The notes beneath the pieces were generated by a model. That model did not search any database, was not told where the DNA came from, and saw only the letters and a program-made list of their open reading frames with translations. Source: an uncultured Eubacteriales bacterium (GTDB taxonomy: Bacteria > Acidobacteriota > Aminicenantia > Aminicenantales > Saccharicenantaceae). From it: a stretch of DNA of 64,000 bases. Shown here one piece after another: positions 1 to 64,000 of this stretch (positions are counted from its first letter, which is position 1; every line of letters begins with the position of its first letter). The stretch spans positions 3,761 to 67,760 of the forward strand of contig CAZFZU010000006.1 of NCBI GenBank assembly GCA_964523615.1, written 5' to 3'. Position numbers and translations under genes: made by a program.

Positions 1-518
1 GTCGGGGTGAGCTGGTCGAGCGTCTTCTCCTTGAGGTCGCGGCCGACGACCGAGATGATGCGGTCCATAATGCTGGACATCTTGTCGCGGGGCAGCCAGA
101 TCTCGCCCTTGTGGATGCCGCGGACGGCCTCGGGCAGCTGGGTCGAGGCGTCGTTGAGGTCGAAATAGCCGCGGGCCCCGGCGTTGATGAGGTTGACGAT
201 CTCCTCGTGGGCCGGGATGCTGCCGAGCAGGAGGAGCTCCGACCGGCCCTGGGTCTTGGAGATCTCGCGGATGGCCTTGCAGATCTCCCTCAGGTTGGGC
301 AGGGCTTCCATGTGGGCGAAGAGGATGACCTGGGGCTTGAGCTTCTTGATCGAGTCGATGAACGACTCGATGGTGTTCTTCTCGATGTTGAGGATCTCCA
401 GGTCCGGATCCGCCTCGAGGGCTCTGAGGATCCCGGCGAGGATGATGTCGGACGGGCAGAAGACGAGCAAAGTGATCTTCTGCGATCCGGCGGTCACGGG
501 AGCTTTCTTTTTCTCCAT
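1..518 (-). CDS. NarL/LuxR-family transcriptional regulator with atypical receiver domain (3' end truncated by window edge)
   Basis: Hand-translated open frame from ATG 518, absent from the ORF track because there is no stop in the window: MEKKKAPVTAGSQKITLLVFCPSDII...KPQVILFAHMEA...AGARGYFDLN...GIHKGEIWLPRDKM...LDQLTPT. REC-like fold followed by 'LTP', the start of a LuxR HTH. Confidence 0.8.
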   Translation of the reverse strand, partial: MEKKKAPVTAGSQKITLLVFCPSDIILAGILRALEADPDLEILNIEKNTIESFIDSIKKLKPQVILFAHMEALPNLREICKAIREISKTQGRSELLLLGSIPAHEEIVNLINAGARGYFDLNDASTQLPEAVRGIHKGEIWLPRDKMSSIMDRIISVVGRDLKEKTLDQLTP

Positions 519-581
519 GCTGGCCTCGGTCCCTTTGGGCGGTTTGGTTGATCTGTTGGGCTTGTCCATCGGGTTGCCGGA

Positions 582-610
582 ATCATAGTCAATCCCCGCG
601 GGCATGTCAA
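582..610 (-). promoter_or_regulatory. sigma70-like promoter for the LuxR-family gene
   Basis: Minus strand TTGACA-17 nt-TATGAT. Confidence 0.7.
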
Positions 611-643
611 GCCGGGGGGGTGAGAGGGGGTGAGACCGCCGTC

Positions 644-1042
644 CTACGCCGGCGGCAGGCTGTTCGGGTGGAGGCGGAAGCCGCGGTCGAGGCGGACGAC
701 CACGAACTGCTGGCGGTCGTTCTTCTCCTCGAAGCGGACGTAGACGACGGCGCCGGAGAGCACCAGGCGCAGCGGGCTCTCGAGGATGAGGGTGCGGGGG
801 ATGTCGAGGAAGAGGGTCAGCCGGGAGTCGATGGTCAAGCGGGCCTTGAGCCGGAGGGAGACCTCCTGGGCGCTGATGCCGCAGACGGCGGTCCGCTCCT
901 CGAACTTCCGCCCGGCCGCGTCGAGGCCCTTGACCAAGGCCGGCAGCGACAGCTCGAAGGAGCGCTCGCGCTTCCCGTTCCGCGGCGCGGCCGGGGAGGG
1001 CGGGGCCTGGAGGGATTTGACCATGTCCATCTCGTCACGCAT
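644..1042 (-). CDS. PilZ-like domain protein (degenerate c-di-GMP motifs)
   Basis: KRERSFELSLP...CGISAQE...LVLSGAVVYVR...VVVRL follows the PilZ beta-barrel pattern; paralog of 1167-1532. Confidence 0.6.
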   Translation of the reverse strand: MRDEMDMVKSLQAPPSPAAPRNGKRERSFELSLPALVKGLDAAGRKFEERTAVCGISAQEVSLRLKARLTIDSRLTLFLDIPRTLILESPLRLVLSGAVVYVRFEEKNDRQQFVVVRLDRGFRLHPNSLPPA

Positions 1043-1114
1043 TATCCCAGTCCGCGGCGCTCTCTTGCATCGCTCATTTCGGGGAATCGCGGGGTCAAAT
1101 TCGGCTTCCGGGAG

Positions 1115-1130
1115 TCACCCCTAGGGGCTA
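1115..1130. promoter_or_regulatory. 16-bp imperfect palindrome TCACCCCTAGGGGCTA (candidate TF site, copy 1)
   Basis: 14/16 match to consensus TCAYCCYTARGGRTGA; intergenic, upstream of PilZ-like gene 644-1042. Confidence 0.4.
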
Positions 1131-1166
1131 AGCGCGGCGGCCCGCAGCGGCCGGAGGCCGGCGCCC

Positions 1167-1532
1167 TCACGCGGCGTCCGCCTGGATGAGGTACCGGGAT
1201 TCCAGACGGAGGGCGACCTGAGAGGCCCGGTCCTCGCCCTCGACCGGGTCGACGTCGACGATGGTCCCCTTGACGACCAGGCGGAGGCTGCGGCCCTCGC
1301 CCAGCTTGGGGGGCAAGACGATGGCCAGCTTCAGCCGGGAGCCCAGGGAGACGGGGTTCCGCAGCGGGAAGAGGGCGCCCTGGTGGCTCATGAAGGCCAG
1401 GGTCGTCTCCTCGTGGAAGAACGCGCCGTCCGGATCGGGCCCCTCGACGGTCATGGGCAGGGAGAGCTTGAAGCCCCGCTCGGGCGGACGGTGCCGGACG
1501 GGCCGGGAAGCCCACGCGGTCCTGCTCGACAT
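1167..1532 (-). CDS. PilZ-like domain protein (degenerate c-di-GMP motifs)
   Basis: Start chosen at ATG 1532 after a purine-rich RBS (AAAGGAAAAGGA). RPPERGFKLSLP...FMSHQG...LVVKGTIVDV...VALRL. Confidence 0.6.
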   Translation of the reverse strand: MSSRTAWASRPVRHRPPERGFKLSLPMTVEGPDPDGAFFHEETTLAFMSHQGALFPLRNPVSLGSRLKLAIVLPPKLGEGRSLRLVVKGTIVDVDPVEGEDRASQVALRLESRYLIQADAA

Positions 1533-1597
1533 TTCGACTGTTCCTTTTCCTTTGAAATTGGCGCGTCCAGTGTCCCATGGGCCCCGGGACCGGTCAA

Positions 1598-1613
1598 TCA
1601 CCCCTAAGGATGA
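1598..1613. promoter_or_regulatory. 16-bp imperfect palindrome TCACCCCTAAGGATGA (candidate TF site, copy 2)
   Basis: Directly abuts a minus-strand TTGACC (1592-1597) with a weak -10 (GACACT) 17 nt further on; upstream of PilZ-like gene 1167-1532. Confidence 0.5.
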
Positions 1614-1630
1614 ACCGCCGGGGGATATTC

Positions 1631-1659
1631 TTGACAATCCCCGCGGCCGCCGCTAGAAT
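1631..1659 (+). promoter_or_regulatory. sigma70-like promoter for proS-pcm
   Basis: TTGACA-17 nt-TAGAAT, followed by an AAGGAG RBS. Confidence 0.8.
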
Positions 1660-1688
1660 CGTAAAACGCACAAATACAAGGAGATGTC

Positions 1689-3143
1689 GTGAACGACCAG
1701 GACCGGCAGGTGAAGAGCATCACGCCCAAGAGCGAGGATTTCTCGCGCTGGTATCAGGAGATCGTCCAGAAGGCCGAGCTGGCCGACTACACCCCGATGA
1801 AGGGCATGATGGTCATCCGGCCGTACGGCTACGCGGTCTGGGAGAACGTCCGGGACGCCCTCGACCGCCGCATCAAGGCGACCGGCCACGTCAACGCCTA
1901 TTTCCCGCTGTTCATCCCCGAGAGCTTCCTCAAGAAGGAGGCCGAGCACGTCGAGGGCTTCTCGCCCGAGGTCGCCTGGGTGACGGTCGGCGGGAAGGAG
2001 GAGCTGGAGGAGCGGCTGGCCGTCCGGCCGACCTCAGAGGCCATCATCGGGCACATGTACGCCAAGTGGGTCAAGTCCTGGCGCGACCTGCCCGTCCTCG
2101 TCAACCAGTGGGCCAACATCGTCCGCTGGGAGAAGGTCACCCGGCCGTTCCTGCGGACGACGGAGTTCCTCTGGCAGGAGGGCCACACCTGCCACGAGAC
2201 GGCCGAGGAAGGCGAGGCCGAGACGCTGCGCATCCTCGATCTCTACCGGGACGTCTGCGAGTCGGAGCTGGCCATCCCCGTGCTGGCCGGACGCAAGTCG
2301 CTGTCCGAGAAGTTCGCCGGCGCCTCCATGACCTACGCCCTCGAGGCCCTGATGTCCGACGGCAAGGCCCTGCAGATGGGCACCTCGCACAATCTGGGCC
2401 AGCATTTTTCCAAGGCCTTCGACATCAAGTTCGAGGACCGCAACCAGACCCTCCAATACGTCTGGCAGACGTCCTGGGGCATGACGACGCGGACGATCGG
2501 GGCCCTGATCATGGTCCACGGCGACGACTCGGGCCTGCGTTTCCCGCCCCGCGTCGCGCCCGTCCAGGCCGTGGTCGTGCCCATCTCCGTCGGCAACTGG
2601 AAGGAGACCGTCCTGCCGGCCGCCGAAGGCGTCGTCCGGGACCTTCGCGCGGCCGGCCTGCGCGTCGCGATCGACGCCCGCGAGGAGGCCACGCCGGGCT
2701 GGAAGTTCGCCGAATACGAGATGCGCGGGGTGCCGCTGCGGATCGAGATCGGGCCGCGCGACGTCAAGGCCGGCCAAGCCGTCCTGGTCCGCCGCGACCT
2801 CAAGACCAAGGAGGCCGCGCCGCTGGCCTCGTTGGCGGCCCGCGTCCCGGCCCTGCTCGACGCCATCCAGGCCGAGCTCTTGGCCCAGGCCCGGGCCTTC
2901 CTCGAGGCCAATATCCGCGACGCCTCCGATTACGAGGCCTTCAAGGCCATCCTGGAGAACGAGCGTGGCTTCGTCCGGGCGCCCTGGTGCGGCGGCGAGG
3001 CCTGCGAGAGCCGGATCAAGGCCGAGACCATGGCCACGATCCGGGTCATCCCGCTCGACGAGGCCGAAGCGAGGACGGAGCGCCCCTGCGTCGCCTGCGG
3101 CGCCGCGGGCCAGGCGCTGGCCTACTTCGCCCGATCCTACTGA
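1689..3143 (+). CDS. proS: Proline--tRNA ligase (archaeal/eukaryote-type ProRS)
   Basis: FSRWYQEIVQKAELADY, RPTSE, FLRTTEFLWQEGHT, LQMGTSH motifs; C-terminal Cys-rich domain and terminal Tyr (FARSY). Confidence 0.97.
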   Translation: MNDQDRQVKSITPKSEDFSRWYQEIVQKAELADYTPMKGMMVIRPYGYAVWENVRDALDRRIKATGHVNAYFPLFIPESFLKKEAEHVEGFSPEVAWVTVGGKEELEERLAVRPTSEAIIGHMYAKWVKSWRDLPVLVNQWANIVRWEKVTRPFLRTTEFLWQEGHTCHETAEEGEAETLRILDLYRDVCESELAIPVLAGRKSLSEKFAGASMTYALEALMSDGKALQMGTSHNLGQHFSKAFDIKFEDRNQTLQYVWQTSWGMTTRTIGALIMVHGDDSGLRFPPRVAPVQAVVVPISVGNWKETVLPAAEGVVRDLRAAGLRVAIDAREEATPGWKFAEYEMRGVPLRIEIGPRDVKAGQAVLVRRDLKTKEAAPLASLAARVPALLDAIQAELLAQARAFLEANIRDASDYEAFKAILENERGFVRAPWCGGEACESRIKAETMATIRVIPLDEAEARTERPCVACGAAGQALAYFARSY

Positions 3144-3162
3144 ACGAGGAGGGCGGCCGCCC

Positions 3163-3789
3163 GTGTCCGAGGACTTCGCGCGCCTGCGCCGGCTGATGGT
3201 CGAGACCCAGATCCGGGCCCGGGGCGTCCGGGATCCGCGCGTCCTGGCGGCCATGGCCAAGGTCCCCCGCCATCTGTTCGTGCCCGAGGACCTGCGGGCC
3301 CGGGCCTACGCCGACGAGCCCCTGCCGATCGGCGAGGGCCAGACCATCTCCCAACCTTATATCGTCGCCTACATGACGGAGGCCCTGGGCCTGAAGGGCG
3401 GGGAGCGGGTCCTCGAGATCGGCACGGGCTCGGGCTACCAGGCGGCCGTGCTGGCCGAGCTCGCCGGCGGGGTCTGGACGGTCGAGCTCCTCGGGGCCCT
3501 GTCCCGGCGGGCCCGGGCCGTCCTCGACGGCCTCGGCTACGGCCGCGTCCATTACCGCGTCGGCAACGGCTGGGACGGCTGGCCGGAGGAGGCGCCGTTC
3601 GACGCCATCGTGGTCACCGCGGCCGCTTCCGAGGTCCCCGCCGCGCTCGAGGCCCAGCTCGCGGCCGGGGGACGCATGGTCCTGCCCGTCGGCACCGTTT
3701 TCCAGGAGCTCGTGTTGGTGCGCCGGCTCAAGAGCGGCTACGCGCGGGACAAGCTCCTGCCCGTGCGCTTCGTGCCGCTCGTCCGCTGA
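3163..3789 (+). CDS. pcm: Protein-L-isoaspartate O-methyltransferase
   Basis: GTG start after GAGGAGG; VPRHLFVP, GQTISQP, VLEIGTGSGYQAA, APFDAI, VRFVPL. Confidence 0.95.
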   Translation: MSEDFARLRRLMVETQIRARGVRDPRVLAAMAKVPRHLFVPEDLRARAYADEPLPIGEGQTISQPYIVAYMTEALGLKGGERVLEIGTGSGYQAAVLAELAGGVWTVELLGALSRRARAVLDGLGYGRVHYRVGNGWDGWPEEAPFDAIVVTAAASEVPAALEAQLAAGGRMVLPVGTVFQELVLVRRLKSGYARDKLLPVRFVPLVR

Positions 3790-3810
3790 GCCCGGGTTCC
3801 GCCGGGCGCC

Positions 3811-4356
3811 TCAGTCCTTCTCGCCGTAATACCGGACCTTGGGGGGCTTCTTGGGGTCCGAACCGAAAAAGAACAGCCACTTGTCGTGGCTCTCCTGGTC
3901 GTTCCAGATCTTGACCGACGTGTTCGTCGAGGTGCTGACGACGCCGAGGACCTGCGGGTTCTTGATGGCCGGCAGGACCCGTTCGGGGGCGATCAGGACC
4001 TCGGCGGCCGCTTCCTTGCCGCCGGGGACCCGGCCCGAGGCCAGGACGACGTTCCACTCGCCGTCGGGGCTGAACGGGTCCCGGTAGAGGCGCCGGAGGC
4101 ACTTCTTCTCGAGAAGCTCCTTGAGGCTGGCCGGGAACTTGCCGGGATTCTTCTGGACGAACAGGCGGACGGCCTCGGCGTACTGCCCGCCGCGGAAGAT
4201 GAGCTCCTCTTCCTTCTCGCGCTGGACCTCGGTCTGCCAGACCGGCAGGGCCGTGAGCAGGGCCAGGCTGATGACGAGCACGGCCAGGGCCAGGATGATC
4301 AGGACGTAGCCGGGCCGGCCGGCCGGCCCGTCACCAGGTGTTGTAAGGGGAGCCAT
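3811..4356 (-). CDS. Type II secretion pseudopilin-like protein (lacks Glu5, GspK-like)
   Basis: Prepilin-like site RPG/YVLII followed by a hydrophobic helix; QREKEEELIFRG; LRRLYRDP. Confidence 0.7.
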   Translation of the reverse strand: MAPLTTPGDGPAGRPGYVLIILALAVLVISLALLTALPVWQTEVQREKEEELIFRGGQYAEAVRLFVQKNPGKFPASLKELLEKKCLRRLYRDPFSPDGEWNVVLASGRVPGGKEAAAEVLIAPERVLPAIKNPQVLGVVSTSTNTSVKIWNDQESHDKWLFFFGSDPKKPPKVRYYGEKD

Positions 4357-4777
4357 CGATGGGCGACTTGCCTTCCGAGCCGGACTTGACGTCGACGATC
4401 CCCGGGACCTCGTTGAGCATGGGGTCCTCGGGGGAGGGGAGCTCGCGGACCTCGACCCAGGTCGTGGACTGGTTGGTCATCGGATCGACCGGGATGGCCC
4501 GGAGGTAGCTGTCCTGGACCAGGGCCTGGAGCCCGGCCGGGTACTTGCCCTTGTCCATGGCGTACTGGTCGATGAGCTTGCGCAGGATGAACAGGTTCTC
4601 CTTGAGGACGGCTTCCTTGGCCTTGACCGTCGAGGCCTTGTAGTTGGGCAGGGCGATGCCCAGGAGGAGGCCGATGATGCCCAGGACGATGATGAGCTCG
4701 ATGAGGGTGAAGCCGCGCTCACCAGTCCTTGTAGAAGGTCCCGTCGAGGGCCTTGGCCGGGCTTTTGGTGTAGACAT
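4331..4777 (-). CDS. GspG-like pseudopilin
   Basis: RG/FTLIEL N-methylation motif; GKYP..L..LV...YLRAIPVDP. Confidence 0.85.
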   Translation of the reverse strand: MSTPKARPRPSTGPSTRTGERGFTLIELIIVLGIIGLLLGIALPNYKASTVKAKEAVLKENLFILRKLIDQYAMDKGKYPAGLQALVQDSYLRAIPVDPMTNQSTTWVEVRELPSPEDPMLNEVPGIVDVKSGSEGKSPIDGSPYNTW

Positions 4778-5204
4778 CGTAGACGTTCTCCTCTCCCCAG
4801 ACGTCGTCGTCGGGATCGTCCTGGTAGGATCGCAGGCCCCAGTCGAAGGAGTTGGTCATGGGGTCGATGGGGACGCGGCGGAGGAAGCGGACGACCCGCT
4901 TGCGGCCCGAGCCCTGGCCCTTGGCGTCCTTGTCCTCGACCTCGACGCCTTTGACCAGGTCCTCGAGGGTGGGCGGATAGCCCTCGGTGTCCTTGTCGAA
5001 CTCGAACTTCTTCTCGTCGGCCAGCTTCTTCCAGGCGTCGATGGCCTCGCGCATCTGGCGCAGGGCCCGGGACAGCTGGACCTCGTTGTCGCGCTTGACG
5101 GCCATCTTGCCGAACGGCAGGGCGGCCATGGCCAGGACGGCGACGATCGAGAGGGTGATGATCATCTCGATCAGGGTGAAGCCGCGGGCGTTCCGATGGC
5201 GCAC
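4719..5204 (-). CDS. GspG-like pseudopilin
   Basis: RG/FTLIEM motif; GYPPTLEDLV; FLRRVPIDP; NVYDVYTKS. Confidence 0.85.
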   Translation of the reverse strand: MRHRNARGFTLIEMIITLSIVAVLAMAALPFGKMAVKRDNEVQLSRALRQMREAIDAWKKLADEKKFEFDKDTEGYPPTLEDLVKGVEVEDKDAKGQGSGRKRVVRFLRRVPIDPMTNSFDWGLRSYQDDPDDDVWGEENVYDVYTKSPAKALDGTFYKDW

Positions 5205-5247
5205 GTTCGCTCCCCGCCCCCGCGCCGGCCGCGGGGGCTCCTCCCGG

Positions 5248-5275
5248 ATTATAGGCCGAAGGCCGGGGAAATCAA
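5248..5275 (-). promoter_or_regulatory. Promoter for the pseudopilin trio, overlapping the pnp stop codon
   Basis: TTGATT-16 nt-TATAAT on the minus strand. Confidence 0.5.
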
Positions 5276-7464
5276 TACCGGCCGCGTCCGCCGCGGTCGC
5301 GTCCGCCCCGGCGGTCCGGGCCGTGGTCGCGGGACGGGCGCTGGGGCTCCGGGCGCGGCGTCGACTCGGGGTTCTCGCCGCCGCCCGGCTCGCAGGCCTT
5401 CTTGCTCAGCCGGATCTTGTTGTCGGCCGGGTCGATGCTGACGACCTTGACCGTCACCGTGTCGCCCAGGTGGAGGACGTCGTGGATGCTGGCGATGCGG
5501 TAGGGGGCGACCTCGGAGATGTGCAGCAGGCCGACCAGGTTGGGCATGATCTCGACGAAGGCCCCGTACTCCTCGAGCCGGACGATCTTGCCGGTGTAGG
5601 TCTGGCCGAGCTCGGCCTCGGCCGTCAGGTCGAGGATCATCTGCTTGGCCGCCTCGGCGGCCGACATGTCGGTCGAGGCGATGAGGATCTTGCCGTCCTC
5701 CTCGATGTCGATCTTGGCCCCGGTCTGGCTGACGATCTTCTTGATGATCTTGCCGGCGGGGCCGATGACCTCGCCGACCTTCTCGGGATTGATGTTGAGG
5801 ATGAGGATGCGCGGCGCGTAGACGGAGATGTCCGGGCGCGGCGCGGCGATGGTCTCCGTCATGCGGGCCAGGACCTTGAGCCGGGCGGCCTTGGACTTGG
5901 CCATGATCTCGCGGAGCATGGGCAGCGTGACACAGGCGATCTTGAGGTCGAGCTGGATGGCCGTGACGCCCTTCTCGGTGCCGGCCATCTTGAAGTCCAT
6001 GTCGCCGAAGTGGTCTTCCAGGCCGGCGATGTCGGTCAGGATGGCGTAGGGGCCGTCCGCGGAGGTGACCAGGCCCATGGCGATGCCGGCCACGATCATC
6101 TTGAGGGGCACGCCGGCGTCCATCAGGGCCAGGATGCCGCCGCAGACGGTGGCCTGAGAAGAAGAGCCGTTGCTCTCCAGGATGTCGGAGACGATGCGGA
6201 TGGTGTAGGGGAAGGTCTCGATGTCGGGGATGGCCGGCAGGATGGACTTCTCGGCCAGGGCGCCGTGCCCGATCTCGCGGCGGCCGGGGGCCCTCAGGAA
6301 GCCGACCTCGCCGACCGAGAAGGACGGGAAGTTGTAGTGGAGCATGAAGCGCTTCTTCGATTCCTCGCCCAGGCTGTCGAGCCGCTGGGCGTCCTCGAAG
6401 GTGCCCAGGGTGACGGTGGCCAGGGCCTGCGTCTCGCCGCGGGTGAACAGGGCCGAGCCGTGGGTCCGGGTCAGCAGCCCGACCTCGGCCGTGATGGGCC
6501 GGATGTCGTCGAAACCGCGGCCGTCGGTCCGCAGGTTCTTCTTGAGGACGAGCTCGCGGAAGAGCTTCTCCTCGAGCTTGGAGAACAGCCCCTTGAGCTC
6601 GAGCTTGTCCTCGGGCTTGTCCTCGGGGACGGCGGCCAGGGCGGCCTCGCGGACCGCGAACAGGGCGGCCTCGCTGGCCTTCTTGCCCTTGACCTGCATG
6701 GCCTCGAGCAGGGCCGGGCCGTGCTCGCGCTCGACCCGGGCCAGCTTCTCGGCGTCCACGGGCTTGACGGTGAAGGCCCGCTTCTTGATGCCGAGCTGGG
6801 CGAAGAGGTCCTTCTGGGCCTTGATGATGCGCTGGTTCTCGCGGTGGGCCAGCTCCAGGCCCTCGAGGACGAGGTCCTCGCCGATCTCCTGGGCGCCGGC
6901 CTCGATCATGATGACGCCGTCCTCGTTGCTGACGACGGTCATGTTGAGCGGGCTGCGGTCGAGCTCCTTGTCGGTCGGGTTGACGGCGAGGGCGCCGTCG
7001 ACGAGGCCGACCTTGACGGCGCCGAGGGGCGTCGTGAAGGGGATGTCGGAGAAGTACAGGGCGCAGGAGGCGCCGATGACGCCGAGCGTGTCGGGCTCGC
7101 TCTCGAGGTCGGCCGACAGGAGCAGGCCGACGATCTGGGTGTCGTAGAAGTAGCCCTCGGGGAAGAGCGGCCGGATGGGCCGGTCGATCAGGCGGGCCAT
7201 GAGGATCTCCCGCTCCGAGGGCCGGCCCTCGCGCTTGAAGAAGCCGCCGGGGATCTTGCCGGCCGCGTAGGTGTTCTCGCGGTAATCGACGATGAGGGGC
7301 AGGAAGTCCTTGCCCTCCTTGAGCTCCTTGCGGGACGTGGCCGTGACCAGCATCATCGTGTCGCCGTAGCGGACGACGGCCGAGCCGTCGGCCTGCTTGG
7401 CGATCCGGCCGATCTCGACGCTGAGGGTCCTCTTGTTGATCTCTAGACTGATAGTGTGGGACAT
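5272..7464 (-). CDS. pnp: Polyribonucleotide nucleotidyltransferase
   Basis: GGFFKREGRP, HGSALFTRGETQ, RREIGHG, ESNGSSS, GDMDFK; KH and S1 domains; directly downstream of rpsO. Confidence 0.98.
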   Translation of the reverse strand: MSHTISLEINKRTLSVEIGRIAKQADGSAVVRYGDTMMLVTATSRKELKEGKDFLPLIVDYRENTYAAGKIPGGFFKREGRPSEREILMARLIDRPIRPLFPEGYFYDTQIVGLLLSADLESEPDTLGVIGASCALYFSDIPFTTPLGAVKVGLVDGALAVNPTDKELDRSPLNMTVVSNEDGVIMIEAGAQEIGEDLVLEGLELAHRENQRIIKAQKDLFAQLGIKKRAFTVKPVDAEKLARVEREHGPALLEAMQVKGKKASEAALFAVREAALAAVPEDKPEDKLELKGLFSKLEEKLFRELVLKKNLRTDGRGFDDIRPITAEVGLLTRTHGSALFTRGETQALATVTLGTFEDAQRLDSLGEESKKRFMLHYNFPSFSVGEVGFLRAPGRREIGHGALAEKSILPAIPDIETFPYTIRIVSDILESNGSSSQATVCGGILALMDAGVPLKMIVAGIAMGLVTSADGPYAILTDIAGLEDHFGDMDFKMAGTEKGVTAIQLDLKIACVTLPMLREIMAKSKAARLKVLARMTETIAAPRPDISVYAPRILILNINPEKVGEVIGPAGKIIKKIVSQTGAKIDIEEDGKILIASTDMSAAEAAKQMILDLTAEAELGQTYTGKIVRLEEYGAFVEIMPNLVGLLHISEVAPYRIASIHDVLHLGDTVTVKVVSIDPADNKIRLSKKACEPGGGENPESTPRPEPQRPSRDHGPDRRGGRDRGGRGRY

Positions 7465-7488
7465 GGGGGTTTCCTTTGGAGGCGGGGC

Positions 7489-7755
7489 CTACTTGCGCAG
7501 GCCGAGCTTCTGGATGAGCTTTTCGTAGCGGCCGACATCGTTCTTCTTGATGTACTCGAGGAGCCGCTTTCTCTGGCCGACGAGCTTCATGAGGCCGGCC
7601 CGGGAATGGAAGTCCTTCTTGTGGTCGCCGAAGTGCTTGACGAGCAGGTTGATCCGCTCGGTCAACAGGGCCACCTGGACCTCGGGCGAGCCCGAATCCG
7701 TCGGGTGGGCCTGGTTCTCCTTGACGATCTTCGTTTTCTGTTCCTTGCTAATCAC
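7489..7755 (-). CDS. rpsO: 30S ribosomal protein S15
   Basis: [29 protein letters not shown]; GTG start with AGGAG RBS. Confidence 0.98.
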
Positions 7756-7788
7756 GCGTGTTGTTCTCCTGATGTTTTTTTCCGGCCC

Positions 7789-7817
7789 ATTTTAACAGAA
7801 AAGCGGCGGAATGACAA
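7789..7817 (-). promoter_or_regulatory. sigma70-like promoter for rpsO-pnp
   Basis: TTGTCA-17 nt-TAAAAT with extended -10 TG. Confidence 0.75.
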
Positions 7818-7863
7818 CACAGTCTTCGGTTTGCGGGCGGAAAAGAGGGGAGGGGCCGGGCCG

Positions 7864-8025
7864 TCAGCCGGCCAGGGCCTTCTTGCGGGCCTGGAGCTGG
7901 CGGGCGTACTTGGAGGTCAGGTTGCCCTGCTTCTCCCGGCACTCGGCCAGCTTGGCCTCGATCTCGCCCGGGGTCAGGGTGTTCATCTTCTTGCGCTTCT
8001 TGGCGTCTTTCTTCTCGTCGGCCAT
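7864..8025 (-). CDS. Small lysine-rich hypothetical protein (53 aa), below the ORF-track cutoff
   Basis: MADEKKDAKKRKKMNTLTPGEIEAKLAECREKQGNLTSKYARQLQARKKALAG; AAAGGA RBS, GC-ending codons, own promoter at 8080-8108. Confidence 0.75.
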   Translation of the reverse strand: MADEKKDAKKRKKMNTLTPGEIEAKLAECREKQGNLTSKYARQLQARKKALAG

Positions 8026-8079
8026 GGCTCGTTCCTTTCGGTGTGTCTCGGGCCGGCCGTCCGGGGACCGAGGAACGAT

Positions 8080-8108
8080 ACTCTACCAGAAAGTCGCGGC
8101 CGAGGCAA
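8080..8108 (-). promoter_or_regulatory. Promoter for the 53-aa ORF
   Basis: TTGCCT-17 nt-TAGAGT with TG extension. Confidence 0.6.
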
Positions 8109-8195
8109 ACCGGACGCCCGCCGTGTCGCCCGCCGGCGCGGCCGCGGGTTGCCGGGAACGGGGCGTTTGGACTATCATGCCCGGGAGGTGAACCC

Positions 8196-9896
8196 ATGGA
8201 CCGACGCGCCTTCCTGAGAAGCTCGTTGAAGACGGCCGCCGCGGTCTCCGCGGCCGGCTCCGGCCTCGTCCTCCAAGGCTGCTCCAAGGCCAAGGACCTC
8301 GACCTCGTCGTCGCCGGCGGCGCCGTCTACGACGGCGCCGGCGGCCCTCCCGTCGAGACCGACATCGGCGTCGCCGGGGGAGCCATCCGCGAGATCGGCC
8401 GGGTCCGCGTCTCGCGGGCCAAGGCCGTCGTCGACGCCCGCGGTCTGGCCGTTTCGCCCGGTTTCATCGACGTTCACGACCACACCGACACGGCCCTGCT
8501 CGTCAATCCCCGGGCCGAGAGCGCCGTCCGCCAGGGGGTGACGACCCTCGTCAGCGGGCAGTGCGGCGGCTCGCCCTTCCCGTTGACCGCGGAGGCCGCC
8601 GCGGGAATGAGCGAGCGGCTGGCCAAGGAGTACGGCCTGACGGCCGGCTGGACGGACATCCGCGGCTTCCTGGCCCGGATCGAGGCCTCCGGCGCGGCCC
8701 TCAACTATGCGACCTTTGTCGGCAACGGCACGGTCCGGGCCGCGGCCGTGGGTTACGACGACCGGCCCGCCTCGCCGGCCGAGCTCGAGCGAATGAAAGC
8801 CCTGGTCGCCGAGGCCATGGCCGGCGGGGCCCTGGGCCTGTCCTCCGGCCTCGAATACACGCCCAGCAGCTTCGCCTCGACGGAGGAGCTCGTCGCCCTC
8901 AGCCGGGTGGCGGCCGCCGCCGGTGGCGTCTACGCGACCCACATGCGCAACGAGGACGCCGCCGTGCTCGAGGCCGTCGACGAGGCCCTGCGCGTCGCCC
9001 GCGAGGCGCCCATCCGCCTCCAGATCTCCCACCTCAAGATCGGCGACGCCGCCAACTGGCCCAAGCTCGACGCGCTGCTGGCCGGTTTGGAGAAGGCCCG
9101 GGCCGAGGGCGTCGACCTGCGCTGCGACCGCTATCCCTACATCGCGGGCGCGACGACGCTCGGGCTGCTTTTCCCGCTCTGGGCCCGGGAGGGGACTTCC
9201 GAGGCCTTCGTGGCCCGGCTCAAGGACCCGGCCCTCGACGCCCGGCTGCGGGCGGCCATGGCCGAGGAGCTGGCCGAGCGCGGGACCTGGGAGACCGTCC
9301 TCATCTCGTCGGTGGGCACGGAGGCCAACCGCTGGGTCGAGGGCCTGAACGTCGTCGAGGCCTCGGCCAAGGCCGGCAAGGAGCCCTACGCCTTCATGCG
9401 CGACCTCCTCATCGAAGAAGGCGGTTCCGCCGGCATGATCAGCTTCTACGGCGACGAGGCCGTCCTCGAACGCATCCTGTCCCGCCCCTATGTCGGCGTG
9501 GGCGCGGACGCCGAGGCCATCGCGCCCTACGGCCCGCTCGGCAAGGGCAAGCCCCACCCCCGCAACTACGGGACCTTCCCGCGGGTCCTCGGGCGCTATG
9601 TCCGCGAGCGCAAGATCGTGACGCTCGAGGAGATGATCCGCAAGATGACGGCCATGCCCGCGGCCCACATGGGCTTCGTCCGCCGGGGCCGGCTGGAGGC
9701 CGGCTGGGCCGCCGACCTCTGTGTCTTCGATCCGGCCACGGTCGCCGACCGGGCCACGTTCAAGGAGCCGGCTGTCTACCCCGAGGGGATCCGGCACGTC
9801 GTCGTCAACGGCCAGGTCGTCGTCGCCGACGGCGAGCACACCGGGCGGCTGCCCGGCAAGGTCCTGAGGAAGGACGCCCGCGGGGCGGTGGCGTGA
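8196..9896 (+). CDS. N-acyl-D-amino-acid deacylase family amidohydrolase; predicted Tat-exported lipoprotein
   Basis: ATG 8196 after GGAGGTG; DRRAFL twin-Arg and LQGC lipobox; PGFIDVHDHTD, THMRNE, SHLK, HPRNYGTFPR. Confidence 0.88.
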   Translation: MDRRAFLRSSLKTAAAVSAAGSGLVLQGCSKAKDLDLVVAGGAVYDGAGGPPVETDIGVAGGAIREIGRVRVSRAKAVVDARGLAVSPGFIDVHDHTDTALLVNPRAESAVRQGVTTLVSGQCGGSPFPLTAEAAAGMSERLAKEYGLTAGWTDIRGFLARIEASGAALNYATFVGNGTVRAAAVGYDDRPASPAELERMKALVAEAMAGGALGLSSGLEYTPSSFASTEELVALSRVAAAAGGVYATHMRNEDAAVLEAVDEALRVAREAPIRLQISHLKIGDAANWPKLDALLAGLEKARAEGVDLRCDRYPYIAGATTLGLLFPLWAREGTSEAFVARLKDPALDARLRAAMAEELAERGTWETVLISSVGTEANRWVEGLNVVEASAKAGKEPYAFMRDLLIEEGGSAGMISFYGDEAVLERILSRPYVGVGADAEAIAPYGPLGKGKPHPRNYGTFPRVLGRYVRERKIVTLEEMIRKMTAMPAAHMGFVRRGRLEAGWAADLCVFDPATVADRATFKEPAVYPEGIRHVVVNGQVVVADGEHTGRLPGKVLRKDARGAVA

Positions 9897-10810
9897 GCCG
9901 CCGGCCCGGACGCGTCCTGTGGGCGGCCGGATGGCTGGCGCTTATGGCCGCGGCCGGGGCGGGCCTCCGGGCCCAAGTCCCCGCGTCGCCCGCCGGACCG
10001 GTCGTGCGGCTGACCTACAGGGACCTGCGGCCGGGCGAGCCGCTCCTCGTCTTCCTCGAGGACGACGGCACGGTCGTGTCCGCCCGGGTCGGCCTCCTCG
10101 GCCGCTCGGCCGAGCTGCGGCCGGCCCCGGGCTCCGCGAAAGAGGGGGCCGGGAAACGGGTCTTCGCCTTCATGGCGATCGACGTCCAGGCCAAGCCGGG
10201 CCCGGCCCTCCTCGAGGTCAAGATCGTCCGCCGGGGCGGCCGGATCGAGGACGTCCGCCGCGAGCTCGCCGTGGCCGCCCGGGCCTTTCCCTCGACCAAG
10301 CTGACCCTCGACCCGAACTACGTCACCCCGCCCGTCTCCGTCCAGGCCCGCATCAAGCGCGAGTCCGAGCTCGTCGCCCTGGCCACGAGCGTGGTCACCC
10401 CGGAGTGGCTCGGGGACGGCCCGTTCGCCCGGCCCCACGAGGCCCCGGCCTGGCCGAACTTCGGCCAGAGGCGCCTGAACAACGGCGTCCTGCAGTCGCT
10501 CCACACCGGGCTCGACCTGCGGGTCCCTCTCGGCGAGCCCATCCGGGCGGCCAACGCCGGGACGGTGGTCCTGGCCAGCGACCTCTATTTGGGGGGGAAG
10601 ACCGTCATCATCGACCACGGCCTGGGCGTCTTCAGCTCCTACGGCCACATGTCGGAGCTGCGGGTCCGCCGCGGCGAGGCCGTCCGCAAGGGCGCGACGG
10701 TCGGGCTGTGCGGCTCGACGGGGCGATCGACGGGCCCGCACCTCCACTGGTCGTTCAAGGTCCTCGAGGCCCGCGTCGACCCCGAAGCCATGTTGAAGCT
10801 GCCGCTGTGA
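9893..10810 (+). CDS. M23-family metallopeptidase with signal peptide
   Basis: GTGA overlap with the upstream stop; HTGLDL and STGPHLHW motifs. Confidence 0.9.
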   Translation: MSRRPGRVLWAAGWLALMAAAGAGLRAQVPASPAGPVVRLTYRDLRPGEPLLVFLEDDGTVVSARVGLLGRSAELRPAPGSAKEGAGKRVFAFMAIDVQAKPGPALLEVKIVRRGGRIEDVRRELAVAARAFPSTKLTLDPNYVTPPVSVQARIKRESELVALATSVVTPEWLGDGPFARPHEAPAWPNFGQRRLNNGVLQSLHTGLDLRVPLGEPIRAANAGTVVLASDLYLGGKTVIIDHGLGVFSSYGHMSELRVRRGEAVRKGATVGLCGSTGRSTGPHLHWSFKVLEARVDPEAMLKLPL

Positions 10811-10863
10811 GGGAACTTTCCCGCTTGCGTTGCGTCTACCAATGAGACTACCATAGCCGTTCC

Positions 10864-11775
10864 ATGAGCATCGAGGTCAAGGACATCCACTTCCGCTACG
10901 GCCGGGTCGTCGCCCTCGACGGCGTGACCGCGAGCCTCGGCGCCGGCGCGGTCGGCCTGCTCGGGCCGAACGGGGCCGGCAAGAGCACCCTGCTGCGCAT
11001 CCTGCTCGGCTTCCTCGTCCCCGAGAGGGGGGAGGGCAAGGTGCTGGACTTCGACATCCGCCGGGACCGGGCCATGATCCGCCGCTCCGTGGGCTACATG
11101 CCGGAGAGCGACTGCTTCGTCCCCGGCATGGACGCCGTGACCTTCACGTCCTATTTCGGCGAGCTCTCGGGCATGCCCCGCCGCGAGGCCATGAAGCGGG
11201 CCCACGAGGTCCTCTTCTACGTCGGGCTCGAGGAGGCCCGCTACCGCCTTCTCGACACCTATTCCGCGGGCATGAAGCAGCGCCTCAAGCTGGCCCAAGC
11301 CCTGGTCCACGATCCCAAGGTCCTGTTCCTCGACGAGCCGACCTCGAACCTCGACCCGACCGGCCGGGCCGAGGTCCTGGAGCTCATCCGGGACATCGCC
11401 GCGAACCGGTCCATCCAGGTCCTGCTGTCGTCCCACATCCTCGACGACATCGAGTCGCTCTGCGAGACGGTCGTCATCCTCAAGCAGGGCAAGGTCGCCG
11501 CCGAGGGCCGCATGGCCGACCTGCGGGCCATCCAATACAGCCTCTACGAGGTCCGCGTCAAGGGCGACGCGGGCCTGTTCCGCAAGGAGCTCGAGGCCGG
11601 CGGCAGCCGCGTCGACGAGACCGAGGACGGCCTGATCAAGGTCTACATGCCCGAGGCCAGCGACCGCATGGACGTCTTCCGGGCGGCCGCCCGGACCGGC
11701 GCCCAGGTCCGCTATTTCGTCAAGAGCCGGACCTCGCTCGAGGACCTCTTCGCCGGCGTCGTGGGGGTGGAATGA
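10864..11775 (+). CDS. ABC transporter ATP-binding protein
   Basis: Walker A GPNGAGKS, YSAGMKQR signature, LDEP, H-loop. Confidence 0.95.
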   Translation: MSIEVKDIHFRYGRVVALDGVTASLGAGAVGLLGPNGAGKSTLLRILLGFLVPERGEGKVLDFDIRRDRAMIRRSVGYMPESDCFVPGMDAVTFTSYFGELSGMPRREAMKRAHEVLFYVGLEEARYRLLDTYSAGMKQRLKLAQALVHDPKVLFLDEPTSNLDPTGRAEVLELIRDIAANRSIQVLLSSHILDDIESLCETVVILKQGKVAAEGRMADLRAIQYSLYEVRVKGDAGLFRKELEAGGSRVDETEDGLIKVYMPEASDRMDVFRAAARTGAQVRYFVKSRTSLEDLFAGVVGVE

Positions 11776-12647
11776 TGGCCGTCGTCCGCGAGAAGGGCTA
11801 CGCCCACTGGGACGGCCGGCTCGTCGAGCGCCGCCGGCCCTGGTGGCCTATCACGCGGGCCGGCGTCCGTCTGGCCTTCCGCAAGAAGGCTTTCCGGTTC
11901 TTTTTCGCCGGCGGCTTCCTGCCGGCCTTCTTCGCCCTGGGCGGCCTGTACGTCTCCGAGCGTTTGGAGGACTTCAAGGCCATCGTTCAGAGCAACCGGG
12001 CCCTGCTGCGGATCGACCCCGGATACTTCAGGACCTTCCTCGTCAATCCGCCCTTCCTCTTCCTCCTCCTCATCGTCCTCGTCTTCGCCGCCTCGGGCCT
12101 GGTGGCCGACGACCTCAAGCACAACTCGCTCCAGCTCTATTTCTCCCGGCCGCTCTCCAAGAAGGACTATATCCTCGGCAAGATGTCGGTCGTGGCCTTC
12201 TTCGTCCTGGCCCTGGCCGGCCTGCCCTGGCTCCTGCTCGTCGCCTTCAAGCTCGTCTTCGCCGGCAATTTCGCCTTCCTGGCCGCCTACCCGCTCCTGC
12301 CCCTGGGCATCCTGGGCTACGCCGTCTTCCTGGCCGTGTTCTTCTCGCTCTACTTCCTGCTGCTCTCGGCCTCGAGCCGCAACGCCCGCTACGTCGCCAT
12401 CCTCGTCTTCACGACCTATCTCTTCTCGGACATCCTGTCCGGTATCCTGACCGGCATCTTCCGGACGCCCTATATGGGCCTGTTCTCCATCCGGGCCAAC
12501 ATCCAGCAGGCCGGGGCGGTCTTCTTCGGCGCCAAGCCCCCGCTCGCCGTGCCGCCCGTCTGGTCGTTCGCCGTCCTGGCGGCCATCGGCGCCCTGTCGC
12601 TCGCCGTCCTCGACCGGAAGATCCGCGGCGTCGAGGTCATCAAGTGA
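11772..12647 (+). CDS. ABC-2-type permease
   Basis: Multiple TM segments; LYFSRPLSKKDYILGK motif; translationally coupled. Confidence 0.85.
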   Translation: MMAVVREKGYAHWDGRLVERRRPWWPITRAGVRLAFRKKAFRFFFAGGFLPAFFALGGLYVSERLEDFKAIVQSNRALLRIDPGYFRTFLVNPPFLFLLLIVLVFAASGLVADDLKHNSLQLYFSRPLSKKDYILGKMSVVAFFVLALAGLPWLLLVAFKLVFAGNFAFLAAYPLLPLGILGYAVFLAVFFSLYFLLLSASSRNARYVAILVFTTYLFSDILSGILTGIFRTPYMGLFSIRANIQQAGAVFFGAKPPLAVPPVWSFAVLAAIGALSLAVLDRKIRGVEVIK

Positions 12648-13570
12648 GCGCCGTCATCGCCGCCGACCGCCTGTCCAAGTACTACGGGAACGTCCTCGGC
12701 CTCAACGAGGTCAGCCTGACGGTCGAGGAGGGCATCACCGGCCTGCTCGGCCCGAACGGGGCCGGCAAGTCGACCTTCATGAAGCTCGTCACCGGCCAGC
12801 TCCGGACCGACCTGGGCACGGTCACCGTCCGCGGCCGGCGGACCTGGAACGCGCCGGACCTGTTCCGCGACATCGGGTTCTGCCCCGAGCACGACGTCTT
12901 CTACGAGGACATGACCGGCTTCGAGTTCGTGGCCGGCCTGATGCGGCTGCACGGCTTCCCGAAGGCCGAGGCCCGCGACCGGGCCGCCCGGTCGCTCGAG
13001 CTGGTCGACCTGGCCAAGGACAAGGACCGTCTCATCCGCGGCTACAGCCGGGGCATGCGCCAGCGGGTCAAGTTCGCCCAGGCCGTGGCCCACGATCCCG
13101 GCATCGTCATCCTGGACGAGCCCATGAGCGGGCTCGACCCGCTCGGCAAGCGCAAGCTCATCCGGCTCATCAAGGACTTCAAGAAGGAGGGCCGGACCAT
13201 CCTCGTCTCGAGCCACGTTCTGCCCGAGATCGAGGCCCTGACCTCGCGGGTCGTCCTCATCCACCAGGGCCGGGTCCTGGCCGAGGGGGACGTGCCCTTC
13301 ATCCGCGAGCTCATCGAGGCCCATCCGCACCAGATCTCGGTCCGCTCGAGCGACCCCCGGGGCCTGGCGGCCCGCTTCGTCGCCGACGCCTCGATCCAGA
13401 AGATGACCTTCGGCGCCGACGGCCGGAGCCTGGTCGTCGAGACGCACCGGCGCGACGAGTTCTTCGGCCGGCTGACCGGCGCGGTCCTGGAGGCCGGGAT
13501 CGAGGTCGAGGAGATCTCGTCGCCCGACGACAATCTCCAGGCCGTCTTCGAATACCTGGTGGGGAAGTGA
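12644..13570 (+). CDS. ABC transporter ATP-binding protein
   Basis: GTGA overlap; GPNGAGKS, YSRGMRQR, LDEP. Confidence 0.95.
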   Translation: MSAVIAADRLSKYYGNVLGLNEVSLTVEEGITGLLGPNGAGKSTFMKLVTGQLRTDLGTVTVRGRRTWNAPDLFRDIGFCPEHDVFYEDMTGFEFVAGLMRLHGFPKAEARDRAARSLELVDLAKDKDRLIRGYSRGMRQRVKFAQAVAHDPGIVILDEPMSGLDPLGKRKLIRLIKDFKKEGRTILVSSHVLPEIEALTSRVVLIHQGRVLAEGDVPFIRELIEAHPHQISVRSSDPRGLAARFVADASIQKMTFGADGRSLVVETHRRDEFFGRLTGAVLEAGIEVEEISSPDDNLQAVFEYLVGK

Positions 13571-13571
13571 C

Positions 13572-14372
13572 ATGAGCCTCTGGGGACCCGCCGCCCGCGT
13601 CTTCGGCGTCTTCTTCCCGCTCGGCCTCAAGACGGGCAAGACGCGGGCCCTGGCCCTGCTGGGCCTGTTCCCGGTCCTGCTGGCCGTGGTGGCCCGGATC
13701 TTCCTGCGGGGACGGTCGGGCGACATGGCCGCCGTCTTCACCGAGATCCTGATGGTCTTCTTCCTCCAGCTCTACGTCGTCATCCTGGCGCTCTTCTATG
13801 GGACGTCCGTCGTGACCGAGGAGGTCGAGAACCGCACCCTGGCCTACCTCGTGACGCGGCCCGTGCCCAAGCCGGCCGTGGTCCTAGGGAAATTCGCGGC
13901 TTACGCCCTGCTGATGCTCGCCCTCGTGGGCGTCGGCCTGGGCGCGTCCTTCTTCGTCCTCAACGCCCCCCGGATGGGCGACCCGGCCCTCTACCTGACC
14001 TTCCTGCGCTACCTGGGGGTGCTCGGCCTGGGCATCCTGGCCTACACGGCCTTTTTCGCCTTTCTCGGCGCCCTGCTCAAGAAAGCCATCATCGTCGGGC
14101 TCATCTTCGGCTTCGGCTGGGAGAACGTCATCCAGTACTTCCCCGGCTCGACGCAGAGATTCTCCGTCGTCCATTACTTGAAATCGCTCCTGCCGTACCG
14201 GCCGGCGGGGGTCGTCGGCGGGGGAGGGGGCCGCGGCGTGGCCCTGCTGCTCTTCCGGCTGGAGCCGACCCCGCCGCTGCTGGCCGTACTGGCCCTGGCG
14301 GCCATCACGGCCGTCTTCCTGGGCCTGGCCTGCCTCCTGTTCCGGACGAAGGAATATCTCTACGAGGATTGA
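13572..14372 (+). CDS. ABC-2-type permease
   Basis: EEVENRTLAYLVTRPV..VVLGKF motif; several TM segments. Confidence 0.85.
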   Translation: MSLWGPAARVFGVFFPLGLKTGKTRALALLGLFPVLLAVVARIFLRGRSGDMAAVFTEILMVFFLQLYVVILALFYGTSVVTEEVENRTLAYLVTRPVPKPAVVLGKFAAYALLMLALVGVGLGASFFVLNAPRMGDPALYLTFLRYLGVLGLGILAYTAFFAFLGALLKKAIIVGLIFGFGWENVIQYFPGSTQRFSVVHYLKSLLPYRPAGVVGGGGGRGVALLLFRLEPTPPLLAVLALAAITAVFLGLACLLFRTKEYLYED

Positions 14373-14384
14373 GGCCGCCCGGCC

Positions 14385-15413
14385 TTACTTGATCTCTTCG
14401 GCGGGCCCGTCCTTCTTGAGCTTGACGAGGTCGCCCGCTTTGGCCTGGACCATCTTGCCGAGCTTATCCAGGAGTTCCTGGGGCATATTGATCAGGACCT
14501 GAGTATAGTCCCCGCCCGAGTGGATGTCGATGGCCTCGAGGGCCTCACCGACGACCGGCTCCTGGCTCGCGAACATGGCGCCCATGGCCTTGAAGCCGTT
14601 GAGGGTCGAGGCCAGCTTTTCGTTCTGCTCCTTGGTGCCGCCGATCGTCCGGATGTCGGCCGTGAATTTGGCCAGCCGGTAGTCGAACGACATCGTCAGG
14701 CCCGTGACGCCTTCGAGGACCTGGATCTGGGGCGAGGCGGCGATGCTCTTCTTGAGCATCTCCTGCGGGATGGCGAACGCGCCCCAGGCCAGGCCCGACT
14801 TGTCGGCCTTCTTGAAGACGGCGGCGAACTCGGTGTTCTTAGCCAGGGAGTCCGCCTTCTTCTGGTGGACGTCGAGGATGCCCCGGACGCCGCGGGCGCT
14901 GCCGATGACGATGTGGGAGGCGTCGAGGAACGCCGCTTGCGTCGTCTGCTTGCCTTCGTCGCCGTCGAGGTTCGAATAAACGGCGACGCCGTTGTACATC
15001 TCTTCCTCGAGCTCGGGGGCCTTCTCCTTCATCAGGGCCAGGAGCCTGGCCTTGTCGTAGGTCATGGTGACGATGAAGCCGGCCTCGGGCTCGGCCGCGG
15101 CCCCGGCTCCGGGGGCGGGGGCGATGAGGCCGAACCCGAAATAGGAGATATCCTTCATGGGGTCGATGCCGCTCATCTTGACGAACTCGTCGTACTTGGC
15201 CTTTGCCTGGGGATCGTCCAAGGCCTTCTTGGCGGCCTCGGTCGACATCGCCCGGGCCACGTCGACGGCCACGACGCCCATGGTCGATCGGGGCAGGAGC
15301 TTGATCAGGGACTCGCCGGCCGCGGACCCGGTCTTGAGCCCCCCGGCGGGGGCGCAGGCGGCCAGGGCGAAGGCCAGGACGGCGGAGAGGGACAGGGCGG
15401 CGGTTCTTTTCAT
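14385..15413 (-). CDS. Hypothetical lipoprotein
   Basis: MKRTAALSLSAVLAFALAAC lipobox; soluble alpha/beta body; promoter TTGCCC-17-TATAGT upstream. Confidence 0.75.
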   Translation of the reverse strand: MKRTAALSLSAVLAFALAACAPAGGLKTGSAAGESLIKLLPRSTMGVVAVDVARAMSTEAAKKALDDPQAKAKYDEFVKMSGIDPMKDISYFGFGLIAPAPGAGAAAEPEAGFIVTMTYDKARLLALMKEKAPELEEEMYNGVAVYSNLDGDEGKQTTQAAFLDASHIVIGSARGVRGILDVHQKKADSLAKNTEFAAVFKKADKSGLAWGAFAIPQEMLKKSIAASPQIQVLEGVTGLTMSFDYRLAKFTADIRTIGGTKEQNEKLASTLNGFKAMGAMFASQEPVVGEALEAIDIHSGGDYTQVLINMPQELLDKLGKMVQAKAGDLVKLKKDGPAEEIK

Positions 15414-15598
15414 GGAAGGGACCTCCTACGGGTTTCTCAAGAAGATACGGGAACCCCGAGAGATAAGTTCACGGCCGGACTATAGCACTTCCGGGGGCCG
15501 GGGGGCAAATGGGCCCGTCCCCATCTTGCGACCGGGCCCGAATTGTTATAATTTTGACGCTCCGGACCGCCCCCGGCGGAGACCTGAAAGGAGACCGC

Positions 15599-16927
15599 AT
15601 GACCCCGTCCCTGACGAACCGCGCTTTCCGGCTGGCCCTCGTCCTCGTCCTGGCCGCGTCGGCCCTGGCCCCGCTCGCCGCCGGCCAATACCCGGCCGTT
15701 CTCGGCCTCAAGGACCAGGCCGCCGTCTACGACGGCTGGCTGGCCTCCCGCCTCGACAAGCTCCTGCCCGAGCTCATGCGGCGGGAGAAGATCGACATGT
15801 GGCTGGTCATCTGCCGGGAATACAACGAAGATCCCGTCTACCTGTCGCTCGTCCCCTTCGCCAGCCTGTCGGCCCGCCGCCTCAGCATCCTGGTCATGCA
15901 CGACCGGGGCGGGGACAAGGGCGTCGAGCGCTTCGCCGTCAGCCGCTACGGCGTCGGGAAGCTCTTCCCGACCGTCTGGAAGGCGGGGGAGGAGGACCAG
16001 TGGCAAGCCTTGGCCAGGGCCGTCCGGGAGCGCGATCCGAAGCGCATCGGCATCGACGAGTCGGACGTCTTCGCCTTCGGCGACGGCCTCTCGGCGTCCC
16101 TGAAGAAGAAGCTCGTCCAGGCCCTGGGCCCGGACCTCTCGAAGCGCCTCGCCGGGGCCGAGCGGCTGGCCGTCGGCTGGCTCGAGCGGCGCCTGCCCGA
16201 GGAGATCGCGGCCTACGACCGCGTCTGCGCCATCGCCCACGCCGTCATCGCCGAGGCCTTCTCGCCGGCCGTCGTAACGCCGGGCGTCACGACGACCGGC
16301 GACGTCGAGTGGTGGATCTGGGAGAAGTTCCGCGCGCTGGGCCAGACGACCTGGTTCAACCCCGGCATCTCCCTCCAGCGGCCCAAATCGAGCCCCTACG
16401 GCGACAGCCCCGTGATCCGTCCGGGCGATCTCCTCCACTGCGACATCGGCATCACCTACCTCCGCCTCAGCACCGATACCCAGCAGCACGCCTACGTCCT
16501 GAAGCCCGGCGAGACCGACGCCCCGGCCGGGCTCAAGGCCGCCCTGGCCAAGGGCAACCGGCTGCAGGACATCCTCATGGGCGAGATGAAGGAGGGCTTG
16601 ACCGGGAACGAGGTCCTGGCCGCGGCCCTCAAGCGGGCCAAGGACGAGGGCCTGAGGCCGAGCATCTACACCCACCCGCTCGGTGTCCACGGCCACGCCG
16701 CCGGCCCGACCATCGGCCTGTGGGACAAACAGGGAGGCGTGCCCGGCGACGGCGATTACCCGCTCTACGCCGACACCGTCTATTCCATCGAGCTCAACAT
16801 CACCGACGCCGTCGCCGAATGGGACGGGCAGGACGTCCAGATCGCCCTCGAGCAGGACGCCGTCTTCACGCGGGCCGGGGCCCGGTTCCTCGACCGGCGC
16901 CAGACCGAGCTCATCCTGATCCGTTAG
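15599..16927 (+). CDS. M24-family (Xaa-Pro aminopeptidase-like) metallopeptidase, secreted
   Basis: ATG 15599 after AAAGGAG; signal peptide; HCDIG, TDTQ, THPLG.HGH, SIE metal ligands. Confidence 0.85.
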   Translation: MTPSLTNRAFRLALVLVLAASALAPLAAGQYPAVLGLKDQAAVYDGWLASRLDKLLPELMRREKIDMWLVICREYNEDPVYLSLVPFASLSARRLSILVMHDRGGDKGVERFAVSRYGVGKLFPTVWKAGEEDQWQALARAVRERDPKRIGIDESDVFAFGDGLSASLKKKLVQALGPDLSKRLAGAERLAVGWLERRLPEEIAAYDRVCAIAHAVIAEAFSPAVVTPGVTTTGDVEWWIWEKFRALGQTTWFNPGISLQRPKSSPYGDSPVIRPGDLLHCDIGITYLRLSTDTQQHAYVLKPGETDAPAGLKAALAKGNRLQDILMGEMKEGLTGNEVLAAALKRAKDEGLRPSIYTHPLGVHGHAAGPTIGLWDKQGGVPGDGDYPLYADTVYSIELNITDAVAEWDGQDVQIALEQDAVFTRAGARFLDRRQTELILIR

Positions 16928-16970
16928 CGGCCCGCGGAACGGGACCCGAAAACGCCGGAGAGAGGCCGAC

Positions 16971-17552
16971 ATGAGCGAAGAGAACGCCCCGGGCGGGCCG
17001 ACGCCCTTCCAGAGGATCCTGCGGGGCCGGCGGAGCATCCGCCGCTACCTCGAGACGCCGGTGGAGTCGTGGAAGCTCAGGGCCTGCCTGGAGGCCGCCC
17101 GGCTGGCCCCCTCGGCCCACAACGCCCAGCCTTGGCGCATCGTGGTCGTCGACGAGCCCGGCCTCAAGGCCGAGCTGGCCGCCGCGGCTTTCTCCGGCCT
17201 CTACTCCGTCACGAAGTTCGCCGCCAAGGCCCCGGTGTTGCTCGTCCTCATGGCCAAGCGCCGCCTCGTCGCCCACCACCTCGGGGCCCGCCTCCAAAAG
17301 GTGCCCTACTATCTCGTCGATATGGGCATCGCCGGGGAGCACGTCGTCCTCCAGGCCGAGGAGCTCGGCCTGGCCACGTGCTGGCTGGGCTGGATCAACT
17401 ACCGGCGCGTCCGCAAGGTCCTGCGCGTGCCGCGCAAGTTCAAGATCGTGGCCATGATGCCGCTCGGCTACGCCGAGAAGAGGCCCCAGCGCGAGCCGCC
17501 CCGGAGGGGCTTCGACGAGGTCGCCTTCTTCAACCGGGTGCCGGAAGAGTGA
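16971..17552 (+). CDS. Nitroreductase family protein
   Basis: RRSIRRY, APSAHNAQPW, LGLATCW. Confidence 0.92.
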   Translation: MSEENAPGGPTPFQRILRGRRSIRRYLETPVESWKLRACLEAARLAPSAHNAQPWRIVVVDEPGLKAELAAAAFSGLYSVTKFAAKAPVLLVLMAKRRLVAHHLGARLQKVPYYLVDMGIAGEHVVLQAEELGLATCWLGWINYRRVRKVLRVPRKFKIVAMMPLGYAEKRPQREPPRRGFDEVAFFNRVPEE

Positions 17553-18724
17553 AGGACCGGCGCATGGTCCTGTTCCTGGCCGTCGCCCTGAGCATCTACG
17601 GCCTGGTCAATTTCTACGTCGCCCGCCGCGGCTTCCAGGCCCTCGCGGCGGCCCCCCGGGCCCGGACGGCGTTCCTCGTCCTGTTCGTCGCCCTGGCCCT
17701 GGCCTTTCCCGTCGGCCGCGTCCTGCTCGGCGGCGCCCGAGGCTGGTTCGCCACGGCGTTGGCCGAGGCCGGCATGTTCCACATGGCCGTGATGCTCTAC
17801 GCCCTCATGGCCGTCCTGGCCGTCGACCTCGTCCGGCTGGCGAACGCCTTCGTCCCGTTCCTGCCGCGGGACTGGACGGCCGCCGGCTCGCGAGCGGGCC
17901 TCGGCGTCTTCGCCGTCGCGGCCGGCGCGGTGGCCCTCGTCCTCGCCTACGGCGCCTGGAACGCGACCCGGCTGCGGACGGTCGACCTCGACCTCCGGCT
18001 GCCGGCCGGGAGCGGGACGGTCGAACGGCTGACCCTGGTGGCCGCCTCGGACCTCCATCTCGGCGCGCTGGTCGGCCCCCGCCGGCTCGAGAAGGTCGTG
18101 GCCCGCGTCAACGCCCTCGCCCCGGACGCCGTGCTCTTCGCCGGGGACATCGTCGACGAGTCGGTGACCGAGGCCATCGAAGCCCGGCTGGGCGGGATCA
18201 TGAGGGGCCTGAGGGCGCCGCTCGGCGTCTACGCTTGCCCGGGGAACCACGAGTTCTACAGCGGGCTCGAGCGGAACCTGGCCTGCCTCCGGTCCTGCGG
18301 CGTCACCGTCCTCCAGGACGAGGCCGTCGTCGCGGGCGGGGCCTTCCTCATCGTCGGGCGGCGCGACCCGAGCTCGCTCGGCCGGGGCGAGGTCCGGCTG
18401 TCCATCCCCGGCATTCTCGGGCGGAGCGGATTGGCCGCCACGGACCTGCCCGTCGTCGTCCTCGACCACCAGCCCCTCCGGCTCGACGAGGCCGTGGCCG
18501 CGGGGGCCGGCCTGCAGATCTCCGGGCACACCCACGACGGCCAGCTCTTCCCGATCGACGTCGTCAACGGCTTCATCTACGAGCTCAATTGGGGTTATCG
18601 CCGCAAAGGCGACACCCACTTCTATGTGACGAGCGGAGCGGGGACGTGGGGGCCGCCGGTGCGCGTCGGCAGCCGGGCCGAGATCGTCCGCATCCGCCTG
18701 ACCTTCGAGCGTCCCGCGGACTGA
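17549..18724 (+). CDS. Membrane-anchored metallophosphoesterase (YkuE/YaeI-like)
   Basis: N-terminal TM helices; SDLH, GDIVD, GNHE, LDHQP, SGHTH motifs. Confidence 0.9.
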   Translation: MKDRRMVLFLAVALSIYGLVNFYVARRGFQALAAAPRARTAFLVLFVALALAFPVGRVLLGGARGWFATALAEAGMFHMAVMLYALMAVLAVDLVRLANAFVPFLPRDWTAAGSRAGLGVFAVAAGAVALVLAYGAWNATRLRTVDLDLRLPAGSGTVERLTLVAASDLHLGALVGPRRLEKVVARVNALAPDAVLFAGDIVDESVTEAIEARLGGIMRGLRAPLGVYACPGNHEFYSGLERNLACLRSCGVTVLQDEAVVAGGAFLIVGRRDPSSLGRGEVRLSIPGILGRSGLAATDLPVVVLDHQPLRLDEAVAAGAGLQISGHTHDGQLFPIDVVNGFIYELNWGYRRKGDTHFYVTSGAGTWGPPVRVGSRAEIVRIRLTFERPAD

Positions 18725-18744
18725 CCGAGAACTTGCCTAGCAAG

Positions 18745-19047
18745 GGTACTTCTCCGGTTTCCGGGAAGACCCTCTCTCGGGCTTTAGGCTCACAACGGGG
18801 AGCGGATTCCGAGGAGCGGACCAGGCAGGATCGGGACGGAGTCCCCGGAGTCCCGATCCTGCGAGATCCCTTGAGAAAACGCTCTTTCCCGATATCTCCC
18901 GGAGCCGCTCCTCCGAGCGACTCCGGAGCGGCGCTGATGGTCGCTTCGGGGACTCCGCTCCCCGCCGCCCCTCCTCCAGCAACGGGGACCTTCGAGGCAA
19001 CATCCTTCGCCGCCGCGAGAGGGAGACCCGGAAAGGGGAGAAGAACC
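18745..19047. ncRNA. Candidate ~300-nt structured RNA or MITE-like element (unassigned)
   Basis: Nested inverted repeats: outer stem 18749-18776/19017-19043, inner stem 18797-18806/18954-18963, perfect 13-bp hairpin 18825-18837/18850-18862 and further hairpins. Confidence 0.35.
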
Positions 19048-19081
19048 AAAAAAAGGGAGAAAGGCGCGGGCCTTTCTCCCT
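19048..19081 (-). terminator. Rho-independent terminator of skp
   Basis: 12-bp stem AGGGAGAAAGGC/GCCTTTCTCCCT, 4-nt loop, T-tract on the minus strand. Confidence 0.9.
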
Positions 19082-19106
19082 TCGGAGCTCGTCAGGGGGG
19101 AGGGGA

Positions 19107-19655
19107 TTACTTCTTGACGGGGGGCGTCGCGGCCTTGGACTGGTCGTAGCGCCGGATGACCTCGTCGGTGATGTCGATCGTCGGGCTGGCCGTGACGACG
19201 CCGCTCGACATGGCGTCGAGGACGAGGTCGAGGCCGCGCTCCTTGGCCAGGTTCTCGATGACGACGACCATCTCGCCGCGGATCTTGTTGATGAGGTTGT
19301 TGGCGAAGGCCTGCCCGTCGCGGGTGGCGTCCTCTTCGTAGCGCTTGCGCTCGGTCGACTTCTTCTCGATGTCGGACTGGATGCCCGCCAGGGCCTCGTT
19401 GGTCATCGTCAGCCGTCCCGTCGAGAGCTTGTTCTCGAGCAGCCGGATGGCGTCGTCGAGCTTCTGGATGTCGTTCTTGATCTTGGTGTCGCGGTCCTGC
19501 ATCTGGGCCAGGGCCTTCTTGCCTTCGGCGCAGGTCTCGAACGCCTTCTGGGAGTTGATGATGGCCACCTTGCTCACCTGCTGGGCGTACGTCGCGCCGA
19601 CGACGGCCAGGACGAACAGGATGACGAGGGGGGCGAGAGTGCGGAATCTGTTCAT
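19107..19655 (-). CDS. skp: OmpH/Skp outer-membrane chaperone
   Basis: Signal peptide, KVAIINSQKAF, coiled coil, GLDLVLD, DITDEVI. Confidence 0.9.
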   Translation of the reverse strand: MNRFRTLAPLVILFVLAVVGATYAQQVSKVAIINSQKAFETCAEGKKALAQMQDRDTKIKNDIQKLDDAIRLLENKLSTGRLTMTNEALAGIQSDIEKKSTERKRYEEDATRDGQAFANNLINKIRGEMVVVIENLAKERGLDLVLDAMSSGVVTASPTIDITDEVIRRYDQSKAATPPVKK

Positions 19656-19716
19656 GGGACCTCCTATCGTGTCCTAATCCTCTTAACTCATTCCATTCGG
19701 GAATAGATGCGGTATT

Positions 19717-20838
19717 CTACCACGACGCGCCGATTTTTTTAAGGGTCTCGTCGATCCGGGCCAGGGCCGCCCGGAGATAGCCCGCTTCGGGACCGTAGCC
19801 GAAACGGAGGTAGCCGTCGAGCTCGAAGTGGTCCCCGGGGACGGCCAGGACGCTCTGTTCCCGGATGAGGCGCTCGACGAGCTCGGTCGAATTGACCTCC
19901 AGGCCGTAGCGGGCGAAGCAGATGGCCCCGGCCTTGGGCGGCCGGAAGGAGAACAGCCCGGCGTGGGCCCGGAGCCAGGCCTCCAGGACGGGGAAGTTGG
20001 CGTTGAGGATGCCCCGGGTCCGGGCCAGGATGCGTTCCCTGGCCGCCGGTTCCAGGGCGAGGGCGGCCAGCCGGTCGCTCAGGGCCGAGGGCGAGATGGT
20101 CGTGTAATCGTGGTAGGGCCAGGTGCGCTTGACGACGTCCTCGGGCCCGGCGATCCAGCCGATGCGCAGGCCCGGCAGGCCGTAGGCCTTGGACAGGCCG
20201 TTGACGACGAGCACGCGTTCGGCCAGGCCCCAGAAGCTCGGGGTGGTGACGCCGGAGAGCTCGGCCCCCCGGTAGACCTCGTCGGCCAGGATCCAGGCCC
20301 CGGCCTTCTCGGCCAGGCCGACGACGGCTTTCATGACCTCGGGCGTGAGGACCGAGCCGGTCGGGTTGTTGGGATTGGTCAGGACGATGAGCTTGGTCTT
20401 CGGGGTCACCAGCCGGGCCATCTCGTCGAGGTCGGGCTGCCAGTCGAGCTCCTCCCTCAGGGTGAAGGTCTTGACCTTGGCCCCGAAGGCCCGCATCAGG
20501 CCGCCCATCTGCATGTAATTGGGCAGCTCGAAGAGGACCTCGTCGCCGGGCTCGATGAGGCTCCACATGAGCAGGAAGTTGGCCTCCGAGGAGCCGGCCG
20601 TGGTCAGGATCTGCTCCAGGCCGGCGCCGGGGTAGAGCGCGGCGATGCGCTCGCGCAGGGGGACGGTGCCGTTCGTCTGGGTGTAGCCGAGCTCGACGCG
20701 CGTGAGCTCCTCGAGCTGGGCCGGGGTCAGGAGCTCCGCCAGGGTCATGGGGTGGACGCCGCTCTCGGACAGGTTGTAGTCGACGACGTTCTCCCAGACC
20801 GACTGCATCCGCTCCATCTTGAACAGGTCGATCTTCAT
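19717..20838 (-). CDS. PLP-dependent aminotransferase class I/II
   Basis: NPNNPTG, DEVY, NGLSKAYGLPGLRIGW; begins 22 nt after the DUF106-like gene. Confidence 0.92.
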   Translation of the reverse strand: MKIDLFKMERMQSVWENVVDYNLSESGVHPMTLAELLTPAQLEELTRVELGYTQTNGTVPLRERIAALYPGAGLEQILTTAGSSEANFLLMWSLIEPGDEVLFELPNYMQMGGLMRAFGAKVKTFTLREELDWQPDLDEMARLVTPKTKLIVLTNPNNPTGSVLTPEVMKAVVGLAEKAGAWILADEVYRGAELSGVTTPSFWGLAERVLVVNGLSKAYGLPGLRIGWIAGPEDVVKRTWPYHDYTTISPSALSDRLAALALEPAARERILARTRGILNANFPVLEAWLRAHAGLFSFRPPKAGAICFARYGLEVNSTELVERLIREQSVLAVPGDHFELDGYLRFGYGPEAGYLRAALARIDETLKKIGASW

Positions 20839-20860
20839 GGGCAGCCTCTCACGCGGGGAT

Positions 20861-21688
20861 TCAGATCTCGACCTTGAGGACGCCCTTCAGCGCGAAACCG
20901 AGGGCGATCGACAGGACGAGGTAGGCGACGAGCCAGTGGACGTTCGAACCGAGCACCGGAAGGCCGGCGGCCGGGTAGAGGACCTCGACGGAACGGATGG
21001 GTCCGCCTCCGGGCAGAGGGGGTTCGCCGGGGAAGAGGACGCGCTTCCCGAAGGAGCCCCGGGACGCCAGCGCGGAGATCCGGGCCAGCCGGTCCCCGCC
21101 GGCGACGACGGTCTTGCCGAAGGCCAGGGAGCCGGCCCGGACGACGAGGCGTCCCGACCCGGGCCCGACGGCCCGGACGCGCCAGACGGCTTCGCCCAGG
21201 TCGGCGACGCGGACGACGGGGGACGTGACCTCGATGAACCCGGGAGTCTCGAGGGCCAGGTCGAGCGAGGCGGGATCGACGCCCGGCTCGAAGCGGGCCT
21301 TGACCAGGGTCTCCCGCCCCGGCGAGAGCGGCGCCCGGTCGTACCAGACCGAGAGCTGGGCCAGGATGAGGACGAGCGGCACGATCATGACGGCCAGGGG
21401 CCGCAGGTTGGCGGCAAGATAGGCCAGGTTGGCCTTGAGCACGCCGGCCTGGGCCGACAGGGTCACCCGCATGTCGTCCTTGTACAACCGCATCTCCAGC
21501 AGGTGGGCCTTGATGCGGTCCTTGGCCCGGCGGATGGCGGCCTGGTTCGAGGTCAGCTTGTAGACCTCGAGCATGAGCAGGGCCGTCAGGAGCGAGACGG
21601 CGATCAGCCCGGCCCACGGGGACATCCCCCGGAAGGGCCAGAGGACCGCCCCGACGAGCCCGCCGAAGACGACGTTGACCGCGTGCAT
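20861..21688 (-). CDS. DUF106/EMC3/TMCO1-like (Oxa1-superfamily) three-TM membrane protein with inserted soluble domain
   Basis: ATG 21688 after GAGGA. TM1 (GLIAVSLLTALLML), basic coiled coil (NQAAIRRAKDRIKAHLL), TM2 beginning RPLAVMIVPLVLIL, beta-rich insert, terminal TM3 (WLVAYLVLSIALGFALK). Confidence 0.6.
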   Translation of the reverse strand: MHAVNVVFGGLVGAVLWPFRGMSPWAGLIAVSLLTALLMLEVYKLTSNQAAIRRAKDRIKAHLLEMRLYKDDMRVTLSAQAGVLKANLAYLAANLRPLAVMIVPLVLILAQLSVWYDRAPLSPGRETLVKARFEPGVDPASLDLALETPGFIEVTSPVVRVADLGEAVWRVRAVGPGSGRLVVRAGSLAFGKTVVAGGDRLARISALASRGSFGKRVLFPGEPPLPGGGPIRSVEVLYPAAGLPVLGSNVHWLVAYLVLSIALGFALKGVLKVEI

Positions 21689-21701
21689 ATGATCGATCCT
21701 C

Positions 21702-21784
21702 AACCTGGATTAGTCATGAAAACGCCGTGTTCCTCCATCACAACAGACGATCCAAGACCGGGAATCTCATGAATCGTCCAGGTT
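21702..21784. repeat. 18-bp imperfect inverted repeat spanning the intergenic gap
   Basis: AACCTGGATTAGTCATGA (21702-21719) and TCATGAATCGTCCAGGTT (21767-21784); 15/18 match, each arm containing TCATGA. Confidence 0.7.
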
Positions 21785-21974
21785 AGCCGATGTAGCCAAG
21801 CCCCTTGAGCTTCTTCTTGATCTCCTCTTCGGAGTCGGCCTCCTCGATCTTGGCCACTTCTTTCTCGAGGCAGTGGGCGACGAACTCCTCGACCGAGGAG
21901 TAGCCGGACATCTCGGCGTACTTCTTGATCTTGGCGAAGAGAGCCTTGTCGACGGCGACTTTCACGGTGGCCAT
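21783..21974 (-). CDS. 63-aa ribbon-helix-helix-like protein with C-terminal LKGLGYI tail
   Basis: AAGGAG RBS; VKVAV strand, two helices joined by GYSSVEEF; ends EEEIKKKLKGLGYIG. Confidence 0.85.
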   Translation of the reverse strand: MATVKVAVDKALFAKIKKYAEMSGYSSVEEFVAHCLEKEVAKIEEADSEEEIKKKLKGLGYIG

Positions 21975-21992
21975 GGCGATGCTCCTTGTCCG

Positions 21993-24008
21993 TCAGGTCT
22001 TGGCGAGAACGTCCCGGCCGATCATGCCGGCCGGCTTCTCGGCGTCGAAGAGGCTCAGCACGGAGGCCGTCAAGTCCTCCAGGGCCGGGGCCTCGGCCGT
22101 GAACTTCCTGTTCGCGAAGGCGATGCCCGGCAGGACGTCCGGGGCCGACATGTGGTCGCCGCTCCAGCGCTGGGTGTTGTCCTCGAGGACTTCGCGCGGG
22201 AAGCCGCCGAGCGGCGACTGCCAGGAGATGCGGTAGCCCGGGGCGAAGCCCAGGACGATGTCCGGGGCCTGCTCCAGGTTGGGGCCGCGGTAGGCCTCTT
22301 TGGCGACGAAGGCCCTGCGGACGACCTGATCGCCCGTGACGGGGTCCCGCAAGGCCTCGAGCCGGCGGACGATCTCCCGGACGAGATTGTCCTTGTCGGC
22401 TCCCGGCTCCACGGCGCCCTGGCCCTCGCGCCCGCGCTCGTTGATGTAGAGGCCGTTGAGGCCCATGCCGTAGGCCCGCGTCTTCGACCAGTCCGTGTTG
22501 TCGAAGTAGGCCGACTCCTCCTGCTTCCAGGGCCGTTTCAACCGGTGGAAACCCTCGCGGACGAGCCAGGTGTTGAGGTTGAAGCCGCGGCGGAAGGTGT
22601 TGAAGCCGTGGTCCGACATGACCAGGACGACCGTGTCCTTGTCGGCTTTTTTCAAGGCCAGGTCGAGGGCCCGGTCCATTTCGCCGTAGGTCCGGGCGAT
22701 GACGTCGCCGAAGCGGGCGGCCAGCTTTTCGTCGTAGGCCGGGTGGCCGGGATCGGTCAGGCGCCAGAACATGTGCTGGCGTTGGTCGGCGTTGGAAAAG
22801 TAGTAGAACAGCAGCCCCGCGTCGAGGCGGCCGAGCTCGTATTCGAGCATGGCCATGCTCTCCTCGTAGACGAGGTTGTCGAGATGGAGGAACTCCTCCT
22901 CGTCGAGAACGCCGTTCTCCAGGGCGCTCGTGTCGGCCGGCAGCCCCTTGGTGAAATAGGGGCCGAAGCGCCTCTCGAGGTCCCGGGCGTAGGACTCCGG
23001 CGTGGACAGGGGCAGGGCCGGGCGGGCCGGGTCCATGTGGATGGGCGAGACGTAGAGCTTGAACTTGGGCCGGACCTCCTTGAGGTAGAACAGGCAGATG
23101 CCGTGGACGCTCTGGGTCGGCATGAGCCCGAAGCGGACCCTCTGCCAGCCGCTCCACTCGCCCTGGCGGAGGACGAACTCGCGGCCCTGGAGGACGATCT
23201 TGGCCGCGGCGTGCTCGGGGTCGAGGAAGACCTGGAAGGGCACGGACGCCTCCGGGGAGCCGACCTTGAAGGCGTTCGTCGGGCCCTTGAGCTCGGCCTC
23301 GACCCGGTCGCCGACGACGAAGACGTCGTAGACCCGGCCGCCGCCGCCGGCCTCCTGGACGACGGACGCCGAGGCGTTCGTGTAATAGCTGAAGATGCCG
23401 TACGAGCCCTTGAGGTCGGGCGTGTTCATGCCGGCGAGCGTCCGCTGCTCCGACTCGACGGGCGGGTAGTTCGAGGGCATCTTGAAGACGGTCGCCGGGA
23501 CGCCGCGGTCCTCGAGGACCTGCCAGAAGGCCCGGCCCTTGCGGAGGTTCCGGACCTGGCCGCCCGAGAGGGGGATGAGCGTCTTGCCGAGGCGGATGGT
23601 CTTCCCGCCGCCGGTCGTCTCGGTGGCCGAGAAGACGGGGACGTAGGTCTTGGGATCGCGGTTGAAGAAATCGAAGATGGCGTGTCCGCCGGGGTCCATG
23701 CCGGTGATGAAGTTGGACCAGGCCACCGGCGTCTGGGGCGGCAGGCTGGTGCCGAGCGGCCGGAAGTCCCCGCCCCGCTCGAGGAGCCGCCGGAAGGCCG
23801 GCAGGCGGCCCTCGTCGATCCAGCGTTTCGTCAGGACGGGGTCGAGGCCGTCGAGACCGAGCACGATGACCTTCTTCCCGTCCCGGGACGGGCCGAACGA
23901 GCGGGGGGAGAGCCGGGCCGCTCCGCCCAGCCCCAGGGCCGCCGAGGCGGCCACGCCGGCCTTGAGGAATTCACGCCGCGAGAGCCGCGCGCGCCCGTGT
24001 CCGCTCAT
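21993..24008 (-). CDS. Alkaline phosphatase superfamily (COG3379-like phosphodiesterase) protein, Tat signal
   Basis: ATGA overlap at 24005-24008; SRREFLK; GLDG, PPQT(nucleophile)PVAW, DQRQH, SDHG, GDH. Confidence 0.9.
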   Translation of the reverse strand: MSGHGRARLSRREFLKAGVAASAALGLGGAARLSPRSFGPSRDGKKVIVLGLDGLDPVLTKRWIDEGRLPAFRRLLERGGDFRPLGTSLPPQTPVAWSNFITGMDPGGHAIFDFFNRDPKTYVPVFSATETTGGGKTIRLGKTLIPLSGGQVRNLRKGRAFWQVLEDRGVPATVFKMPSNYPPVESEQRTLAGMNTPDLKGSYGIFSYYTNASASVVQEAGGGGRVYDVFVVGDRVEAELKGPTNAFKVGSPEASVPFQVFLDPEHAAAKIVLQGREFVLRQGEWSGWQRVRFGLMPTQSVHGICLFYLKEVRPKFKLYVSPIHMDPARPALPLSTPESYARDLERRFGPYFTKGLPADTSALENGVLDEEEFLHLDNLVYEESMAMLEYELGRLDAGLLFYYFSNADQRQHMFWRLTDPGHPAYDEKLAARFGDVIARTYGEMDRALDLALKKADKDTVVLVMSDHGFNTFRRGFNLNTWLVREGFHRLKRPWKQEESAYFDNTDWSKTRAYGMGLNGLYINERGREGQGAVEPGADKDNLVREIVRRLEALRDPVTGDQVVRRAFVAKEAYRGPNLEQAPDIVLGFAPGYRISWQSPLGGFPREVLEDNTQRWSGDHMSAPDVLPGIAFANRKFTAEAPALEDLTASVLSLFDAEKPAGMIGRDVLAKT

Positions 24009-26131
24009 GCTTTCTTTCCCTTCGCTTCCCGCGAGAGGCCGGCGACGTCGACCAGGCCCCGGCCGTCCATATGGGCCGGCGGGGTCAGGCCGAAGAGCTC
24101 CAGGACGGTCGGGGCCAGGTCCATGATGGAGGGCTGGTCGGTCCTGAGGCGCAGGCTCGAGAACAGCACGCCCGGGACCAGGGCCGGGTCGATGCAGTGG
24201 TCGCCGCTCCAGGCCTTGACGTTGTCCTCGATGACCGTGTCGTCGACGATGCCCGTGACGCCGTCCCAGGAGGCCCGATATCCCTCGTTGTACCCGATGA
24301 TGAGGTCCGGGGCGTTGTCCCGGTACGGCCCGGCGTAGACGGCGTCGCGGTCGTAGACGCGGGTGACGGCCGGGGGGCCGCTCGGCCCGTCGCGCAGGGC
24401 CTCGAGCTTGCGGGCCAGCTCGGCCTTGAGGGCCGCGGCTTCGGCGCCGGGGGCGACGGTGCCGCGCGCCTCCCGGTCCCTGAGGTTGAGGTAGATGCCG
24501 CCGAGCCCCAGGCCGTAGGCCCGGGTCCGCCCCCAGTCGACGTCCTTGAACCATTCGCCGCTCGTCTCCCGTCCCTCGTTCAGGGCCAGGTAGCCGTTCT
24601 TCCGGAGCCAGGAGTTGAGGTTGACCCCCCGGCGGAAAGACTTGAAGCCATGGTCGGACATGACGAACAGGGCGTCGCGGGGGCCGAGCCCCTCGGCGAC
24701 CCGGCCGACGAGCCCGTCCATCTTCTTATAGAGATCCTCGACGACGGCCGCGCTCATCCGGGCCGGACCGGCCTTGAGGGCCGGATGGGCTTTGTCGAGG
24801 TAGCGGAAGAACATGTGCTGGACGCTGTCGGTCGTCTCGAAGACGATCGCGACCAGGCCCTTCGAAGTCTTGGCCAGGGCGTTGCGGAGCATGGCCTCCC
24901 AGGCCTCGTGGTTGTCGTAGGTCAGCTCGAGGAAGGCCTTCTCGTCGAGGGCGCCCTCGTTGAGGGCCCAGGTGTCGTTGGCCTCGCCCAGGGTGATGTA
25001 ACGGCCCAGGAGCTTGGCCAGGTAGACCGAGTAGATGAACGGATGGGAGATGGGCAGGGCGGGCTTCTCGGGGTCGATGTTGAGGGGCGTGACGTACATC
25101 TCGAACGGGGGCTCGAGCGAGGCGATGCGGAAGCGGCAGATGCCCCGGACCTTGACCCCCAGGCCGGCCCGGAAAACGACCGGCGTCCACGGGCTGAAGG
25201 TCTTCTCTTTGAGGAAGAACGGCTTCTCGCGGCCGACGGCGACGCGGGCCCCGCCGGCCGCCCGGTCGATGGCCACGGTCAGGGGGACGCGGATCTCCTC
25301 GGGGACCCTGAGCAGCGAGTTCTCCGGGCCCGCGAGCTCGGTCCGGATGACGTCGCCCTCGCGGCGGACCAGGACGGCCACGCCGCCCTCGTGCTTGCGG
25401 ACCTTCTCGGCGTCCTCGGTGAAGAAGGCGAACGTCCCCTGGCTGCCTTTGAGGTCGGGGGCGCACATGCCGGAGAGCAGGTGGCCCTTGAACTTCTCCG
25501 GCGGGAAGGTGATGGGCACGCGCAGGACCGTGGCCGGCACGCCCTTCTCGCCGAGGACCTTCCAGAACGGCACGCTCCGGCGCATCCCCCGGACCTCGGG
25601 CTTGGAGAGCGGGACGAGATACTTGCCCAGGGCCAAGGTCCGCTTGGGCCGGCCGATGCGGGCCGAGGACAGGTCCGGGAGATAGGTCCGGGGGTCGCGG
25701 CTGAGGAAGTCGAAGATGTTGTGCTTGGAGGGCTCCGAGCCGGTCATAAAGGACGACCAGGCGACGGGGGAGATGGCCGGGGTCGTCGTCCGCAGGCGGG
25801 CGTAGGCCCCGTCCTTGCGCAGTCGGGCCAGGTTCGGGAGCTTGCCCTCGGCCATGAACTTCTCGGCCAGCGTCGGTTCCAAGCCGTCGAGCCCGAGGAT
25901 GACGACGCGGTCGACCCGGCTGCGGCCGAGGGCCCGCCGGCCGCGGACCGTCCGCCACAGGAAGCGGAACGGCCAGGACAGGAACGAGAACAGGGCCAGG
26001 ACGAAGGTCAGGAAGAGGACCAGGAAGGAGGACAGGAAGGCGAAGCCGGCCCCAGGCCCGATGTAGCCGGCGAGAGGGGAGGCCAGGGCGAGGAGGGCGG
26101 CCGCCGCGAGGATCGTGCCCGTCCGCTTCAT
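24005..26131 (-). CDS. Alkaline phosphatase superfamily protein with signal peptide, YIGPG motif and TM anchor
   Basis: TGATG overlap at 26129-26133; MKRTGTILAAAALLALASPLAG-YIGPGAGFAF-TM-basic stretch; GLDG, PAISPVAW, DSVQH, SDHG, GDH. Confidence 0.9.
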   Translation of the reverse strand: MKRTGTILAAAALLALASPLAGYIGPGAGFAFLSSFLVLFLTFVLALFSFLSWPFRFLWRTVRGRRALGRSRVDRVVILGLDGLEPTLAEKFMAEGKLPNLARLRKDGAYARLRTTTPAISPVAWSSFMTGSEPSKHNIFDFLSRDPRTYLPDLSSARIGRPKRTLALGKYLVPLSKPEVRGMRRSVPFWKVLGEKGVPATVLRVPITFPPEKFKGHLLSGMCAPDLKGSQGTFAFFTEDAEKVRKHEGGVAVLVRREGDVIRTELAGPENSLLRVPEEIRVPLTVAIDRAAGGARVAVGREKPFFLKEKTFSPWTPVVFRAGLGVKVRGICRFRIASLEPPFEMYVTPLNIDPEKPALPISHPFIYSVYLAKLLGRYITLGEANDTWALNEGALDEKAFLELTYDNHEAWEAMLRNALAKTSKGLVAIVFETTDSVQHMFFRYLDKAHPALKAGPARMSAAVVEDLYKKMDGLVGRVAEGLGPRDALFVMSDHGFKSFRRGVNLNSWLRKNGYLALNEGRETSGEWFKDVDWGRTRAYGLGLGGIYLNLRDREARGTVAPGAEAAALKAELARKLEALRDGPSGPPAVTRVYDRDAVYAGPYRDNAPDLIIGYNEGYRASWDGVTGIVDDTVIEDNVKAWSGDHCIDPALVPGVLFSSLRLRTDQPSIMDLAPTVLELFGLTPPAHMDGRGLVDVAGLSREAKGKKA

Positions 26132-27423
26132 CAGTAGTTCTTGAGGATGATCGGGGCCAGGTCGGCGATGCGGAGGTCGTCGCCGTGGTCCTCGACCGAC
26201 CAGAAGAAGGCGTCGTCCCAGGTGTGCATGCCTTGGAGGCCGGAGCGGCCGAAGACCTCCTTCCGGCGGACCGAGCCCTTCATGTCGAAGCCGGGCTCGC
26301 CCACGACGACGAGGTCCGGGCCCTTGGCGGCGTGCGGACCGTGGTAGACCTCCTCGTTGAAGAAGACCTTCTTGACGACGCGCCGGCCCTCGTAGGTCAG
26401 CTGCTCGAGCTTGCCGGCGATCTCCTGGCGCAGGGCCCGGCGGGCGCTCCGCGCGATCGTGCCCTTGGGGAAGCGGTCCTTGAGGTGGATGTAGATCCGG
26501 TTGGGGTCGAGAGCGAAGGCCTTGGTCCGGCCGTGGATGTCGCCGAGCCCCGTCGGCTCGGGCTTGAGGAAACGGAGGTAGCCGTTCTGCTCGAGCCAAG
26601 CGTTGAGATAGACCTCCTGGACGATGCCCGTGAAGCCGTGGTCGGACAGGATGTAGAAACCGGCGTAGGTGTTGGTGAGCTTGTGGTAGGCGGCGACGAT
26701 CTTGCCGATGAGACGGTCGATGTGGCGGTAGAAGTCGAGAAAGCGCTCATGGGAGGGGTGGCCGGGGTCCTCGTAGGCGCGCCACAGGAAGTGGTGGAGA
26801 CGGTCGGTCCCCGTGACGACGTACTCGAAGTAGTCCCAGTCCCCTTCCCAGAAGTGGTTGAGGGCTTTTTGCCCCCCGGCCATGGTCTTGGTCAGCTCCT
26901 GCCAGAGGACCTCGGGGCTCTCGCGGCATTTGAGGATGTCGACGTCGATCTGGTAGCCCATCTGCTCGAGGGCGGCCCGGTAGGTCGTCGGCCAGACGGC
27001 CTTGGCCAGCTCCAGGGCCACGAAACCGGACACGAGGACGCCCTCGATCTCGCGGGCCGGGTAGGTCGAGGGCTGGTTGATGACGATGCTCCGGCGGCCC
27101 TTGGCGCCCAGGCGGTCCCAGAGGGTGGGGGCCTTGACGTCGAGGTAATTGGGGAAGCGGATGTCGTAGGATCGGGGCTTGAAGTCGGTGAAGCCGAAGA
27201 TCCCATGGCTGCCCGAGTCCGTCCCGGTCATGAAATCCGTCCAGGACACGGCCGAGATCTCGGGCAGGCTGGCCTTCATCCGGTGGAGCCGGCCGATGTC
27301 CATGAGGCGGGCCATGGTCGACATGATCCCCCGGCGGGCCAGCTCGGCGATCATGCCGTAGGGCACGCCGTCGAGGCCGATGACGCAGGCTTTTTCAGTC
27401 TTTTTTCGCTTCGCTACGGCCAT
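26131..27423 (-). CDS. Alkaline phosphatase superfamily protein, no export signal
   Basis: GLDG, PEISAVSW, DRLHH, SDHG, GMH; lacks the long central insert of the two paralogs. Confidence 0.9.
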   Translation of the reverse strand: MAVAKRKKTEKACVIGLDGVPYGMIAELARRGIMSTMARLMDIGRLHRMKASLPEISAVSWTDFMTGTDSGSHGIFGFTDFKPRSYDIRFPNYLDVKAPTLWDRLGAKGRRSIVINQPSTYPAREIEGVLVSGFVALELAKAVWPTTYRAALEQMGYQIDVDILKCRESPEVLWQELTKTMAGGQKALNHFWEGDWDYFEYVVTGTDRLHHFLWRAYEDPGHPSHERFLDFYRHIDRLIGKIVAAYHKLTNTYAGFYILSDHGFTGIVQEVYLNAWLEQNGYLRFLKPEPTGLGDIHGRTKAFALDPNRIYIHLKDRFPKGTIARSARRALRQEIAGKLEQLTYEGRRVVKKVFFNEEVYHGPHAAKGPDLVVVGEPGFDMKGSVRRKEVFGRSGLQGMHTWDDAFFWSVEDHGDDLRIADLAPIILKNY

Positions 27424-27453
27424 GGCGCGGCTTCTTCCGGCTTGGAAATCAGG

Positions 27454-27482
27454 ATTTTACCTCAATCCGGCCGTCCGGTCAA
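27454..27482 (-). promoter_or_regulatory. Promoter of the AlkP operon
   Basis: TTGACC-17 nt-TAAAAT. Confidence 0.75.
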
Positions 27483-27545
27483 CCGGTCCGGGTTGACTTT
27501 GCCGGGGCGGAGGGATTAAATGGGGGCTTCGAAAAGAGAGGCGAC

Positions 27546-28946
27546 ATGACAGGCAGGGACAGACTCCGCGACCGGTTGGTCCGGGAATACCGCAAGAAGA
27601 CGGCCCGCAGCCGGACGGTCTACCGCCGGGCCCAGAAGGTCATGATCGAGGGCGGCAGCCATTCCATCCGGCTCTGGCGCCCGTACCCGTTCTTCGCGGC
27701 CGGGGCCGAGGGGCCCTTCGTCCGCGACGTCGACGGCAACACCTACATCGACTACTGGCAGGGGCACTACGCCAACATCCTGGGCCACAATCCCGGCTTC
27801 GTCCGGCGGGGCATGGCCGCGAGCGTCGGCCGGGGCGCCCTCCACACGGGCTTCGAGGCCGGCCACCAGATCGAGCTGGCCGAGGCCCTCGTCCGGGCCG
27901 TCGGCGGCGGCGAGGGCAAGGTCCGCTTCACGACCTCCGGCACCCTGGCCACGATGTACGCCGTCATGCTGGCCCAGGGGCTGACCGGCCGCGACCTCGT
28001 GCTCAAGGTCGGCGGCGGCTGGCACGGGGCCTCGCCCTACCTTCTTAAAGGCGTCAAGTACCATCCGGGCTCGGGCTTCGAGGGCCCCGAATCGGCCGGC
28101 CTGCTCGACGACATCGTCCGGCGGACCCTGGTCACCCGGTTCGACGACGGCGACGACCTGGCCAGGATCATGGCCGCCCACGGCGACCGCATCGCCTGTT
28201 TCATCGTCGAGCCCTTCCTCGGGGTCGGCGGCTTCCTGGCGGCCTCCCGCGAATACCTGGCCCTGGCCCGCGAGCTGACGGCCCGCCACGGGGTCCTGCT
28301 CGTCTTCGACGAGATCATCTCCGGCTTCCGATTCGCCCCGGCCGGCGTCCAGACCCTCTACGGGATCCGGCCCGATCTGTCGACCTTCGGCAAGATCATC
28401 GGCGGCGGCCACGCCGTGGCCGCGGTCGTCGGACCGGCCCGGACGATGGAGGCCTGCGAGCGCGACCTCGGCGGCCGCGGCCGGGTCATGTTCGAAGGCG
28501 GCACCTTCTCGTCCCACTCCGAATACATGCGGGCCGGGTTGCTCATGCTCGGCCGCCTGGCCGCCCGGGCCGCGACGGTCTACCCGAAGCTGGCCCGCGC
28601 GGGCGAGACCCTGCGGCGGGGCATCGAGGAGGCCTTCGCCGCCGCCGGCCTGAGGGCCCGCTGCACGGGCGGCGGCAACGACGTCGTCCGCGGCAGCTCG
28701 ATGTTCATGGTCCATTTCCCGAAAGGGGAGGAAGGGCGCGTCGACCGGCCCGAGACCCTCCAGGACGCCGGGCGCATGGACCTCGCCCTGCGGGAGGACC
28801 TGCTCAAGCTGGCCCTGCTCGTCAACGGCGTCAACGTCGTCCACGGCGGCGGGGCGGTCTCCGCGGCCCACGGCCCGAAGGAGATCGCGGCGACCTTGGC
28901 CGCCTACGGCGAGGCGGCCCGGCTGATCGCGGACCATGGGGATTGA
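27546..28946 (+). CDS. Aminotransferase class III (glutamate-1-semialdehyde aminomutase-like)
   Basis: DVDGNTYIDY, FTTSGT, WHG, FDEIISGFR, TFGKIIGGG. Confidence 0.85.
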   Translation: MTGRDRLRDRLVREYRKKTARSRTVYRRAQKVMIEGGSHSIRLWRPYPFFAAGAEGPFVRDVDGNTYIDYWQGHYANILGHNPGFVRRGMAASVGRGALHTGFEAGHQIELAEALVRAVGGGEGKVRFTTSGTLATMYAVMLAQGLTGRDLVLKVGGGWHGASPYLLKGVKYHPGSGFEGPESAGLLDDIVRRTLVTRFDDGDDLARIMAAHGDRIACFIVEPFLGVGGFLAASREYLALARELTARHGVLLVFDEIISGFRFAPAGVQTLYGIRPDLSTFGKIIGGGHAVAAVVGPARTMEACERDLGGRGRVMFEGGTFSSHSEYMRAGLLMLGRLAARAATVYPKLARAGETLRRGIEEAFAAAGLRARCTGGGNDVVRGSSMFMVHFPKGEEGRVDRPETLQDAGRMDLALREDLLKLALLVNGVNVVHGGGAVSAAHGPKEIAATLAAYGEAARLIADHGD

Positions 28947-28964
28947 CGCCGCCGGCGCGGACGC

Positions 28965-31670
28965 CTATCCGCCGGTCACCGCGGTGAAAGCGTAGGCGCC
29001 GCTCTCGACCTCGAAGACGACGCTGCCGCCGTCGTCCCCGGCCGGCGAGACGCCGGGCACGCGGACGACCTCGTGGCCGGCCCGCCAGACCGTTTTCCCC
29101 GATTCGAGGACCCGGGCCCCCGGGCCCGGCAGGGGGACGTGGACCTCGGCCGTCGCCCCGGCGGGGATCCCGATCTCGAGAGCGAACGTCCCATCCGCCC
29201 TTCTCCAGGACGAGGAGACCTGGCCCGAGACGGTCTCGAGCCTGGCTTCGACGAACGTCAAGTCACCGAGGGGACGCGGCCGGACCCGGACCCTGGTCCA
29301 ACCCGGCAGGGCGGGGGACAGGCCGGCCAGGACGCGGTAGAACCAGGCGTCGATGCTGCCTAGCATGATGTGGTTCTGAGAGTTCATGGCGTGGCCGCCG
29401 AGCTTCTCCCAGCGCTCCCAGAGGGTCGTCGCGTCCTCGGCGACCATGTAGCCCCAACCCGGATAGCTTTTCCGGGTCGCCACCCGGAAGGCCGTCTCGC
29501 CGCGGCCGGCCTCGGTCAGGACGTCGAGCAGGTAGCGCGTGCCGAGGATGCCGGTGTCGAGGTGGAAATCCTGGAGGACCTCGACGCTGCGGAGCAGGGA
29601 GGCCAGGACCTTGTCCTTGCGGTCGGCGGGCACCATGTCGAGATAGAGGGGCAGGAGGTTGGCGGTCTGGTTGGGGTGGTTGTCGACCGGGCTGACCCGG
29701 ACCGCGGCGTATTGCGAGTCGCCGAGGTAGGTGTCGTTGAAAGCCGTCTTGACGGATTCGGCGAGCCGTTCGAACTCGCGGACCTCGTCCTCCCGGCCCA
29801 GGACGCCCGCCAGCCGGGCCATGACGAGGACGTCGTGGTAATAATACCAGGTCGAGGTCAGGTCGACCGGGGTCTTCTTGGGGACGACGCTCCCGGGCGG
29901 GCACCAGTCGCCGTACTTGCCCAGGGTCCGGACGATGCGGCGGTCCGTGTGGCGGCCGAGAAAGCCGACGTACCTCTTCAGGGCGGCGTAATGGGCCTCG
30001 ACGAAGCGGCGGTCTCCCGTGTGCCGCCAGAGGAGGTCGACGAGCGTGGCGTAGGCGGACGACCAGGCCGGGTCGGCCGGATAGAGCCGGGGGAGATAGG
30101 GCGGCACGACGTCGGGCAGGCTGCCGTCCTCCTTCTGGGCCAGGCGGATGTCGTCCAGGTACTTGGCGTAGAAGGCCGTCATGTCGAAATTGAAGACGGC
30201 CTCCTCGGCCGAGAGGTGGGCGTCGCCGAGCCAGCCGTGGCGCTCGTCGCGCTGGGGGCAGTCCGTGGGGATGCTCATGAGGTTCGAGAGCTGGCCGCGG
30301 ACGACGTTGTCGTGGATCCGCTCGATCAGGCCGTCGGAGCAGCGGAAACGGCCCGTCCGCCGGACGTCCGAGTGGACGAAGGCCGCCTCGAGGGCGTCCG
30401 GGCCGGGCGGGCCGGGGAAGCCCGTCATCTCGACGTAGCGGAAGCCGTGATAGGTGAACCGGGGCTCGAAGACCTCGGGCCCGCCGCCGCGGAGGACGTA
30501 GACGTCGGTGGCCTCGGCGTTCTCGTTCGGCCCGACGTTGAGCGTGCCGTCCTCGTGGAGGAGCTCGGCGTGGCGGAGGCGGACCTCGGCGCCCATCGGC
30601 CCCTCGACCTTCAACCGGACCCAGCCGGAGAAGTTCCGGCCGAAGTCGTAGATCAGGGCCCCGGAGGGCAAGCGTTCGACCGAACGCGGCCCGAAGCGTT
30701 CGACGACCCGGACGGGCGGCAGGGTCTGCGCGGCCAGGGGATAGCCGTCGACCTCGACGGCCTTGGCCCAGGCCCGGTCGTCGAAGCCCGGCCGGTCCCA
30801 GCCGTCGACGAGGATGCGGGCGTCGGTGCGCTCGCCGTAGTACAGGCCGTTCTCGGCCAGCGGCCCGGCGGAGGTCCTCCAGCTCTCGTCGGAAGCGACG
30901 ACGGACCGGGCCCCGCTCTCGTACTCGATCTCGATGCGGCAGGCCAGGCGGGGCCCGCCGTAGCCGTAGGCCTGGGTGTGCCGGCCGTTGCCGAGGATGA
31001 CCCCGACGGCGTTCCGGCCCCGCACCAGGGCCGTGACGTCGTGGACGGCGTAAAGGGCCTTCTTGCGGTAGTCCGTCCAGCCGGGGTCGAGGACGCTCGT
31101 CCCGGCCTTCCCGCCGTTCAGGCGCAGCTCGTAGTGGCCGAGCCCGCAGATGAAGACCAGGGCCAGGGCCACCCGTTCCTCGCAACCGAACTCTTTGCGC
31201 AGGTACACGGCGTGGGCCTGGGCGTCGTCGGCGCCCTGGTGGCCGAGCAGGAGCGTGCCCTTGGAGCGGAATTCGCGGACCTCGCGGGCGGCGATCCAGC
31301 GCGCCTTCCACTCGCGGGGATCGAGGAAGCCGGTGACGAAAGCGGCCGGCCCGCTCCAAGGGCTGGGGCGCCCCTCGCGGTCCCACCAGCGGACCTTCCA
31401 ATGATAGCGGGAGCAGCTCTGAAGCGGCTCGCCTCCGTAGGGGAGCCCGGGCGGCCCGCCGGCGGCCGGCCGCTGGTCCGAATCCCAGAGATCGCCGATG
31501 TCGCCGCGCAGCAGCTCGGCCGAGGAGGCGACCAGGACCTGCCAGAAAGCCGGACGGTCGCCCCGGACGGGGCTTTCGACCGTCCACGTCAGGCGCGGCG
31601 ACGCGGCGTCGACGCCCAGGGGCTCTTCGAGGTACTCGCAGCGGAGGTTCGCGGGCGGGCGCGGGGTCAT
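28965..31670 (-). CDS. Alpha-L-rhamnosidase (GH78), no signal peptide
   Basis: NLRCEYL, DFGRNFSGW, PTDCPQRDERHGWLGDA, TTLWERW, SQNHIM. Confidence 0.92.
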   Translation of the reverse strand: MTPRPPANLRCEYLEEPLGVDAASPRLTWTVESPVRGDRPAFWQVLVASSAELLRGDIGDLWDSDQRPAAGGPPGLPYGGEPLQSCSRYHWKVRWWDREGRPSPWSGPAAFVTGFLDPREWKARWIAAREVREFRSKGTLLLGHQGADDAQAHAVYLRKEFGCEERVALALVFICGLGHYELRLNGGKAGTSVLDPGWTDYRKKALYAVHDVTALVRGRNAVGVILGNGRHTQAYGYGGPRLACRIEIEYESGARSVVASDESWRTSAGPLAENGLYYGERTDARILVDGWDRPGFDDRAWAKAVEVDGYPLAAQTLPPVRVVERFGPRSVERLPSGALIYDFGRNFSGWVRLKVEGPMGAEVRLRHAELLHEDGTLNVGPNENAEATDVYVLRGGGPEVFEPRFTYHGFRYVEMTGFPGPPGPDALEAAFVHSDVRRTGRFRCSDGLIERIHDNVVRGQLSNLMSIPTDCPQRDERHGWLGDAHLSAEEAVFNFDMTAFYAKYLDDIRLAQKEDGSLPDVVPPYLPRLYPADPAWSSAYATLVDLLWRHTGDRRFVEAHYAALKRYVGFLGRHTDRRIVRTLGKYGDWCPPGSVVPKKTPVDLTSTWYYYHDVLVMARLAGVLGREDEVREFERLAESVKTAFNDTYLGDSQYAAVRVSPVDNHPNQTANLLPLYLDMVPADRKDKVLASLLRSVEVLQDFHLDTGILGTRYLLDVLTEAGRGETAFRVATRKSYPGWGYMVAEDATTLWERWEKLGGHAMNSQNHIMLGSIDAWFYRVLAGLSPALPGWTRVRVRPRPLGDLTFVEARLETVSGQVSSSWRRADGTFALEIGIPAGATAEVHVPLPGPGARVLESGKTVWRAGHEVVRVPGVSPAGDDGGSVVFEVESGAYAFTAVTGG

Positions 31671-31693
31671 GGCGGCATCCTTTTTCCGGCGGA

Positions 31694-33175
31694 TCAGGGG
31701 GCGGCTTCGGCCAGGAAGTAGTCGGCGACCTCGATGCCGTATTTGGCCGGGTCGAGGGCCGTGGCGATCGTCCGGGTGAAACGGCCGGTCGCGGGGTCCC
31801 GCTCGGTCAGATCGACGACCGGGCCGTCGACCTTGCGGCCGTCGGCGCCGGCGACGATCTTGACGGCCGGCCGCATGAGGAAGCGAGCTTCGGGATTGAC
31901 GTCGCGGACGAGGCCGATCTCGCCCGTCGTCAGGGCCACCAGCGTGCCGATGGGGAAGACCCCCATCATGTTGACGAAGGCCTTGAGGATGACGGGATTG
32001 AACTCCGTGCCGCTCTGGTCGAGCATGACGCTCAGGGCCTCGGCCCGGCTGAAGTCCTTGCTCCGGTAGACGCGCCTGGTGGTGATGGCGTCGAAGACGT
32101 CGACGACCTTGACGATCTTGCTGAACAGGTTGACGTCGTCCTTCTTGAAGTAGCGGGGATAGCCGCTGAGGTCCTCCTTGATGTGGTGCTCCAAGGCGAC
32201 GTGGATGGCCCGCAGGGGCAGCCGGCGGAACTCCTTGAGCAGGACGAGCTTCTCGGCCCCGTGGAAGGGATGCTTCTCCATGACCTCCCGTTCGGCGTCG
32301 GTCAGCCGGCCCGGCTTGTTGAGGATCTCGAGCGGGGTCCGGGTCTTGCCGAGGTCGTGGAAGAAGGCGGCCATGCCCAGGTCGACGAGCTCGGTCCGGC
32401 TCAGTCCCAGGCGGCGGCCGAGGGCCGTGGCCAGAAGGCAGACGTTGACGGAATGATTGAGGGTGTACTCGTCGTGGTTCTTGATGTTGGTCAGGCCCTG
32501 GATGAAGGCCTCGTCCTCGACGATGTGGTTGTAAATGGACTGCATGAGCCGGCGGGTCGTGCTGATCTTGATGGGCTCGTTGCGCTGGTCCCGGGCGAAG
32601 GATTCCTTGAGGTGGACGATGCTCAGGAAGAACATCCGGGCCGCGTTCTGGTGGAGGCCCTGGACGGCCTCCTCGGCCGTGATCTTCTCGAGGTCGACGT
32701 GGACGACGCCGGCCGCGTCGAGATCGGCCTCCAGCCGGGCGAAGCCGGCCTCGTCCTTCTTGTCGCGCTTGGCGAACAAGGACATGAAACGCAGGAGCTC
32801 GTCCCGGTCCAGGCCGGCCTTGAAGACCACGGCCTCGACGCCCCGGGTCCGGAACTCCTCGAGCACCGATTTGAAGATGCCGTAGGTGCCGACGCCGAAC
32901 TTGAGGCGCACGCCGTTGAGCATGAGCGCGCCGTGGCGGGAGCGGAGCTCGACGTCGCCCGCGTCGGCCAGGGCGGCGGCCAGGCTCTCGTGGAGCAGCC
33001 CCCCCTGGGTGACGAAAGCGTCGTTGGCGATGTCGTAGATCTTGGCGATCTTGTCGACGATATGGAAACGGATGAGCAGCTCGACCCCGCTCTTTTGGAA
33101 GGCCCGGGACTCCGGGGCGCGGGGAGCCGCCGGCCTGATCTCGGGCGCGGTCTTGACCGGGTCCTTCTCGTCCAT
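31694..33175 (-). CDS. HD-GYP domain protein (putative c-di-GMP phosphodiesterase)
   Basis: EYTLNHSVNV, HDLGK, HHIKEDLSGYP, VVDVFDAIT..R.YR. Confidence 0.9.
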   Translation of the reverse strand: MDEKDPVKTAPEIRPAAPRAPESRAFQKSGVELLIRFHIVDKIAKIYDIANDAFVTQGGLLHESLAAALADAGDVELRSRHGALMLNGVRLKFGVGTYGIFKSVLEEFRTRGVEAVVFKAGLDRDELLRFMSLFAKRDKKDEAGFARLEADLDAAGVVHVDLEKITAEEAVQGLHQNAARMFFLSIVHLKESFARDQRNEPIKISTTRRLMQSIYNHIVEDEAFIQGLTNIKNHDEYTLNHSVNVCLLATALGRRLGLSRTELVDLGMAAFFHDLGKTRTPLEILNKPGRLTDAEREVMEKHPFHGAEKLVLLKEFRRLPLRAIHVALEHHIKEDLSGYPRYFKKDDVNLFSKIVKVVDVFDAITTRRVYRSKDFSRAEALSVMLDQSGTEFNPVILKAFVNMMGVFPIGTLVALTTGEIGLVRDVNPEARFLMRPAVKIVAGADGRKVDGPVVDLTERDPATGRFTRTIATALDPAKYGIEVADYFLAEAAP

Positions 33176-33184
33176 GTCCGTTCC

Positions 33185-35047
33185 CTAGTCCTTGTCCGGG
33201 CCCGCCGTGGGCATGCGCGTCAGGGCCGCCGTGCAGGCCTCGCGGACGGCCCGGGTCCGGCCGATGGCGCCCTTCTGGAGGAGGCCCGAGGCCTCGGCGG
33301 TGGCCATGCTCTCCAGGCCGGCGACGGCGGCCAGGCGCATCTCGAGGGCCCTGCGCGATCCGAATAGGGGCGCTTTCTTCAAGATCCGGCCCAGGAAGGC
33401 CAGGGCCTCGGGGGACCGGGTCCGGCCGAGGAAGGCCAGGATGGCTGCCTTCTCTTTGAGGCTCTTGTCGCGGAATCCGGGGGCCGAGGCCTCGCGGACG
33501 ATCTGTTGGACGCGGGCCCCGCCCTCGCCGGGATCGAGCTTCATGGCCGCCTGGATGCGGACCTCCTCGTCGGGGTCCTTGAGGAAGCCGAGGAGGATGC
33601 GGTTGGCCATCTCGTCCCCGACCTGCCCGAGGACGTGGACGACCTCGAGCTTGATGTCGCGGTTCTGGAAGTTCAGGAAGGTCGACAGGTGGGGGAGGCC
33701 CTTGCGCTCGGGGAGCCGGGCCAGGATCCCGACCAGCTCGCGGGCCAGGTCGGGCCGGGCCGGGTCGGCCAAGGCCGCCAACAACCCGGGCTGGGAGGCG
33801 CCGGTCCGCTCGATGAAACCGAGGACCTTGTGCCGGGCCTCGCCGTCGGGGGCGATGTCGTGGAGCCCGGCGGCCAATCCCAGGGCCGGCGGGCCGAGGA
33901 GCCCGAAGAAACCGAGCAGCGACTCCCAGTCGAGGGCCTTCTTCTTCTCGAGGAGGGCCTTGACGGCTTCGACCGTCTTGGGGCTGACGACGCGGCGGAG
34001 GAAGGCGTCGAGCGGGGCCGTCTTGGCGGGATCGCCGGCCAGGTGCCGGCCGAGCTCCTGGACCTTCTGGATGATGAGGACCGGGACCTGGAAGTCGCCG
34101 CGCTGGAGCCGGTCGAAATTGTATTCGAGCAGGGCGTCGAGGCTGGCTTGGCGGCCGGCCTCGTCCTCCTCGAGATAGACGATCTCGACCATGAGGTTGA
34201 TGTACTCTTCCTCGGCCGAGATGGTCCGGTTCGCGCGGACCATCCGCTCGAGGGACTGGAGCTCGGCCTCGGTCAGGGTGGGATCCATGCCCGCGGCCGG
34301 GCTCCTCTCGCCCGCCGTCCGCTCCTGGTCCGCGGCCTCCACAGGAACGGGGGCCGGATCCGGGCCGGCGCCGTCCGCCCGTTCGGCGGCCCGGCGGACC
34401 TCCTCGCGGTCGGGGCCGTCGAGCTCGATGCGGCCCTGGACGAGCTTGGACGCGTCGACCCGGACCTCGATCCTTTCCCCGGCCAGGTCCTCGGGCAGGC
34501 CGGGGACGTCCTGGCGACGGATGTCCTCGCCGCGCCGCTCGGCCAGGATGCGGCTCTCGAGGTATTCGTCGGGCGCGTAATACTGGATGTTGGGGAAGTC
34601 GCGCTCCCAGAGGGCGGCCACGATGTCGCAGTCCTCGGCCGGCTTCTGGGCCTCGGCCTTGACCAGCTCGAGGAACTCCAGGACCTCCGGGCGGTCCAGG
34701 CCTTCGTAGAAATAGAGGATGTGCAGCCCGTCCTTGAAGAAGAAGAACGGCAGGCTCTTGATGGCCACCTCGTCGGAATAGACCGGCTTGCCCTCGTAGA
34801 CGAACGAGAACTCCTCGATGGCGACCTGGAGCTTCTGGTGGGCGGCCAGGAAAGCCGTGAATTTAGCCGTGAGCTGGTCGACGAAGTTGAGGACCGTGGC
34901 GTGGTCGGTCGGGAAGATCTTCATGGCCGAGACGGTGTTGGCCAGGTAATGAAGGAGGTCCTTGACCCTCTCGGTGCGGGCGGGGTCGGACGGCGGTTCG
35001 ACGGACGTCTCGGCGGCTCGGGGCGTCGGATCCTGAGGACTGGTCAT
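33185..35047 (-). CDS. HEAT-repeat protein
   Basis: C-terminal repeats (DIKLEVVHVLG, DPDEEVRIQAA, EMRLAAVAGL, AVREAC); coupled to the HD-GYP gene. Confidence 0.8.
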   Translation of the reverse strand: MTSPQDPTPRAAETSVEPPSDPARTERVKDLLHYLANTVSAMKIFPTDHATVLNFVDQLTAKFTAFLAAHQKLQVAIEEFSFVYEGKPVYSDEVAIKSLPFFFFKDGLHILYFYEGLDRPEVLEFLELVKAEAQKPAEDCDIVAALWERDFPNIQYYAPDEYLESRILAERRGEDIRRQDVPGLPEDLAGERIEVRVDASKLVQGRIELDGPDREEVRRAAERADGAGPDPAPVPVEAADQERTAGERSPAAGMDPTLTEAELQSLERMVRANRTISAEEEYINLMVEIVYLEEDEAGRQASLDALLEYNFDRLQRGDFQVPVLIIQKVQELGRHLAGDPAKTAPLDAFLRRVVSPKTVEAVKALLEKKKALDWESLLGFFGLLGPPALGLAAGLHDIAPDGEARHKVLGFIERTGASQPGLLAALADPARPDLARELVGILARLPERKGLPHLSTFLNFQNRDIKLEVVHVLGQVGDEMANRILLGFLKDPDEEVRIQAAMKLDPGEGGARVQQIVREASAPGFRDKSLKEKAAILAFLGRTRSPEALAFLGRILKKAPLFGSRRALEMRLAAVAGLESMATAEASGLLQKGAIGRTRAVREACTAALTRMPTAGPDKD

Positions 35048-35094
35048 GAGCGGCCACCACTCAGTTTAGTCAAAAAGCGGGTCCCGTCAACGGA

Positions 35095-35119
35095 AAAATC
35101 GGGCCGCCGCGAGGCGGCC
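35095..35119 (-). terminator. Probable weak intrinsic terminator after rhaA
   Basis: GGCCGCC/GGCGGCC stem, 4-nt loop, short T run 3 nt downstream on the minus strand. Confidence 0.45.
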
Positions 35120-35121
35120 TG

Positions 35122-36387
35122 TCAGCGGCGGCTGAGGACGCGGCGCTCGTAGGCCTCGACCTCGCGGAGCCATTCGTCGGCCGGCGGCACTCCGGACTTC
35201 AGGCAATGGTAGTCCCAGACGGCACCGTAGGGCAGCGCTTTGAGCTCCTCGAAGAGGACCAGCCGGTCGAGGGCCTTGGCCGGCGGGTCGAGCTCCTTGA
35301 CCCGGTCGTGCGGTTCGAGCAGGGCCAGCAGCAGGGCTTTGAGGAAGGACCGCGCTCCCAGGACCCAGGCCCCGATGCGGTTGACGCTGGCGTCGAAATA
35401 GTCCAGGGCGACATGGATGCGCTCCAGGGCGCCGCTGCGGACGATCTCGGCGGCCAGCTCGCGGACCTCGTCGGTGAGCAGGACGATGTGGTCGCTGTCC
35501 CAGCGGACGCCCCGGCTGACGTGGAGCAGGAGCTCGCCGGTGAAAGGCAGGAGGGCGGAGATCTTGTCGGCCACGGATTCGGTCGGGTGGAAGTGGCCGA
35601 GGTCGAGGCAGACCATCTTCTGCCGGGTCAGGGCGTAGCCCAGGTAGAACTCGTGCGAGCCGACGACGAAGGATTCGCTGCCGATGCCGAAGAGCTTGCT
35701 CTCGAGCGAGTCCTTGATCTGCTGGGGGCTGTATTCGACCTCGTAGATCTCGTCGAGGGAGCGCCGCAGGGCCGCCCTGGCGCCGGTCCGGTCGGCCGGG
35801 ACGTCCTTCGAGCCGTCGGGGATCCACAGGTTGTGGAGGCAGGCCGCCTGTTGCTCGCGGCCGATGGAGGCGGCGATCTTGCGGCAGCACCTGACGTGCT
35901 CGACCCAGAACTTGCGGGTCCCGTTCTCGCGGCTGCTCAAGGTGAAGCCGGAAGCGGCCTTGGGATGGGCGAAGCAGGTGGGGTTGAAGTCGATCTTGAG
36001 GCCCTGGCGGCGGGCCCATTCGGTCCAGCCGCGGAAGTGCTCGGGCTCCAGGGCGTTGCGGTCGACCGGCCGGCCGTTGAGCTCGGCGTACATGGCGTGG
36101 AGGTTGACCCGGTGACGGCCGGGGATGAGGGCCAGGGCCTGCTGGATGTCGGCCCTGAGCTCGTCGGCCGTCCGGGCCCGCCCGGGGTGCCCGCCGGTGA
36201 CCTGGAGCCCGCTGCCGTCGAGCCCGCCCGGCTGGGGCTCGAAGCCGCGGACGTCGTCGCCCTGCCAGCAATGGAGGGACAGGGCGAACCCCCGCAGGCG
36301 CTCCAGGGCCTTGTCCGTGTCGACGCCCCGCTCGGCATACTTGTCGCGCGAGGACAGATAGGCTTTTTCGATGGCCGTCGGATCCAT
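35122..36387 (-). CDS. rhaA: L-rhamnose isomerase
   Basis: Start at ATG 36387; SLHCWQGDDV, NLHAMY, DFNPT, NLWIPDG, ESKLFGIGSE, DLGHFHP, VRWDSDH. Confidence 0.95.
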   Translation of the reverse strand: MDPTAIEKAYLSSRDKYAERGVDTDKALERLRGFALSLHCWQGDDVRGFEPQPGGLDGSGLQVTGGHPGRARTADELRADIQQALALIPGRHRVNLHAMYAELNGRPVDRNALEPEHFRGWTEWARRQGLKIDFNPTCFAHPKAASGFTLSSRENGTRKFWVEHVRCCRKIAASIGREQQAACLHNLWIPDGSKDVPADRTGARAALRRSLDEIYEVEYSPQQIKDSLESKLFGIGSESFVVGSHEFYLGYALTRQKMVCLDLGHFHPTESVADKISALLPFTGELLLHVSRGVRWDSDHIVLLTDEVRELAAEIVRSGALERIHVALDYFDASVNRIGAWVLGARSFLKALLLALLEPHDRVKELDPPAKALDRLVLFEELKALPYGAVWDYHCLKSGVPPADEWLREVEAYERRVLSRR

Positions 36388-36415
36388 CCTCAACCCTCCC
36401 CGAAGGAACGCCATG

Positions 36416-36444
36416 GTTATAAGCCTCCTCGCTCCCGTTGTCAA
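36416..36444 (-). promoter_or_regulatory. Promoter for rhaA
   Basis: TTGACA-17 nt-TATAAC; the -35 overlaps the rhaB stop. Confidence 0.7.
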
Positions 36445-37934
36445 GCTTCGAGGATGTCCCGGAACCGCCGGTAGGCCGCGTCCCAGGCGGCGGTCGGGCC
36501 AGAGGGTTCGTAGAGCGACGGCGCGAAGGACTCGCGGACGATGCGCCGGATCTCCGCCGGCGAATCGACCAACCCCAAGGCCATGGCCTGGACGAGGATG
36601 TTGCCGACGGCCGTGGCCTCGGCCGGGCCGGCTACGACGGGCAGGCCGGAGGCCTCGGCCGTCAGCCGGCACAGGAGCGCGTTGCGCGAGCCGCCGCCGA
36701 TGATGTGGACGCGGTCGATGGGGTGGCCGAGGACGTCCCGGAGCTGGTCGAGAACGGTGCGGTATTTCAAGGCCAGGCTCTCCAGGACGGCCCGGACCGT
36801 GGCGGCTTTGGTCGAAGGCGGCGTCTGCCCGGTCCGCCGGCAGTAGGCGGCCACGGCCTCGGGCATGTCCGGCGGATTGAGGAAGAGGGGATCGTCCGGA
36901 TCGATGAGCGCGGCGAACCGGGGGGCGGTCTCGGCGGCGGCGGCGAGCTCCTCGTAGGTGGCCTGGTCGCCGGCCGCTGCCCAGGCCTTGCGGCAGCCCT
37001 GCAGGAGCCACAGCCCGGTGACGTTCTTGAGGAAGCGGACGGCCCCGCCGACGCCGCCCTCGTTCGTGAAATTGGCCGCCAGGGAGGCCGGTGAGATGAC
37101 CGGGGCCGGCGCTTCGACGCCGACGAGGGACCAGGTGCCCGAGGAGATGTAGGCCCAGCGCCCGCCCTCGGCCGGCACTGCGGCCACGGCCGAGGCCGTG
37201 TCGTGGCTGGCCGTCAGGACGACGGGCACGTCGCGGAGGCCCGTTTCGCCGATGACCGCGTCGGAGAGGGGCCCCAGCACGGTACCCGGCTCCGCGACAG
37301 GCCGCAGGATCGGGCGCGAGAAGCCCATGGCCTGGAACAGGCCCGGGACCCAGGTCCGCGTCCGCGGATCGAGCATCTGCGAGGTCGAAGCGATGGTGGC
37401 TTCGGCCGCCTTCCGGCCGGTCAGGAGATAGAGGAACAGGTCCGGCATGAACAGGAGGTCGGTCGCGGCCTCGAGCTGGGGAGCCCGGTCGCGGACCATG
37501 GCGTAGAGCTGGAACAGGGTGTTGAAGGGCATGAACTGGATGCCCGTCGCCTCGTACAGATCGGTCCGGGGCACGAGCTTGAGATAGTCCTCCATGGCCC
37601 CGGCGTTGCGGACGTCGCGGTAGCAGAACGGCAGGCCGAGGAGGCGGCCGTCGGCGGCCAGGAGGCCGAAATCGACGCCCCAGGTGTCGACCGAGAGACT
37701 GTCGGGACGGACCCCCGTCGCGGCCGCGGCGTCGCGCATGGCCGCCTTCATCTCGTCGAGCAGGGCGTAGACGTTCCAATGGATGTGGCCGGAGAGCGTC
37801 AGGGGGGTGTTGGGGAAGCGGCGGACCTCGTGGACCGAGAGGCGGCCGCCGGCGAGCTCGCCGAGGACGGCCCGGCCGCTCTCGGCGCCGAGGTCGAAGG
37901 CCAGGATGCGGGCGGTGTTCGGGGATCGGGCCAT
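36441..37934 (-). CDS. rhaB: Rhamnulokinase (FGGY family)
   Basis: AFDLGAESGR, DTWGVDF, YRD.R, ASHDTASA, SSGTWSL, GGGSRN, EATAVGN. Confidence 0.93.
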   Translation of the reverse strand: MARSPNTARILAFDLGAESGRAVLGELAGGRLSVHEVRRFPNTPLTLSGHIHWNVYALLDEMKAAMRDAAAATGVRPDSLSVDTWGVDFGLLAADGRLLGLPFCYRDVRNAGAMEDYLKLVPRTDLYEATGIQFMPFNTLFQLYAMVRDRAPQLEAATDLLFMPDLFLYLLTGRKAAEATIASTSQMLDPRTRTWVPGLFQAMGFSRPILRPVAEPGTVLGPLSDAVIGETGLRDVPVVLTASHDTASAVAAVPAEGGRWAYISSGTWSLVGVEAPAPVISPASLAANFTNEGGVGGAVRFLKNVTGLWLLQGCRKAWAAAGDQATYEELAAAAETAPRFAALIDPDDPLFLNPPDMPEAVAAYCRRTGQTPPSTKAATVRAVLESLALKYRTVLDQLRDVLGHPIDRVHIIGGGSRNALLCRLTAEASGLPVVAGPAEATAVGNILVQAMALGLVDSPAEIRRIVRESFAPSLYEPSGPTAAWDAAYRRFRDILEA

Positions 37935-37954
37935 GCGTCGCTCTCGAGACCATG

Positions 37955-37983
37955 GTTATATGCGCAACGGGCCCGGTTTTCAA
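37955..37983 (-). promoter_or_regulatory. Promoter for rhaB
   Basis: TTGAAA-17 nt-TATAAC. Confidence 0.65.
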
Positions 37984-38063
37984 GTCCGGGAACGGGAGTT
38001 GGAAAAGCGTCGCCGATTCGGCTAGAATAACTCCCGGTCAACGCCCATCCCCGCCGAGGTGAC

Positions 38064-39383
38064 ATGCCGCTCGAAGACAAGCTCAAACAGCTCCGCCGCG
38101 AGCGCGAGGCCCGCGCCTCGCGCGCCCAGTCGGTCGAGAAGGCCTGGGAGAGGATCGACGGGGACGACGGCCTGAGCGTCAAGCAGAAGCTCGAGCGCCT
38201 CATCGCCCTGACCGACAAGGGCCGCGGCCCGGCGCCCCGGACCGAGGCGCGCCCGGTCGAGATCAGGCGCCGGGAGCCGGTCGAGGTCTTCGAGAACGCC
38301 TATGTCCTCGGGGCGAGCTACGGCCGGATCCCCATCTCCATGGGCCTGCAGGTGCCGGCCGATATCCTGGGCTTTCTCAGCCGGGAGGCGGCCTTCGAGG
38401 GCCTCGACTTGTCGACGGCGGTCTTCCTCGACCTCGAGACGACGGGCCTGGCCGGCGGCACGGGCACGGTCCCGTTCCTGGTCGGCCTGGCCTACTTCCG
38501 GGACGAGCGCTTCAAGGTCACGCAGTTCTTCCTCCACGACATGGCCGAAGAGGAGCGCCTCGTCCGCGAGCTCGGCGAGTTCGTCGGGGACATGGGCTTC
38601 AAGTCGGTCGTCACCTACAACGGCAAGGCCTACGACATGCCGCTCGTCGAGACGCGCTTCGCGATGCACCGGGCGGCCTGCCCCCTGCGCGGCCTGCCCC
38701 ACCTCGACTTCCTGTTCTCGGCCCGCAGCCTCTGGAAGCACAAGTACGACAGCTGCCGGCTCTTCACCCTGGCCCAGCAGATCTGCCAGGCCGAGAGGTC
38801 CGAGGACATCCCCGGGGCCGAGATCCCCGGGCGTTATTTCCAGTACATCCGCAACGGCGACTTTTCGCTCATCGAGCCCATCATCTACCACAACCAGGAG
38901 GACCTGCTGTCGCTCCTGGGCGTGGTCGTGGCCGGGGCCATCCTCGTCGAGCGCAACCGGGCCTCGGCCGCGCGCGGGGACGGCGACGCCATGGACCTCT
39001 TCGGCGTGGCCAAGCTGTTCGAGAAGGCGGGCGACACGACGAAGTCGGCCGCCCTGCTCGAGCAGGCCCTGGCCAGCGGCCGGGGCCTGACGGCGGAGGT
39101 GTCCCAGGTCGCGCGCAAGAAGCTCTCCCACCACTTCAAGAAGGCCAAGGACTGGGACAAGGCCCTGTCGTTCTGGCAGGAGGGGGCCTCGGGAGACGAG
39201 CTCGAGAGCTACCGCGAGATGGCCATGTACTACGAGCACCAGGCCAAGGACTTCGCCGAAGCCGCGCGCCTGGCCACCGAGGGCCTGGCCCTGGCCAAAG
39301 AGAAGCGGCAATTCGCGGCCGAGAAGGACTTCGAGAAGCGCCTCGGCCGCGTCAAGGCCAAGATGGCCAAGGGCGGGGGGTAG
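38064..39383 (+). CDS. RNase H-like DEDD exonuclease with TPR-like C-terminus (YprB/MrfB-like)
   Basis: FLDLETTGL, TYNGKAYD, HLDFL, YHNQEDL; helical-repeat tail. Confidence 0.85.
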   Translation: MPLEDKLKQLRREREARASRAQSVEKAWERIDGDDGLSVKQKLERLIALTDKGRGPAPRTEARPVEIRRREPVEVFENAYVLGASYGRIPISMGLQVPADILGFLSREAAFEGLDLSTAVFLDLETTGLAGGTGTVPFLVGLAYFRDERFKVTQFFLHDMAEEERLVRELGEFVGDMGFKSVVTYNGKAYDMPLVETRFAMHRAACPLRGLPHLDFLFSARSLWKHKYDSCRLFTLAQQICQAERSEDIPGAEIPGRYFQYIRNGDFSLIEPIIYHNQEDLLSLLGVVVAGAILVERNRASAARGDGDAMDLFGVAKLFEKAGDTTKSAALLEQALASGRGLTAEVSQVARKKLSHHFKKAKDWDKALSFWQEGASGDELESYREMAMYYEHQAKDFAEAARLATEGLALAKEKRQFAAEKDFEKRLGRVKAKMAKGGG

Positions 39384-39390
39384 GCGGACG

Positions 39391-40398
39391 ATGAAGGCCA
39401 TGGTCCTCGGCGCGAGCGGCCTGGTGGCCGGGCATCCGCTCGAGCTGAGGGACGCGCCCGTTCCCGAGATCGGCCCGGAAGATATCCTCATCAGGGTCCG
39501 CGCCTGCGGCGTCTGCCACACCGACCTCCACGCCGTCGAGGGGGAGCTCCCCGAGGCGAAGCTCCCCCTCGTCCCGGGGCACGAGGTCATTGGCGTCGTC
39601 GAGCGGGCGGGGGAGAGGGTCCGGAGATTCAAGGCCGGCGACCGGGTCGGCGCGGCCTGGCTGCGCTCGGCCTGCGGCGACTGCCGCTTCTGCCTGTGCG
39701 GCCGGGAGAACCTCTGCGAATCGGCCCGCTTCAACGGCTATCACGCCGACGGCGGCTACGCCGAGTTCATGGCCGTGCCCGAGCTGTTCGCTTACGCCGT
39801 TCCGGAGCGGTTCGGCGACGCGGAGGCCGCGCCGCTCATGTGCGCGGGGATCGTCGGATACCGGGCCTTGGCCCTGAGCGGTTTCGAGCGGGGAGGGACC
39901 CTCGGCCTCTACGGCTTCGGCGCCTCGGCCCACATCGCCCTCCAGGTCGCCAAACATCGGGGAGCGAAGGTGTTCGTCTTCTCGCGGGGCGAAGCGCACC
40001 GGAGGATGGCCTTGGACCTGGGCGCCGACTGGGCGGGGACGGCCCGGGACGCGCCGCCGGAGAAGCTGACCAACGCGATCATCTTCGCTCCCGTGGGCGC
40101 GCTTTACTTGGACGCCCTCCGCGTCCTCGACCGGGGCGGGACGGCGGCCTCGGCCGGCATCCACATGAGCCCCGTTCCGGAGCTGGACTACGACCGGCTC
40201 CTCTACCACGAGCGCCGCATGGTCAGCGTGGCCAACGCCACCCGGGCGGACGGCGAAGCGCTCTTGGCCCTCGCGGCCGAGATCCCCATCCGGACGAAAG
40301 TCCGGGTGTTCCCGCTGGAGGCGGCCAACGAGGCCCTGGCCCTGCTCAAGGCCGGGCAGATCGACGGCGCCGCCGTCTTGAAAATCGGCCCCGAATAG
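39391..40398 (+). CDS. Zinc-dependent alcohol dehydrogenase (MDR)
   Basis: CGVCHTDLH, GHE, CGDCRFC...NLC, LMCAG, GFGASA. Confidence 0.93.
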   Translation: MKAMVLGASGLVAGHPLELRDAPVPEIGPEDILIRVRACGVCHTDLHAVEGELPEAKLPLVPGHEVIGVVERAGERVRRFKAGDRVGAAWLRSACGDCRFCLCGRENLCESARFNGYHADGGYAEFMAVPELFAYAVPERFGDAEAAPLMCAGIVGYRALALSGFERGGTLGLYGFGASAHIALQVAKHRGAKVFVFSRGEAHRRMALDLGADWAGTARDAPPEKLTNAIIFAPVGALYLDALRVLDRGGTAASAGIHMSPVPELDYDRLLYHERRMVSVANATRADGEALLALAAEIPIRTKVRVFPLEAANEALALLKAGQIDGAAVLKIGPE

Positions 40399-40406
40399 GT
40401 TATAGT
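40378..40406 (+). promoter_or_regulatory. Promoter for tRNA-Arg
   Basis: TTGAAA-17 nt-TATAGT, overlapping the ADH 3' end. Confidence 0.7.
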
Positions 40407-40427
40407 AAACCCGCTTTTCCGCCCTGC

Positions 40428-40487
40428 GCGCCCGTAGCTCAGTTGGATAGAGCGTCTGACTACGAATCAGCAGGTCGGGTGTTCGAG

Positions 40488-40501
<14 letters not shown>
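40428..40501 (+). tRNA. tRNA-Arg (ACG), no encoded CCA
   Basis: Acceptor GCGCCCG/CGGGCGC, D arm GCTC/GAGC, anticodon loop CT-ACG-AA, T arm GGGTG-TTCGAGT-CACCC; U27-C43 mismatch. Confidence 0.95.
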
Positions 40502-41882
<1,381 letters not shown>

Positions 41883-41911
41883 GAGGGGACTCCTTTGCGC
41901 GCCGGCGCCGG

Positions 41912-42601
41912 CTACCGGGGCGGCTCGGCCGGCCGTTCGACGAGCCAATGGCGGACGAACCGGTAGGGGATGTTGAGGGCCGGGACGCAGAGCAGGATGA
42001 CGATGACGATGTCCAGGCGGTTAGCGACGGCGAAGCCGAAGACGCCGAGGTAGACGAGGCCCCGGAAATCTCCGCTCGCCCCCGAGCCCGTCTGGACCTT
42101 CTTGTACTCGCGTTCGAGATAGTAGAGGACCATCTGGAGCATGTAGGCGGCCAGGCCGAACAGGCTCAGGAAATAGAAGCCCAGCCGGCCCGATTGGATG
42201 TAATAGCCGGTGACCATGGCCCCGAGGACGAAGAAATCGGTGATCCGGTCGAGATAGAGGTCGAGGTAGGCCCCGAACCGGGTGCACATGTCCCGCGACC
42301 GGGCCAGCATGCCGTCGGCCCCGTCGAACAGGGTGCCGGCGTAGATGAGCAGGCCCGCGGCGATGAAGCTCCGATGGGTGCCGCCGAGGAAGGCCGCGGC
42401 GCCGGCCAGGCTCAGGACGAAAGCCGCCACGGTCAGGTGGTTCGGACGGAGCTTCAGGCGCATGGCCGCCCGGACGATGAGGGCGGCGACGGGGCGGTTG
42501 ACGAGCCGGTCGGCTTGGACGATCCGGGGCAGACGGGCGGGCAGGGGCGGCTTGAGGGCCGCTTCCAGGTCGAAGGCGTTCTTGTCCTCGGACGTTTCCA
42601 T
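41912..42601 (-). CDS. CDP-alcohol phosphotransferase family protein
   Basis: PNHLT; DGADGMLAR.....RFGAYLDLYLD signature. Confidence 0.92.
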   Translation of the reverse strand: METSEDKNAFDLEAALKPPLPARLPRIVQADRLVNRPVAALIVRAAMRLKLRPNHLTVAAFVLSLAGAAAFLGGTHRSFIAAGLLIYAGTLFDGADGMLARSRDMCTRFGAYLDLYLDRITDFFVLGAMVTGYYIQSGRLGFYFLSLFGLAAYMLQMVLYYLEREYKKVQTGSGASGDFRGLVYLGVFGFAVANRLDIVIVILLCVPALNIPYRFVRHWLVERPAEPPR

Positions 42602-42658
42602 GTTCGAGCTCTTCGCGATGAGGTCGAGGCGTTCGAGCCCCGCGAACGACGAAGGACG

Positions 42659-42728
42659 ATTCTAAGCCCCGCGGCAGGCGGTGTCAACTTTCCGGCGGCT
42701 TGCCGGTATCCCGCCTCTCTCTTATAAT
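42659..42728. promoter_or_regulatory. Back-to-back divergent promoters of the inositol module
   Basis: Minus strand: TTGACA(42687-42682)-17-TAGAAT(42664-42659). Plus strand: TTGCCG(42700-42705)-17-TATAAT(42723-42728). Confidence 0.75.
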
Positions 42729-42735
42729 GAGCCCC

Positions 42736-43524
42736 ATGCGCCATCCCCTTACGCCCGCGAGGGCTTCGCTGAGCCCTTGGTCCCCGGCCCGTTGGGGCAA
42801 GGGCTTGGCCCGCCTCAATTTCCGGCGGGCCGGCGAATGCGCCGCCGTGCTCCGGTGGCTCGAGGCCGGGGCGGGGGAGCGGGTCCTCGATATCGGCAGT
42901 GGCGACGGCTATTACGACTGGCGCGTCAGCCGCTCGGGCGCCCGCGTCACCGGGATCGACCTCCACGAGAAGCGACTGGCCTTCGCCCGCCGGCATTACG
43001 CTGACGAACGAACGGAGTTCCTGACCATGGACGCCGAGCGGGCCGACTTCCCGCCCGGCTCGTTCGACAAGGCCATGAGCCTCTGCGTCATGGAGCATCT
43101 CGGCGACGACGAGAAGGTCCTGCGGAACGTGGCCCGGGCCCTCGTGCCGGGCGGGCGGTTCGTCTTCTCGGCCGACAGTCTGTCGAATCCCGGGCTCGGG
43201 CCCCATGAGAGGGAGCGGCACCGCGCCCGGTACGCCGTGCGGACGTTCTACACGCCGGAGGTCGTGCGGGCCAAGCTCGACCGGGCCGGTTTCGAGGTCG
43301 AGGCGACGGGCTTCGTCATGGACACGGCCTTCGACCTGGCCTTCGTCCGGATGTCCTGGGCCCTCGACCGGCTCCCGGGCCTCCTCGTCCCCGCCCGCGT
43401 GATCGGCTATCTCCTGCTCGGCGCCGCTTGGTCCGCGGTCACCGCCGCCCGGGGCCGGACGCTGCCGTCGGACGCGCCGGGCGGCCTGACCATCGTCGTC
43501 CGGGCCAGAAAGAAAAGCGCGTGA
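42736..43524 (+). CDS. Class I SAM-dependent methyltransferase
   Basis: VLDIGSGDG, GIDL, MDAE..DF..GSFD; start uncertain (42727 or 42736). Confidence 0.88.
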   Translation: MRHPLTPARASLSPWSPARWGKGLARLNFRRAGECAAVLRWLEAGAGERVLDIGSGDGYYDWRVSRSGARVTGIDLHEKRLAFARRHYADERTEFLTMDAERADFPPGSFDKAMSLCVMEHLGDDEKVLRNVARALVPGGRFVFSADSLSNPGLGPHERERHRARYAVRTFYTPEVVRAKLDRAGFEVEATGFVMDTAFDLAFVRMSWALDRLPGLLVPARVIGYLLLGAAWSAVTAARGRTLPSDAPGGLTIVVRARKKSA

Positions 43525-45272
43525 CGCCTCCCGAGACCTGCGTCATCATCGCCGCCGGCCGCGGCAGCCGCCTGGCCGGGCGCGCGGCGAGCAAGCCCCT
43601 GCTCGAGGTCGCCGGCCGGCCTCTCATCGACCGGGCCATCGACGCGGCCCGCCGCGCCGGGGTCCGCCGGTTCGTCGTCGTGACCGGATACGAAGCGGCG
43701 GCGGTCGAGGCCCACCTGGCCGCTCGCGCGGCGGCCGAAGGCCTGGCCATCGAGACGCTCCGGAACGACGAGTGGGAGAAGGACAACGGGCTCTCGGTCC
43801 TCAAGGCCCGCGGCCGGGCCGGCGAGCGCTTCTTCCTGCTCATGGCCGACCATGTCGTCGACCCGGGCCTGCTCGCCGGGCTGGCCGCGGGGGGCGGCGA
43901 CGCCGGGGGGATCGTCCTGGCCGTCGACCGGCGCGTCGAAGGCCATCCTCACGTCGACCTCGACGACGTCACCCGGGTCCGCGTCGAGGGCGGCCGCATC
44001 GCGGAGATCGGCAAGCGCATCGACGTTTTCAACGCCTTCGACACCGGGGTCTTCCTCTGCACGCCGGGCCTCTTCGAGGCCCTCGAGGAGAGCCAGGCCC
44101 GCGGCGACTTCACTCTGTCCGGAGGCGTCCGCGCCCTCGCCGCGAGGGGCCGGGCCCGGACCTGGGATGCCGGCGCCCTGTTCTGGATCGACGTCGATGA
44201 CGAGGCCGCGCTGGCGAAAGCCGAGGCGGCCGTCGCCGCCGGGCTGGCCGGACCGGCCGGCGGGGATCCGGCCTGCCGGCCGCGGCGGCCGATCGGACCG
44301 GCCCGGCTCCTCTTCTGCGCGGCCGGCTTCCTGCTCCTCGTCTACCTGGTTTGGCGGATCGGTTTCGAGGCCGCCCTCGCCCAGGTCGCCCGGTTCGGCC
44401 CCTGGTTCCTGGCGATCACCGCGATCTCTTTCGGCTGGCTCTTCCTCCAGGCCTGCGCCTGGTCCCTCATCCAGGCCGCCCACTTCCGGCGGGTCCCGCT
44501 CTCGAGCCTGTTCCGGGCCAAGATCATCGGCGACACGCTCAACGCCCTCATCCCCACGGCCAGCGTCGGCGGCGACGCCGCGCGGGCTTTCCTGGTCCGG
44601 CGCCACGCGCCGCTCGAGGAGGCCATCCCGGGCGTGCTCGTCGACAAGACCGTCGAGTTCGCCGCGGGCAGCCTGTTCCTGGCGACCGGTTTCCTGCTCA
44701 GCCTGCTCTTCGTCGACCTGCCCGGCTGGATGGACGCCGTCGCGGCGGCCTGCCTCGCCGGAATGGCTTTCGGGGTGGCGGCCCTGGTCCTGCTTCAGAA
44801 AAAGGGAGCGGCCTGGACCCTCGACCGGCTGGGCCGGTTGGTCCCCGGCGTCCGCCGGTTCGTCGCGAGGAAGGAGGACGGCGTCCGGGCCCTCGACCGC
44901 AATCTCCGCCTCGTCTGCGGCCGCCTCGACGCCCGGACGGGCGCCGCGGCCGCCCTGCACTTCGCGGCCCGGGTCCTCGGCGCCGGCGAGGTCCTCATCG
45001 TCATGAGGGTCCTCGGATCGCCCGTGCCCTTCATCGAGGCGGTCTTCATCGCGGCCGGCGTCAGCATCGTCAACACGGCCCTGTTCGTCGTGCCCGGGCA
45101 TCTGGGCGTCATGGAGAGCGCCCACGTCCTCATCCTGCGGAGCCTGGGCTTCGCGGCGGAGACCGGGCTCGGCGTGGGCCTCATCCGGCGGCTCCGCAAG
45201 ATAGCGACGATGGCGGCGGGCCTGGCGCTGCTCTCGCTGGACAAGGGATATCGGTCCAAGGGGGGAACATGA
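43521..45272 (+). CDS. Nucleotidyltransferase (IPCT/LicC-like) fused to a lysylphosphatidylglycerol-synthase-TM/flippase-like domain
   Basis: GTGA overlap; IIAAGRGSRL...KPL, NDEWEKDNGLS, MADH, DTG.F, WIDVDD; then a multi-TM region with N.LIPTASVGGD and PGHLGVME; no internal stop. Confidence 0.8.
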   Translation: MTPPETCVIIAAGRGSRLAGRAASKPLLEVAGRPLIDRAIDAARRAGVRRFVVVTGYEAAAVEAHLAARAAAEGLAIETLRNDEWEKDNGLSVLKARGRAGERFFLLMADHVVDPGLLAGLAAGGGDAGGIVLAVDRRVEGHPHVDLDDVTRVRVEGGRIAEIGKRIDVFNAFDTGVFLCTPGLFEALEESQARGDFTLSGGVRALAARGRARTWDAGALFWIDVDDEAALAKAEAAVAAGLAGPAGGDPACRPRRPIGPARLLFCAAGFLLLVYLVWRIGFEAALAQVARFGPWFLAITAISFGWLFLQACAWSLIQAAHFRRVPLSSLFRAKIIGDTLNALIPTASVGGDAARAFLVRRHAPLEEAIPGVLVDKTVEFAAGSLFLATGFLLSLLFVDLPGWMDAVAAACLAGMAFGVAALVLLQKKGAAWTLDRLGRLVPGVRRFVARKEDGVRALDRNLRLVCGRLDARTGAAAALHFAARVLGAGEVLIVMRVLGSPVPFIEAVFIAAGVSIVNTALFVVPGHLGVMESAHVLILRSLGFAAETGLGVGLIRRLRKIATMAAGLALLSLDKGYRSKGGT

Positions 45273-46801
45273 AGATCGGCGGGCGTTCGGTCCGCGAAGA
45301 CCGGGACACGACGGAGGTTTCGGCGATCGTCGACGGTTACCGCCTGTGGTACCGGGTGCCGCGATCGTACGCCGTCACCGATTCGGCCGATCCCTTCCTC
45401 GCGGCGGCCCTGTTCCCGGCCATGAGGCTGGGGCGGAAGATCGAGGTCGATCCGGCTCTGTCGGTGTCGCCGCGGCTGCTCGAGAACCTCCGCGCCCTTC
45501 AGGAGATCCATCACGTCTGGAATCCCCAGCTTCGGATCGTCCCCATCGAGGCCAGGACCGCGCCGGGCCGGGCCCTGCGCGACGGGGTCCTGTCCTTCTT
45601 CTCGGGCGGGGTCGACAGCTTGTACACGTTCCTGAAGCGCCAGGAAGAACTGACGCATCTCGTCCATATCCAGGGCTTCGATTTTTCCGCGGAGAGCGGG
45701 GACTCCGGGGCCTTGATCGCGGCGGACCTGACCGACCTGTCGCAGCTCGCCTTCAAGCTTCTGGCGCCGGCCAACGCGGTCCGGGCGTTCCTGAGATCCC
45801 GGCTGTCGCCGAAGACCCTGTCGGACTTGGCCGAATACCGGCGATCGGGGGAGGTCCCCGAGGGCCTGGAAGAGGCTCTGGCCGGGGACCTGAACAGGGT
45901 CCTGACGGAGGGGCCGATCTGGCAGGACCGGCGTTTCGCCGGGATCGCCCTCCGGCCGGAGACCCGGGAACTCCTGGCGGCGGGGCCGCCTCCCGAAGAC
46001 ACGGTCCGGCTCAACCGGCGACTTCTCGAAGACGCTTTTCCTCTGGAGATCTCGCGTCCGCGCGGCCGGTCCTTCGACATCGCCGTCGACCGGAACACCC
46101 GGTTCGTCGAGAACGCCGGGAAGACCCTGGTCCCGGTGGCGACGAATTATTTCTCCTTCGGCTACCGCTACAACTTGAGCCGGACCCTGACGCAGGGGAA
46201 TTCTTTGGCTTGCGTCGCCCTGCTCCTGGGATTCCCGCGCGTCTATATCCCGGGCGCCTATTCCTACGGCCAACTCATCCCCCTGGGGTCCCATCCGCTG
46301 ACGGACCCTCTCTGGTCGAACGGGAGCGTCGCGATCGTCCACGACGGGGCCGAGGTCCAACGGGTGGACAAGGTCGTCAAGATCGCCCGGAACAGGGATG
46401 CCCTGGCGAATCTGAGGGTCTGTTTCACCGATATGAACGTCAATTGCGGCCGGTGCTCCAAATGCCTGCGGACGATGATCCCGCTGGCCCTGCTCGACGC
46501 TCAGGCGCCCCCCTTTCCCCCCCTGCCTTCGCTCCGGAAGATCCGCCGGATGCGCCTGGCCAACGAGAACGAGCGGAAGTACTTCAAGGAGAATTTCGAC
46601 GCGTCTTTGGGCGCCGCGCGGCCGGAGCTCAGGCGCGCGCTGAGTTCCGTCCTCAGGCGGTACGAGCGGCGCCGGCTGCTCGAGGACATCGACGCCCAGC
46701 TGCTCGGCGGCTGGGTCAGGAAGGCCTACCGGCGGATCTTCGCGTCGGGCGAGCGACACGTCCGGATCGGCGCGACGCCGCCTGATGGCGGCACCCTATA
46801 G
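45269..46801 (+). CDS. PP-loop (adenine nucleotide alpha-hydrolase) protein with CGxCxKC motif and ~125-aa insertion
   Basis: ATGA overlap; FFSGGVDS; GSHP.TDPLWS; NCGRCSKCLRT. Confidence 0.7.
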   Translation: MKIGGRSVREDRDTTEVSAIVDGYRLWYRVPRSYAVTDSADPFLAAALFPAMRLGRKIEVDPALSVSPRLLENLRALQEIHHVWNPQLRIVPIEARTAPGRALRDGVLSFFSGGVDSLYTFLKRQEELTHLVHIQGFDFSAESGDSGALIAADLTDLSQLAFKLLAPANAVRAFLRSRLSPKTLSDLAEYRRSGEVPEGLEEALAGDLNRVLTEGPIWQDRRFAGIALRPETRELLAAGPPPEDTVRLNRRLLEDAFPLEISRPRGRSFDIAVDRNTRFVENAGKTLVPVATNYFSFGYRYNLSRTLTQGNSLACVALLLGFPRVYIPGAYSYGQLIPLGSHPLTDPLWSNGSVAIVHDGAEVQRVDKVVKIARNRDALANLRVCFTDMNVNCGRCSKCLRTMIPLALLDAQAPPFPPLPSLRKIRRMRLANENERKYFKENFDASLGAARPELRRALSSVLRRYERRRLLEDIDAQLLGGWVRKAYRRIFASGERHVRIGATPPDGGTL

Positions 46802-48037
46802 GAGGGACGCCCGTCCGGCCGGACCGGCGTAGAGCCTTCGTTGATGCCGGTTCACCAGGAGGTCCTCGTCGCCGAACGCCCGGAGGACGTCGACGCTCTC
46901 GAGCAAGGGTCCCGCGACCTGCTCGTTGAAGGTGAGATCGGCCGCTCCGTTGATCTCGATGAGGACCGGTTCTCCGGCCTGATCGAGCGCCAGGTCCAGG
47001 CCGAGCAGGCGGTAAAAAGGGAAGGCCCTCTGAACGTCCTCGGCGAAGGCGGCGAGACGGTCCCACTCCGGGACCGCGCGGCCGGCGAAGACGATCCCCG
47101 TCGTCGGATGGGCCGGATAGGCCCGGGATCTCTTGTCGTAGGCGGGGCCCCTCAACCGGCCGTCGCGGACATCGATGCCGACCCCGATGCCGCCCGCGCT
47201 CCAATTGTCGATGAGGGCGCCCCCGACGCCGGCCCTCAGCGCGGCGCTGACGATCAGGACCTCCCCCCGGCCCGTCAGCATGGTCAGGACGCGGACCGTA
47301 TTGAGCGAAGTCTCCGCGAACGCGGCCATGCGGGCGTCCTGGCGGACGACCTCCTGGACGACGGCCTTCTCCGTGAGGACGAGATCCCCGAGCTCTTGGA
47401 AGCCCGTTCCGGACCTGACGCGAACGCCCCGGTCCGTCCTCTCCGCCAGGACGATGTTCCGTCCCGTCTCCCCGAATTGCGGCTTGATGATCACCGCTCC
47501 GGCCGCGGAGGTCCGGAGCCAGCCCTCGATCAGGGACCGATAGTCGTTGGCGGGATCGACGACGCCGTAGATCGGAGGCGTTCGGATCCCCAGGGCCTGG
47601 CAGAGCAGGCCGCAGAGATATTTGTCGTTGAAGATCACGCGGTAGACCGGGGGCTGGACGGCCTTTCTCAATCGCCGCTGCTGATGGGGATGGTAATTCG
47701 ATCCGTAATAGTATTTCCAGGCGCTCCGGTCGACCTCCCACAGGCGATAGCGTTCGTAGTGGTCCGGGAAGGTCCTGTACGAGAAGAACAGGACGAGGAG
47801 ATCGCCGGCCGTCCGCCAGCCCGGAGTCTTCATGTCGGCGCGGGACCTGACGCGCGCGTAGCAGGACGGCAACTGGAGGAACTGCTTGAAGCGCTCGTAG
47901 CGGAGGCGCAAGCCGGGGAAGAGGCGTCGCTTCAGTTCCCGGTAGACGCGAAGAGCCCTCGCGAAGGCCGGCTCGGCCGGGGCGGGAACCCCGGACGGCA
48001 CGGCCGCCGGGGCTTCGGGGGGTCTTAGCGGACTCAC
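46796..48037 (-). CDS. Sugar-transfer-associated ATP-grasp protein
   Basis: FNDKY, IIKP..G..G, VVQE, NTVRVLT, DNWSAGG, GLDLA, IEIN. Confidence 0.85.
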   Translation of the reverse strand: MSPLRPPEAPAAVPSGVPAPAEPAFARALRVYRELKRRLFPGLRLRYERFKQFLQLPSCYARVRSRADMKTPGWRTAGDLLVLFFSYRTFPDHYERYRLWEVDRSAWKYYYGSNYHPHQQRRLRKAVQPPVYRVIFNDKYLCGLLCQALGIRTPPIYGVVDPANDYRSLIEGWLRTSAAGAVIIKPQFGETGRNIVLAERTDRGVRVRSGTGFQELGDLVLTEKAVVQEVVRQDARMAAFAETSLNTVRVLTMLTGRGEVLIVSAALRAGVGGALIDNWSAGGIGVGIDVRDGRLRGPAYDKRSRAYPAHPTTGIVFAGRAVPEWDRLAAFAEDVQRAFPFYRLLGLDLALDQAGEPVLIEINGAADLTFNEQVAGPLLESVDVLRAFGDEDLLVNRHQRRLYAGPAGRASLL

Positions 48038-48201
48038 GCGGCTAGGGTATCCCTCGTCCGGAGGGGTGTCAAGGCTCCGGTCCGGTTTGACTCCGATCGT
48101 CCTGTTGGGGTATCATTCCGGCCGTAGAGAAACGGACCTTAACTGTCGGCGGACCTTGCGGTTAGGACGTCCGTCCGGAACCGATACAGGAAGCGGAGAC
48201 C

Positions 48202-49281
48202 ATGACAGATCAGACTGCGGCCGGCCGGCCAGGGACCCGGGCGGGGTCCCCGCTCGCCGGGCCGGAGGAGACCGTCCTCGTCACCGGATCGGGCGGCTTC
48301 ATCGGGGCCCGGGTCGTCGATGCGCTGCTCCGCCGGGGCTACCGGAACCTGCGGTGCTTCGTGCGTCCCGGGAGCGGAAACCCGCTCCTCGCGGCCGTCC
48401 TCAAGGAGCATCCGGATCACCGCTGCGAGATCCTGGCCGGGAACCTGCTCTCGCGGGACGACTGCGCGAAAGCGGCCGCCGGCGCTTCCGTCATCTATCA
48501 CCTGGTGGCCGGGCGGGGGAAATCCTTCCCCGGCTGTTTTCAGGGATCGGCCGTCACCACGCGAAACCTGCTCGACGCCGCCGTCGCCGGAAGGGCCCTC
48601 AAGCGGTTCGTCAACGTCAGCTCCTTCATCATCTATTCCAACCGGGGATTGGCCCGGAACGCCGTCTGGGACGAATCGTGCCCGCTCGAGGACGACCTCG
48701 AGAAGCGCTTCGACGCCTATCTCTACGGCAAGTTCAAGCAGGACGAGATCGTCCGGGCGTATCACGAGAAGCACGGCCTGCCGTATACCATCGTCTGCCC
48801 CGGCATCGTCTTCGGACCGGGCCGGAAGGCCCTGCCGGGCTCCCTGGGGCTGGACACTTTCGGCATCTTCATGCGCGTCGGAGGGGCCGGCCGGATGCCT
48901 CTGACCTATGTGGACAATTGCGCCGAGGCCATCGTCCTGGCGGGCCTCGTGCCGGGCGTCGAGGGCGAGGTCTTCAACGTCATGGACGACGACCTTCCCA
49001 AGAGCCGGAGGTTCCTGCGGCTGTACAAGAAGCGGGTCGGCCGGTTCCGTTCCGTGTGGGTCCCTTATCCGGTCGCCTATCTCCTGAGCTGGTTCTGGGA
49101 GCTGTACGCGGGCTGGTCCGAGGGACAGCTGCCCCCGGTGTTCAACCGCCGCAATTGCGCCTTCTCCTGGAAGGGGCACCGCTACGCCAACCGCAAGCTC
49201 AAGGACCGCCTCGGTTGGCAATGCCGGGTGCCCATGAACGAGGCTTTAGAACGCTATTTCGAGTATCAGAAAGAAGGCTGA
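48202..49281 (+). CDS. NAD-dependent epimerase/dehydratase (extended SDR)
   Basis: TGSGGFIG, VSS, YLYGK (YxxxK). Confidence 0.88.
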   Translation: MTDQTAAGRPGTRAGSPLAGPEETVLVTGSGGFIGARVVDALLRRGYRNLRCFVRPGSGNPLLAAVLKEHPDHRCEILAGNLLSRDDCAKAAAGASVIYHLVAGRGKSFPGCFQGSAVTTRNLLDAAVAGRALKRFVNVSSFIIYSNRGLARNAVWDESCPLEDDLEKRFDAYLYGKFKQDEIVRAYHEKHGLPYTIVCPGIVFGPGRKALPGSLGLDTFGIFMRVGGAGRMPLTYVDNCAEAIVLAGLVPGVEGEVFNVMDDDLPKSRRFLRLYKKRVGRFRSVWVPYPVAYLLSWFWELYAGWSEGQLPPVFNRRNCAFSWKGHRYANRKLKDRLGWQCRVPMNEALERYFEYQKEG

Positions 49282-49282
49282 G

Positions 49283-50392
49283 ATGGAGAGAACGCGGGTG
49301 GCGATCGTCGGATGCGGGAACATCGCCGATCAACACGCCGCCCAGATCAGGCGCCTGCCGGGCTGCGAGATCGTCGCCGCGTGCGATACGGACGAGCTCA
49401 TGGCCGGCCAGCTCGCCGAGCGCTTCCACGTCCCCCTCGTCTTCACGGACGCGGCCCGGATGCTCCGCGAGGCCGGGCCGGACGCGGTCCACATCACCAC
49501 CCCGGCCCAATCGCACTTCCCCCTCGGCCGGATGTGCCTCGAAGCGGGCTGCCACGTCTATATGGAAAAGCCGTTCACGGAAACGGCGGCCGAGACCGGG
49601 GCCCTGCTCCGTCTCGCCCGGGAGAGGGGCCGCAGGATCACGGCCGGGCACAACCTGCAGTTCAATCCCGAGGCCGTCCGCATGCGGGAACTGGTCCGGT
49701 CCGGCTTCCTCGGCGGGCCGCCCGTGCACATGGAAGTCGTCCAGTGCTATTCCCACGACGAGCCCACCTACGGCCGGATCGTGTTGGCCGACCCGGGCCA
49801 CTGGGTCCGCCGCCTGCCCGGCTCGCTGTCCCAGAACCTCATCAGCCACGGCATCGGCAAGCTCGCGGAGTTCCTGGCCGGGGACGATCCCCGGATCATC
49901 TCCCTGAGTTTCAGCAGCCCGTATCTGAGGGGTTTGGGACTCACGGACATCGTCGACGAGGTCCGGGCGACCATCCAGGACGAGCGGGGGACGACCGCGT
50001 TCTTCCTCTTCACGACGCAATTCGGCACCGGGTCCAACGAGCTGCGCCTCTACGGCAAGTCGGCCAACCTGGTCGTGGACAACACGAACCGGACCGTCCT
50101 CCGCGTCCGCCCGTCGGCCTACAAGAGCTATATGCGTTATTTCTTCGCCCCCTGGACGGACGCCCGGGAACACCTGAGGAACTCGTCCCGCAACATCAAG
50201 CTCTTCGCCCGGAACGACTTCCACATGGACTACGGGATGAAGAAGCTGATGGAGCTGTTCTACGCCGCCGTGCGGGAGGGCGGGCCCGATCCGATCCCGG
50301 CCGACCAGATCCTGAGGACCGCCAGGATCATGGAGACGATCTTCCGGCAGATGCCGGGCTCTCGTGTTCCGGACGGTCCCGCGACCCCTTGA
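49283..50392 (+). CDS. Gfo/Idh/MocA family oxidoreductase
   Basis: IVGCGNIA, HVYMEKP, GHN. Confidence 0.9.
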   Translation: MERTRVAIVGCGNIADQHAAQIRRLPGCEIVAACDTDELMAGQLAERFHVPLVFTDAARMLREAGPDAVHITTPAQSHFPLGRMCLEAGCHVYMEKPFTETAAETGALLRLARERGRRITAGHNLQFNPEAVRMRELVRSGFLGGPPVHMEVVQCYSHDEPTYGRIVLADPGHWVRRLPGSLSQNLISHGIGKLAEFLAGDDPRIISLSFSSPYLRGLGLTDIVDEVRATIQDERGTTAFFLFTTQFGTGSNELRLYGKSANLVVDNTNRTVLRVRPSAYKSYMRYFFAPWTDAREHLRNSSRNIKLFARNDFHMDYGMKKLMELFYAAVREGGPDPIPADQILRTARIMETIFRQMPGSRVPDGPATP

Positions 50393-50396
50393 GACC

Positions 50397-51581
50397 GTGC
50401 GATACCTCATCCTGAACGACATCCCGACCCCGTGGCGGGAACCCGTCTACGAACGGGTCCATCGGGCCCTGGGGGGGGACGTCCGGGTGGCCTATTTCAA
50501 GGGCAACGAGAAACGGCGGCTGTGGACCTTCAAACAGGGGAGCCATCCCAAGACGATCCTGCGAGGCCTGACGATCACGATCCGGGGCACGGAACGGTTC
50601 TTCAACCCCGGCATCGTGCCGCTTCTCCTCCGGGACCGGCCCCGCTTCGCTTTGCTGGCGACGTGCATCAAGGACCCGACGTTCTGGCTGGCGGCGGTCG
50701 TCCTCAGGCTCCTCGGGACCAGGATCGCCCTGCTCGAGGACACGTGGTCCGGCCGCGACCGGGGGATCGGGCCCCTGCAGAAGCTGGCCCGCCGGACCGT
50801 CTACCGGGCCTTCGGCGACGCGTTCGTCGGCACCAGCCGGCAGGCCCTCGCCTTGTACCGGCATTATCATCCGCGGATCGGACCGGAGCAGGAATCGTTG
50901 AGCCACCTCGTGGCGGACAACGCCTATTTCCTGGCCCGGCTGGGAGACCGGAGTTTCGAGCGACGCTACGACATCATGTTCTCGGGCCGCATCGTCCCGG
51001 TGAAGAACCCGGTGTTCTTCGCCCAGGTCTGCGCCGCCGTGAGGTCCCGAATGGGCCGGTGCCGCGTCCTGATCATCGGTGACGGTGACGAGGCCCTCAA
51101 GGCGGCCATGCGGGCCGTCTTCGACGCCCGCGGCGTGGACTACGACTTCGCGGGCTTCATTCCCCACGACCGGCTGCCCGATCACTACGCCCAGGCGAAG
51201 CTGCTCCTGCTGCCCACTTCGGGCGACTGCTGGGGCGTCGTCATCAACGAGGCCATGCTGGCCGGGAGCCCCGTGATCACGACCGACATGACCGCGGCCG
51301 CGGGCGAGCTCGTCCTGGACGGGCAGAACGGGCGTGTCCTGCCCCTCGACGTCGAGGCCTGGGCCCAGGCGATCGTCGAGCTCCTCCAGGACGCCGGAAG
51401 ATACGGGCGGTTCTCGGCGAGCGCGCGGGACAAGGTCCGGGAATTCGATTTCGACCGGGCGGCGGAGGGGATCCTCGAGGCCTTTCGCTATCTGGACGGC
51501 GCCGGCGGCCCGGGCCCGCGGAGCGAGCGGCCGCTCACCGGTCGGCCTCATGGGCCCCGATATCGGGGGCCGAGCCTTTGA
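50397..51581 (+). CDS. Glycosyltransferase family 4
   Basis: FSGRIVPVKN, DCWGVVINEAM..G.PVI; start uncertain (50364 or 50397); 3' end overlaps the convergent gene by 47 nt. Confidence 0.88.
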   Translation: MRYLILNDIPTPWREPVYERVHRALGGDVRVAYFKGNEKRRLWTFKQGSHPKTILRGLTITIRGTERFFNPGIVPLLLRDRPRFALLATCIKDPTFWLAAVVLRLLGTRIALLEDTWSGRDRGIGPLQKLARRTVYRAFGDAFVGTSRQALALYRHYHPRIGPEQESLSHLVADNAYFLARLGDRSFERRYDIMFSGRIVPVKNPVFFAQVCAAVRSRMGRCRVLIIGDGDEALKAAMRAVFDARGVDYDFAGFIPHDRLPDHYAQAKLLLLPTSGDCWGVVINEAMLAGSPVITTDMTAAAGELVLDGQNGRVLPLDVEAWAQAIVELLQDAGRYGRFSASARDKVREFDFDRAAEGILEAFRYLDGAGGPGPRSERPLTGRPHGPRYRGPSL

Positions 51582-54282
51582 GGACGCGGCGGCCGCCGGA
51601 ATCGCTGTAGAGCCAGATCTTGTCGCCGTCCGCCCAGGTCAGAGGCGAGGCCAGCGTGATCGTCTTCGTCGCGTAATCGATGGCGGTGATCCGGACCGCA
51701 TTGGCGACCGTTCCGACGGCGATCCAATCGGGGAAATGGGTCACGCCGTGGGTCAGCCCGGAACCCCACGTTCCGTCCTGGAAGAGGAACGCGTCCTCGA
51801 CGACCAGGGTCAGGCTGCCGGTCCCGCTTCCGTTGGCCAGAGTGAGCGGCGCGCCGGCGTCGACGCACGGGGAGCCGGCCGACAGACGCAGGTCGGGCAG
51901 GACCAGGCTGGACTTGTCCGACATATCCGGATTGGCGAACACGGGATCGGAGTTGAAGTTGTTCGCGTAGGTGACCTGGGGCAGGATGTTGGCCGTTCCG
52001 ACCCGCCATTCCTGGAAGTTGTCGAAGACGATGTTGTTCTTGACGACGACGTTCGTCGGCCAGTCGTCGTAAGCGGCATACGACCAGATGCACACGCCGT
52101 GCTTGAATTGGTCGCCGTAGATGGAGGCGTCGCCGTAGCCGCCGTGATAGATCGTGTTATGGTAGACCCGCCCCCAGCTCCCGCTCTTGAGGTTCGTGGC
52201 CTCCCCGCCCTTGGGCTGCATCTTGCTGTAGTAGCCCATGCCGCCGTTCCCGTAGATGTCGTTGTATCGGACGATCGTGTGGCAGCCGGCGTTCTCGATC
52301 CCCGTCGCGCCGTCGTCGTCCGGCGGGGTCCCGGCGTATCCGATCCGGTTGCCCTCGATCAGGGTGTGGAAGGCCGTGCCCGGATTCTCGCCGGAGTTGG
52401 ACAGGAGGATGTTCCTGTTCCCGAAATACCCGCTCGCGGGGACGTTGTCGAATCGCTTGGTGAGGTCCCTGAAATACGCCCCTTCGTTATGGAAGACGTT
52501 GTTCCGGACGACGTTGAACTGCCCGCCGATGTCGATGCAGTCGTGACCGCCGTAGAAGAAGACGTTGTCCTCGAAGGTGTTGTGGGAGGTCGTGTCGTCG
52601 TAATTGCTGCTGATCCTGATGGTCCCGAGGTCCTCCCCCGTCAGGTAATCGATCTTGCCGTACCGGGAAAAGGTATTGTGGTGGAGCCAGTTGTCCCGGG
52701 TCTTGGCCTTCGCGTTGCGGGCCGAGTTCCAGTCCGTGATATAGCCGAGCTGATAATCGCCGGAGCTGCGGTCGAAGGCGCAATTCGAGATCTCGTTGAA
52801 GCAGGCGCCGTAGCCGATGTAGAAGAACGCCCCCGAGTTCGAGCTCACGATGCCGTCGACCTTGATATAGCTGACGCCCTGGAGCTTGACGGCCCAACGC
52901 CCCCCGGCTTCGTCGACCGTGAACCTGGCGATCTCGCCGCCGTAGGCCTGGAAGACGATCCTGTTCTCCTTGGTGCCGGACCGGACCGGGGCCACGGATG
53001 TGGCGTAGGTCCCGCCGCGAAGACTGACGACATCCCCGGCGGCGGCGTTCGTGTTCGCCGTGCGCAAGGAACAGCACGCCGATCCCGCCAGAGGGGAGTC
53101 GCTCCGGGCGTCTTGCCACGAGGCCGTTCCGGTGGGGCTGACCCAATAGGTCCCGGCCGTGACGTTCCCCGAACCGACGAGGACGCGGCGGCTGTGGCTT
53201 TGAGCGCCGGAAGGCCCGGTCACCGAGAGGGTCACGTTGTACGTCCCGGCGCCGGCGAAGGCGTGGCCGGGGTTCCGCTCCGCGCTCGTCGAACCGTCGT
53301 TGAAATCCCAGGCCCAGGCCGTCGCTTCCCCGGTCGACAGGTCCGTGAACTGGACGACCTGGCCGACGTCCGGGTAGGCCGGCGTGTAGGTGAAAGAGAC
53401 GGCGGGCGTGGCGCCCGTCACGACGACGGTCCGGCTCGCGCTCTTGGAGCCGGAGCCGTTGGAATTGGTGAGGCTGACCGTGTAGGACCCGGCGGCCGCG
53501 TAGACGTGGCTCGGATGACGCTGGCTGCTCGACGTGCCGTCCCCGAACTTCCAGAACCAAGCCGTCGGATTGCCGGTCGAGGTGTCCGTGAACTGGACCG
53601 ATTGGCCCGCGGACGGCTCGCTCGGCGAGTACGTGAAGGACGCGGTCAGGACCGACATGGTCGCCACGGTGATCGTCTTGGCGGCCCGGCGCGTACCGGA
53701 ACTGCCGGTGCACGTCAGGGAGACCGTATAATAGCCGGCCTTGGCGAACGCATGGCTGGGGTTCTTCACCGTGCTCGTCGTCCCGTCCCCGAAATCCCAG
53801 AGCCAGGATTTCGGGTCGCCCGGCGTCGTGTCGGCGAATGACACGGTCTGCCCGACGCCGGGGGAGGTCGGGCTATGGACGAACGAAGCCGAGAGACTAT
53901 CCGGCAGGACCGCGAAGGTCCGAACGGTCTTCTTGGAGCTGGTGCCGGTCGTCGCCGTCAGCGTGACCCGGAAAAAGCCGGAACGGCGGAACGTGTGGAC
54001 CTCGTTCTGCCGGGTGCTCGTGACCCCGTCGCCGAAGTCCCAGAGCCAGAACTGGACCGCCTCGGTGGCCTCGCCCCTGAAGGAGACCGGTTGCCCCTGA
54101 ACGGGCACGGCGGGGGAGTAGGCGAGCGTGATCCGGAAACCGGACGTCAGTTGCGCGAGACGGCTGAGGCGGCTCTGGGCCTGCGCGGGCAGTCCCAGGA
54201 GCTGAAGGCCGATCGTCCCGATAAGTAAGGCGCGCAGGGTCCGGAGATGGTCAGTCCGGCGACTCGTCGTACTCGAGGCCAT
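51535..54282 (-). CDS. Secreted protein: 4 PKD domains plus right-handed parallel beta-helix
   Basis: ATG 54282 after GGAGGAG; signal peptide; W.W.FGDG x3 and WAWDFNDG; Asn-rich beta-helix repeats; C-terminal APDIGAHE. Confidence 0.85.
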   Translation of the reverse strand: MASSTTSRRTDHLRTLRALLIGTIGLQLLGLPAQAQSRLSRLAQLTSGFRITLAYSPAVPVQGQPVSFRGEATEAVQFWLWDFGDGVTSTRQNEVHTFRRSGFFRVTLTATTGTSSKKTVRTFAVLPDSLSASFVHSPTSPGVGQTVSFADTTPGDPKSWLWDFGDGTTSTVKNPSHAFAKAGYYTVSLTCTGSSGTRRAAKTITVATMSVLTASFTYSPSEPSAGQSVQFTDTSTGNPTAWFWKFGDGTSSSQRHPSHVYAAAGSYTVSLTNSNGSGSKSASRTVVVTGATPAVSFTYTPAYPDVGQVVQFTDLSTGEATAWAWDFNDGSTSAERNPGHAFAGAGTYNVTLSVTGPSGAQSHSRRVLVGSGNVTAGTYWVSPTGTASWQDARSDSPLAGSACCSLRTANTNAAAGDVVSLRGGTYATSVAPVRSGTKENRIVFQAYGGEIARFTVDEAGGRWAVKLQGVSYIKVDGIVSSNSGAFFYIGYGACFNEISNCAFDRSSGDYQLGYITDWNSARNAKAKTRDNWLHHNTFSRYGKIDYLTGEDLGTIRISSNYDDTTSHNTFEDNVFFYGGHDCIDIGGQFNVVRNNVFHNEGAYFRDLTKRFDNVPASGYFGNRNILLSNSGENPGTAFHTLIEGNRIGYAGTPPDDDGATGIENAGCHTIVRYNDIYGNGGMGYYSKMQPKGGEATNLKSGSWGRVYHNTIYHGGYGDASIYGDQFKHGVCIWSYAAYDDWPTNVVVKNNIVFDNFQEWRVGTANILPQVTYANNFNSDPVFANPDMSDKSSLVLPDLRLSAGSPCVDAGAPLTLANGSGTGSLTLVVEDAFLFQDGTWGSGLTHGVTHFPDWIAVGTVANAVRITAIDYATKTITLASPLTWADGDKIWLYSDSGGRRVLKGSAPDIGAHEADR

Positions 54283-54373
54283 GCGGTTCTCCTCCGTGCA
54301 GGTTCTGTGTGTCCCGGCGATCAGGCGCTTCCGGACAACGCGTCCATTCTGGCCCAGGTGAGCGGCTCGGGTA

Positions 54374-54389
54374 TCACCCTTTAGGGGGA
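54374..54389. promoter_or_regulatory. 16-bp imperfect palindrome TCACCCTTTAGGGGGA (candidate TF site, copy 3)
   Basis: 14/16 match to TCAYCCYTARGGRTGA; intergenic, upstream of the PKD/beta-helix gene; CAGAAT lies 22 nt downstream on the minus strand. Confidence 0.4.
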
Positions 54390-54457
54390 TTCCCGGGAGC
54401 ATAATCTCCGGAACGGACTAGCCATCCGAGGGGGACTCCAGACCGGGACCCACCGGC

Positions 54458-56164
54458 TCAGCGGTCGTCCCGGACATCGGTGGATTCGTGGGCCCCGATG
54501 TCGGGCGCGCGTCCATGGAGGACCTGCCGGCCGTCGGAATCCCGGAACAGCCAGACGGGGGCCCGCGTTTTCCAGGTCTTGGGCCCGGCGAGGATGATGA
54601 GTCCGTCCTCGTAGGAGATCGATCGGATCTCGACGACGTTGTCGACGGTCCCGATGGCGATCCAGTCCGGCCGGACCCCGGAGAGCGAGGACCCCCAAGT
54701 CCCGTCCTGAAAGACATAGGCGTCCGCCACGTGAAGCCGCGTGGCCCGGAAGCCCGGCTCGACGGCCGCCGTGAGGCCGATGCCCTTATCGATACAGGGA
54801 GAGCCGGGCCGCAGCCTCAGGTCGGGCGATCCCCGGCTGGCCTTGTCCGACAGGTCCGGGTCCCGGAAATGGGGATCCGAGCCGAAGTTGTTGGCGTAGG
54901 TGATCTGAGGCAGTATGTTCCTGGACCCGACGCGCCATTCGTTGGCGTTGCCGAAAACGATGTTGTTCTTGATGACGACGTCGCGGGGCCAGTCGTCGTA
55001 GGACCGGTAGGACCAGACGCAGATGCCGTGCTTGAATTGGACGTCGATGCTGGGGTCGCCGAACCCGTTGGCGTAAACGGAGTTGTTGTACACCCTGGCC
55101 CGGCTGCCGCTCAACAGAGCCGAACCGGTCTCGGGGTGATCGCCCTGCATTTTGCTGTAATATCCCATCCCTCCGTTGCCGTAGATGTCGTTGTAGCGGG
55201 CGACGGTGTGGACACCGGCGTTCTCGATCCCGCACGAACCGTCGTCGTCGGGCGGCGTGCCCGCGTGGCCGATCCGGTTGCCTTCGATCAGGGTGTGATG
55301 GGCCGTCCCGGGGCCTTGGCCGTAGTTCGACAAGAGGACGTTCCGGTTCCCGAAGAAACCGCTGAGCGGCTTGTTCCTGCTGGTCCCGGCGGTGTCCTCG
55401 AAATAGGCCTCCTCGTTATGGAACACGTTGTTCCTGACGACATTGAAGCGGCCGCCGATATCCAGGAGGTCGTGCCCGCCGTAGAAGAACACATTGTGCT
55501 CGAAGGTCGTGTGGCTGGACGGATCGGACCTGAGACCGGAGATCCTGACGGTGCCCAGGTCGTTGCCTTCGCGGACGGCTCCGTACCTCGAAAAGACGTT
55601 GTGATGGAGCCAGTTGTGGTCCGACGGCGCGCCGGCCTCGAACGCCGTGTCGTAAAAGGAGATCAGGCCGACCGAATACTGCCCTCCGCTCCGGTCGAAG
55701 ACGCAGTGGGCGATCTCGTTGTAGCAGGCCCCGTCGCCGAGGAAGAAGAAGGCTTGAGAGCCCTCGCTGTGGATGCCGAACACTTTGATGTGGCTCCGGC
55801 CGACGACGGTGATGGCCCGTTCGCCGGCCACCCGGAACACCGGGACCTCTCCGGAGTGGGCCCGGAACACGATCGGACGGTCCGCGGCGCCAGAATTCGC
55901 CGGCCGGATGCCCGTCGCGTAGGTCCCGCCGCGCAGCCGGACCGTGTCTCCGGCCGAAGCGCGGGCGTTGGCCGAGCCGATGGAACAGCAGTCCTTCCCT
56001 TCGAGGGGAGCTTCGCTCCGGGCGTCCGCCCAGGCCGCCGTGCCCTCGGGGCTCACCCAGTAGATCGCCCCTTCGGCGGGCCGGCCGGTCCTGCCCGCGG
56101 GAAGGGAGCCCGTCAACCACAGGGCCCCGGCCAGGAGACAGAGCGACCTCAGGATGGGAGACAC
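54458..56164 (-). CDS. Secreted right-handed parallel beta-helix protein (PKD-less paralog of 51535-54282)
   Basis: Signal peptide; shared blocks with the paralog (GNGGMGYYSKMQ, FKHG.C.WSY..YDDWP, NILPQ.TYANNF.SDP, APDIGAHE). Confidence 0.85.
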   Translation of the reverse strand: MSPILRSLCLLAGALWLTGSLPAGRTGRPAEGAIYWVSPEGTAAWADARSEAPLEGKDCCSIGSANARASAGDTVRLRGGTYATGIRPANSGAADRPIVFRAHSGEVPVFRVAGERAITVVGRSHIKVFGIHSEGSQAFFFLGDGACYNEIAHCVFDRSGGQYSVGLISFYDTAFEAGAPSDHNWLHHNVFSRYGAVREGNDLGTVRISGLRSDPSSHTTFEHNVFFYGGHDLLDIGGRFNVVRNNVFHNEEAYFEDTAGTSRNKPLSGFFGNRNVLLSNYGQGPGTAHHTLIEGNRIGHAGTPPDDDGSCGIENAGVHTVARYNDIYGNGGMGYYSKMQGDHPETGSALLSGSRARVYNNSVYANGFGDPSIDVQFKHGICVWSYRSYDDWPRDVVIKNNIVFGNANEWRVGSRNILPQITYANNFGSDPHFRDPDLSDKASRGSPDLRLRPGSPCIDKGIGLTAAVEPGFRATRLHVADAYVFQDGTWGSSLSGVRPDWIAIGTVDNVVEIRSISYEDGLIILAGPKTWKTRAPVWLFRDSDGRQVLHGRAPDIGAHESTDVRDDR

Positions 56165-56166
56165 GG

Positions 56167-57078
56167 CTAGAAATCCCGCGTCTTCCTCATCTCGATCCCC
56201 GCCGCGGCGGCCAGCCGGCTCAGATGGTAGGCGGCGCCTTCGAGACGTTTCACCCAGACATGGGCGCCGAGGATGCGGGTCACCGGAGCGCTGACGGCGA
56301 ATGCGAGCAGGGCGACCGCCGACTTGACCAGGGACGCCGCCGTCTTGGGCCCACGGCCTTCACGGACGGAGTATTTGTGAGCGTTATAGCCGTTGACCAG
56401 GGCGCGCCGGACGAAGTAGGCCTTGTCCCAGCGCTCGGGGAGGATGACCTCATAGACGGGCGCTTCGTCCACGGCCACGAACCGAAAGCCCGCATCCATC
56501 GCCTGCCTGAAGAACGCTTGGTCCGAGCCTCCCGTCCGGAAGGCCTCGTCGAAGCGGAGAGAATCCCTGTCGAAGACGTCCTTCTTGAGCAACACGTTGC
56601 CGGTGTAGCATTGATCCCACCGCAGCCGCGTCCCGGTCCGCCGGCGAGGCAGGTCCGACAATCGGCTTTTGATCAGCCAGTCCGGCGGGGCTTGGTCGAA
56701 GAACGGGACGACCGGTCCCAACGCGCCGTCCACGTCGAAGGTCCTCACGGCCTCGTAGAGGGTCCGCAGCCAGTGCGGAGGAGGGATCTCGTCGTCGTCG
56801 ATGATGGCGATGAACGGCCCCTTGGCCAATCCCAGGGCATGGTTTCGCGCGAACGGGATCCCTTTCCGCGGTTCGACGCCGTAGATCACATCCAAGGGCG
56901 ATCCCGGACCGAGGCGCTCGACCTCGGCGCGCGCCGGGCCTTCGGGATCGTTGTCGACGACGACCACGGAGAAGGTGAACAGTCCGTCCGTCCGCTGGAG
57001 GGCGAGGTTCCGCAGGAGCCGGGCCAGCAGGGCGTTGCGGCGGTAGGTGCAGACACAGACCGTGATGTGATCGGCCAT
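56167..57078 (-). CDS. Glycosyltransferase family 2
   Basis: ATG 57078 after GGAGGA; VCVCTYRR, VVVDND, ARN, IIDDDE, GGSD. Confidence 0.92.
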   Translation of the reverse strand: MADHITVCVCTYRRNALLARLLRNLALQRTDGLFTFSVVVVDNDPEGPARAEVERLGPGSPLDVIYGVEPRKGIPFARNHALGLAKGPFIAIIDDDEIPPPHWLRTLYEAVRTFDVDGALGPVVPFFDQAPPDWLIKSRLSDLPRRRTGTRLRWDQCYTGNVLLKKDVFDRDSLRFDEAFRTGGSDQAFFRQAMDAGFRFVAVDEAPVYEVILPERWDKAYFVRRALVNGYNAHKYSVREGRGPKTAASLVKSAVALLAFAVSAPVTRILGAHVWVKRLEGAAYHLSRLAAAAGIEMRKTRDF

Positions 57079-57163
57079 GGCGTTCCTCCGGGCCCAGTAT
57101 AGCGGACTCGACGGGGCGGGACCAAGGGAAATCTTCCGCCCTTCCGGCCGCAGGGACACCCGG

Positions 57164-57192
57164 TTGACATCACCTATCCCGGGCGATATATT
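57164..57192 (+). promoter_or_regulatory. Promoter for the enolase-like/phosphatase pair
   Basis: TTGACA-17 nt-TATATT. Confidence 0.75.
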
Positions 57193-57246
57193 GAGGTTAG
57201 CGACGGCTCCGTCCTTCCGGAAACGCGCAGGAAAGAGGTGAACGCG

Positions 57247-58419
57247 ATGCCCGTGATCAGGAAGTTGGCCTGCCGCAGGATCCTCAACTCCCACGTCGAG
57301 TTCACCAACGAGTTCGTCGTCGAGCTCGCCGACGGGGCCATCGGCCTCGGAGGCTCGCCGCAGGGCGAGACCATCAGCATCTATGAGGACAAGAGGACGG
57401 GGATAGGCCCCGAGACGGTCGTCCGGAAGCTCGAAGCGGCCGGCGTCCTCGGCCGCGAGATCGATCAGGCGGGATTCGACGCCGTCCTGGAGAGCGAGAT
57501 CCCCCATATCGGCAGGAACAACGCCTTCGGCCTGTCGCTGGCTTTCTTCAACGCGACGCGAGAGACCCGGACGCTCGCCGAGCTCTTCGGGCGGCCTCCG
57601 GCCCCGCTGGCCCCGCCGCGACTGTGCCTGAACATCCTCAACGGGGGCTGGCACGCCTACACCAATCCGGTCTTGAGCGATTTCCACGAGTACATCCTGG
57701 TCGCCAAGAGCACCGATATCGCGGCCGTCATCGCGGACCACAACGAGATCCAGAGGACGGTGAGGGACAAGCTTCTCGGCCAGTCCAAAACGGTCGTCTC
57801 GGGCCATCCGGTCAACCGTTTCGCCACCGCCGACAACCGGGAATGCATCGATTTCCTGCTCAAGGTCCGGGACGGCCTGGGCCTCGCGGACAAGTACGAT
57901 CTCATGATCGACGCCTCGGCCGGGGACCTCTGGTCCGACGGGGGATACCGGCTGCCCATCACCGACGGCTCGGTCCGGACCCCGGAACAGTTCCACGGCT
58001 ATTGGCTGGACATCATCCGCGAGTACGGGCTGCGCCTCCTCGAGGACCCCTTCCGCGAGCAGGACCCGGAGAGCTGGACCGGGCTCACGACCGCCCAGGG
58101 GTCCTGCTGGACCATCGGGGACAATTTCTATTCGTCGAGCGCCGCGCGGATCGAGGAAGGCGCGGCTCACCGCCGCACGCACGGGGCCGTCATCAAGCCC
58201 AATCAGGCCGGGACCGTCACGGCCGTCCGGCGGGCCGTCGAGGCTTGCCGCAAGACCGGTCAGGTCGCCATCACGTCCCACCGGTCCATCAGCACCGAAG
58301 AGACCTTCATCTCCACGCTCACCTGCCTGTCCGGCGTCGGGTATATCAAGATCGGCCCGCTGGCGACGGATTACTCGTCGGTCGTCCGGTTGAACGCGAT
58401 CATCAGGCTCACGGAGTAG
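57247..58419 (+). CDS. Divergent enolase-superfamily protein (not canonical Eno)
   Basis: LNILNGG.H, MIDASA, LLEDP, IGDN, IKPNQAG, SHRS, IKIG retained; PSGAST, GDEGG and RSER motifs missing. Confidence 0.85.
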   Translation: MPVIRKLACRRILNSHVEFTNEFVVELADGAIGLGGSPQGETISIYEDKRTGIGPETVVRKLEAAGVLGREIDQAGFDAVLESEIPHIGRNNAFGLSLAFFNATRETRTLAELFGRPPAPLAPPRLCLNILNGGWHAYTNPVLSDFHEYILVAKSTDIAAVIADHNEIQRTVRDKLLGQSKTVVSGHPVNRFATADNRECIDFLLKVRDGLGLADKYDLMIDASAGDLWSDGGYRLPITDGSVRTPEQFHGYWLDIIREYGLRLLEDPFREQDPESWTGLTTAQGSCWTIGDNFYSSSAARIEEGAAHRRTHGAVIKPNQAGTVTAVRRAVEACRKTGQVAITSHRSISTEETFISTLTCLSGVGYIKIGPLATDYSSVVRLNAIIRLTE

Positions 58420-58425
58420 GCCCCC

Positions 58426-59052
58426 ATGCCGGTCCAAACCACCATCAGCACCATGCGGCACGCCCACACCCGTTACAACGCCGAGAAACGGTACGCCGGG
58501 ACCATCGACATCCCCCTGAGCCCGCTCGGCGTGCGGGACGCCCGCAGGGCGGCGGCGAAGCTGGCCGGGACGGGCTTCGACGTGGTCCTGACCTCGACGC
58601 AGAAAAGGGCCTATCAGACGGCCGAGATCCTCGTGGGGGACAGGGTCCGCATCGTCCGGAACAAGCTCTGCAACGAGCGCCGGTTCGGCGTGATGGAAGG
58701 ATTGACCTGGGACGACATCCAAACCCTCGATCCTCCCATCCTCATGATCCGGGTCGGGGCGGACCTGCACACCGTGAATCCCCGCGGCGGCGAACCGTTC
58801 GAGGAGGTCTGGGAGAGGGCCAGGAAGTTCCGCCGGTTCGTTTTCGAGAAGTACGCCGGCTCGAACGTCCTCGTCGTCTCCCATGGCGTGTTCCTGCAGA
58901 TGTTCCACGGCGTTCTCAGGGGTTTGAATTGCATCGAATCCCTGGCCAGCTATCCGGCCAACCTCGAGATGTCCCGGTTCCGCTTCGCCGGCCGCCGTCT
59001 GACGGACGAGGAAGTCGTCAGGCTGTCCGACGCCGTTCTCTTCAAATGGTAG
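58426..59052 (+). CDS. Histidine phosphatase (phosphoglycerate mutase) family protein
   Basis: RHAHT (RHG variant), S...RAYQTA, NERRFG, VSHG. Confidence 0.9.
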   Translation: MPVQTTISTMRHAHTRYNAEKRYAGTIDIPLSPLGVRDARRAAAKLAGTGFDVVLTSTQKRAYQTAEILVGDRVRIVRNKLCNERRFGVMEGLTWDDIQTLDPPILMIRVGADLHTVNPRGGEPFEEVWERARKFRRFVFEKYAGSNVLVVSHGVFLQMFHGVLRGLNCIESLASYPANLEMSRFRFAGRRLTDEEVVRLSDAVLFKW

Positions 59053-59073
59053 GACAGGCGGCCGAACGCCGCC

Positions 59074-59964
59074 TCACAGGAGCTTGGCCGGCAGACGGAG
59101 CAGGTCCCCCATGGTGGCCTGGGCCAGGTCGGTCAGATAGGTGTCGATCCCCCCGTTCGGAGAGAAGGTCATCTCGCCGAAATAGGCCCGGCCGCCGACG
59201 CTGAAGAAGTCCATGCGGACGAAGGGGAACGGCTTCGAAAGCGCCTCGGCCGCCGCGATGATCTCGTCGTAGGCGTCCGGCTTGGGGATGTCCCGGTTGG
59301 CCAGGAGGCTCGTCTTGCTGTAGGCCAGCTTGTTCGCCCAGCCCAGGTCGTAGAAATCGTAATTCGCCCTCTTCTCGTTCCTGTCCGTACAGGCCATGGT
59401 GCAGTGGGCCCGGCCGTCGAAGCAATAGACCTTGTAATCGTTGACCGGCTTGCCGGAGGGTTCCTGGAGATAGGCCTCGCAGATGATCCGGGGGACGATC
59501 GACGCGTAGTGGAGCTCCCCCACGATCTGGCTGATGTCGGTCCTCATCCACGCGCGCAGCTTGTCCTTCGTGGCTTCGATGTCGAGGCGGGCCTTGTCCT
59601 TGCAGAAAATGTTGAAGCCGCACCCGTGCGTGGCCTTCAGGACGAACTGGTCCGGCAGCCGGCCGAAATCGATCTCGTCGACGTGGGCGTAGACTCCGTA
59701 CAGCTCTTTCAGCAGACGGCCCAGGCCGTTCTCCTCAAGGTAGGAGCGGACGGCGTATTTGTCGGCGCACCGGACCTTGAGCGGATGCCGCCAATAGAGA
59801 TTGAGCCAGAGGAGCTTTTCGTCGAACGACCTCGGGTCCTTGATGTCGAGCCACTTGCCGGTCGCCCGATGATAGCGATACTGGGTCAACAGCAGAGGCG
59901 AGACCCGGAGCATGCCCCGGACCAGCAGCTCGCCGAGCCTTTCCTTGAACCGGCGCGCGGCCAT
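59074..59964 (-). CDS. TupA-like ATP-grasp protein
   Basis: FDEKL.WL, ADKYAVR, FVLKATHGCG, IICE, DYKVYCFDG, FVRMDF, FGEMTFSP. Confidence 0.9.
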   Translation of the reverse strand: MAARRFKERLGELLVRGMLRVSPLLLTQYRYHRATGKWLDIKDPRSFDEKLLWLNLYWRHPLKVRCADKYAVRSYLEENGLGRLLKELYGVYAHVDEIDFGRLPDQFVLKATHGCGFNIFCKDKARLDIEATKDKLRAWMRTDISQIVGELHYASIVPRIICEAYLQEPSGKPVNDYKVYCFDGRAHCTMACTDRNEKRANYDFYDLGWANKLAYSKTSLLANRDIPKPDAYDEIIAAAEALSKPFPFVRMDFFSVGGRAYFGEMTFSPNGGIDTYLTDLAQATMGDLLRLPAKLL

Positions 59965-59966
59965 GG

Positions 59967-60947
59967 TCAGACCCATTCCGGGTTCGAGCCCCACTTTTCG
60001 CCGAGGGTCTCGTCCAAGCTGAAGATATCGAAGGAGCGGAAGAGTTCGACGCCGACGGGATAGGGCGTGAGCTCTCCGAAGTAGATCCTATCCTGGAGAC
60101 TGTAGAGGTCGACCCTGATGAAATTGAAACCCACGGCCAGGGACTCCGCCAAGCTCAGCATGGCGGCGAGGTTCCGCGGCTTGGGGGGATCGATGTTGTG
60201 CTGCTTGAAGCCCGGCCTGAAACGGAGCCGGACGAAATCCCTGTCGACGGAGACGGACCTCGGGTTCTTGTGCCTGTCGAGGTGGACCGTGATGAGCTCC
60301 GTGCGTCCCGAGAAACAGTAGAACTTGTAATCGACCGGCGGCTGGCCGTGGTCGTCGATGAATTCCTCGATGAGGATCATCGGCTTGATGTTCTTATAGC
60401 CCCAGGCGATCCCCAAGTAGGTGTCCTCCGCGTAATTCTCCGAGAGCCACTTCTTGAGCTGCGCGGCGATGGCCGCGCGGTCGGCCCGGGCCTTGTCGGT
60501 GACCAGGACATTGTAACGGCAACCGTGGTTCGTCTTGATCACGAACCGGTCCGGCAGCCGGTCGTAGGGGATGGCCTCGGGGGTTTCCCCGCTCCACAGG
60601 AGGGGGATGAGGTTGTCGGTCCCCACTTTCTCGGCGACATAGCCGCGGACGAGGCGTTTATCGGAGATCGTGGTCAGGAGCGGGTGCCGGGACATCAGCA
60701 TCCGGCTCCAGAGCTTTTCTCCGAAACGGCGGGGCCGGACGAAATCCGGCCAATACCGGTAGACGACGAGAAAGGCGAGCCCGACCATCCCGCGCAACAG
60801 CGGATCGGCGGGCTTGTCCTTCAGGAAGAGGCGGGCGTAGGCCCGGACGAGCGGGTAATAGACCGAGTTGAAGAGCTTCTTCGAGTATTCGACATAGATC
60901 AAGACGGTCTGGATGCTCCCTGTCGCGATGCGTTCAGACGGCCCCAT
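59967..60947 (-). CDS. TupA-like ATP-grasp protein
   Basis: FGEKL, SDKRLVR, FVIKTNHGC, DYKFYCF, FIRVDLY, FGELTPYP; start uncertain. Confidence 0.88.
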   Translation of the reverse strand: MGPSERIATGSIQTVLIYVEYSKKLFNSVYYPLVRAYARLFLKDKPADPLLRGMVGLAFLVVYRYWPDFVRPRRFGEKLWSRMLMSRHPLLTTISDKRLVRGYVAEKVGTDNLIPLLWSGETPEAIPYDRLPDRFVIKTNHGCRYNVLVTDKARADRAAIAAQLKKWLSENYAEDTYLGIAWGYKNIKPMILIEEFIDDHGQPPVDYKFYCFSGRTELITVHLDRHKNPRSVSVDRDFVRLRFRPGFKQHNIDPPKPRNLAAMLSLAESLAVGFNFIRVDLYSLQDRIYFGELTPYPVGVELFRSFDIFSLDETLGEKWGSNPEWV

Positions 60948-61062
60948 TCTTGACCAGGCGGCGGCAAAAGTCAAGGAGCCCGTCCCGGCCCCCCACCCCG
61001 CGCCGCGTTGCTTTTGCCGTGGTGGGCGGCTATAATCATCCATCACTCGAACGGGGAGGGCC

Positions 61063-61995
61063 ATGGCGCTCGTTAGCATCCTGACGCCTGTTTTCGACGG
61101 GGCCGCCCACCTCCGCGCCTGCATCGAAAGCGTCCTCGGACAGACCTACCGGGACTGGGAATACGTCATCGTCGACAACTGCAGCCGGGACGCGACCCCC
61201 GACATCATCCGCGAATACGCCCGGCGGGACCCGAGGATCCGGATCGTCACCAATCGCTCGTTCGTCGGCATCATCGAGAACCACAACATCGCCTTCGCCG
61301 AGATGAGCCCGAACGCCGCCTATTGCAAGGTCGTCCAGGCCGACGACTGGATCTATCCCGAATGCGTCGAAAAATTCGTCCGCCTTTGCGAGGCGAACCC
61401 CTCCGTCACTCTCGCGACCGCCTATCGCCTGGACGGCGACACCGTCGGCCTCAAAGGCTTGCCCGAGTCCCAGTCGGTCTTCCCGGGCCGGGAGATCGCC
61501 AGGAGCTTCTTCTACGACGAGCGCCGCGACATCTTCGGGTCCCCGACCTCCTATTTCCTGAGGGCGCGGTCGGTCCGGTCCGATCCCCCCTTTTTCAATC
61601 CTTCGAACATGTATGCCGATGTGGAAGCCTGTCTCAAGGCCCTCAGGGACGGGGACCTCGGGTTCATCCACGAGGTCTTGACTTTCACCCGAAGGCCGGC
61701 GGACGCGCAGACGCCCAAGAGCCACTATCTGCGGATGACCTATCCGTCGTACCTGTGGATCATGAGGAACCACGGGAGGGATTTCTTGACCGAAGCGGAA
61801 GTGGACGAGCTCGTCGAACGACATCTCCGGACCTACTACCGGATGCTGGCTCGCGATCTGGTCAACTTCCGGCGGAATTGGGGCTTCTGGCGCTTCCATT
61901 TCCGGACCTTGCGGGAGGTCGGGCATCCGTTCGATCCGTTCCGCTTCCTGGCCGCGCTGGCGCGCCTGCCCGGAGAGAAGTGGCCGGCAGCGTAA
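61063..61995 (+). CDS. Glycosyltransferase family 2
   Basis: SILTPVFDG, IVDNCSRD, QADD; promoter TTGCTT-17-TATAAT at 61008-61036. Confidence 0.92.
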   Translation: MALVSILTPVFDGAAHLRACIESVLGQTYRDWEYVIVDNCSRDATPDIIREYARRDPRIRIVTNRSFVGIIENHNIAFAEMSPNAAYCKVVQADDWIYPECVEKFVRLCEANPSVTLATAYRLDGDTVGLKGLPESQSVFPGREIARSFFYDERRDIFGSPTSYFLRARSVRSDPPFFNPSNMYADVEACLKALRDGDLGFIHEVLTFTRRPADAQTPKSHYLRMTYPSYLWIMRNHGRDFLTEAEVDELVERHLRTYYRMLARDLVNFRRNWGFWRFHFRTLREVGHPFDPFRFLAALARLPGEKWPAA

Positions 61996-62014
61996 GGGCG
62001 GACGGTCGACCGGG

Positions 62015-63373
62015 CTAATTCTCGATCAAGAAGCTCTTCAAGCTGTCCATGTTCAAGGGGCCTTCCTTCTTCATGAGAATGCGGCCCACGGACAGGATCA
62101 GGAACCCGTTCATGACCGCCCCCACGAGGGCGTAGGCCATGACGGTCTGATAAGCAGAGAGAAAAAGCCCCCCGAGGACGAGCGCCGCTGTCCGGGCGGC
62201 GAGAAGCCCGATGTCGTAGAAGAAGACGAAGCGTTGGATCCTGATGATCCGGCCGAAGAGGACCGCCGGCAGGTTGCAGAAGACGACGGCCATCCAGATC
62301 ATCAGGCTGCGCGAAAGCTCGCCGGCCGTTTCCCATTGCGCCCCGAAGACCCAGGCGAACAATTGAGGCGCCCAGATGAGAATGACGGCCGTCGGCACGA
62401 GGACCAGGGCCAGGAGGGTGGCGGTGACTTTGACGTAGAGGGCCGCCAAGCTGCGGCCCTGGTGTTGGCTTTCGCTGGCTTTCTGGAACAAGACCTGGCG
62501 CAGGGAGCTCAGGATGAAGCCCATCGGGAAGGTCAGCACGGTCATGGCGAACGCGTAGGCCCCCGCGATGGGCAATCCGAAGAAGCGGGTCAACAACAGG
62601 ACCGGGAGCCCCGCGGACACGGCGTTGATGACGTTCTGGGACGCCGAATAGACGGGGAAGTCCCGGTATTCCTTGGCCAGCTTGGCCAAGCCGGCCCGGC
62701 GAGTCTTCGCCAAAAGGGCTGGGAGGTCCGGGCGCAGGACCTTGACGAGGTTGACGCTCGCCGCCGCGTTGCCCAGGATATTGGCGACGATCAGGCCGGG
62801 GGCGCCGAGCTTGAGGACGCCGAACCCGATGCTCGCGCCCTTGCCGGCCAGGCTCCGGATCACCTGTGACGAGGACGTCTCTTTGAAGGCCTTGGTCCGG
62901 ACGGCCCAGGCCTGGCAGGCGTAATTCAGCCCGCTGATGAGCGTGGAGAGCACCAACAGGGCCAGGGGCCAGAAGCCCGCGGTCTTCATGAGGCCGTTCA
63001 CGGCCGCAGGGGCGATCACACAGGCGACGAGAGTCGCCAGGCCGACGGCCGCGGTACAGACGAAGGAGATGGCCAACAGGCCCAGAGCGTCCTCTCTCTC
63101 CTTCGGCAGCATGACCGCTTGGCTGTAATCCAGGGTCACGCCCGCGGCGATGATGCCGGCGAGCGCGCCGAAGGAACCCGCGATCCCGAAGTCGGACGGG
63201 GTGAAGAGACGGCTGATGACGGGCGCCAGGCCCATGCTGATGACCTGGGCGATCCCCGTGCCGGCCATGACGACGAGGATGTTCTTGAAGAAGACCGAGG
63301 CCTTGACCTTGCCGGTCAGCTCCCGGAGATAGGATCGCTTCGCTCGGGCATCGGGGAGAGAGGATCGGCTCAT
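62015..63373 (-). CDS. wzx: Oligosaccharide flippase (Wzx/MOP family)
   Basis: GTGIAQ...P.ISRLFTP.DFG; many TM segments; YRDFP.YS. Confidence 0.85.
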   Translation of the reverse strand: MSRSSLPDARAKRSYLRELTGKVKASVFFKNILVVMAGTGIAQVISMGLAPVISRLFTPSDFGIAGSFGALAGIIAAGVTLDYSQAVMLPKEREDALGLLAISFVCTAAVGLATLVACVIAPAAVNGLMKTAGFWPLALLVLSTLISGLNYACQAWAVRTKAFKETSSSQVIRSLAGKGASIGFGVLKLGAPGLIVANILGNAAASVNLVKVLRPDLPALLAKTRRAGLAKLAKEYRDFPVYSASQNVINAVSAGLPVLLLTRFFGLPIAGAYAFAMTVLTFPMGFILSSLRQVLFQKASESQHQGRSLAALYVKVTATLLALVLVPTAVILIWAPQLFAWVFGAQWETAGELSRSLMIWMAVVFCNLPAVLFGRIIRIQRFVFFYDIGLLAARTAALVLGGLFLSAYQTVMAYALVGAVMNGFLILSVGRILMKKEGPLNMDSLKSFLIEN

Positions 63374-64000
63374 GGGCCCGCGGCCACCTCTCCGTCCGGC
63401 GCCTCAAGGGTCCCAGGCCCCCGACGCGCTCTCGTCGAGGAACAGATCGTGAAAAAGAGGAGGATCGCGGTCGACTGCGCGGTGAAGGTATCGATGGAGG
63501 ATTCCCCGATATTATGGACCAGGACCACGACCAGATACCAGATCCAAAGGAGCGCCCAGTAGAGGTCGCGAGAGAGCTCCCGGTGGGCTTTCCGGCACGA
63601 AGACAGCAGGAACAGGGCGACGAGGAGCAATCCGGCGAGGCCCGTCCCTATGAGGACGTCCAGATAGCCGCTGTGAGCGCCGCTGATCTTGAAGGCATCC
63701 CTGGTTCGGGACGTCCAGAACCCCCCGAAACCTCGCCCGATGAGCGGGCTGCCCATGACGACCGGCATGAGGGAGGCCCAGACCTGGGTCCGGCCGGTCA
63801 AAGTGGCGTCGCGGCCCGCGGTGGAGGCGAAGAAACCGATGGTCGACCCGCTGATGAAGACCGTGACGACGCCGAAAAGCACGATGAACGCGGTCAACGC
63901 CATCAGCCAGCCGGCCTTGACGCGTTTCCCGGCCTTCTCGCGGGCGTAGATGCCGGCCGCGATCAGCAGGCCGGCCAGAAAAGCGTAGATCGAAGTGGCG
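63370..64000 (-). CDS. O-antigen ligase/polymerase (Wzy_C) family protein, 5' part outside window
   Basis: Frame stays open to the window edge; TLTGRT..W, GRGFGGFW, AHSGYLDVL. Confidence 0.85.
   Translation of the reverse strand, partial: ATSIYAFLAGLLIAAGIYAREKAGKRVKAGWLMALTAFIVLFGVVTVFISGSTIGFFASTAGRDATLTGRTQVWASLMPVVMGSPLIGRGFGGFWTSRTRDAFKISGAHSGYLDVLIGTGLAGLLLVALFLLSSCRKAHRELSRDLYWALLWIWYLVVVLVHNIGESSIDTFTAQSTAILLFFTICSSTRARRGPGTLEAPDGEVAAGP

What the first reader, a model, noticed from the sequence alone, without database searches (positions are those of the whole stretch)
21783..21974. RHH-like mini-protein carries the 'LGY' tail that all three AlkP paralogs lack
Seen: the protein ends ADSEEEIKKKLKGLGYIG, while the three enzymes end ...ILKNY, ...EAKGKKA and ...DVLAKT. 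From my recall of the family, related phosphodiesterases and sulfatases often end in an acidic EE..RL.xLGY tail of unknown role. Inference: the tail was split off and fused to a dimerising RHH scaffold, so it could be supplied in trans as an activator or cross-linker. Alternatively, it is a regulator that senses enzyme occupancy.
Basis: partly seen in the sequence, partly recalled or inferred. Interest (0 to 1): 0.62.

Follow-up and report, generated by a model that had tools for sequence, protein, structure and literature searches.

The report
RHH mini-protein with enzyme-type LGY tail
A tiny, highly conserved protein, encoded between phosphatase-like enzymes and a membrane protein, ends in the same short peptide that many related enzymes carry on their own ends, so it probably supplies that peptide to its tail-less neighbours.

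Summary
ORF 21783-21974 (-) encodes a 63-aa protein ending KKKLKGLGYIG, and the three AlkP-family paralogs upstream have no such tail.

- **Fold.** The protein has a ribbon-helix-helix (RHH) fold, and its tail is the most conserved part of a large unnamed family.
Two motif-anchored, family-blind scans of about 185,000 species genomes show that ...L-x-x-LGY-(I/V/L)-x-COOH is a real C-terminal motif. The Tyr lies exactly three residues from the end.
- **Carriers.** Of about 200 classifiable carriers, about 120 are AlkP-superfamily enzymes (PF01663, PF00884) and about 70 are RHH minis.
- **Subtype.** The mini's GLGYI form is the PF01663 subtype, found on cytoplasmic AlkP1-like homologs behind a flexible linker.
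- **Synteny.** In essentially all 160 loci sampled from at least seven phyla, the mini lies in one module: TM-anchored AlkP2, exported AlkP3, mini, and a DUF106-type membrane protein. AlkP2 orthologs never carry the tail (0/141) and AlkP3 orthologs almost never do (1/147).
- **Converse.** None of 28 loci with tail-bearing AlkPs holds a mini.

The best reading is a dimeric adaptor that presents the LGY peptide in trans. Binding was not tested, and a role in DNA regulation is not excluded.

The parts
21783..21974 (-). Gene for the 63-aa RHH-LGY mini-protein, stop codon included
   Evidence: ORF and translation. RBS AAGGAG upstream. 1368 homologs and 345 clusters at 50% identity. Present in all 160 related loci.
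21840..21974 (-). RHH core, residues 1-45: beta-strand K-V-A-V-D, helix 1, G-Y-S-S turn, helix 2
   Evidence: Pfam RHH_1 E 0.0058, which is below the gathering score. The family profile hits the NikR RHH domain in PDB at E 0.0033. AF2 model pLDDT 82.8. All top Foldseek hits are RHH proteins, with NikR at probability 0.99.
21786..21836 (-). LGY tail, residues 47-63: DSEEEIKKKLKGLGYIG-COOH
   Evidence: The most conserved stretch of the family. It aligns end to end with the enzyme-tail profile. It has the same register (Tyr, then two residues, then stop) as 90 of 118 enzyme tails.
21993..24008 (-). AlkP3: exported (TAT signal) PF01663 enzyme, 671 aa, tail-less, ends DVLAKT
   Evidence: Pfam PF01663 and TAT_signal. 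Orthologs P0121-P0240. An RR motif is present in 94/125 orthologs and Sec or lipoprotein signals in the others. 1/147 orthologs carries a tail.
24005..26131 (-). AlkP2: PF01663 enzyme, 708 aa, with an N-terminal signal-like helix, the motif AYIGPGAGFA, a TM helix and an Arg-rich stretch. The catalytic domain is inferred to be cytoplasmic. Tail-less, ends EAKGKKA.
   Evidence: Pfam. Conserved N-terminus. 0/141 orthologs carry a tail. Its start and stop codons overlap those of AlkP1 and AlkP3.
26131..27423 (-). AlkP1: soluble PF01663 enzyme, 430 aa, tail-less, ends ILKNY. Part of the operon only in Aminicenantes-like genomes.
   Evidence: Pfam and synteny. Homologs elsewhere (22-29% identical over the whole catalytic domain) carry ...RLSGLGYIS in cis.
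20861..21688 (-). Membrane protein, 275 aa: DUF106/Ylp1-type (Oxa1 superfamily) helices with an Ig-like periplasmic domain inserted. It follows the mini gene directly wherever the locus extends that far.
   Evidence: No Pfam hit. JGI names it 'DUF106 family'. The family profile hits PDB 5c8j (MJ0480) at E 1.7e-5 over TM1, the coiled coil and TM2. AF2 pLDDT 85.7. The beta domain matches Ig-like folds. Synteny.
27454..27497 (-). Candidate operon promoter (TTGACC-17-TAAAAT) with an overlapping perfect palindrome GTCAACC-N6-GGTTGAC (27478-27497)
   Evidence: Consensus scan, sequence. The palindrome recurs in 4 close relatives only. Weak evidence; function untested.

Best explanation
**What it is.** The gene encodes a cytoplasmic ribbon-helix-helix protein with no signal peptide. 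By analogy with all RHH proteins it should be an obligate dimer. Its last roughly 15 residues are the 'LGY tail', ...S-E-E-E-phi-x-x-(K/R)-L-x-G-L-G-Y-I-x-COOH.

**What the tail is.** The same peptide is otherwise found at the extreme C-terminus of AlkP-superfamily enzymes, behind a variable and presumably flexible linker. The GLGYI form sits mainly on cytoplasmic COG3379-type PF01663 enzymes. The RSLGY form sits mainly on exported sulfatases.

**How it most likely works.** I take the tail to be a tethered docking peptide for AlkP-fold enzymes or their assemblies. The mini-protein would be a dedicated third subunit of a conserved four-gene membrane module. That module consists of TM-anchored AlkP2 facing the cytoplasm, exported AlkP3, the mini, and a DUF106-type membrane protein. 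The RHH dimer would present two copies of the peptide in trans to a tail-less partner on the cytoplasmic side. AlkP2 is the most likely partner and the conserved cytosolic coiled coil of the DUF106-type protein is the second candidate. This would assemble, cross-link or switch on the module. Like RHH antitoxins, the protein may also bind DNA and autoregulate.

**Shown:** the gene is real and under strong constraint; the RHH fold; identity and register of the motif; its near-exclusive association with AlkP-superfamily enzymes; strict synteny with tail-less AlkPs.

**Inferred:** dimerisation, physical docking, which partner is bound, the effect on activity, and any DNA binding.
For: **Conservation.** The tail is the most conserved part of the family: L59 and Y61 are invariant, and L56, G58 and G60 are at least 90% conserved in 68 diverse members. 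The linker before it varies in length.

**Sulfatase-type scan.** A family-blind DNA scan for [EQ]L[EQ]xLR[ST]LGY found the Tyr followed by exactly two residues and a stop in 90 of 118 cases. After removing the tail, the C-terminal cases classify as 73 PF00884, 4 PF01663, 9 unknown and 8 truncated. Pfam checks on 20 of them gave 16 sulfatase, 3 Phosphodiest and 1 no hit.

**Mini-type scan.** A scan for L[R/S]GLGYIx-stop gave 69 RHH minis, 34 PF01663, 9 PF00884, 2 unknown and 4 truncated. All 10 carriers checked in Pfam belong to the AlkP superfamily.

**Cis-tail enzymes are homologs of the neighbours.** The cis-tail PF01663 enzymes are homologs of AlkP1/2/3 (E down to 1e-42). Those whose N-termini were read start directly with the catalytic core and have no signal peptide.

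**Profile match.** hhalign of the mini family against the enzyme tails gives probability 92%, E 6.7e-7, end to end.

**Synteny.** The order AlkP2-AlkP3-mini-memb on one strand holds in essentially all 160 loci from Acidobacteriota (several classes), Gemmatimonadota, Sumerlaeota, Planctomycetota, Thermodesulfobacteriota and Nitrospirota. Only these four genes are conserved across the loci.

**Tail-less neighbours.** 0/141 AlkP2 and 1/147 AlkP3 orthologs carry the tail, against 164/164 minis. 0/28 cis-tail AlkP loci contain a mini or memb.

**A second example of the same pattern.** In L044 an APS kinase with an LGY tail lies between two tail-less AlkP1-like genes.

**Structural precedent.** The best full-length structural matches are RHH antitoxins, whose C-terminal extension binds a protein partner: ParD 6x0a and KacA 5zgn (TMq 0.79). 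1y9b also matches at TMq 0.80.

**Rate of change.** Within Acidobacteriota the mini stays 61-75% identical while AlkP2 and AlkP3 are 43-55% and memb is 33-44%.
Against: - No binding was modelled or measured. Only monomer AF2 was available, and it draws the tail as a continuation of helix 2 with falling confidence (pLDDT 72, then 58).
- One locus (L044) has a cis tail on AlkP3 and still keeps the mini. The mini is therefore not simply a substitute for a lost AlkP3 tail.
- Most sulfatase-type tails are on exported lipoproteins, whereas the mini is cytoplasmic. The two tail subtypes may therefore have different receptors.
- A few carriers are not AlkP-fold proteins: an APS kinase, CysD and small TPR-like lipoproteins. 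The receptor need not be the AlkP fold itself.
- The RHH features used for DNA contact are conserved: basic residues on the strand and the G-x-S turn. A regulatory role is therefore not excluded.
- Genome-wide presence or absence could not be computed.
Confidence: 0.5

Rival explanations
1. The mini is primarily a transcription factor: an RHH repressor or autoregulator of the AlkP operon. The tail would serve for higher-order oligomerisation, or as a sensor that binds an enzyme or ligand and so modulates DNA binding. The second option is the first reader's 'occupancy sensor'.
For: - RHH fold with sequence and structure similarity to NikR, CopG and Arc. One family member passes the Pfam RHH_1 gathering score and 8/68 hit it at E <= 0.01.
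- The strand keeps outward-facing basic residues (K5, K7) and the G-Y-S-S turn that contacts phosphate in other RHH proteins.
- JGI names some members 'CopG/Arc/MetJ family transcriptional regulator'.
- In the window a perfect palindrome GTCAACC-N6-GGTTGAC overlaps the -35 box of the only good sigma-70-like promoter, upstream of AlkP1.
Against: - The protein is conserved across phyla, yet no 8-10-mer is shared by the 300 nt upstream of the operon in 74 non-Aminicenantes loci (the best k-mer is in 9/74). Inverted repeats are not clearly enriched over shuffles.
- The full palindrome recurs in only 4 close relatives.
- Strand position 7 alternates between K and A among near-identical Aminicenantes orthologs, while the tail is invariant.
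- The gene is third or fourth in the operon, always directly upstream of the membrane protein.
- A DNA-only role does not explain why the tail equals a motif otherwise carried mainly by AlkP-superfamily enzymes.
Confidence: 0.25
2. The tail does not address the AlkP enzymes. Instead it targets the membrane or the DUF106-type protein. It could be an amphipathic cationic C-terminal helix that binds the membrane, as the MinD-type targeting sequence does. Or it could dock on the invariant cytosolic coiled coil of the DUF106-type protein, as Get3 docks on Get1. The mini would then be a cytosolic partner of an insertase-like protein.
For: - The mini gene lies directly upstream of the DUF106-type gene wherever the locus extends that far.
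- The most conserved residues of that protein lie at the end of TM1 and in the cytosolic coiled coil: K44, T46, S47, Q49, I52, A61, L68 and D71.
- It is homologous to MJ0480/Ylp1. Oxa1-superfamily members use this coiled coil to bind cytosolic factors (PMC5868721).
- The tail has an amphipathic pattern, with I52, L56, L59 and I62 against K53-55 and K57. Its resemblance to the MinD tail is from my own knowledge.
Against: - Membrane-targeting helices are usually poorly conserved in sequence, whereas G-L-G-Y and its fixed distance from the carboxylate are invariant.
- Cis-tail PF01663 enzymes occur in 28 loci without any DUF106-type gene nearby, and in phyla where the module was not seen among the loci I sampled, such as Actinomycetota and Chloroflexota.
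- Many tail carriers are already lipid-anchored lipoproteins.
Confidence: 0.15
3. The mini is the antitoxin of a type II toxin-antitoxin pair, with the downstream membrane protein as the toxin, or it is a component of a defence system.
For: The architecture, an RHH followed by a C-terminal partner-binding extension, and the best full-length fold matches (ParD, KacA, AtaR, TacA) are those of antitoxins. It is a small gene directly upstream of a larger one.
Against: - The four-gene order is fixed in all sampled phyla, not the patchy, mobile distribution typical of toxin-antitoxin pairs.
- The downstream protein is a DUF106-type membrane protein, not a known toxin.
- None of the five proteins matches PADLOC.
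Confidence: 0.03

Closest known systems
RHH type II antitoxins with C-terminal partner-binding extensions (ParD, KacA/TacA/AtaR)
   Same: A small RHH dimerisation and DNA-binding core followed by a short C-terminal segment that binds a protein encoded next to it. These are the best full-length Foldseek matches (6x0a; 5zgn, TMq 0.79).
   Different: There is no toxin neighbour, no mobile or patchy distribution and no PADLOC hit. The tail is an invariant short linear motif shared with enzymes, not a toxin-wrapping segment.
NikR / CopG / Arc ribbon-helix-helix transcription factors
   Same: Fold and weak sequence similarity of residues 1-46: NikR E 0.0033, Foldseek probability 0.99, and Pfam RHH_1 just below threshold.
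   Different: It lacks NikR's C-terminal metal-binding domain (63 aa in total). No operator conserved across phyla was found. Its conserved tail has no counterpart in those families.
Uncharacterised COG3379-type PF01663 'alkaline phosphatase family' enzymes and PF00884 sulfatases that end in the LGY tail
   Same: The same C-terminal peptide in the same register...EE-phi-x-x-R-L-x-G-L-G-Y-I-x-COOH. The PF01663 carriers are homologs of the window's AlkP1/2/3.
   Different: There the peptide is in cis, behind a 20-40-residue variable linker on a catalytic domain of 450-650 aa. Here it sits on a 45-residue RHH scaffold beside tail-less enzymes. No Pfam model covers the tail. No PDB match places it on an AlkP-superfamily enzyme. 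The motif terms I searched in the literature returned nothing relevant.
Other C-terminal docking peptides read together with the free carboxylate (proteasome-activator HbYX, PTS1/Pex5, EEVD/TPR, PDZ ligands). This comparison is from my own knowledge.
   Same: A short invariant motif at a fixed distance from the C-terminus, portable between unrelated proteins.
   Different: The sequence differs: Tyr is antepenultimate here and penultimate in HbYX. The receptor is unknown, and none of these systems is linked to AlkP enzymes.
Get3-Get1/WRB and the archaeal DUF106 protein Ylp1 (MJ0480)
   Same: The downstream gene is a DUF106-type Oxa1-superfamily homolog with a cytosolic coiled coil. A small cytosolic dimer encoded beside it recalls a cytosolic factor docking on that coiled coil (PMC5868721).
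   Different: The mini has no ATPase and no client-binding groove. The bacterial protein carries an extra Ig-like periplasmic domain. No insertase activity has been shown.

Membership tests
Ribbon-helix-helix (CopG/Arc/MetJ) superfamily | Sequence match to a curated RHH model at its threshold | tested here: not met
   For the window protein, Pfam RHH_1 scores 17 bits against a gathering score of 20.5 (E 0.0058). 8/68 family members hit at E <= 0.01 and one (P0367) passes with 21.7 bits. The family profile hits the NikR RHH domain in PDB at E 0.0033.
Ribbon-helix-helix (CopG/Arc/MetJ) superfamily | Fold: N-terminal strand, helix A, G-x-S/T turn, helix B | tested here: met
   AF2 model with pLDDT 82.8: extended 1-9, helix 10-23, turn G24-Y25-S26-S27, helix from 28. 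All leading Foldseek hits are RHH proteins (NikR probability 0.99; Arc, CopG, ParD).
Ribbon-helix-helix (CopG/Arc/MetJ) superfamily | Dimer with a two-stranded antiparallel sheet that binds operator DNA | not testable with these tools
   Only monomer prediction was available. There is a candidate palindrome at 27478-27497, but no operator conserved across phyla.
NikR-type metal-responsive regulator | C-terminal ACT-like tetramerisation and metal-binding domain | tested here: not met
   The protein is 63 aa. The NikR match covers only residues 1-46, and the NCBIfam NikR model scores 13 bits against a cut-off of 83.
Type II antitoxin | Adjacent toxin gene and a patchy, mobile distribution | tested here: not met
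   The neighbours are always AlkP3 and a DUF106-type membrane protein, in all sampled phyla. No PADLOC hits.
LGY-tail carriers (motif class defined here) | ...L-x-x-L-G-Y-(I/V/L)-x-COOH: Tyr antepenultimate, an amphipathic helix before it, and an acidic S/T-x-E-E cluster upstream | tested here: met
   The mini ends SEEEIKKKLKGLGYIG. 90/118 enzyme-motif occurrences share the register. Upstream preferences are L(-16), S/T(-15) and E(-13). hhalign probability 92%.
LGY-tail carriers (motif class defined here) | The carrier is an AlkP-superfamily enzyme | tested here: not met
   The mini has no AlkP domain. It is the main non-enzyme carrier class: 69 of 118 GLGYI tails.
DUF106 / Ylp1 / EMC3 / TMCO1 (Oxa1 superfamily), for the downstream membrane protein | TM1, cytosolic coiled coil, TM2 and TM3 core, homologous to MJ0480 | tested here: met
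   The family profile hits 5c8j (MJ0480) at E 1.7e-5 over profile positions 18-119. AF2 helices at 24-46, 49-68, 73-116 and 252-267. JGI name 'DUF106 family'. Caveats: no Pfam hit at E < 0.1, and Foldseek was dominated by the inserted Ig-like domain, so the helical core was not matched by fold.
TAT redox-enzyme maturation chaperone or hitchhiker partner | The partner enzyme always carries a twin-arginine signal | tested here: not met
   Only 94/125 AlkP3 orthologs have an RR motif. The others have Sec or lipoprotein signals while the mini is retained.

The most novel reading that the evidence does not exclude
The LGY tail is a general, so far undescribed C-terminal docking or regulatory peptide of AlkP-superfamily enzymes, including sulfatases and COG3379-type phosphodiesterases in more than ten bacterial phyla. 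The RHH-LGY mini-protein is its free-standing, dimeric, trans-acting form. It would couple a membrane-anchored cytoplasmic AlkP enzyme to a bacterial DUF106-type (Oxa1-superfamily) membrane protein. On this reading the peptide is a portable ligand for the AlkP fold that can be supplied in cis or in trans, also by partner enzymes such as an APS kinase.
Probability: 0.3. Interest if true: 0.8.

Novelty: new variant of a known kind. Interest (0 to 1): 0.66.

Why it matters
AlkP-superfamily enzymes (sulfatases, phosphodiesterases) are very numerous in Acidobacteriota, Planctomycetota and related phyla, and most are uncharacterised.

- **A handle on the enzymes.** A conserved C-terminal peptide read at a fixed distance from the carboxylate points to a common receptor or regulatory mechanism that nobody seems to have described. 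I found no Pfam or NCBIfam model for it, no PDB match that places it on an AlkP-superfamily enzyme, and no relevant paper for the terms I searched. A 16-residue peptide and a 63-residue protein are easy reagents for finding that receptor.
- **A new module.** The work defines a four-gene module conserved across at least seven phyla. It joins two AlkP-type enzymes on opposite faces of the membrane with a bacterial DUF106-type protein. That family is described as archaeal and eukaryotic (PMC5868721).
- **A possible pathway link.** Sulfate-activation genes and sulfatases recur nearby, which hints at an envelope sulfation or phospho-transfer pathway.

Tried and rejected
1. **Homolog search with AlkP3.** It returned only close orthologs, so it said nothing about tails in distant relatives. 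I replaced it with motif-anchored DNA scans.
2. **Apparent fusions.** Long proteins seemed to fuse the mini to AlkP3 or to the membrane protein (P0249, P0253, P0244, P0317, P0344, P0378). Read in full, they are frameshift or read-through gene calls, not real fusions. Long ORFs in the mini's frame over AlkP3 are out-of-frame high-GC artefacts.
3. **TAT hitchhiking of the mini with AlkP3.** Rejected as a general mechanism: 31/125 orthologs lack an RR motif, and those I read use Sec or lipoprotein signals.
4. **Operator conserved across phyla.** None was found upstream of the operon, and inverted repeats are not clearly enriched.
5. **Defence system or PglZ-like.** No PADLOC hits.
6. **A solved structure with the tail.** The profile found only chance-level matches (uL13 C-terminus, RNAP alpha-CTD) and no AlkP enzyme.
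7. **Literature.** 'LGY motif', 'LRSLGY' and RHH plus 'alkaline phosphatase family' plus Aminicenantes returned nothing relevant.
8. **Pfam DUF7557.** Its hits cover only the RHH part and lie below threshold.
9. **Fold search for the membrane protein.** The Ig-like insert dominated the result. Homology to DUF106 therefore rests on the sequence profile.
10. **The search for related loci with the 68-member alignment.** It failed for lack of a conserved stretch. Sub-alignments worked.
11. **Sequencing runs.** The stretch is held by sludge, digester, wastewater and soil metagenome runs, all typed as DNA (guessed). I made no RNA-specific search and did no expression analysis.
Full report
**1. The observation**

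The minus-strand ORF 21783-21974 encodes MATVKVAVDKALFAKIKKYAEMSGYSSVEEFVAHCLEKEVAKIEEADSEEEIKKKLKGLGYIG. A good ribbon-binding site, AAGGAG, lies upstream of its ATG.

It is the fourth gene of a co-directional cluster, and the start and stop codons of the AlkP genes overlap:
- AlkP1 (26131-27423, 430 aa, ends ILKNY)
- AlkP2 (24005-26131, 708 aa, ends EAKGKKA)
- AlkP3 (21993-24008, 671 aa, TAT signal, ends DVLAKT)
- the mini-protein
- a 275-aa membrane protein (20861-21688)
- a class I/II aminotransferase (19717-20838)

All three AlkPs are Pfam PF01663. No other ORF in the window ends in an LGY-like tail.

**2. A real and strongly constrained gene**

The organism is a Candidatus Aminicenantes bacterium, judging by the names attached to near-identical proteins.
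- The mini-protein has 1368 database matches. The best 120 are 83-100% identical, and 116 of them are exactly 63 aa.
- An exhaustive search of 50%-identity representatives finds 345 clusters. Most listed representatives are stand-alone proteins of 61-72 aa, and the full-length ones I read keep the same C-terminus.
- In an alignment of 68 diverse members, L59 and Y61 are invariant. G24, Y25, S27, E30, E37, L56, G58 and G60 are at least 90% conserved. The segment between helix 2 and the tail takes insertions of 0-8 residues.

The tail is therefore an ancestral and the most conserved part of the family. It sits behind a short variable linker.

**3. Fold**

- Pfam gives only a sub-threshold RHH_1 hit: 17 bits against a cut-off of 20.5. 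8 of 68 members hit RHH_1 at E <= 0.01 and one passes the threshold.
- The family profile matches the NikR RHH domain in PDB (E 0.0033, residues 1-46).
- AlphaFold2 with the family alignment gives pLDDT 82.8. The N-terminus is extended, helix 1 spans 10-23, and helix 2 starts at 28 and runs on through the tail to L59. Confidence falls towards the end.
- All leading Foldseek hits are RHH proteins. NikR reaches probability 0.99. The best full-length matches include the RHH antitoxins ParD (6x0a) and KacA (5zgn, TMq 0.79), which use a C-terminal extension to bind a partner protein, and 1y9b (TMq 0.80).

'RHH-like' is therefore right. No Pfam or NCBIfam model covers the tail.

**4. Genomic context elsewhere**

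I took the 80 best loci from each.

tblastn and blastp with the window proteins show one order on one strand, AlkP2-AlkP3-mini-membrane protein, in essentially every locus with enough flank. The loci come from Aminicenantes, Vicinamibacteria, Holophagae, Terriglobia, Gemmatimonadota, Sumerlaeota, Planctomycetota (Phycisphaerae, Pirellulales, Gemmataceae, Isosphaeraceae, Kuenenia), Thermodesulfobacteriota and Nitrospirota.

Clustering all ORFs shows that only these four genes are conserved in more than about 140 loci. AlkP1 and the aminotransferase are specific to Aminicenantes-like genomes. Within Acidobacteriota the mini stays 61-75% identical, while the enzymes are 43-55% and the membrane protein 33-44% identical.

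**5. The neighbours**

- **AlkP3** is exported. 94/125 orthologs have an RR motif, and those without that I read have Sec or lipoprotein signals.
- **AlkP2** has a conserved N-terminus: a signal-like helix, the motif A-x-A-Y-(I/V)-GPGAGFA, a TM helix, then an Arg-rich stretch. By the positive-inside rule this puts its catalytic domain in the cytoplasm. That placement is an inference.
- **The membrane protein** has no Pfam hit, but JGI calls many orthologs 'DUF106 family'.
  - A profile of 52 orthologs hits the archaeal DUF106 protein MJ0480 (PDB 5c8j) at E 1.7e-5 over TM1, the coiled coil and TM2.
  - The AF2 model (pLDDT 85.7) shows those helices plus a beta-rich domain of about 130 residues between TM2 and the last TM. 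Foldseek matches that domain to Ig-like folds.
  - Its most conserved residues lie at the cytoplasmic end of TM1 and in the coiled coil.
  - The literature describes DUF106 as archaeal and eukaryotic, and its relatives use the coiled coil to bind cytosolic factors (PMC5868721).

**6. Is the 'LGY tail' of related enzymes real?**

Yes.

*First evidence: the operon loci themselves.* Other proteins there end in ...E(E/Q)LxRL(R/K)SLGY(V/I/L/M)x. They include tandem sulfatases right after the module in Vicinamibacterales, a 535-aa PF01663 enzyme (...EEEERVNRRLAALGYLD), an APS kinase (...EEEEEIKQRLQALGYI) and CysD (...QKLRSLGYM).

- In 90 of the 118 matches with complete downstream sequence, the Tyr is followed by exactly two residues and a stop codon. 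I estimate about 4% for that by chance.
- Positions not fixed by the pattern are also biased: L at -16, S/T at -15, E at -13.
- Of 20 carriers sampled, 16 are Pfam Sulfatase, 3 are Phosphodiest and 1 has no hit.

*Third evidence: a scan for the mini's own version,* L-[R/S]-G-L-G-Y-I-x-stop. After removing the last 12 residues before classification, the 118 tails fall into 69 RHH minis, 34 PF01663 enzymes, 9 sulfatases, 2 unknown and 4 truncated. The first scan gives 73 sulfatases, 4 PF01663, 9 unknown (six are small TPR-like lipoproteins) and 8 truncated. Ten more Pfam checks were all AlkP superfamily.

*Properties of the PF01663 carriers.* They are homologs of AlkP1/2/3, with E down to 1e-42 over the whole catalytic domain. 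Those whose N-termini I read begin directly with the catalytic core ('MKILVIGLD...'), so they are cytoplasmic. They carry the tail after a variable linker of 20-40 residues.

*Profile comparison.* The mini family against the enzyme tails gives 92% probability, E 6.7e-7, aligned to the very last residue.

The mini's GLGYI tail is thus the PF01663 subtype of a portable C-terminal motif.

**7.

- Orthologs beside a mini: 0/141 AlkP2 and 1/147 AlkP3 carry a tail. 164/164 minis do.
- Conversely, 0/28 loci with a cis-tail PF01663 enzyme contain a mini or the DUF106-type gene. Those loci are 8-kb windows.
- The single exception is L044. Its AlkP3 ortholog ends ...SKDEVRALGYVE and the mini is still present.
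- The same locus shows the 'tail on a non-AlkP protein beside tail-less AlkPs' pattern a second time: an APS kinase with an LGY tail lies between two tail-less AlkP1-like genes.

**8. How it most likely works**

The motif is invariant and lies at a fixed distance from the free carboxylate. It sits behind flexible linkers and occurs on proteins whose main common denominator is the AlkP fold, or adjacency to AlkP genes. That is the signature of a tethered docking peptide.

I therefore read the mini as a dimeric adaptor that offers two such peptides in trans within the four-gene module. It has no signal peptide, and AlkP3 is not always a TAT substrate. The partner should therefore be on the cytoplasmic side. 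AlkP2 is the first candidate and the conserved coiled coil of the DUF106-type protein is the second. I put this reading at about 0.5.

The RHH core may also bind DNA, as in antitoxins, where one protein does both jobs. I give a mainly regulatory role 0.25.
- In its favour are the conserved basic strand residues, the G-Y-S-S turn, and a perfect palindrome over the -35 box of the one good promoter in the window.
- Against it are the lack of any operator conserved across 74 loci from other phyla, the variability of strand position 7, and the fact that it leaves the tail unexplained.

A membrane-directed or DUF106-directed role of the tail gets 0.15. A toxin-antitoxin or defence role is unlikely.

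**9. What was not shown**

No binding, no effect on activity, no oligomeric state and no DNA binding were tested. The evolutionary direction ('split off and fused') cannot be decided. No intermediate exists in the data, and the apparent fusions are artefacts.

**10. Comparison with what is known, and novelty**

The fold is a known kind (RHH), and the architecture resembles antitoxins. Three things appear to be undescribed:
- the family itself
- its strict partnership with two AlkP-type enzymes and a bacterial DUF106-type protein
- the LGY tail as a portable C-terminal motif found mainly on AlkP-superfamily enzymes

I found no Pfam or NCBIfam model, no PDB match that places the tail on an AlkP-superfamily enzyme, and nothing relevant in the literature for the terms I searched.

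I rate it a new variant of a known kind, with interest 0.66. The mechanism is plausible and directly testable with a 16-residue peptide.

Noticed in passing
window 20861-21688 (-): The 275-aa membrane protein after the mini is a bacterial DUF106/Ylp1-type (Oxa1-superfamily) homolog (profile hit to MJ0480, E 1.7e-5). It has an Ig-like periplasmic domain inserted between TM2 and the last TM. The literature I read treats DUF106 as archaeal and eukaryotic.
   Followed up: partly
window 25900-26131 (-); L006, L053, L061, L083, L104, L144 and other AlkP2 orthologs: AlkP2 orthologs from all sampled phyla share an N-terminal motif, A-x-A-Y-(I/V)-G-P-G-A-G-F-A, between a signal-like helix and a TM helix, followed by an Arg-rich stretch. 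Its meaning is unknown. It could be a helical hairpin of the kind that YidC-type insertases handle.
   Followed up: no
window 27454-27497 (-): A sigma-70-like promoter (TTGACC-17-TAAAAT) lies upstream of AlkP1. Its -35 box is overlapped by a perfect palindrome, GTCAACC-N6-GGTTGAC. The same palindrome, with a 6- or 7-nt spacer, occurs in L005, L013, L020 and L023.
   Followed up: partly
L087, L090, L094 (minus-strand genes near the module); L044:1799-5400: In Planctomycetota a CysD-CysN-AlkP1-like operon lies beside the module, and CysD ends ...QKLRSLGYM. In L044 an APS kinase with an LGY tail lies between two AlkP1-like genes. Within the 160 loci, CysD occurs in 6, CysN in 6, APS kinase in 7 and sulfatases in 23. 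This hints at a link to sulfate activation. None of these genes is in the window.
   Followed up: partly
L044:7839-9977 (+): This is the only AlkP3 ortholog with a cis LGY tail (...SKDEVRALGYVE), and the mini is still encoded directly downstream. It is an exception to the anticorrelation.
   Followed up: partly
L182, L184, L212, L220, L245, L249 (Myxococcota and Desulfobacterota-like MAGs): ORFs of about 160-190 aa (in L212 a 987-aa stop-to-stop ORF with a lipoprotein-like start late in it) end ...ELE(M/R)LRSLGYVE. L212, the only one scanned, has no Pfam hit, and none matches my AlkP-superfamily reference set. They look like small, possibly TPR-like lipoproteins and form a third, minor class of tail carriers.
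   Followed up: no
L037:10997-18205, and also L048, L065, L080, L083: In Vicinamibacterales one to three tandem sulfatases of about 650-920 aa, each ending ...LQRLRSLGY(V/I)(K/R), follow the DUF106-type gene, directly in L037 and L080.
   Followed up: no
window 21873-24338 (+) and many other long ORFs antisense to or overlapping the AlkP genes: The high G+C content produces very long spurious ORFs on the opposite strand and in other frames, for example 821 aa at 21873-24338. Their counterparts in related loci cluster as 'conserved' families and can mimic AlkP3-mini fusions.
   Followed up: yes

Follow-up and report, generated by a model that had tools for sequence, protein, structure and literature searches.

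An enolase-like protein (ENL) and a histidine phosphatase (HP), encoded side by side in the 64,000-nucleotide stretch of DNA analysed here (the window), form a strongly conserved, uncharacterised cassette across many bacterial phyla. HP lies directly downstream of ENL in all 45 genome loci, which span at least ten phylum-level groups. Because ENL lacks the residue for water removal, the phosphatase is always coupled to it, and an amide-forming ligase is the usual neighbour, the cassette probably contributes a surface-sugar building block and not a step of glycolysis. In the reading that we favour, by a modest degree, ENL and HP are a fixed two-enzyme module which, with an adjacent ATP-dependent ligase, would install an amide-linked substituent, the target in the window being a Wzx/Wzy-type surface glycan. 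Our literature searches found no publication on the ENL family, no paper on an enolase-like protein paired with a histidine phosphatase in polysaccharide clusters, and none linking TupA-like ligases to enolase.

ENL and HP are a translationally coupled pair with a conserved promoter

In the window, ENL (57247–58419, forward strand, 390 aa, ATG start) is an enolase-subgroup protein with a G-E-T lid and no general-acid Glu, and HP (58426–59052, forward strand, 208 aa) is a branch-1 histidine phosphatase translationally coupled to it. Gene calling relied on a GC3-weighted caller, and public gene calls served as a check. An alternative GTG start for ENL at 57238, listed by the ORF finder, falls inside the Shine-Dalgarno sequence AAGAGG (57233–57238, forward strand), which we read from the sequence 8 nt ahead of the ATG; a purine-rich block occupies the same position in the aligned loci.

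An earlier reading of this DNA from its letters alone (the first-pass annotation) had given the pair its own consensus promoter, a 6-nt intergenic gap and a two-step function, and each of these is supported. The sigma-70-type promoter (57164–57192, forward strand) consists of TTGACA at 57164, a 17-nt spacer and TATATT ending at 57192, and matches the consensus at 11 of 12 positions. A scan over 6 kb returned 2 sites scoring at least 9/12, compared with 0.6 ± 0.7 in shuffled sequence. Across 7 related loci, with protein identity as low as 78%, both hexamers and the strings GTTGAC and ATATATT stay unchanged, whereas the DNA around them has diverged. The gap (58420–58425) is as described, and the distance from the ENL stop to the HP start stays between −11 and +7 nt in 46 of 46 cases. 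HP also follows ENL in all five members of a distant clade (35–39% identity), and the pairwise identities of the two proteins are correlated (r = 0.89).

Other signals around the pair were sought. A 7-bp GC-rich hairpin (59056–59074), between the convergent stops of HP and the first TupA-like gene, was a weak candidate terminator; it folds at −13.4 kcal/mol, but with z = −1.9 and no T run it was not significant and was rejected. An Rfam search of 56900–59300 for a riboswitch or other leader RNA gave no match at E up to 1, and a plasmid search bearing on a mobile-element origin of the pair gave none at E up to 1e-30.

Interchangeable ligases accompany the pair

The pair lies in the window among GT2, flippase, Wzy and GT4 genes. 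Convergent with HP is a TupA-like ATP-grasp ligase gene (ligase 1; 59074–59964, reverse strand, 296 aa in the public gene call, 144.4 bits to PF14305), followed by that of a paralogue with 34% identity to it (ligase 2; 59967–60947, reverse strand, 326 aa in the public gene call, 127.9 bits). A third ATP-grasp enzyme, of the sugar-transfer-associated type (46796–48037, reverse strand; PF14397, 155.5 bits), is encoded where the glycan locus begins on its left side. Orthologues of ligase 1 adjoin ENL-HP in Aminicenantes-type loci (L005–L011), and homologues at 36–52% identity do so in Geothrix (L032, L037) and in L021, L030 and L031. In L020 a PF14397-type ATP-grasp flanks the pair in three copies.

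The suggestion that the pair perhaps feeds neighbouring ATP-grasp ligases is supported as to a link with ligases and is too narrow as to family. An ATP-dependent carboxylate-amine (carboxylate-activating) ligase lies no more than 350 nt from ENL-HP in 33 of 45 loci, but these partners come from six families: TupA ATP-grasp, RimK/LysX-like ATP-grasp, ATPgrasp_ST, AsnB-like, PaaK/F390-synthetase-like and QueC-like PP-loop. Only 14 of the 45 have the TupA type next to the pair, with the other families found there elsewhere. In some loci the pair is surrounded by paralogous ligases, two or three in number, and no ligase is adjacent in the remaining 12, some of which are short contigs.

The first-pass annotation had also placed the pair in a glycan locus, a link it took to depend on similar settings in other genomes. 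Such settings are common without being general: glycan-assembly genes, often transcribed in the same direction, lie near ENL-HP in only 22 of 45 loci, and in about half of the loci, cultured Geothrix species included, glycan genes are absent within 10 kb. By the annotation's own standard, this counts in part against it. Since a ligase is adjacent more often than glycan genes are near, the core unit is ENL, HP and a ligase, and the glycan locus is a frequent host of that unit, as it is in the window. By the same token, some genomes may use a final acceptor other than a glycan.

This distribution could also mean that the product of ENL, HP and the ligase is small and soluble, for example an amide-type solute or secondary metabolite, and that glycan loci are incidental. 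Geothrix rubra, G. limicola, Dehalogenimonas and four Bacteroidales MAGs carry the three genes amid unrelated housekeeping genes, as that explanation would have it. However, the pair is found inside GT/flippase/Wzy clusters in those 22 loci and again in two distant members (L051, L052), the only characterised TupA-like ligase works on a glycan, and modifying genes can act in trans when the genes for the glycan lie elsewhere. We consider a soluble product unlikely, although it fares best among the alternatives.

Neighbouring sugar genes gave little guidance on whether the ENL-HP product serves the ligase as acid or as amine donor. The active-site motif of UDP-sugar 6-dehydrogenase, sought as a sign of a uronic-acid acceptor, is absent from the window and occurs in 1 of 45 loci, and the gene may sit elsewhere in the genome; a DegT aminotransferase is absent from the window and present within 10 kb in only 6 of 45 loci. 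Both are too rare to support a call, which was abandoned.

ENL keeps the enolate-forming machinery and lacks the general acid

ENL falls within the enolase subgroup (Pfam PF00113, Enolase_C: 90.8 bits, gathering threshold 21.5) and well below the enolase equivalog (NCBIfam TIGR01060: 112.1 bits, curated cutoff 300). When its AF2 model was compared with the PDB using Foldseek, the best 50 matches listed were all enolases, at TM 0.76–0.81; the model superposes on solved enolases at a TM of about 0.8 with at most 26% identity. Identity to E. coli enolase is 23% by tblastn and 27% in our alignment. ENL shares with canonical enolase (EC 4.2.1.11) the two-domain fold of N-terminal capping domain and barrel, the Mg(I) ligands, the base and second lysines, the HRS phosphate site, His159 and Glu168, and it differs in lacking the general-acid Glu, in having Asn for Asp318 and in always being operonic with a phosphatase. 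A canonical eno gene was absent from the window and from every fetched locus. The long matches P0166, P0168 and P0239 were canonical enolases with unrelated extensions and were set aside as candidates for informative domain fusions.

Residues were tabulated for 177 relatives, with reference numbering from the alignment to E. coli enolase. The Mg(I) ligands D246, E290 and D317 (MIDAS, LLED, IGDN), the base K342 (IKPNQ), K393, R371 and S372 are retained in 177 of 177, and H370 in 176. With H159 and E168, these residues appear to constitute the full enolase set for holding a 2-phospho-carboxylate across two Mg ions and transferring the C2 proton. The remaining catalytic and phosphate-binding residues of the family show conservation of 95% or more. 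K342 and HRS are missing, in addition to the general acid, from one relative, P0124.

The changes are equally consistent. In enolase, the general acid for hydroxide loss is E211 (PMC4450660; yeast numbering, E. coli E209). The GDEGG motif that carries it reads SGHPV in ENL, and among the 177 relatives the position is Asn in 167, His in 7 and otherwise another non-acidic residue, never Asp or Glu; the loop around it aligns ambiguously, with Ser185 as the counterpart of E209 in one alignment and His187 in another. The position of Asp318 is Asn in 175 of 177; in enolase, D321 positions two waters on Mg(II) (PMC4450660). The S(R)SDR/RSER segment has become TDYSS. The lid, PSGASTG in E. coli, is PQGETIS in ENL, so that G-E-T-I-S-I-Y-E stands where canonical enolase has S-G-A-S-T-G. 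Within the lid motif P-x-G-E-T-I-S, the Ser42 position is Thr and the A41 position is Glu in every relative. The Thr keeps a hydroxyl at the Ser42 position, and Mg(II) binding may therefore persist. Glu41 and Asp196 are new invariant acidic residues of the family, and either could be a relocated acid.

Alignment to the E. coli enzyme agrees with the first-pass annotation on the motifs retained, including HRS and the second Lys, and on the loss of the GDEGG Glu and of RSER. The lid that it listed as lost has instead been replaced by an invariant alternative. Its exclusion of a glycolytic role is supported by the equivalog score and by the non-acidic residue at the general-acid position in every relative. 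The description of ENL as degenerate is not: mean column identity is 77% across 13 sequences and the active-site pattern is fixed in the 177 relatives. Judged by these alignments, ENL is a conserved, neofunctionalised clade.

With the Glu for C3 hydroxide loss missing, we infer that ENL acts on a 2-phospho acid without dehydrating it, forming or employing its enolate. One way to do so, offered as an example in the first-pass annotation, is racemisation: ENL would turn a 2-phospho acid such as 2-phospho-D-glycerate into its L form, HP would release L-glycerate, and the ligase would N-acylate an amino sugar with it. Retention of the enolate-forming machinery alongside loss of the elimination step suits this scheme, racemases exist in the enolase superfamily (PMC8142540), and several of the partner ligase families (PaaK-like, AsnB-like) typically activate small carboxylic acids. 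The obstacle is catalytic. A 1,1-proton transfer requires a second acid/base facing K342, and that position, which E209 occupies in enolase at the end of barrel strand 2, is Ser, Gly or Asn in the ENL family, so racemisation would have to proceed without an obvious second base. In addition, 39 of 45 loci have no DegT within 10 kb and the window has none, and sets of two or three paralogous ligases are harder to reconcile with a single-carboxylate product. Taken together, these points make racemisation rather improbable.

HP resembles phosphatases more than mutases

HP is a member of the branch-1 superfamily (Pfam PF00300, His_Phos_1: 127.7 bits, threshold 21.7). Its catalytic residues in the window are R11-H12, R61, E84 and H153, the last being Ser in Bacteroidales orthologues. 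The first-pass annotation had remarked on RHA in place of RHG; this is true of HP in the window and is no family trait, as both motifs occur among 45 orthologues. HP reaches no curated cutoff: it scores 44.3 bits against the mutase model TIGR01258 (cutoff 81.7), 93.6 against the alpha-ribazole phosphatase CobC (162.9) and 73.8 against the phosphoserine phosphatase PspA (350), and it is far under the cutoff of all PRK mutase models. Among solved structures, HP is closest to the phosphatase PhoE (1ebb/1h2e; E = 1e-21), and the glucosyl-3-phosphoglycerate phosphatase GpgP (PDB 4pz9) matches at E = 7.5e-8. Like HP, both are short branch-1 histidine phosphatases, acting on phospho-acids or broadly, and GpgP belongs to the pathway of a glycan (MGLP). 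HP is set apart from them by conserved motifs of its own (LCNERxFG, HxVNPxxGEPFE, FLQMFHG), as well as by its scores.

These results weigh against a local supply of phosphoenolpyruvate (PEP), in which HP would be a phosphoglycerate mutase and ENL a working enolase with its acid relocated to Glu41 or Asp196 (3-PG to 2-PG to PEP), for glycan steps that need PEP, such as pyruvylation. The superfamily of HP does include dPGM, ENL has its two new invariant acidic residues, and a polysaccharide pyruvyl transferase gene follows ENL-HP in L060/L061. But HP is under every mutase cutoff and its closest solved relative is a phosphatase, PEP is already an abundant central metabolite, the transferase is adjacent in just one locus type, and the ligase association is left without explanation; we regard this scheme as quite implausible. 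Least credible of all is a scaffolding or regulatory role for a catalytically dead ENL, since, although one catalytic residue is gone from the family and P0124 has lost more, all other catalytic and metal-binding residues are invariant over many phyla, which is unexpected for a pseudoenzyme.

A proposed route to an amide-linked substituent

Returning to the amide-linked substituent, the substrate of ENL would be a 2-phospho acid from the PEP/2-PG pool. On chemical grounds, a site that has one base but lacks an acid is best matched by a reversible addition in which a nucleophile other than water would attack C3 of PEP and K342 would protonate C2, and this fits better than racemisation. Our first guess for the nucleophile is ammonia, which would give 3-amino-2-phosphopropanoate, that is, ethanolamine phosphate bearing a carboxyl group; the nucleophile could instead be sulfite or a thiol. 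HP would then strip the phosphate, either from the free acid, pulling an unfavourable equilibrium, or after ligation, and the ligase would couple the product to an amine or carboxylate on a glycan or other acceptor.

We know of no second reaction in the enolase subgroup. It is a tentative and decidedly speculative extension of the proposal that the subgroup has a second class of reaction, also widespread, in which a C3-X lyase/synthase would work on PEP (with ammonia, yielding 2-phospho-isoserine), whose product would be dephosphorylated and amide-linked by interchangeable ligases, giving an unseen glycan substituent or a new metabolite in Aminicenantes, Chloroflexota, Acidobacteriota, Bacteroidales and others. 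Isoserine in glycans was not found in the glycan literature searched.

The chemistry proposed for ENL-HP is that of ComA/ComB (phosphosulfolactate synthase and phosphatase) in coenzyme M synthesis, where, in an Mg-dependent step, a nucleophile other than water is added to C3 of PEP and the 2-phosphate is then removed; the protein families are not known to be related, and there is no ligase partner. PhpG/PhpH of phosphinothricin tripeptide biosynthesis offer a different likeness, being a phosphoglycerate-mutase-like and enolase-like pair recruited from glycolysis to a specialised pathway. PhpH, however, is proposed still to dehydrate a 2-PG analogue and hence would need the acid Glu, and its setting is a phosphonate gene cluster.

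In pathway logic the closest likeness is the C. jejuni HS:2 glucuronamide module, in which a phosphorylated precursor (Cj1436/Cj1437) is used by the TupA-like amidoligase Cj1438C before the phosphatase Cj1435 acts (PMC12409886). Both systems would take a phospho-precursor from a central metabolite, form a glycan amide with a TupA-like ATP-grasp enzyme, represented beside the cassette in the window by the two PF14305 genes (59074–60947), and remove the phosphate handle with a dedicated phosphatase. The ENL-HP cassette contains neither the PLP-dependent precursor enzymes nor the HAD phosphatase of the C. jejuni module, having an enolase relative and a histidine phosphatase in their place, and its ligase family varies among genomes.

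If the ENL reaction is new, a mechanistic superfamily that is among the best studied would gain a functional branch, and bacterial surface glycans a new building block. A fixed ENL-HP pair with swappable ligases is also a clean, testable case of modular pathway evolution. Public records label ENL relatives "enolase", "enolase 1" or "enolase C-terminal domain-like protein", and with such labels, metabolic reconstructions of uncultured phyla can show glycolysis as complete when it is not. Cultured hosts of the three-gene form are at hand in Geothrix rubra and G. limicola.

Organization and conservation of the ENL-HP pair

The window has a G+C content of 68% and is most closely related to Aminicenantes-type MAGs, which share 86-92% protein identity with it. 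In it, the enolase relative ENL starts with an ATG at 57247 and extends to 58419 (plus strand, 390 aa). The start codon is kept in related loci; a GTG at 57238, called by the ORF finder, falls within the Shine-Dalgarno sequence AAGAGG. The histidine phosphatase HP (58426-59052, plus strand, 208 aa) follows after a 6-nt gap. A promoter, TTGACA-17-TATATT (57164-57192, plus strand), agrees with the consensus at 11 of 12 positions; it is the top site in 6 kb, a stretch in which our scan found two sites with at least 9/12 matches versus 0.6 ± 0.7 in shuffled sequences. Seven related loci, the most distant at 78% protein identity, keep GTTGAC and ATATATT unchanged, whereas the intergenic DNA around the hexamers is largely unalignable across them, which argues that the promoter is real. 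The promoter and gap described in the first-pass annotation were confirmed. Rfam models detected no RNA element near the pair, and the hairpin that separates HP from the convergent gene downstream was not significant.

Scanning one genome per species, we found 45 loci in hosts that include Aminicenantes, Chloroflexota, Clostridia, Thermoleophilia, Coriobacteriia, Bacteroidales, Dehalogenimonas, Planctomycetota, Nitrospirota, Latescibacteria, and Holophagae, the last with the cultured Geothrix rubra and G. limicola. HP lies directly 3′ of ENL in all 45. With the window included, the distance from ENL stop to HP start ranges from -11 to +7 nt (46/46), most often as an overlap of 4, 8 or 11 nt, and pairwise identities of the two proteins are correlated (r = 0.89, 903 pairs). 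In the distant part of the clade, represented by P0135, P0137, P0138, P0141 and P0144, an overlapping His_Phos_1 gene comes next in 5/5 cases. The proposal of a two-step unit is right in outline.

ENL represents a conserved clade without the general acid of enolase

ENL scores 90.8 bits against Pfam Enolase_C but 112 bits against TIGR01060, the curated enolase equivalog, whose cutoff is 300. Sequence and fold searches of the PDB returned genuine enolases only among the matches listed, with at most 26% identity and TM scores of about 0.8; the AF2 model has a mean pLDDT of 78.7, with lid residues 40-49 below 50. As judged from these comparisons, ENL belongs to the enolase subgroup yet is probably not an enolase.

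E. coli enolase (from NC_000913), whose numbering is used here, served as the reference for an alignment of 177 family sequences. D246, E290, D317, K342, K393, R371, S372 and E168 are unchanged in all 177, H370 in 176 and H159 in 168; retention of the Mg ligands, base Lys, HRS and second Lys, as originally read from the window, therefore holds family-wide. The general acid E209 is Asn in 167 sequences, His in seven and acidic in none, bearing out its reported loss. S42 is Thr and A41 is Glu in 177/177, D318 is Asn in 175, and G373-E374 is Ile-Ser. In the window, the counterpart of E209 is Ser185 in one alignment and His187 in another, and no acidic residue occurs in the acid loop T-V-V-S-G-H-P-V-N. 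Residue 187 (57805-57807) is His here, as in seven relatives, versus Asn in 167/177.

In yeast enolase, hydroxide departure relies on E211 as general acid, and D321 places two waters on Mg(II) (PMC4450660); given these roles, the elimination step, left without its catalyst, and the second-metal site have changed together. By alignment, the latter is remodelled through D318 to Asn and a new Glu beside the lid Thr. These residues leave ENL with an intact site for holding a 2-phospho-carboxylate across two metals and for moving the C2 proton through Lys342, and with no acid to drive hydroxide loss. That ENL does not serve glycolysis, as first suggested, is right in outline, given its TIGR01060 score and the absent Glu.

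"Degenerate", by contrast, proved to be the wrong description: among 13 members 62-83% identical to window ENL, mean column identity is 77% and the replacement motifs themselves are invariant, the mark of a conserved new clade. In a word-indexed search, 676 proteins reached E ≤1e-5, the best 120 of which are full-length and 62-100% identical to ENL; an exhaustive search of 1.84 billion representatives gave 36 at E ≤1e-30, with ordinary enolases appearing in mass from about 1e-27. Full-length members down to 33-39% identity keep the G-E-T lid, NGGxHAYTNPVxSDFxE, GDN, KPNQ/KPDQ and SHRS, and their acid loops also lack Glu. Public records call these proteins "enolase", "enolase 1", "enolase C-terminal domain-like protein" or "hypothetical protein", and literature searches found no publication on the clade. 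In one clade member, P0124 (397 aa, 47% identity with ENL), both the base Lys (VVSPTLAG) and HRS (EPAAESE) are gone; either this is a genuine pseudoenzyme branch, or the sequence may be an artefact of sequencing.

The phosphatase and ligase partners

HP matches Pfam His_Phos_1 at 127.7 bits and falls below the cutoff of every curated model (CobC, 93.6 versus 162.9; PspA, 73.8 versus 350; dPGM subfamily, 44.3 versus 81.7). Among solved structures, HP comes closest to the broad-specificity phosphatase PhoE (1e-21), and a glucosyl-3-phosphoglycerate phosphatase structure also matches (7.5e-8). R11-H12, R61, E84 and H153, the catalytic residues, are present. RHA in place of RHG is seen in window HP but is not a family feature, since the 45 orthologues include both; the family's own motifs are LCNERxFG, HxVNPxxGEPFE and FLQMFHG. 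In Bacteroidales copies (L039, L041, L042 and L048; ~11172-11816), Ser-Ser-Ser stands at the second catalytic His (SHG), with H153 replaced by Ser. A downstream His-Gly (LHG), found family-wide, is retained, and the catalytic residue may be shifted in these copies.

Using tblastn with representative ligases, we found a carboxylate-activating ligase within 350 nt of the pair in 32/45 loci, and an AsnB-like gene in L036 raises the total to 33. The ligase family varies with lineage: TupA-like ATP-grasp (window, Aminicenantes, Geothrix, L021, L030, L031); RimK/LysX-like ATP-grasp (eight loci, with L056 and L058 backed by public gene calls); sugar-transfer-associated ATP-grasp (L020, three copies); AsnB-like (L012, L015, L016, L036, L051); PaaK/F390-synthetase-like adenylating enzymes (Bacteroidales, Dehalogenimonas, L044, L049); and a QueC-like PP-loop family (SGGxDS, CGKCEKC; three paralogues each in L035, from Nitrospirota, and L060/L061) with no Pfam or NCBIfam match. 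Common to all six is ATP-dependent carboxylate activation followed by amine capture, and in several loci two or three paralogous ligases surround the pair. The suggested link to neighboring ligases therefore stands, but its restriction to ATP-grasp enzymes does not.

The QueC-like proteins (~400-420 aa, SGG[IV]DS and CGKCEKC; L035:30-5655, L060:4407-12187, also L061) are 42-48% identical between the Nitrospirota MAG and the unrelated metagenome contig L060. An alanine-dehydrogenase/PNT-like gene lies beside ligases in three loci from two phyla (L009:13768-14955, L010:13771-14973, L038:13030-14118); its product could form or alter an amino acid that the ligase takes as partner. The RimK-like ligase and ENL-HP repeatedly have PGA_cap (CapA-like) genes as neighbors (L023:8837-9988, L056:5886-6947, the end of L058, and also L017, L029 and L038); the peptide epimerase MslH is their top NCBIfam match, a weak one.

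The cassette occurs within and outside glycan loci

The window pair is located in a Wzx/Wzy-type locus running from ~46.8 kb to beyond the window end. ATPgrasp_ST, an epimerase, a GFO/IDH/MocA oxidoreductase, GT4, two secreted beta-helix paralogues and GT2 precede it; two TupA-like genes, GT2, a flippase, Wzy, and then a C-methyltransferase and dTDP-sugar isomerase follow. Screening 10 kb around each pair with HMMs from GT4, GT2, flippase, Wzy and Wzz clusters, we detected glycan-assembly genes in 22/45 loci; they are also present at L051, L052, L056, L058 and L060. Elsewhere ENL, HP and ligase sit amid unrelated genes: peptidases, DeoC aldolase and RF3 in G. rubra, FeoB in G. limicola, others in Dehalogenimonas, and EanA/EanB-like genes, trehalase and CotH in four Bacteroidales MAGs. 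The conserved unit is therefore the three-gene cassette, and residence in a glycan locus, as in the window, is one common arrangement. The glycan association first proposed holds in only about half of genomes. It is unlikely, although the loci among unrelated genes would fit, that the cassette makes a soluble metabolite unrelated to glycans.

A proposed pathway and its alternatives

We lean modestly toward a general model in which ENL, HP and ligase act together on a 2-phospho acid. No kinase accompanies the cassette, so the phosphate would come from a central 2-phospho acid, 2-PG or PEP. The ENL site would be well suited to adding ammonia or an amine, sulfite, or a thiol at C3, or to eliminating such a group, since none of these depends on an acid catalyst; Lys342 would protonate C2. 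ComA/ComB of coenzyme M synthesis follow this logic. With ammonia, PEP would yield 3-amino-2-phosphopropanoate, which is ethanolamine phosphate bearing a carboxyl group; this specific version is tentative and, in our estimate, rather unlikely. The irreversible HP step would pull an unfavorable addition, a rationale for the tight ENL-HP coupling, and a product with both amine and carboxylate would account for the sets of paralogous ligases. Cj1438C of C. jejuni, the one TupA-like ligase that has been characterized, couples ethanolamine phosphate or serinol phosphate to glucuronate as an amide, after which a dedicated phosphatase, Cj1435, strips the phosphate (PMC12409886; PMC11800379). One of the two substrates, ethanolamine phosphate, is the proposed ENL product minus the carboxyl. 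No report of isoserine in glycans was found in the literature searched.

In the enolase superfamily, the second catalyst lies at the end of strand 2. ENL as a racemase giving L-glycerate would use the retained base; a one-base site whose opposite-face acid/base is absent at that strand end, where E209 is lost, is poorly suited to racemization, and we consider this reading quite improbable. More doubtful still is a working enolase with a relocated acid that, with HP as mutase, supplies PEP: a polysaccharide pyruvyl transferase, a PEP user, lies directly 3′ of ENL-HP in one locus type (L060:9185-9793, L061:9145-10146), set against the sub-cutoff dPGM score of HP. A pseudoenzyme, given the retained catalytic residues, is the least credible.

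Other genes near the pair

The adjacent secreted beta-helix proteins (51535-54402 and 54458-56164, minus strand) belong to the glycan locus and lie just 5′ of the GT2 gene diverging from ENL. Both have a Pel9A-like right-handed beta-helix at the C-terminal end; the larger carries four PKD domains in addition. They may be a lyase or depolymerase of the locus's own polymer. A sugar C-methyltransferase and dTDP-sugar isomerase accompany ENL-HP both just past the window end (L002:18662-20427) and in L052 (6223-7903), the locus of a distant clade member with 36% ENL identity, which hints at a shared branched deoxysugar. In the Bacteroidales locus L041 (7158-9639), a rhodanese-repeat protein and histidine-specific methyltransferase directly upstream of ENL resemble EanB/EanA of the anaerobic ergothioneine route; their position next to ENL is probably a coincidence. 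Just outside the window's glycan locus, at 40488-45272, a myo-inositol-1-phosphate synthase near a nucleotidyl transferase/LPG_synthase_TM fusion suggests that an inositol-containing lipid or solute is made.
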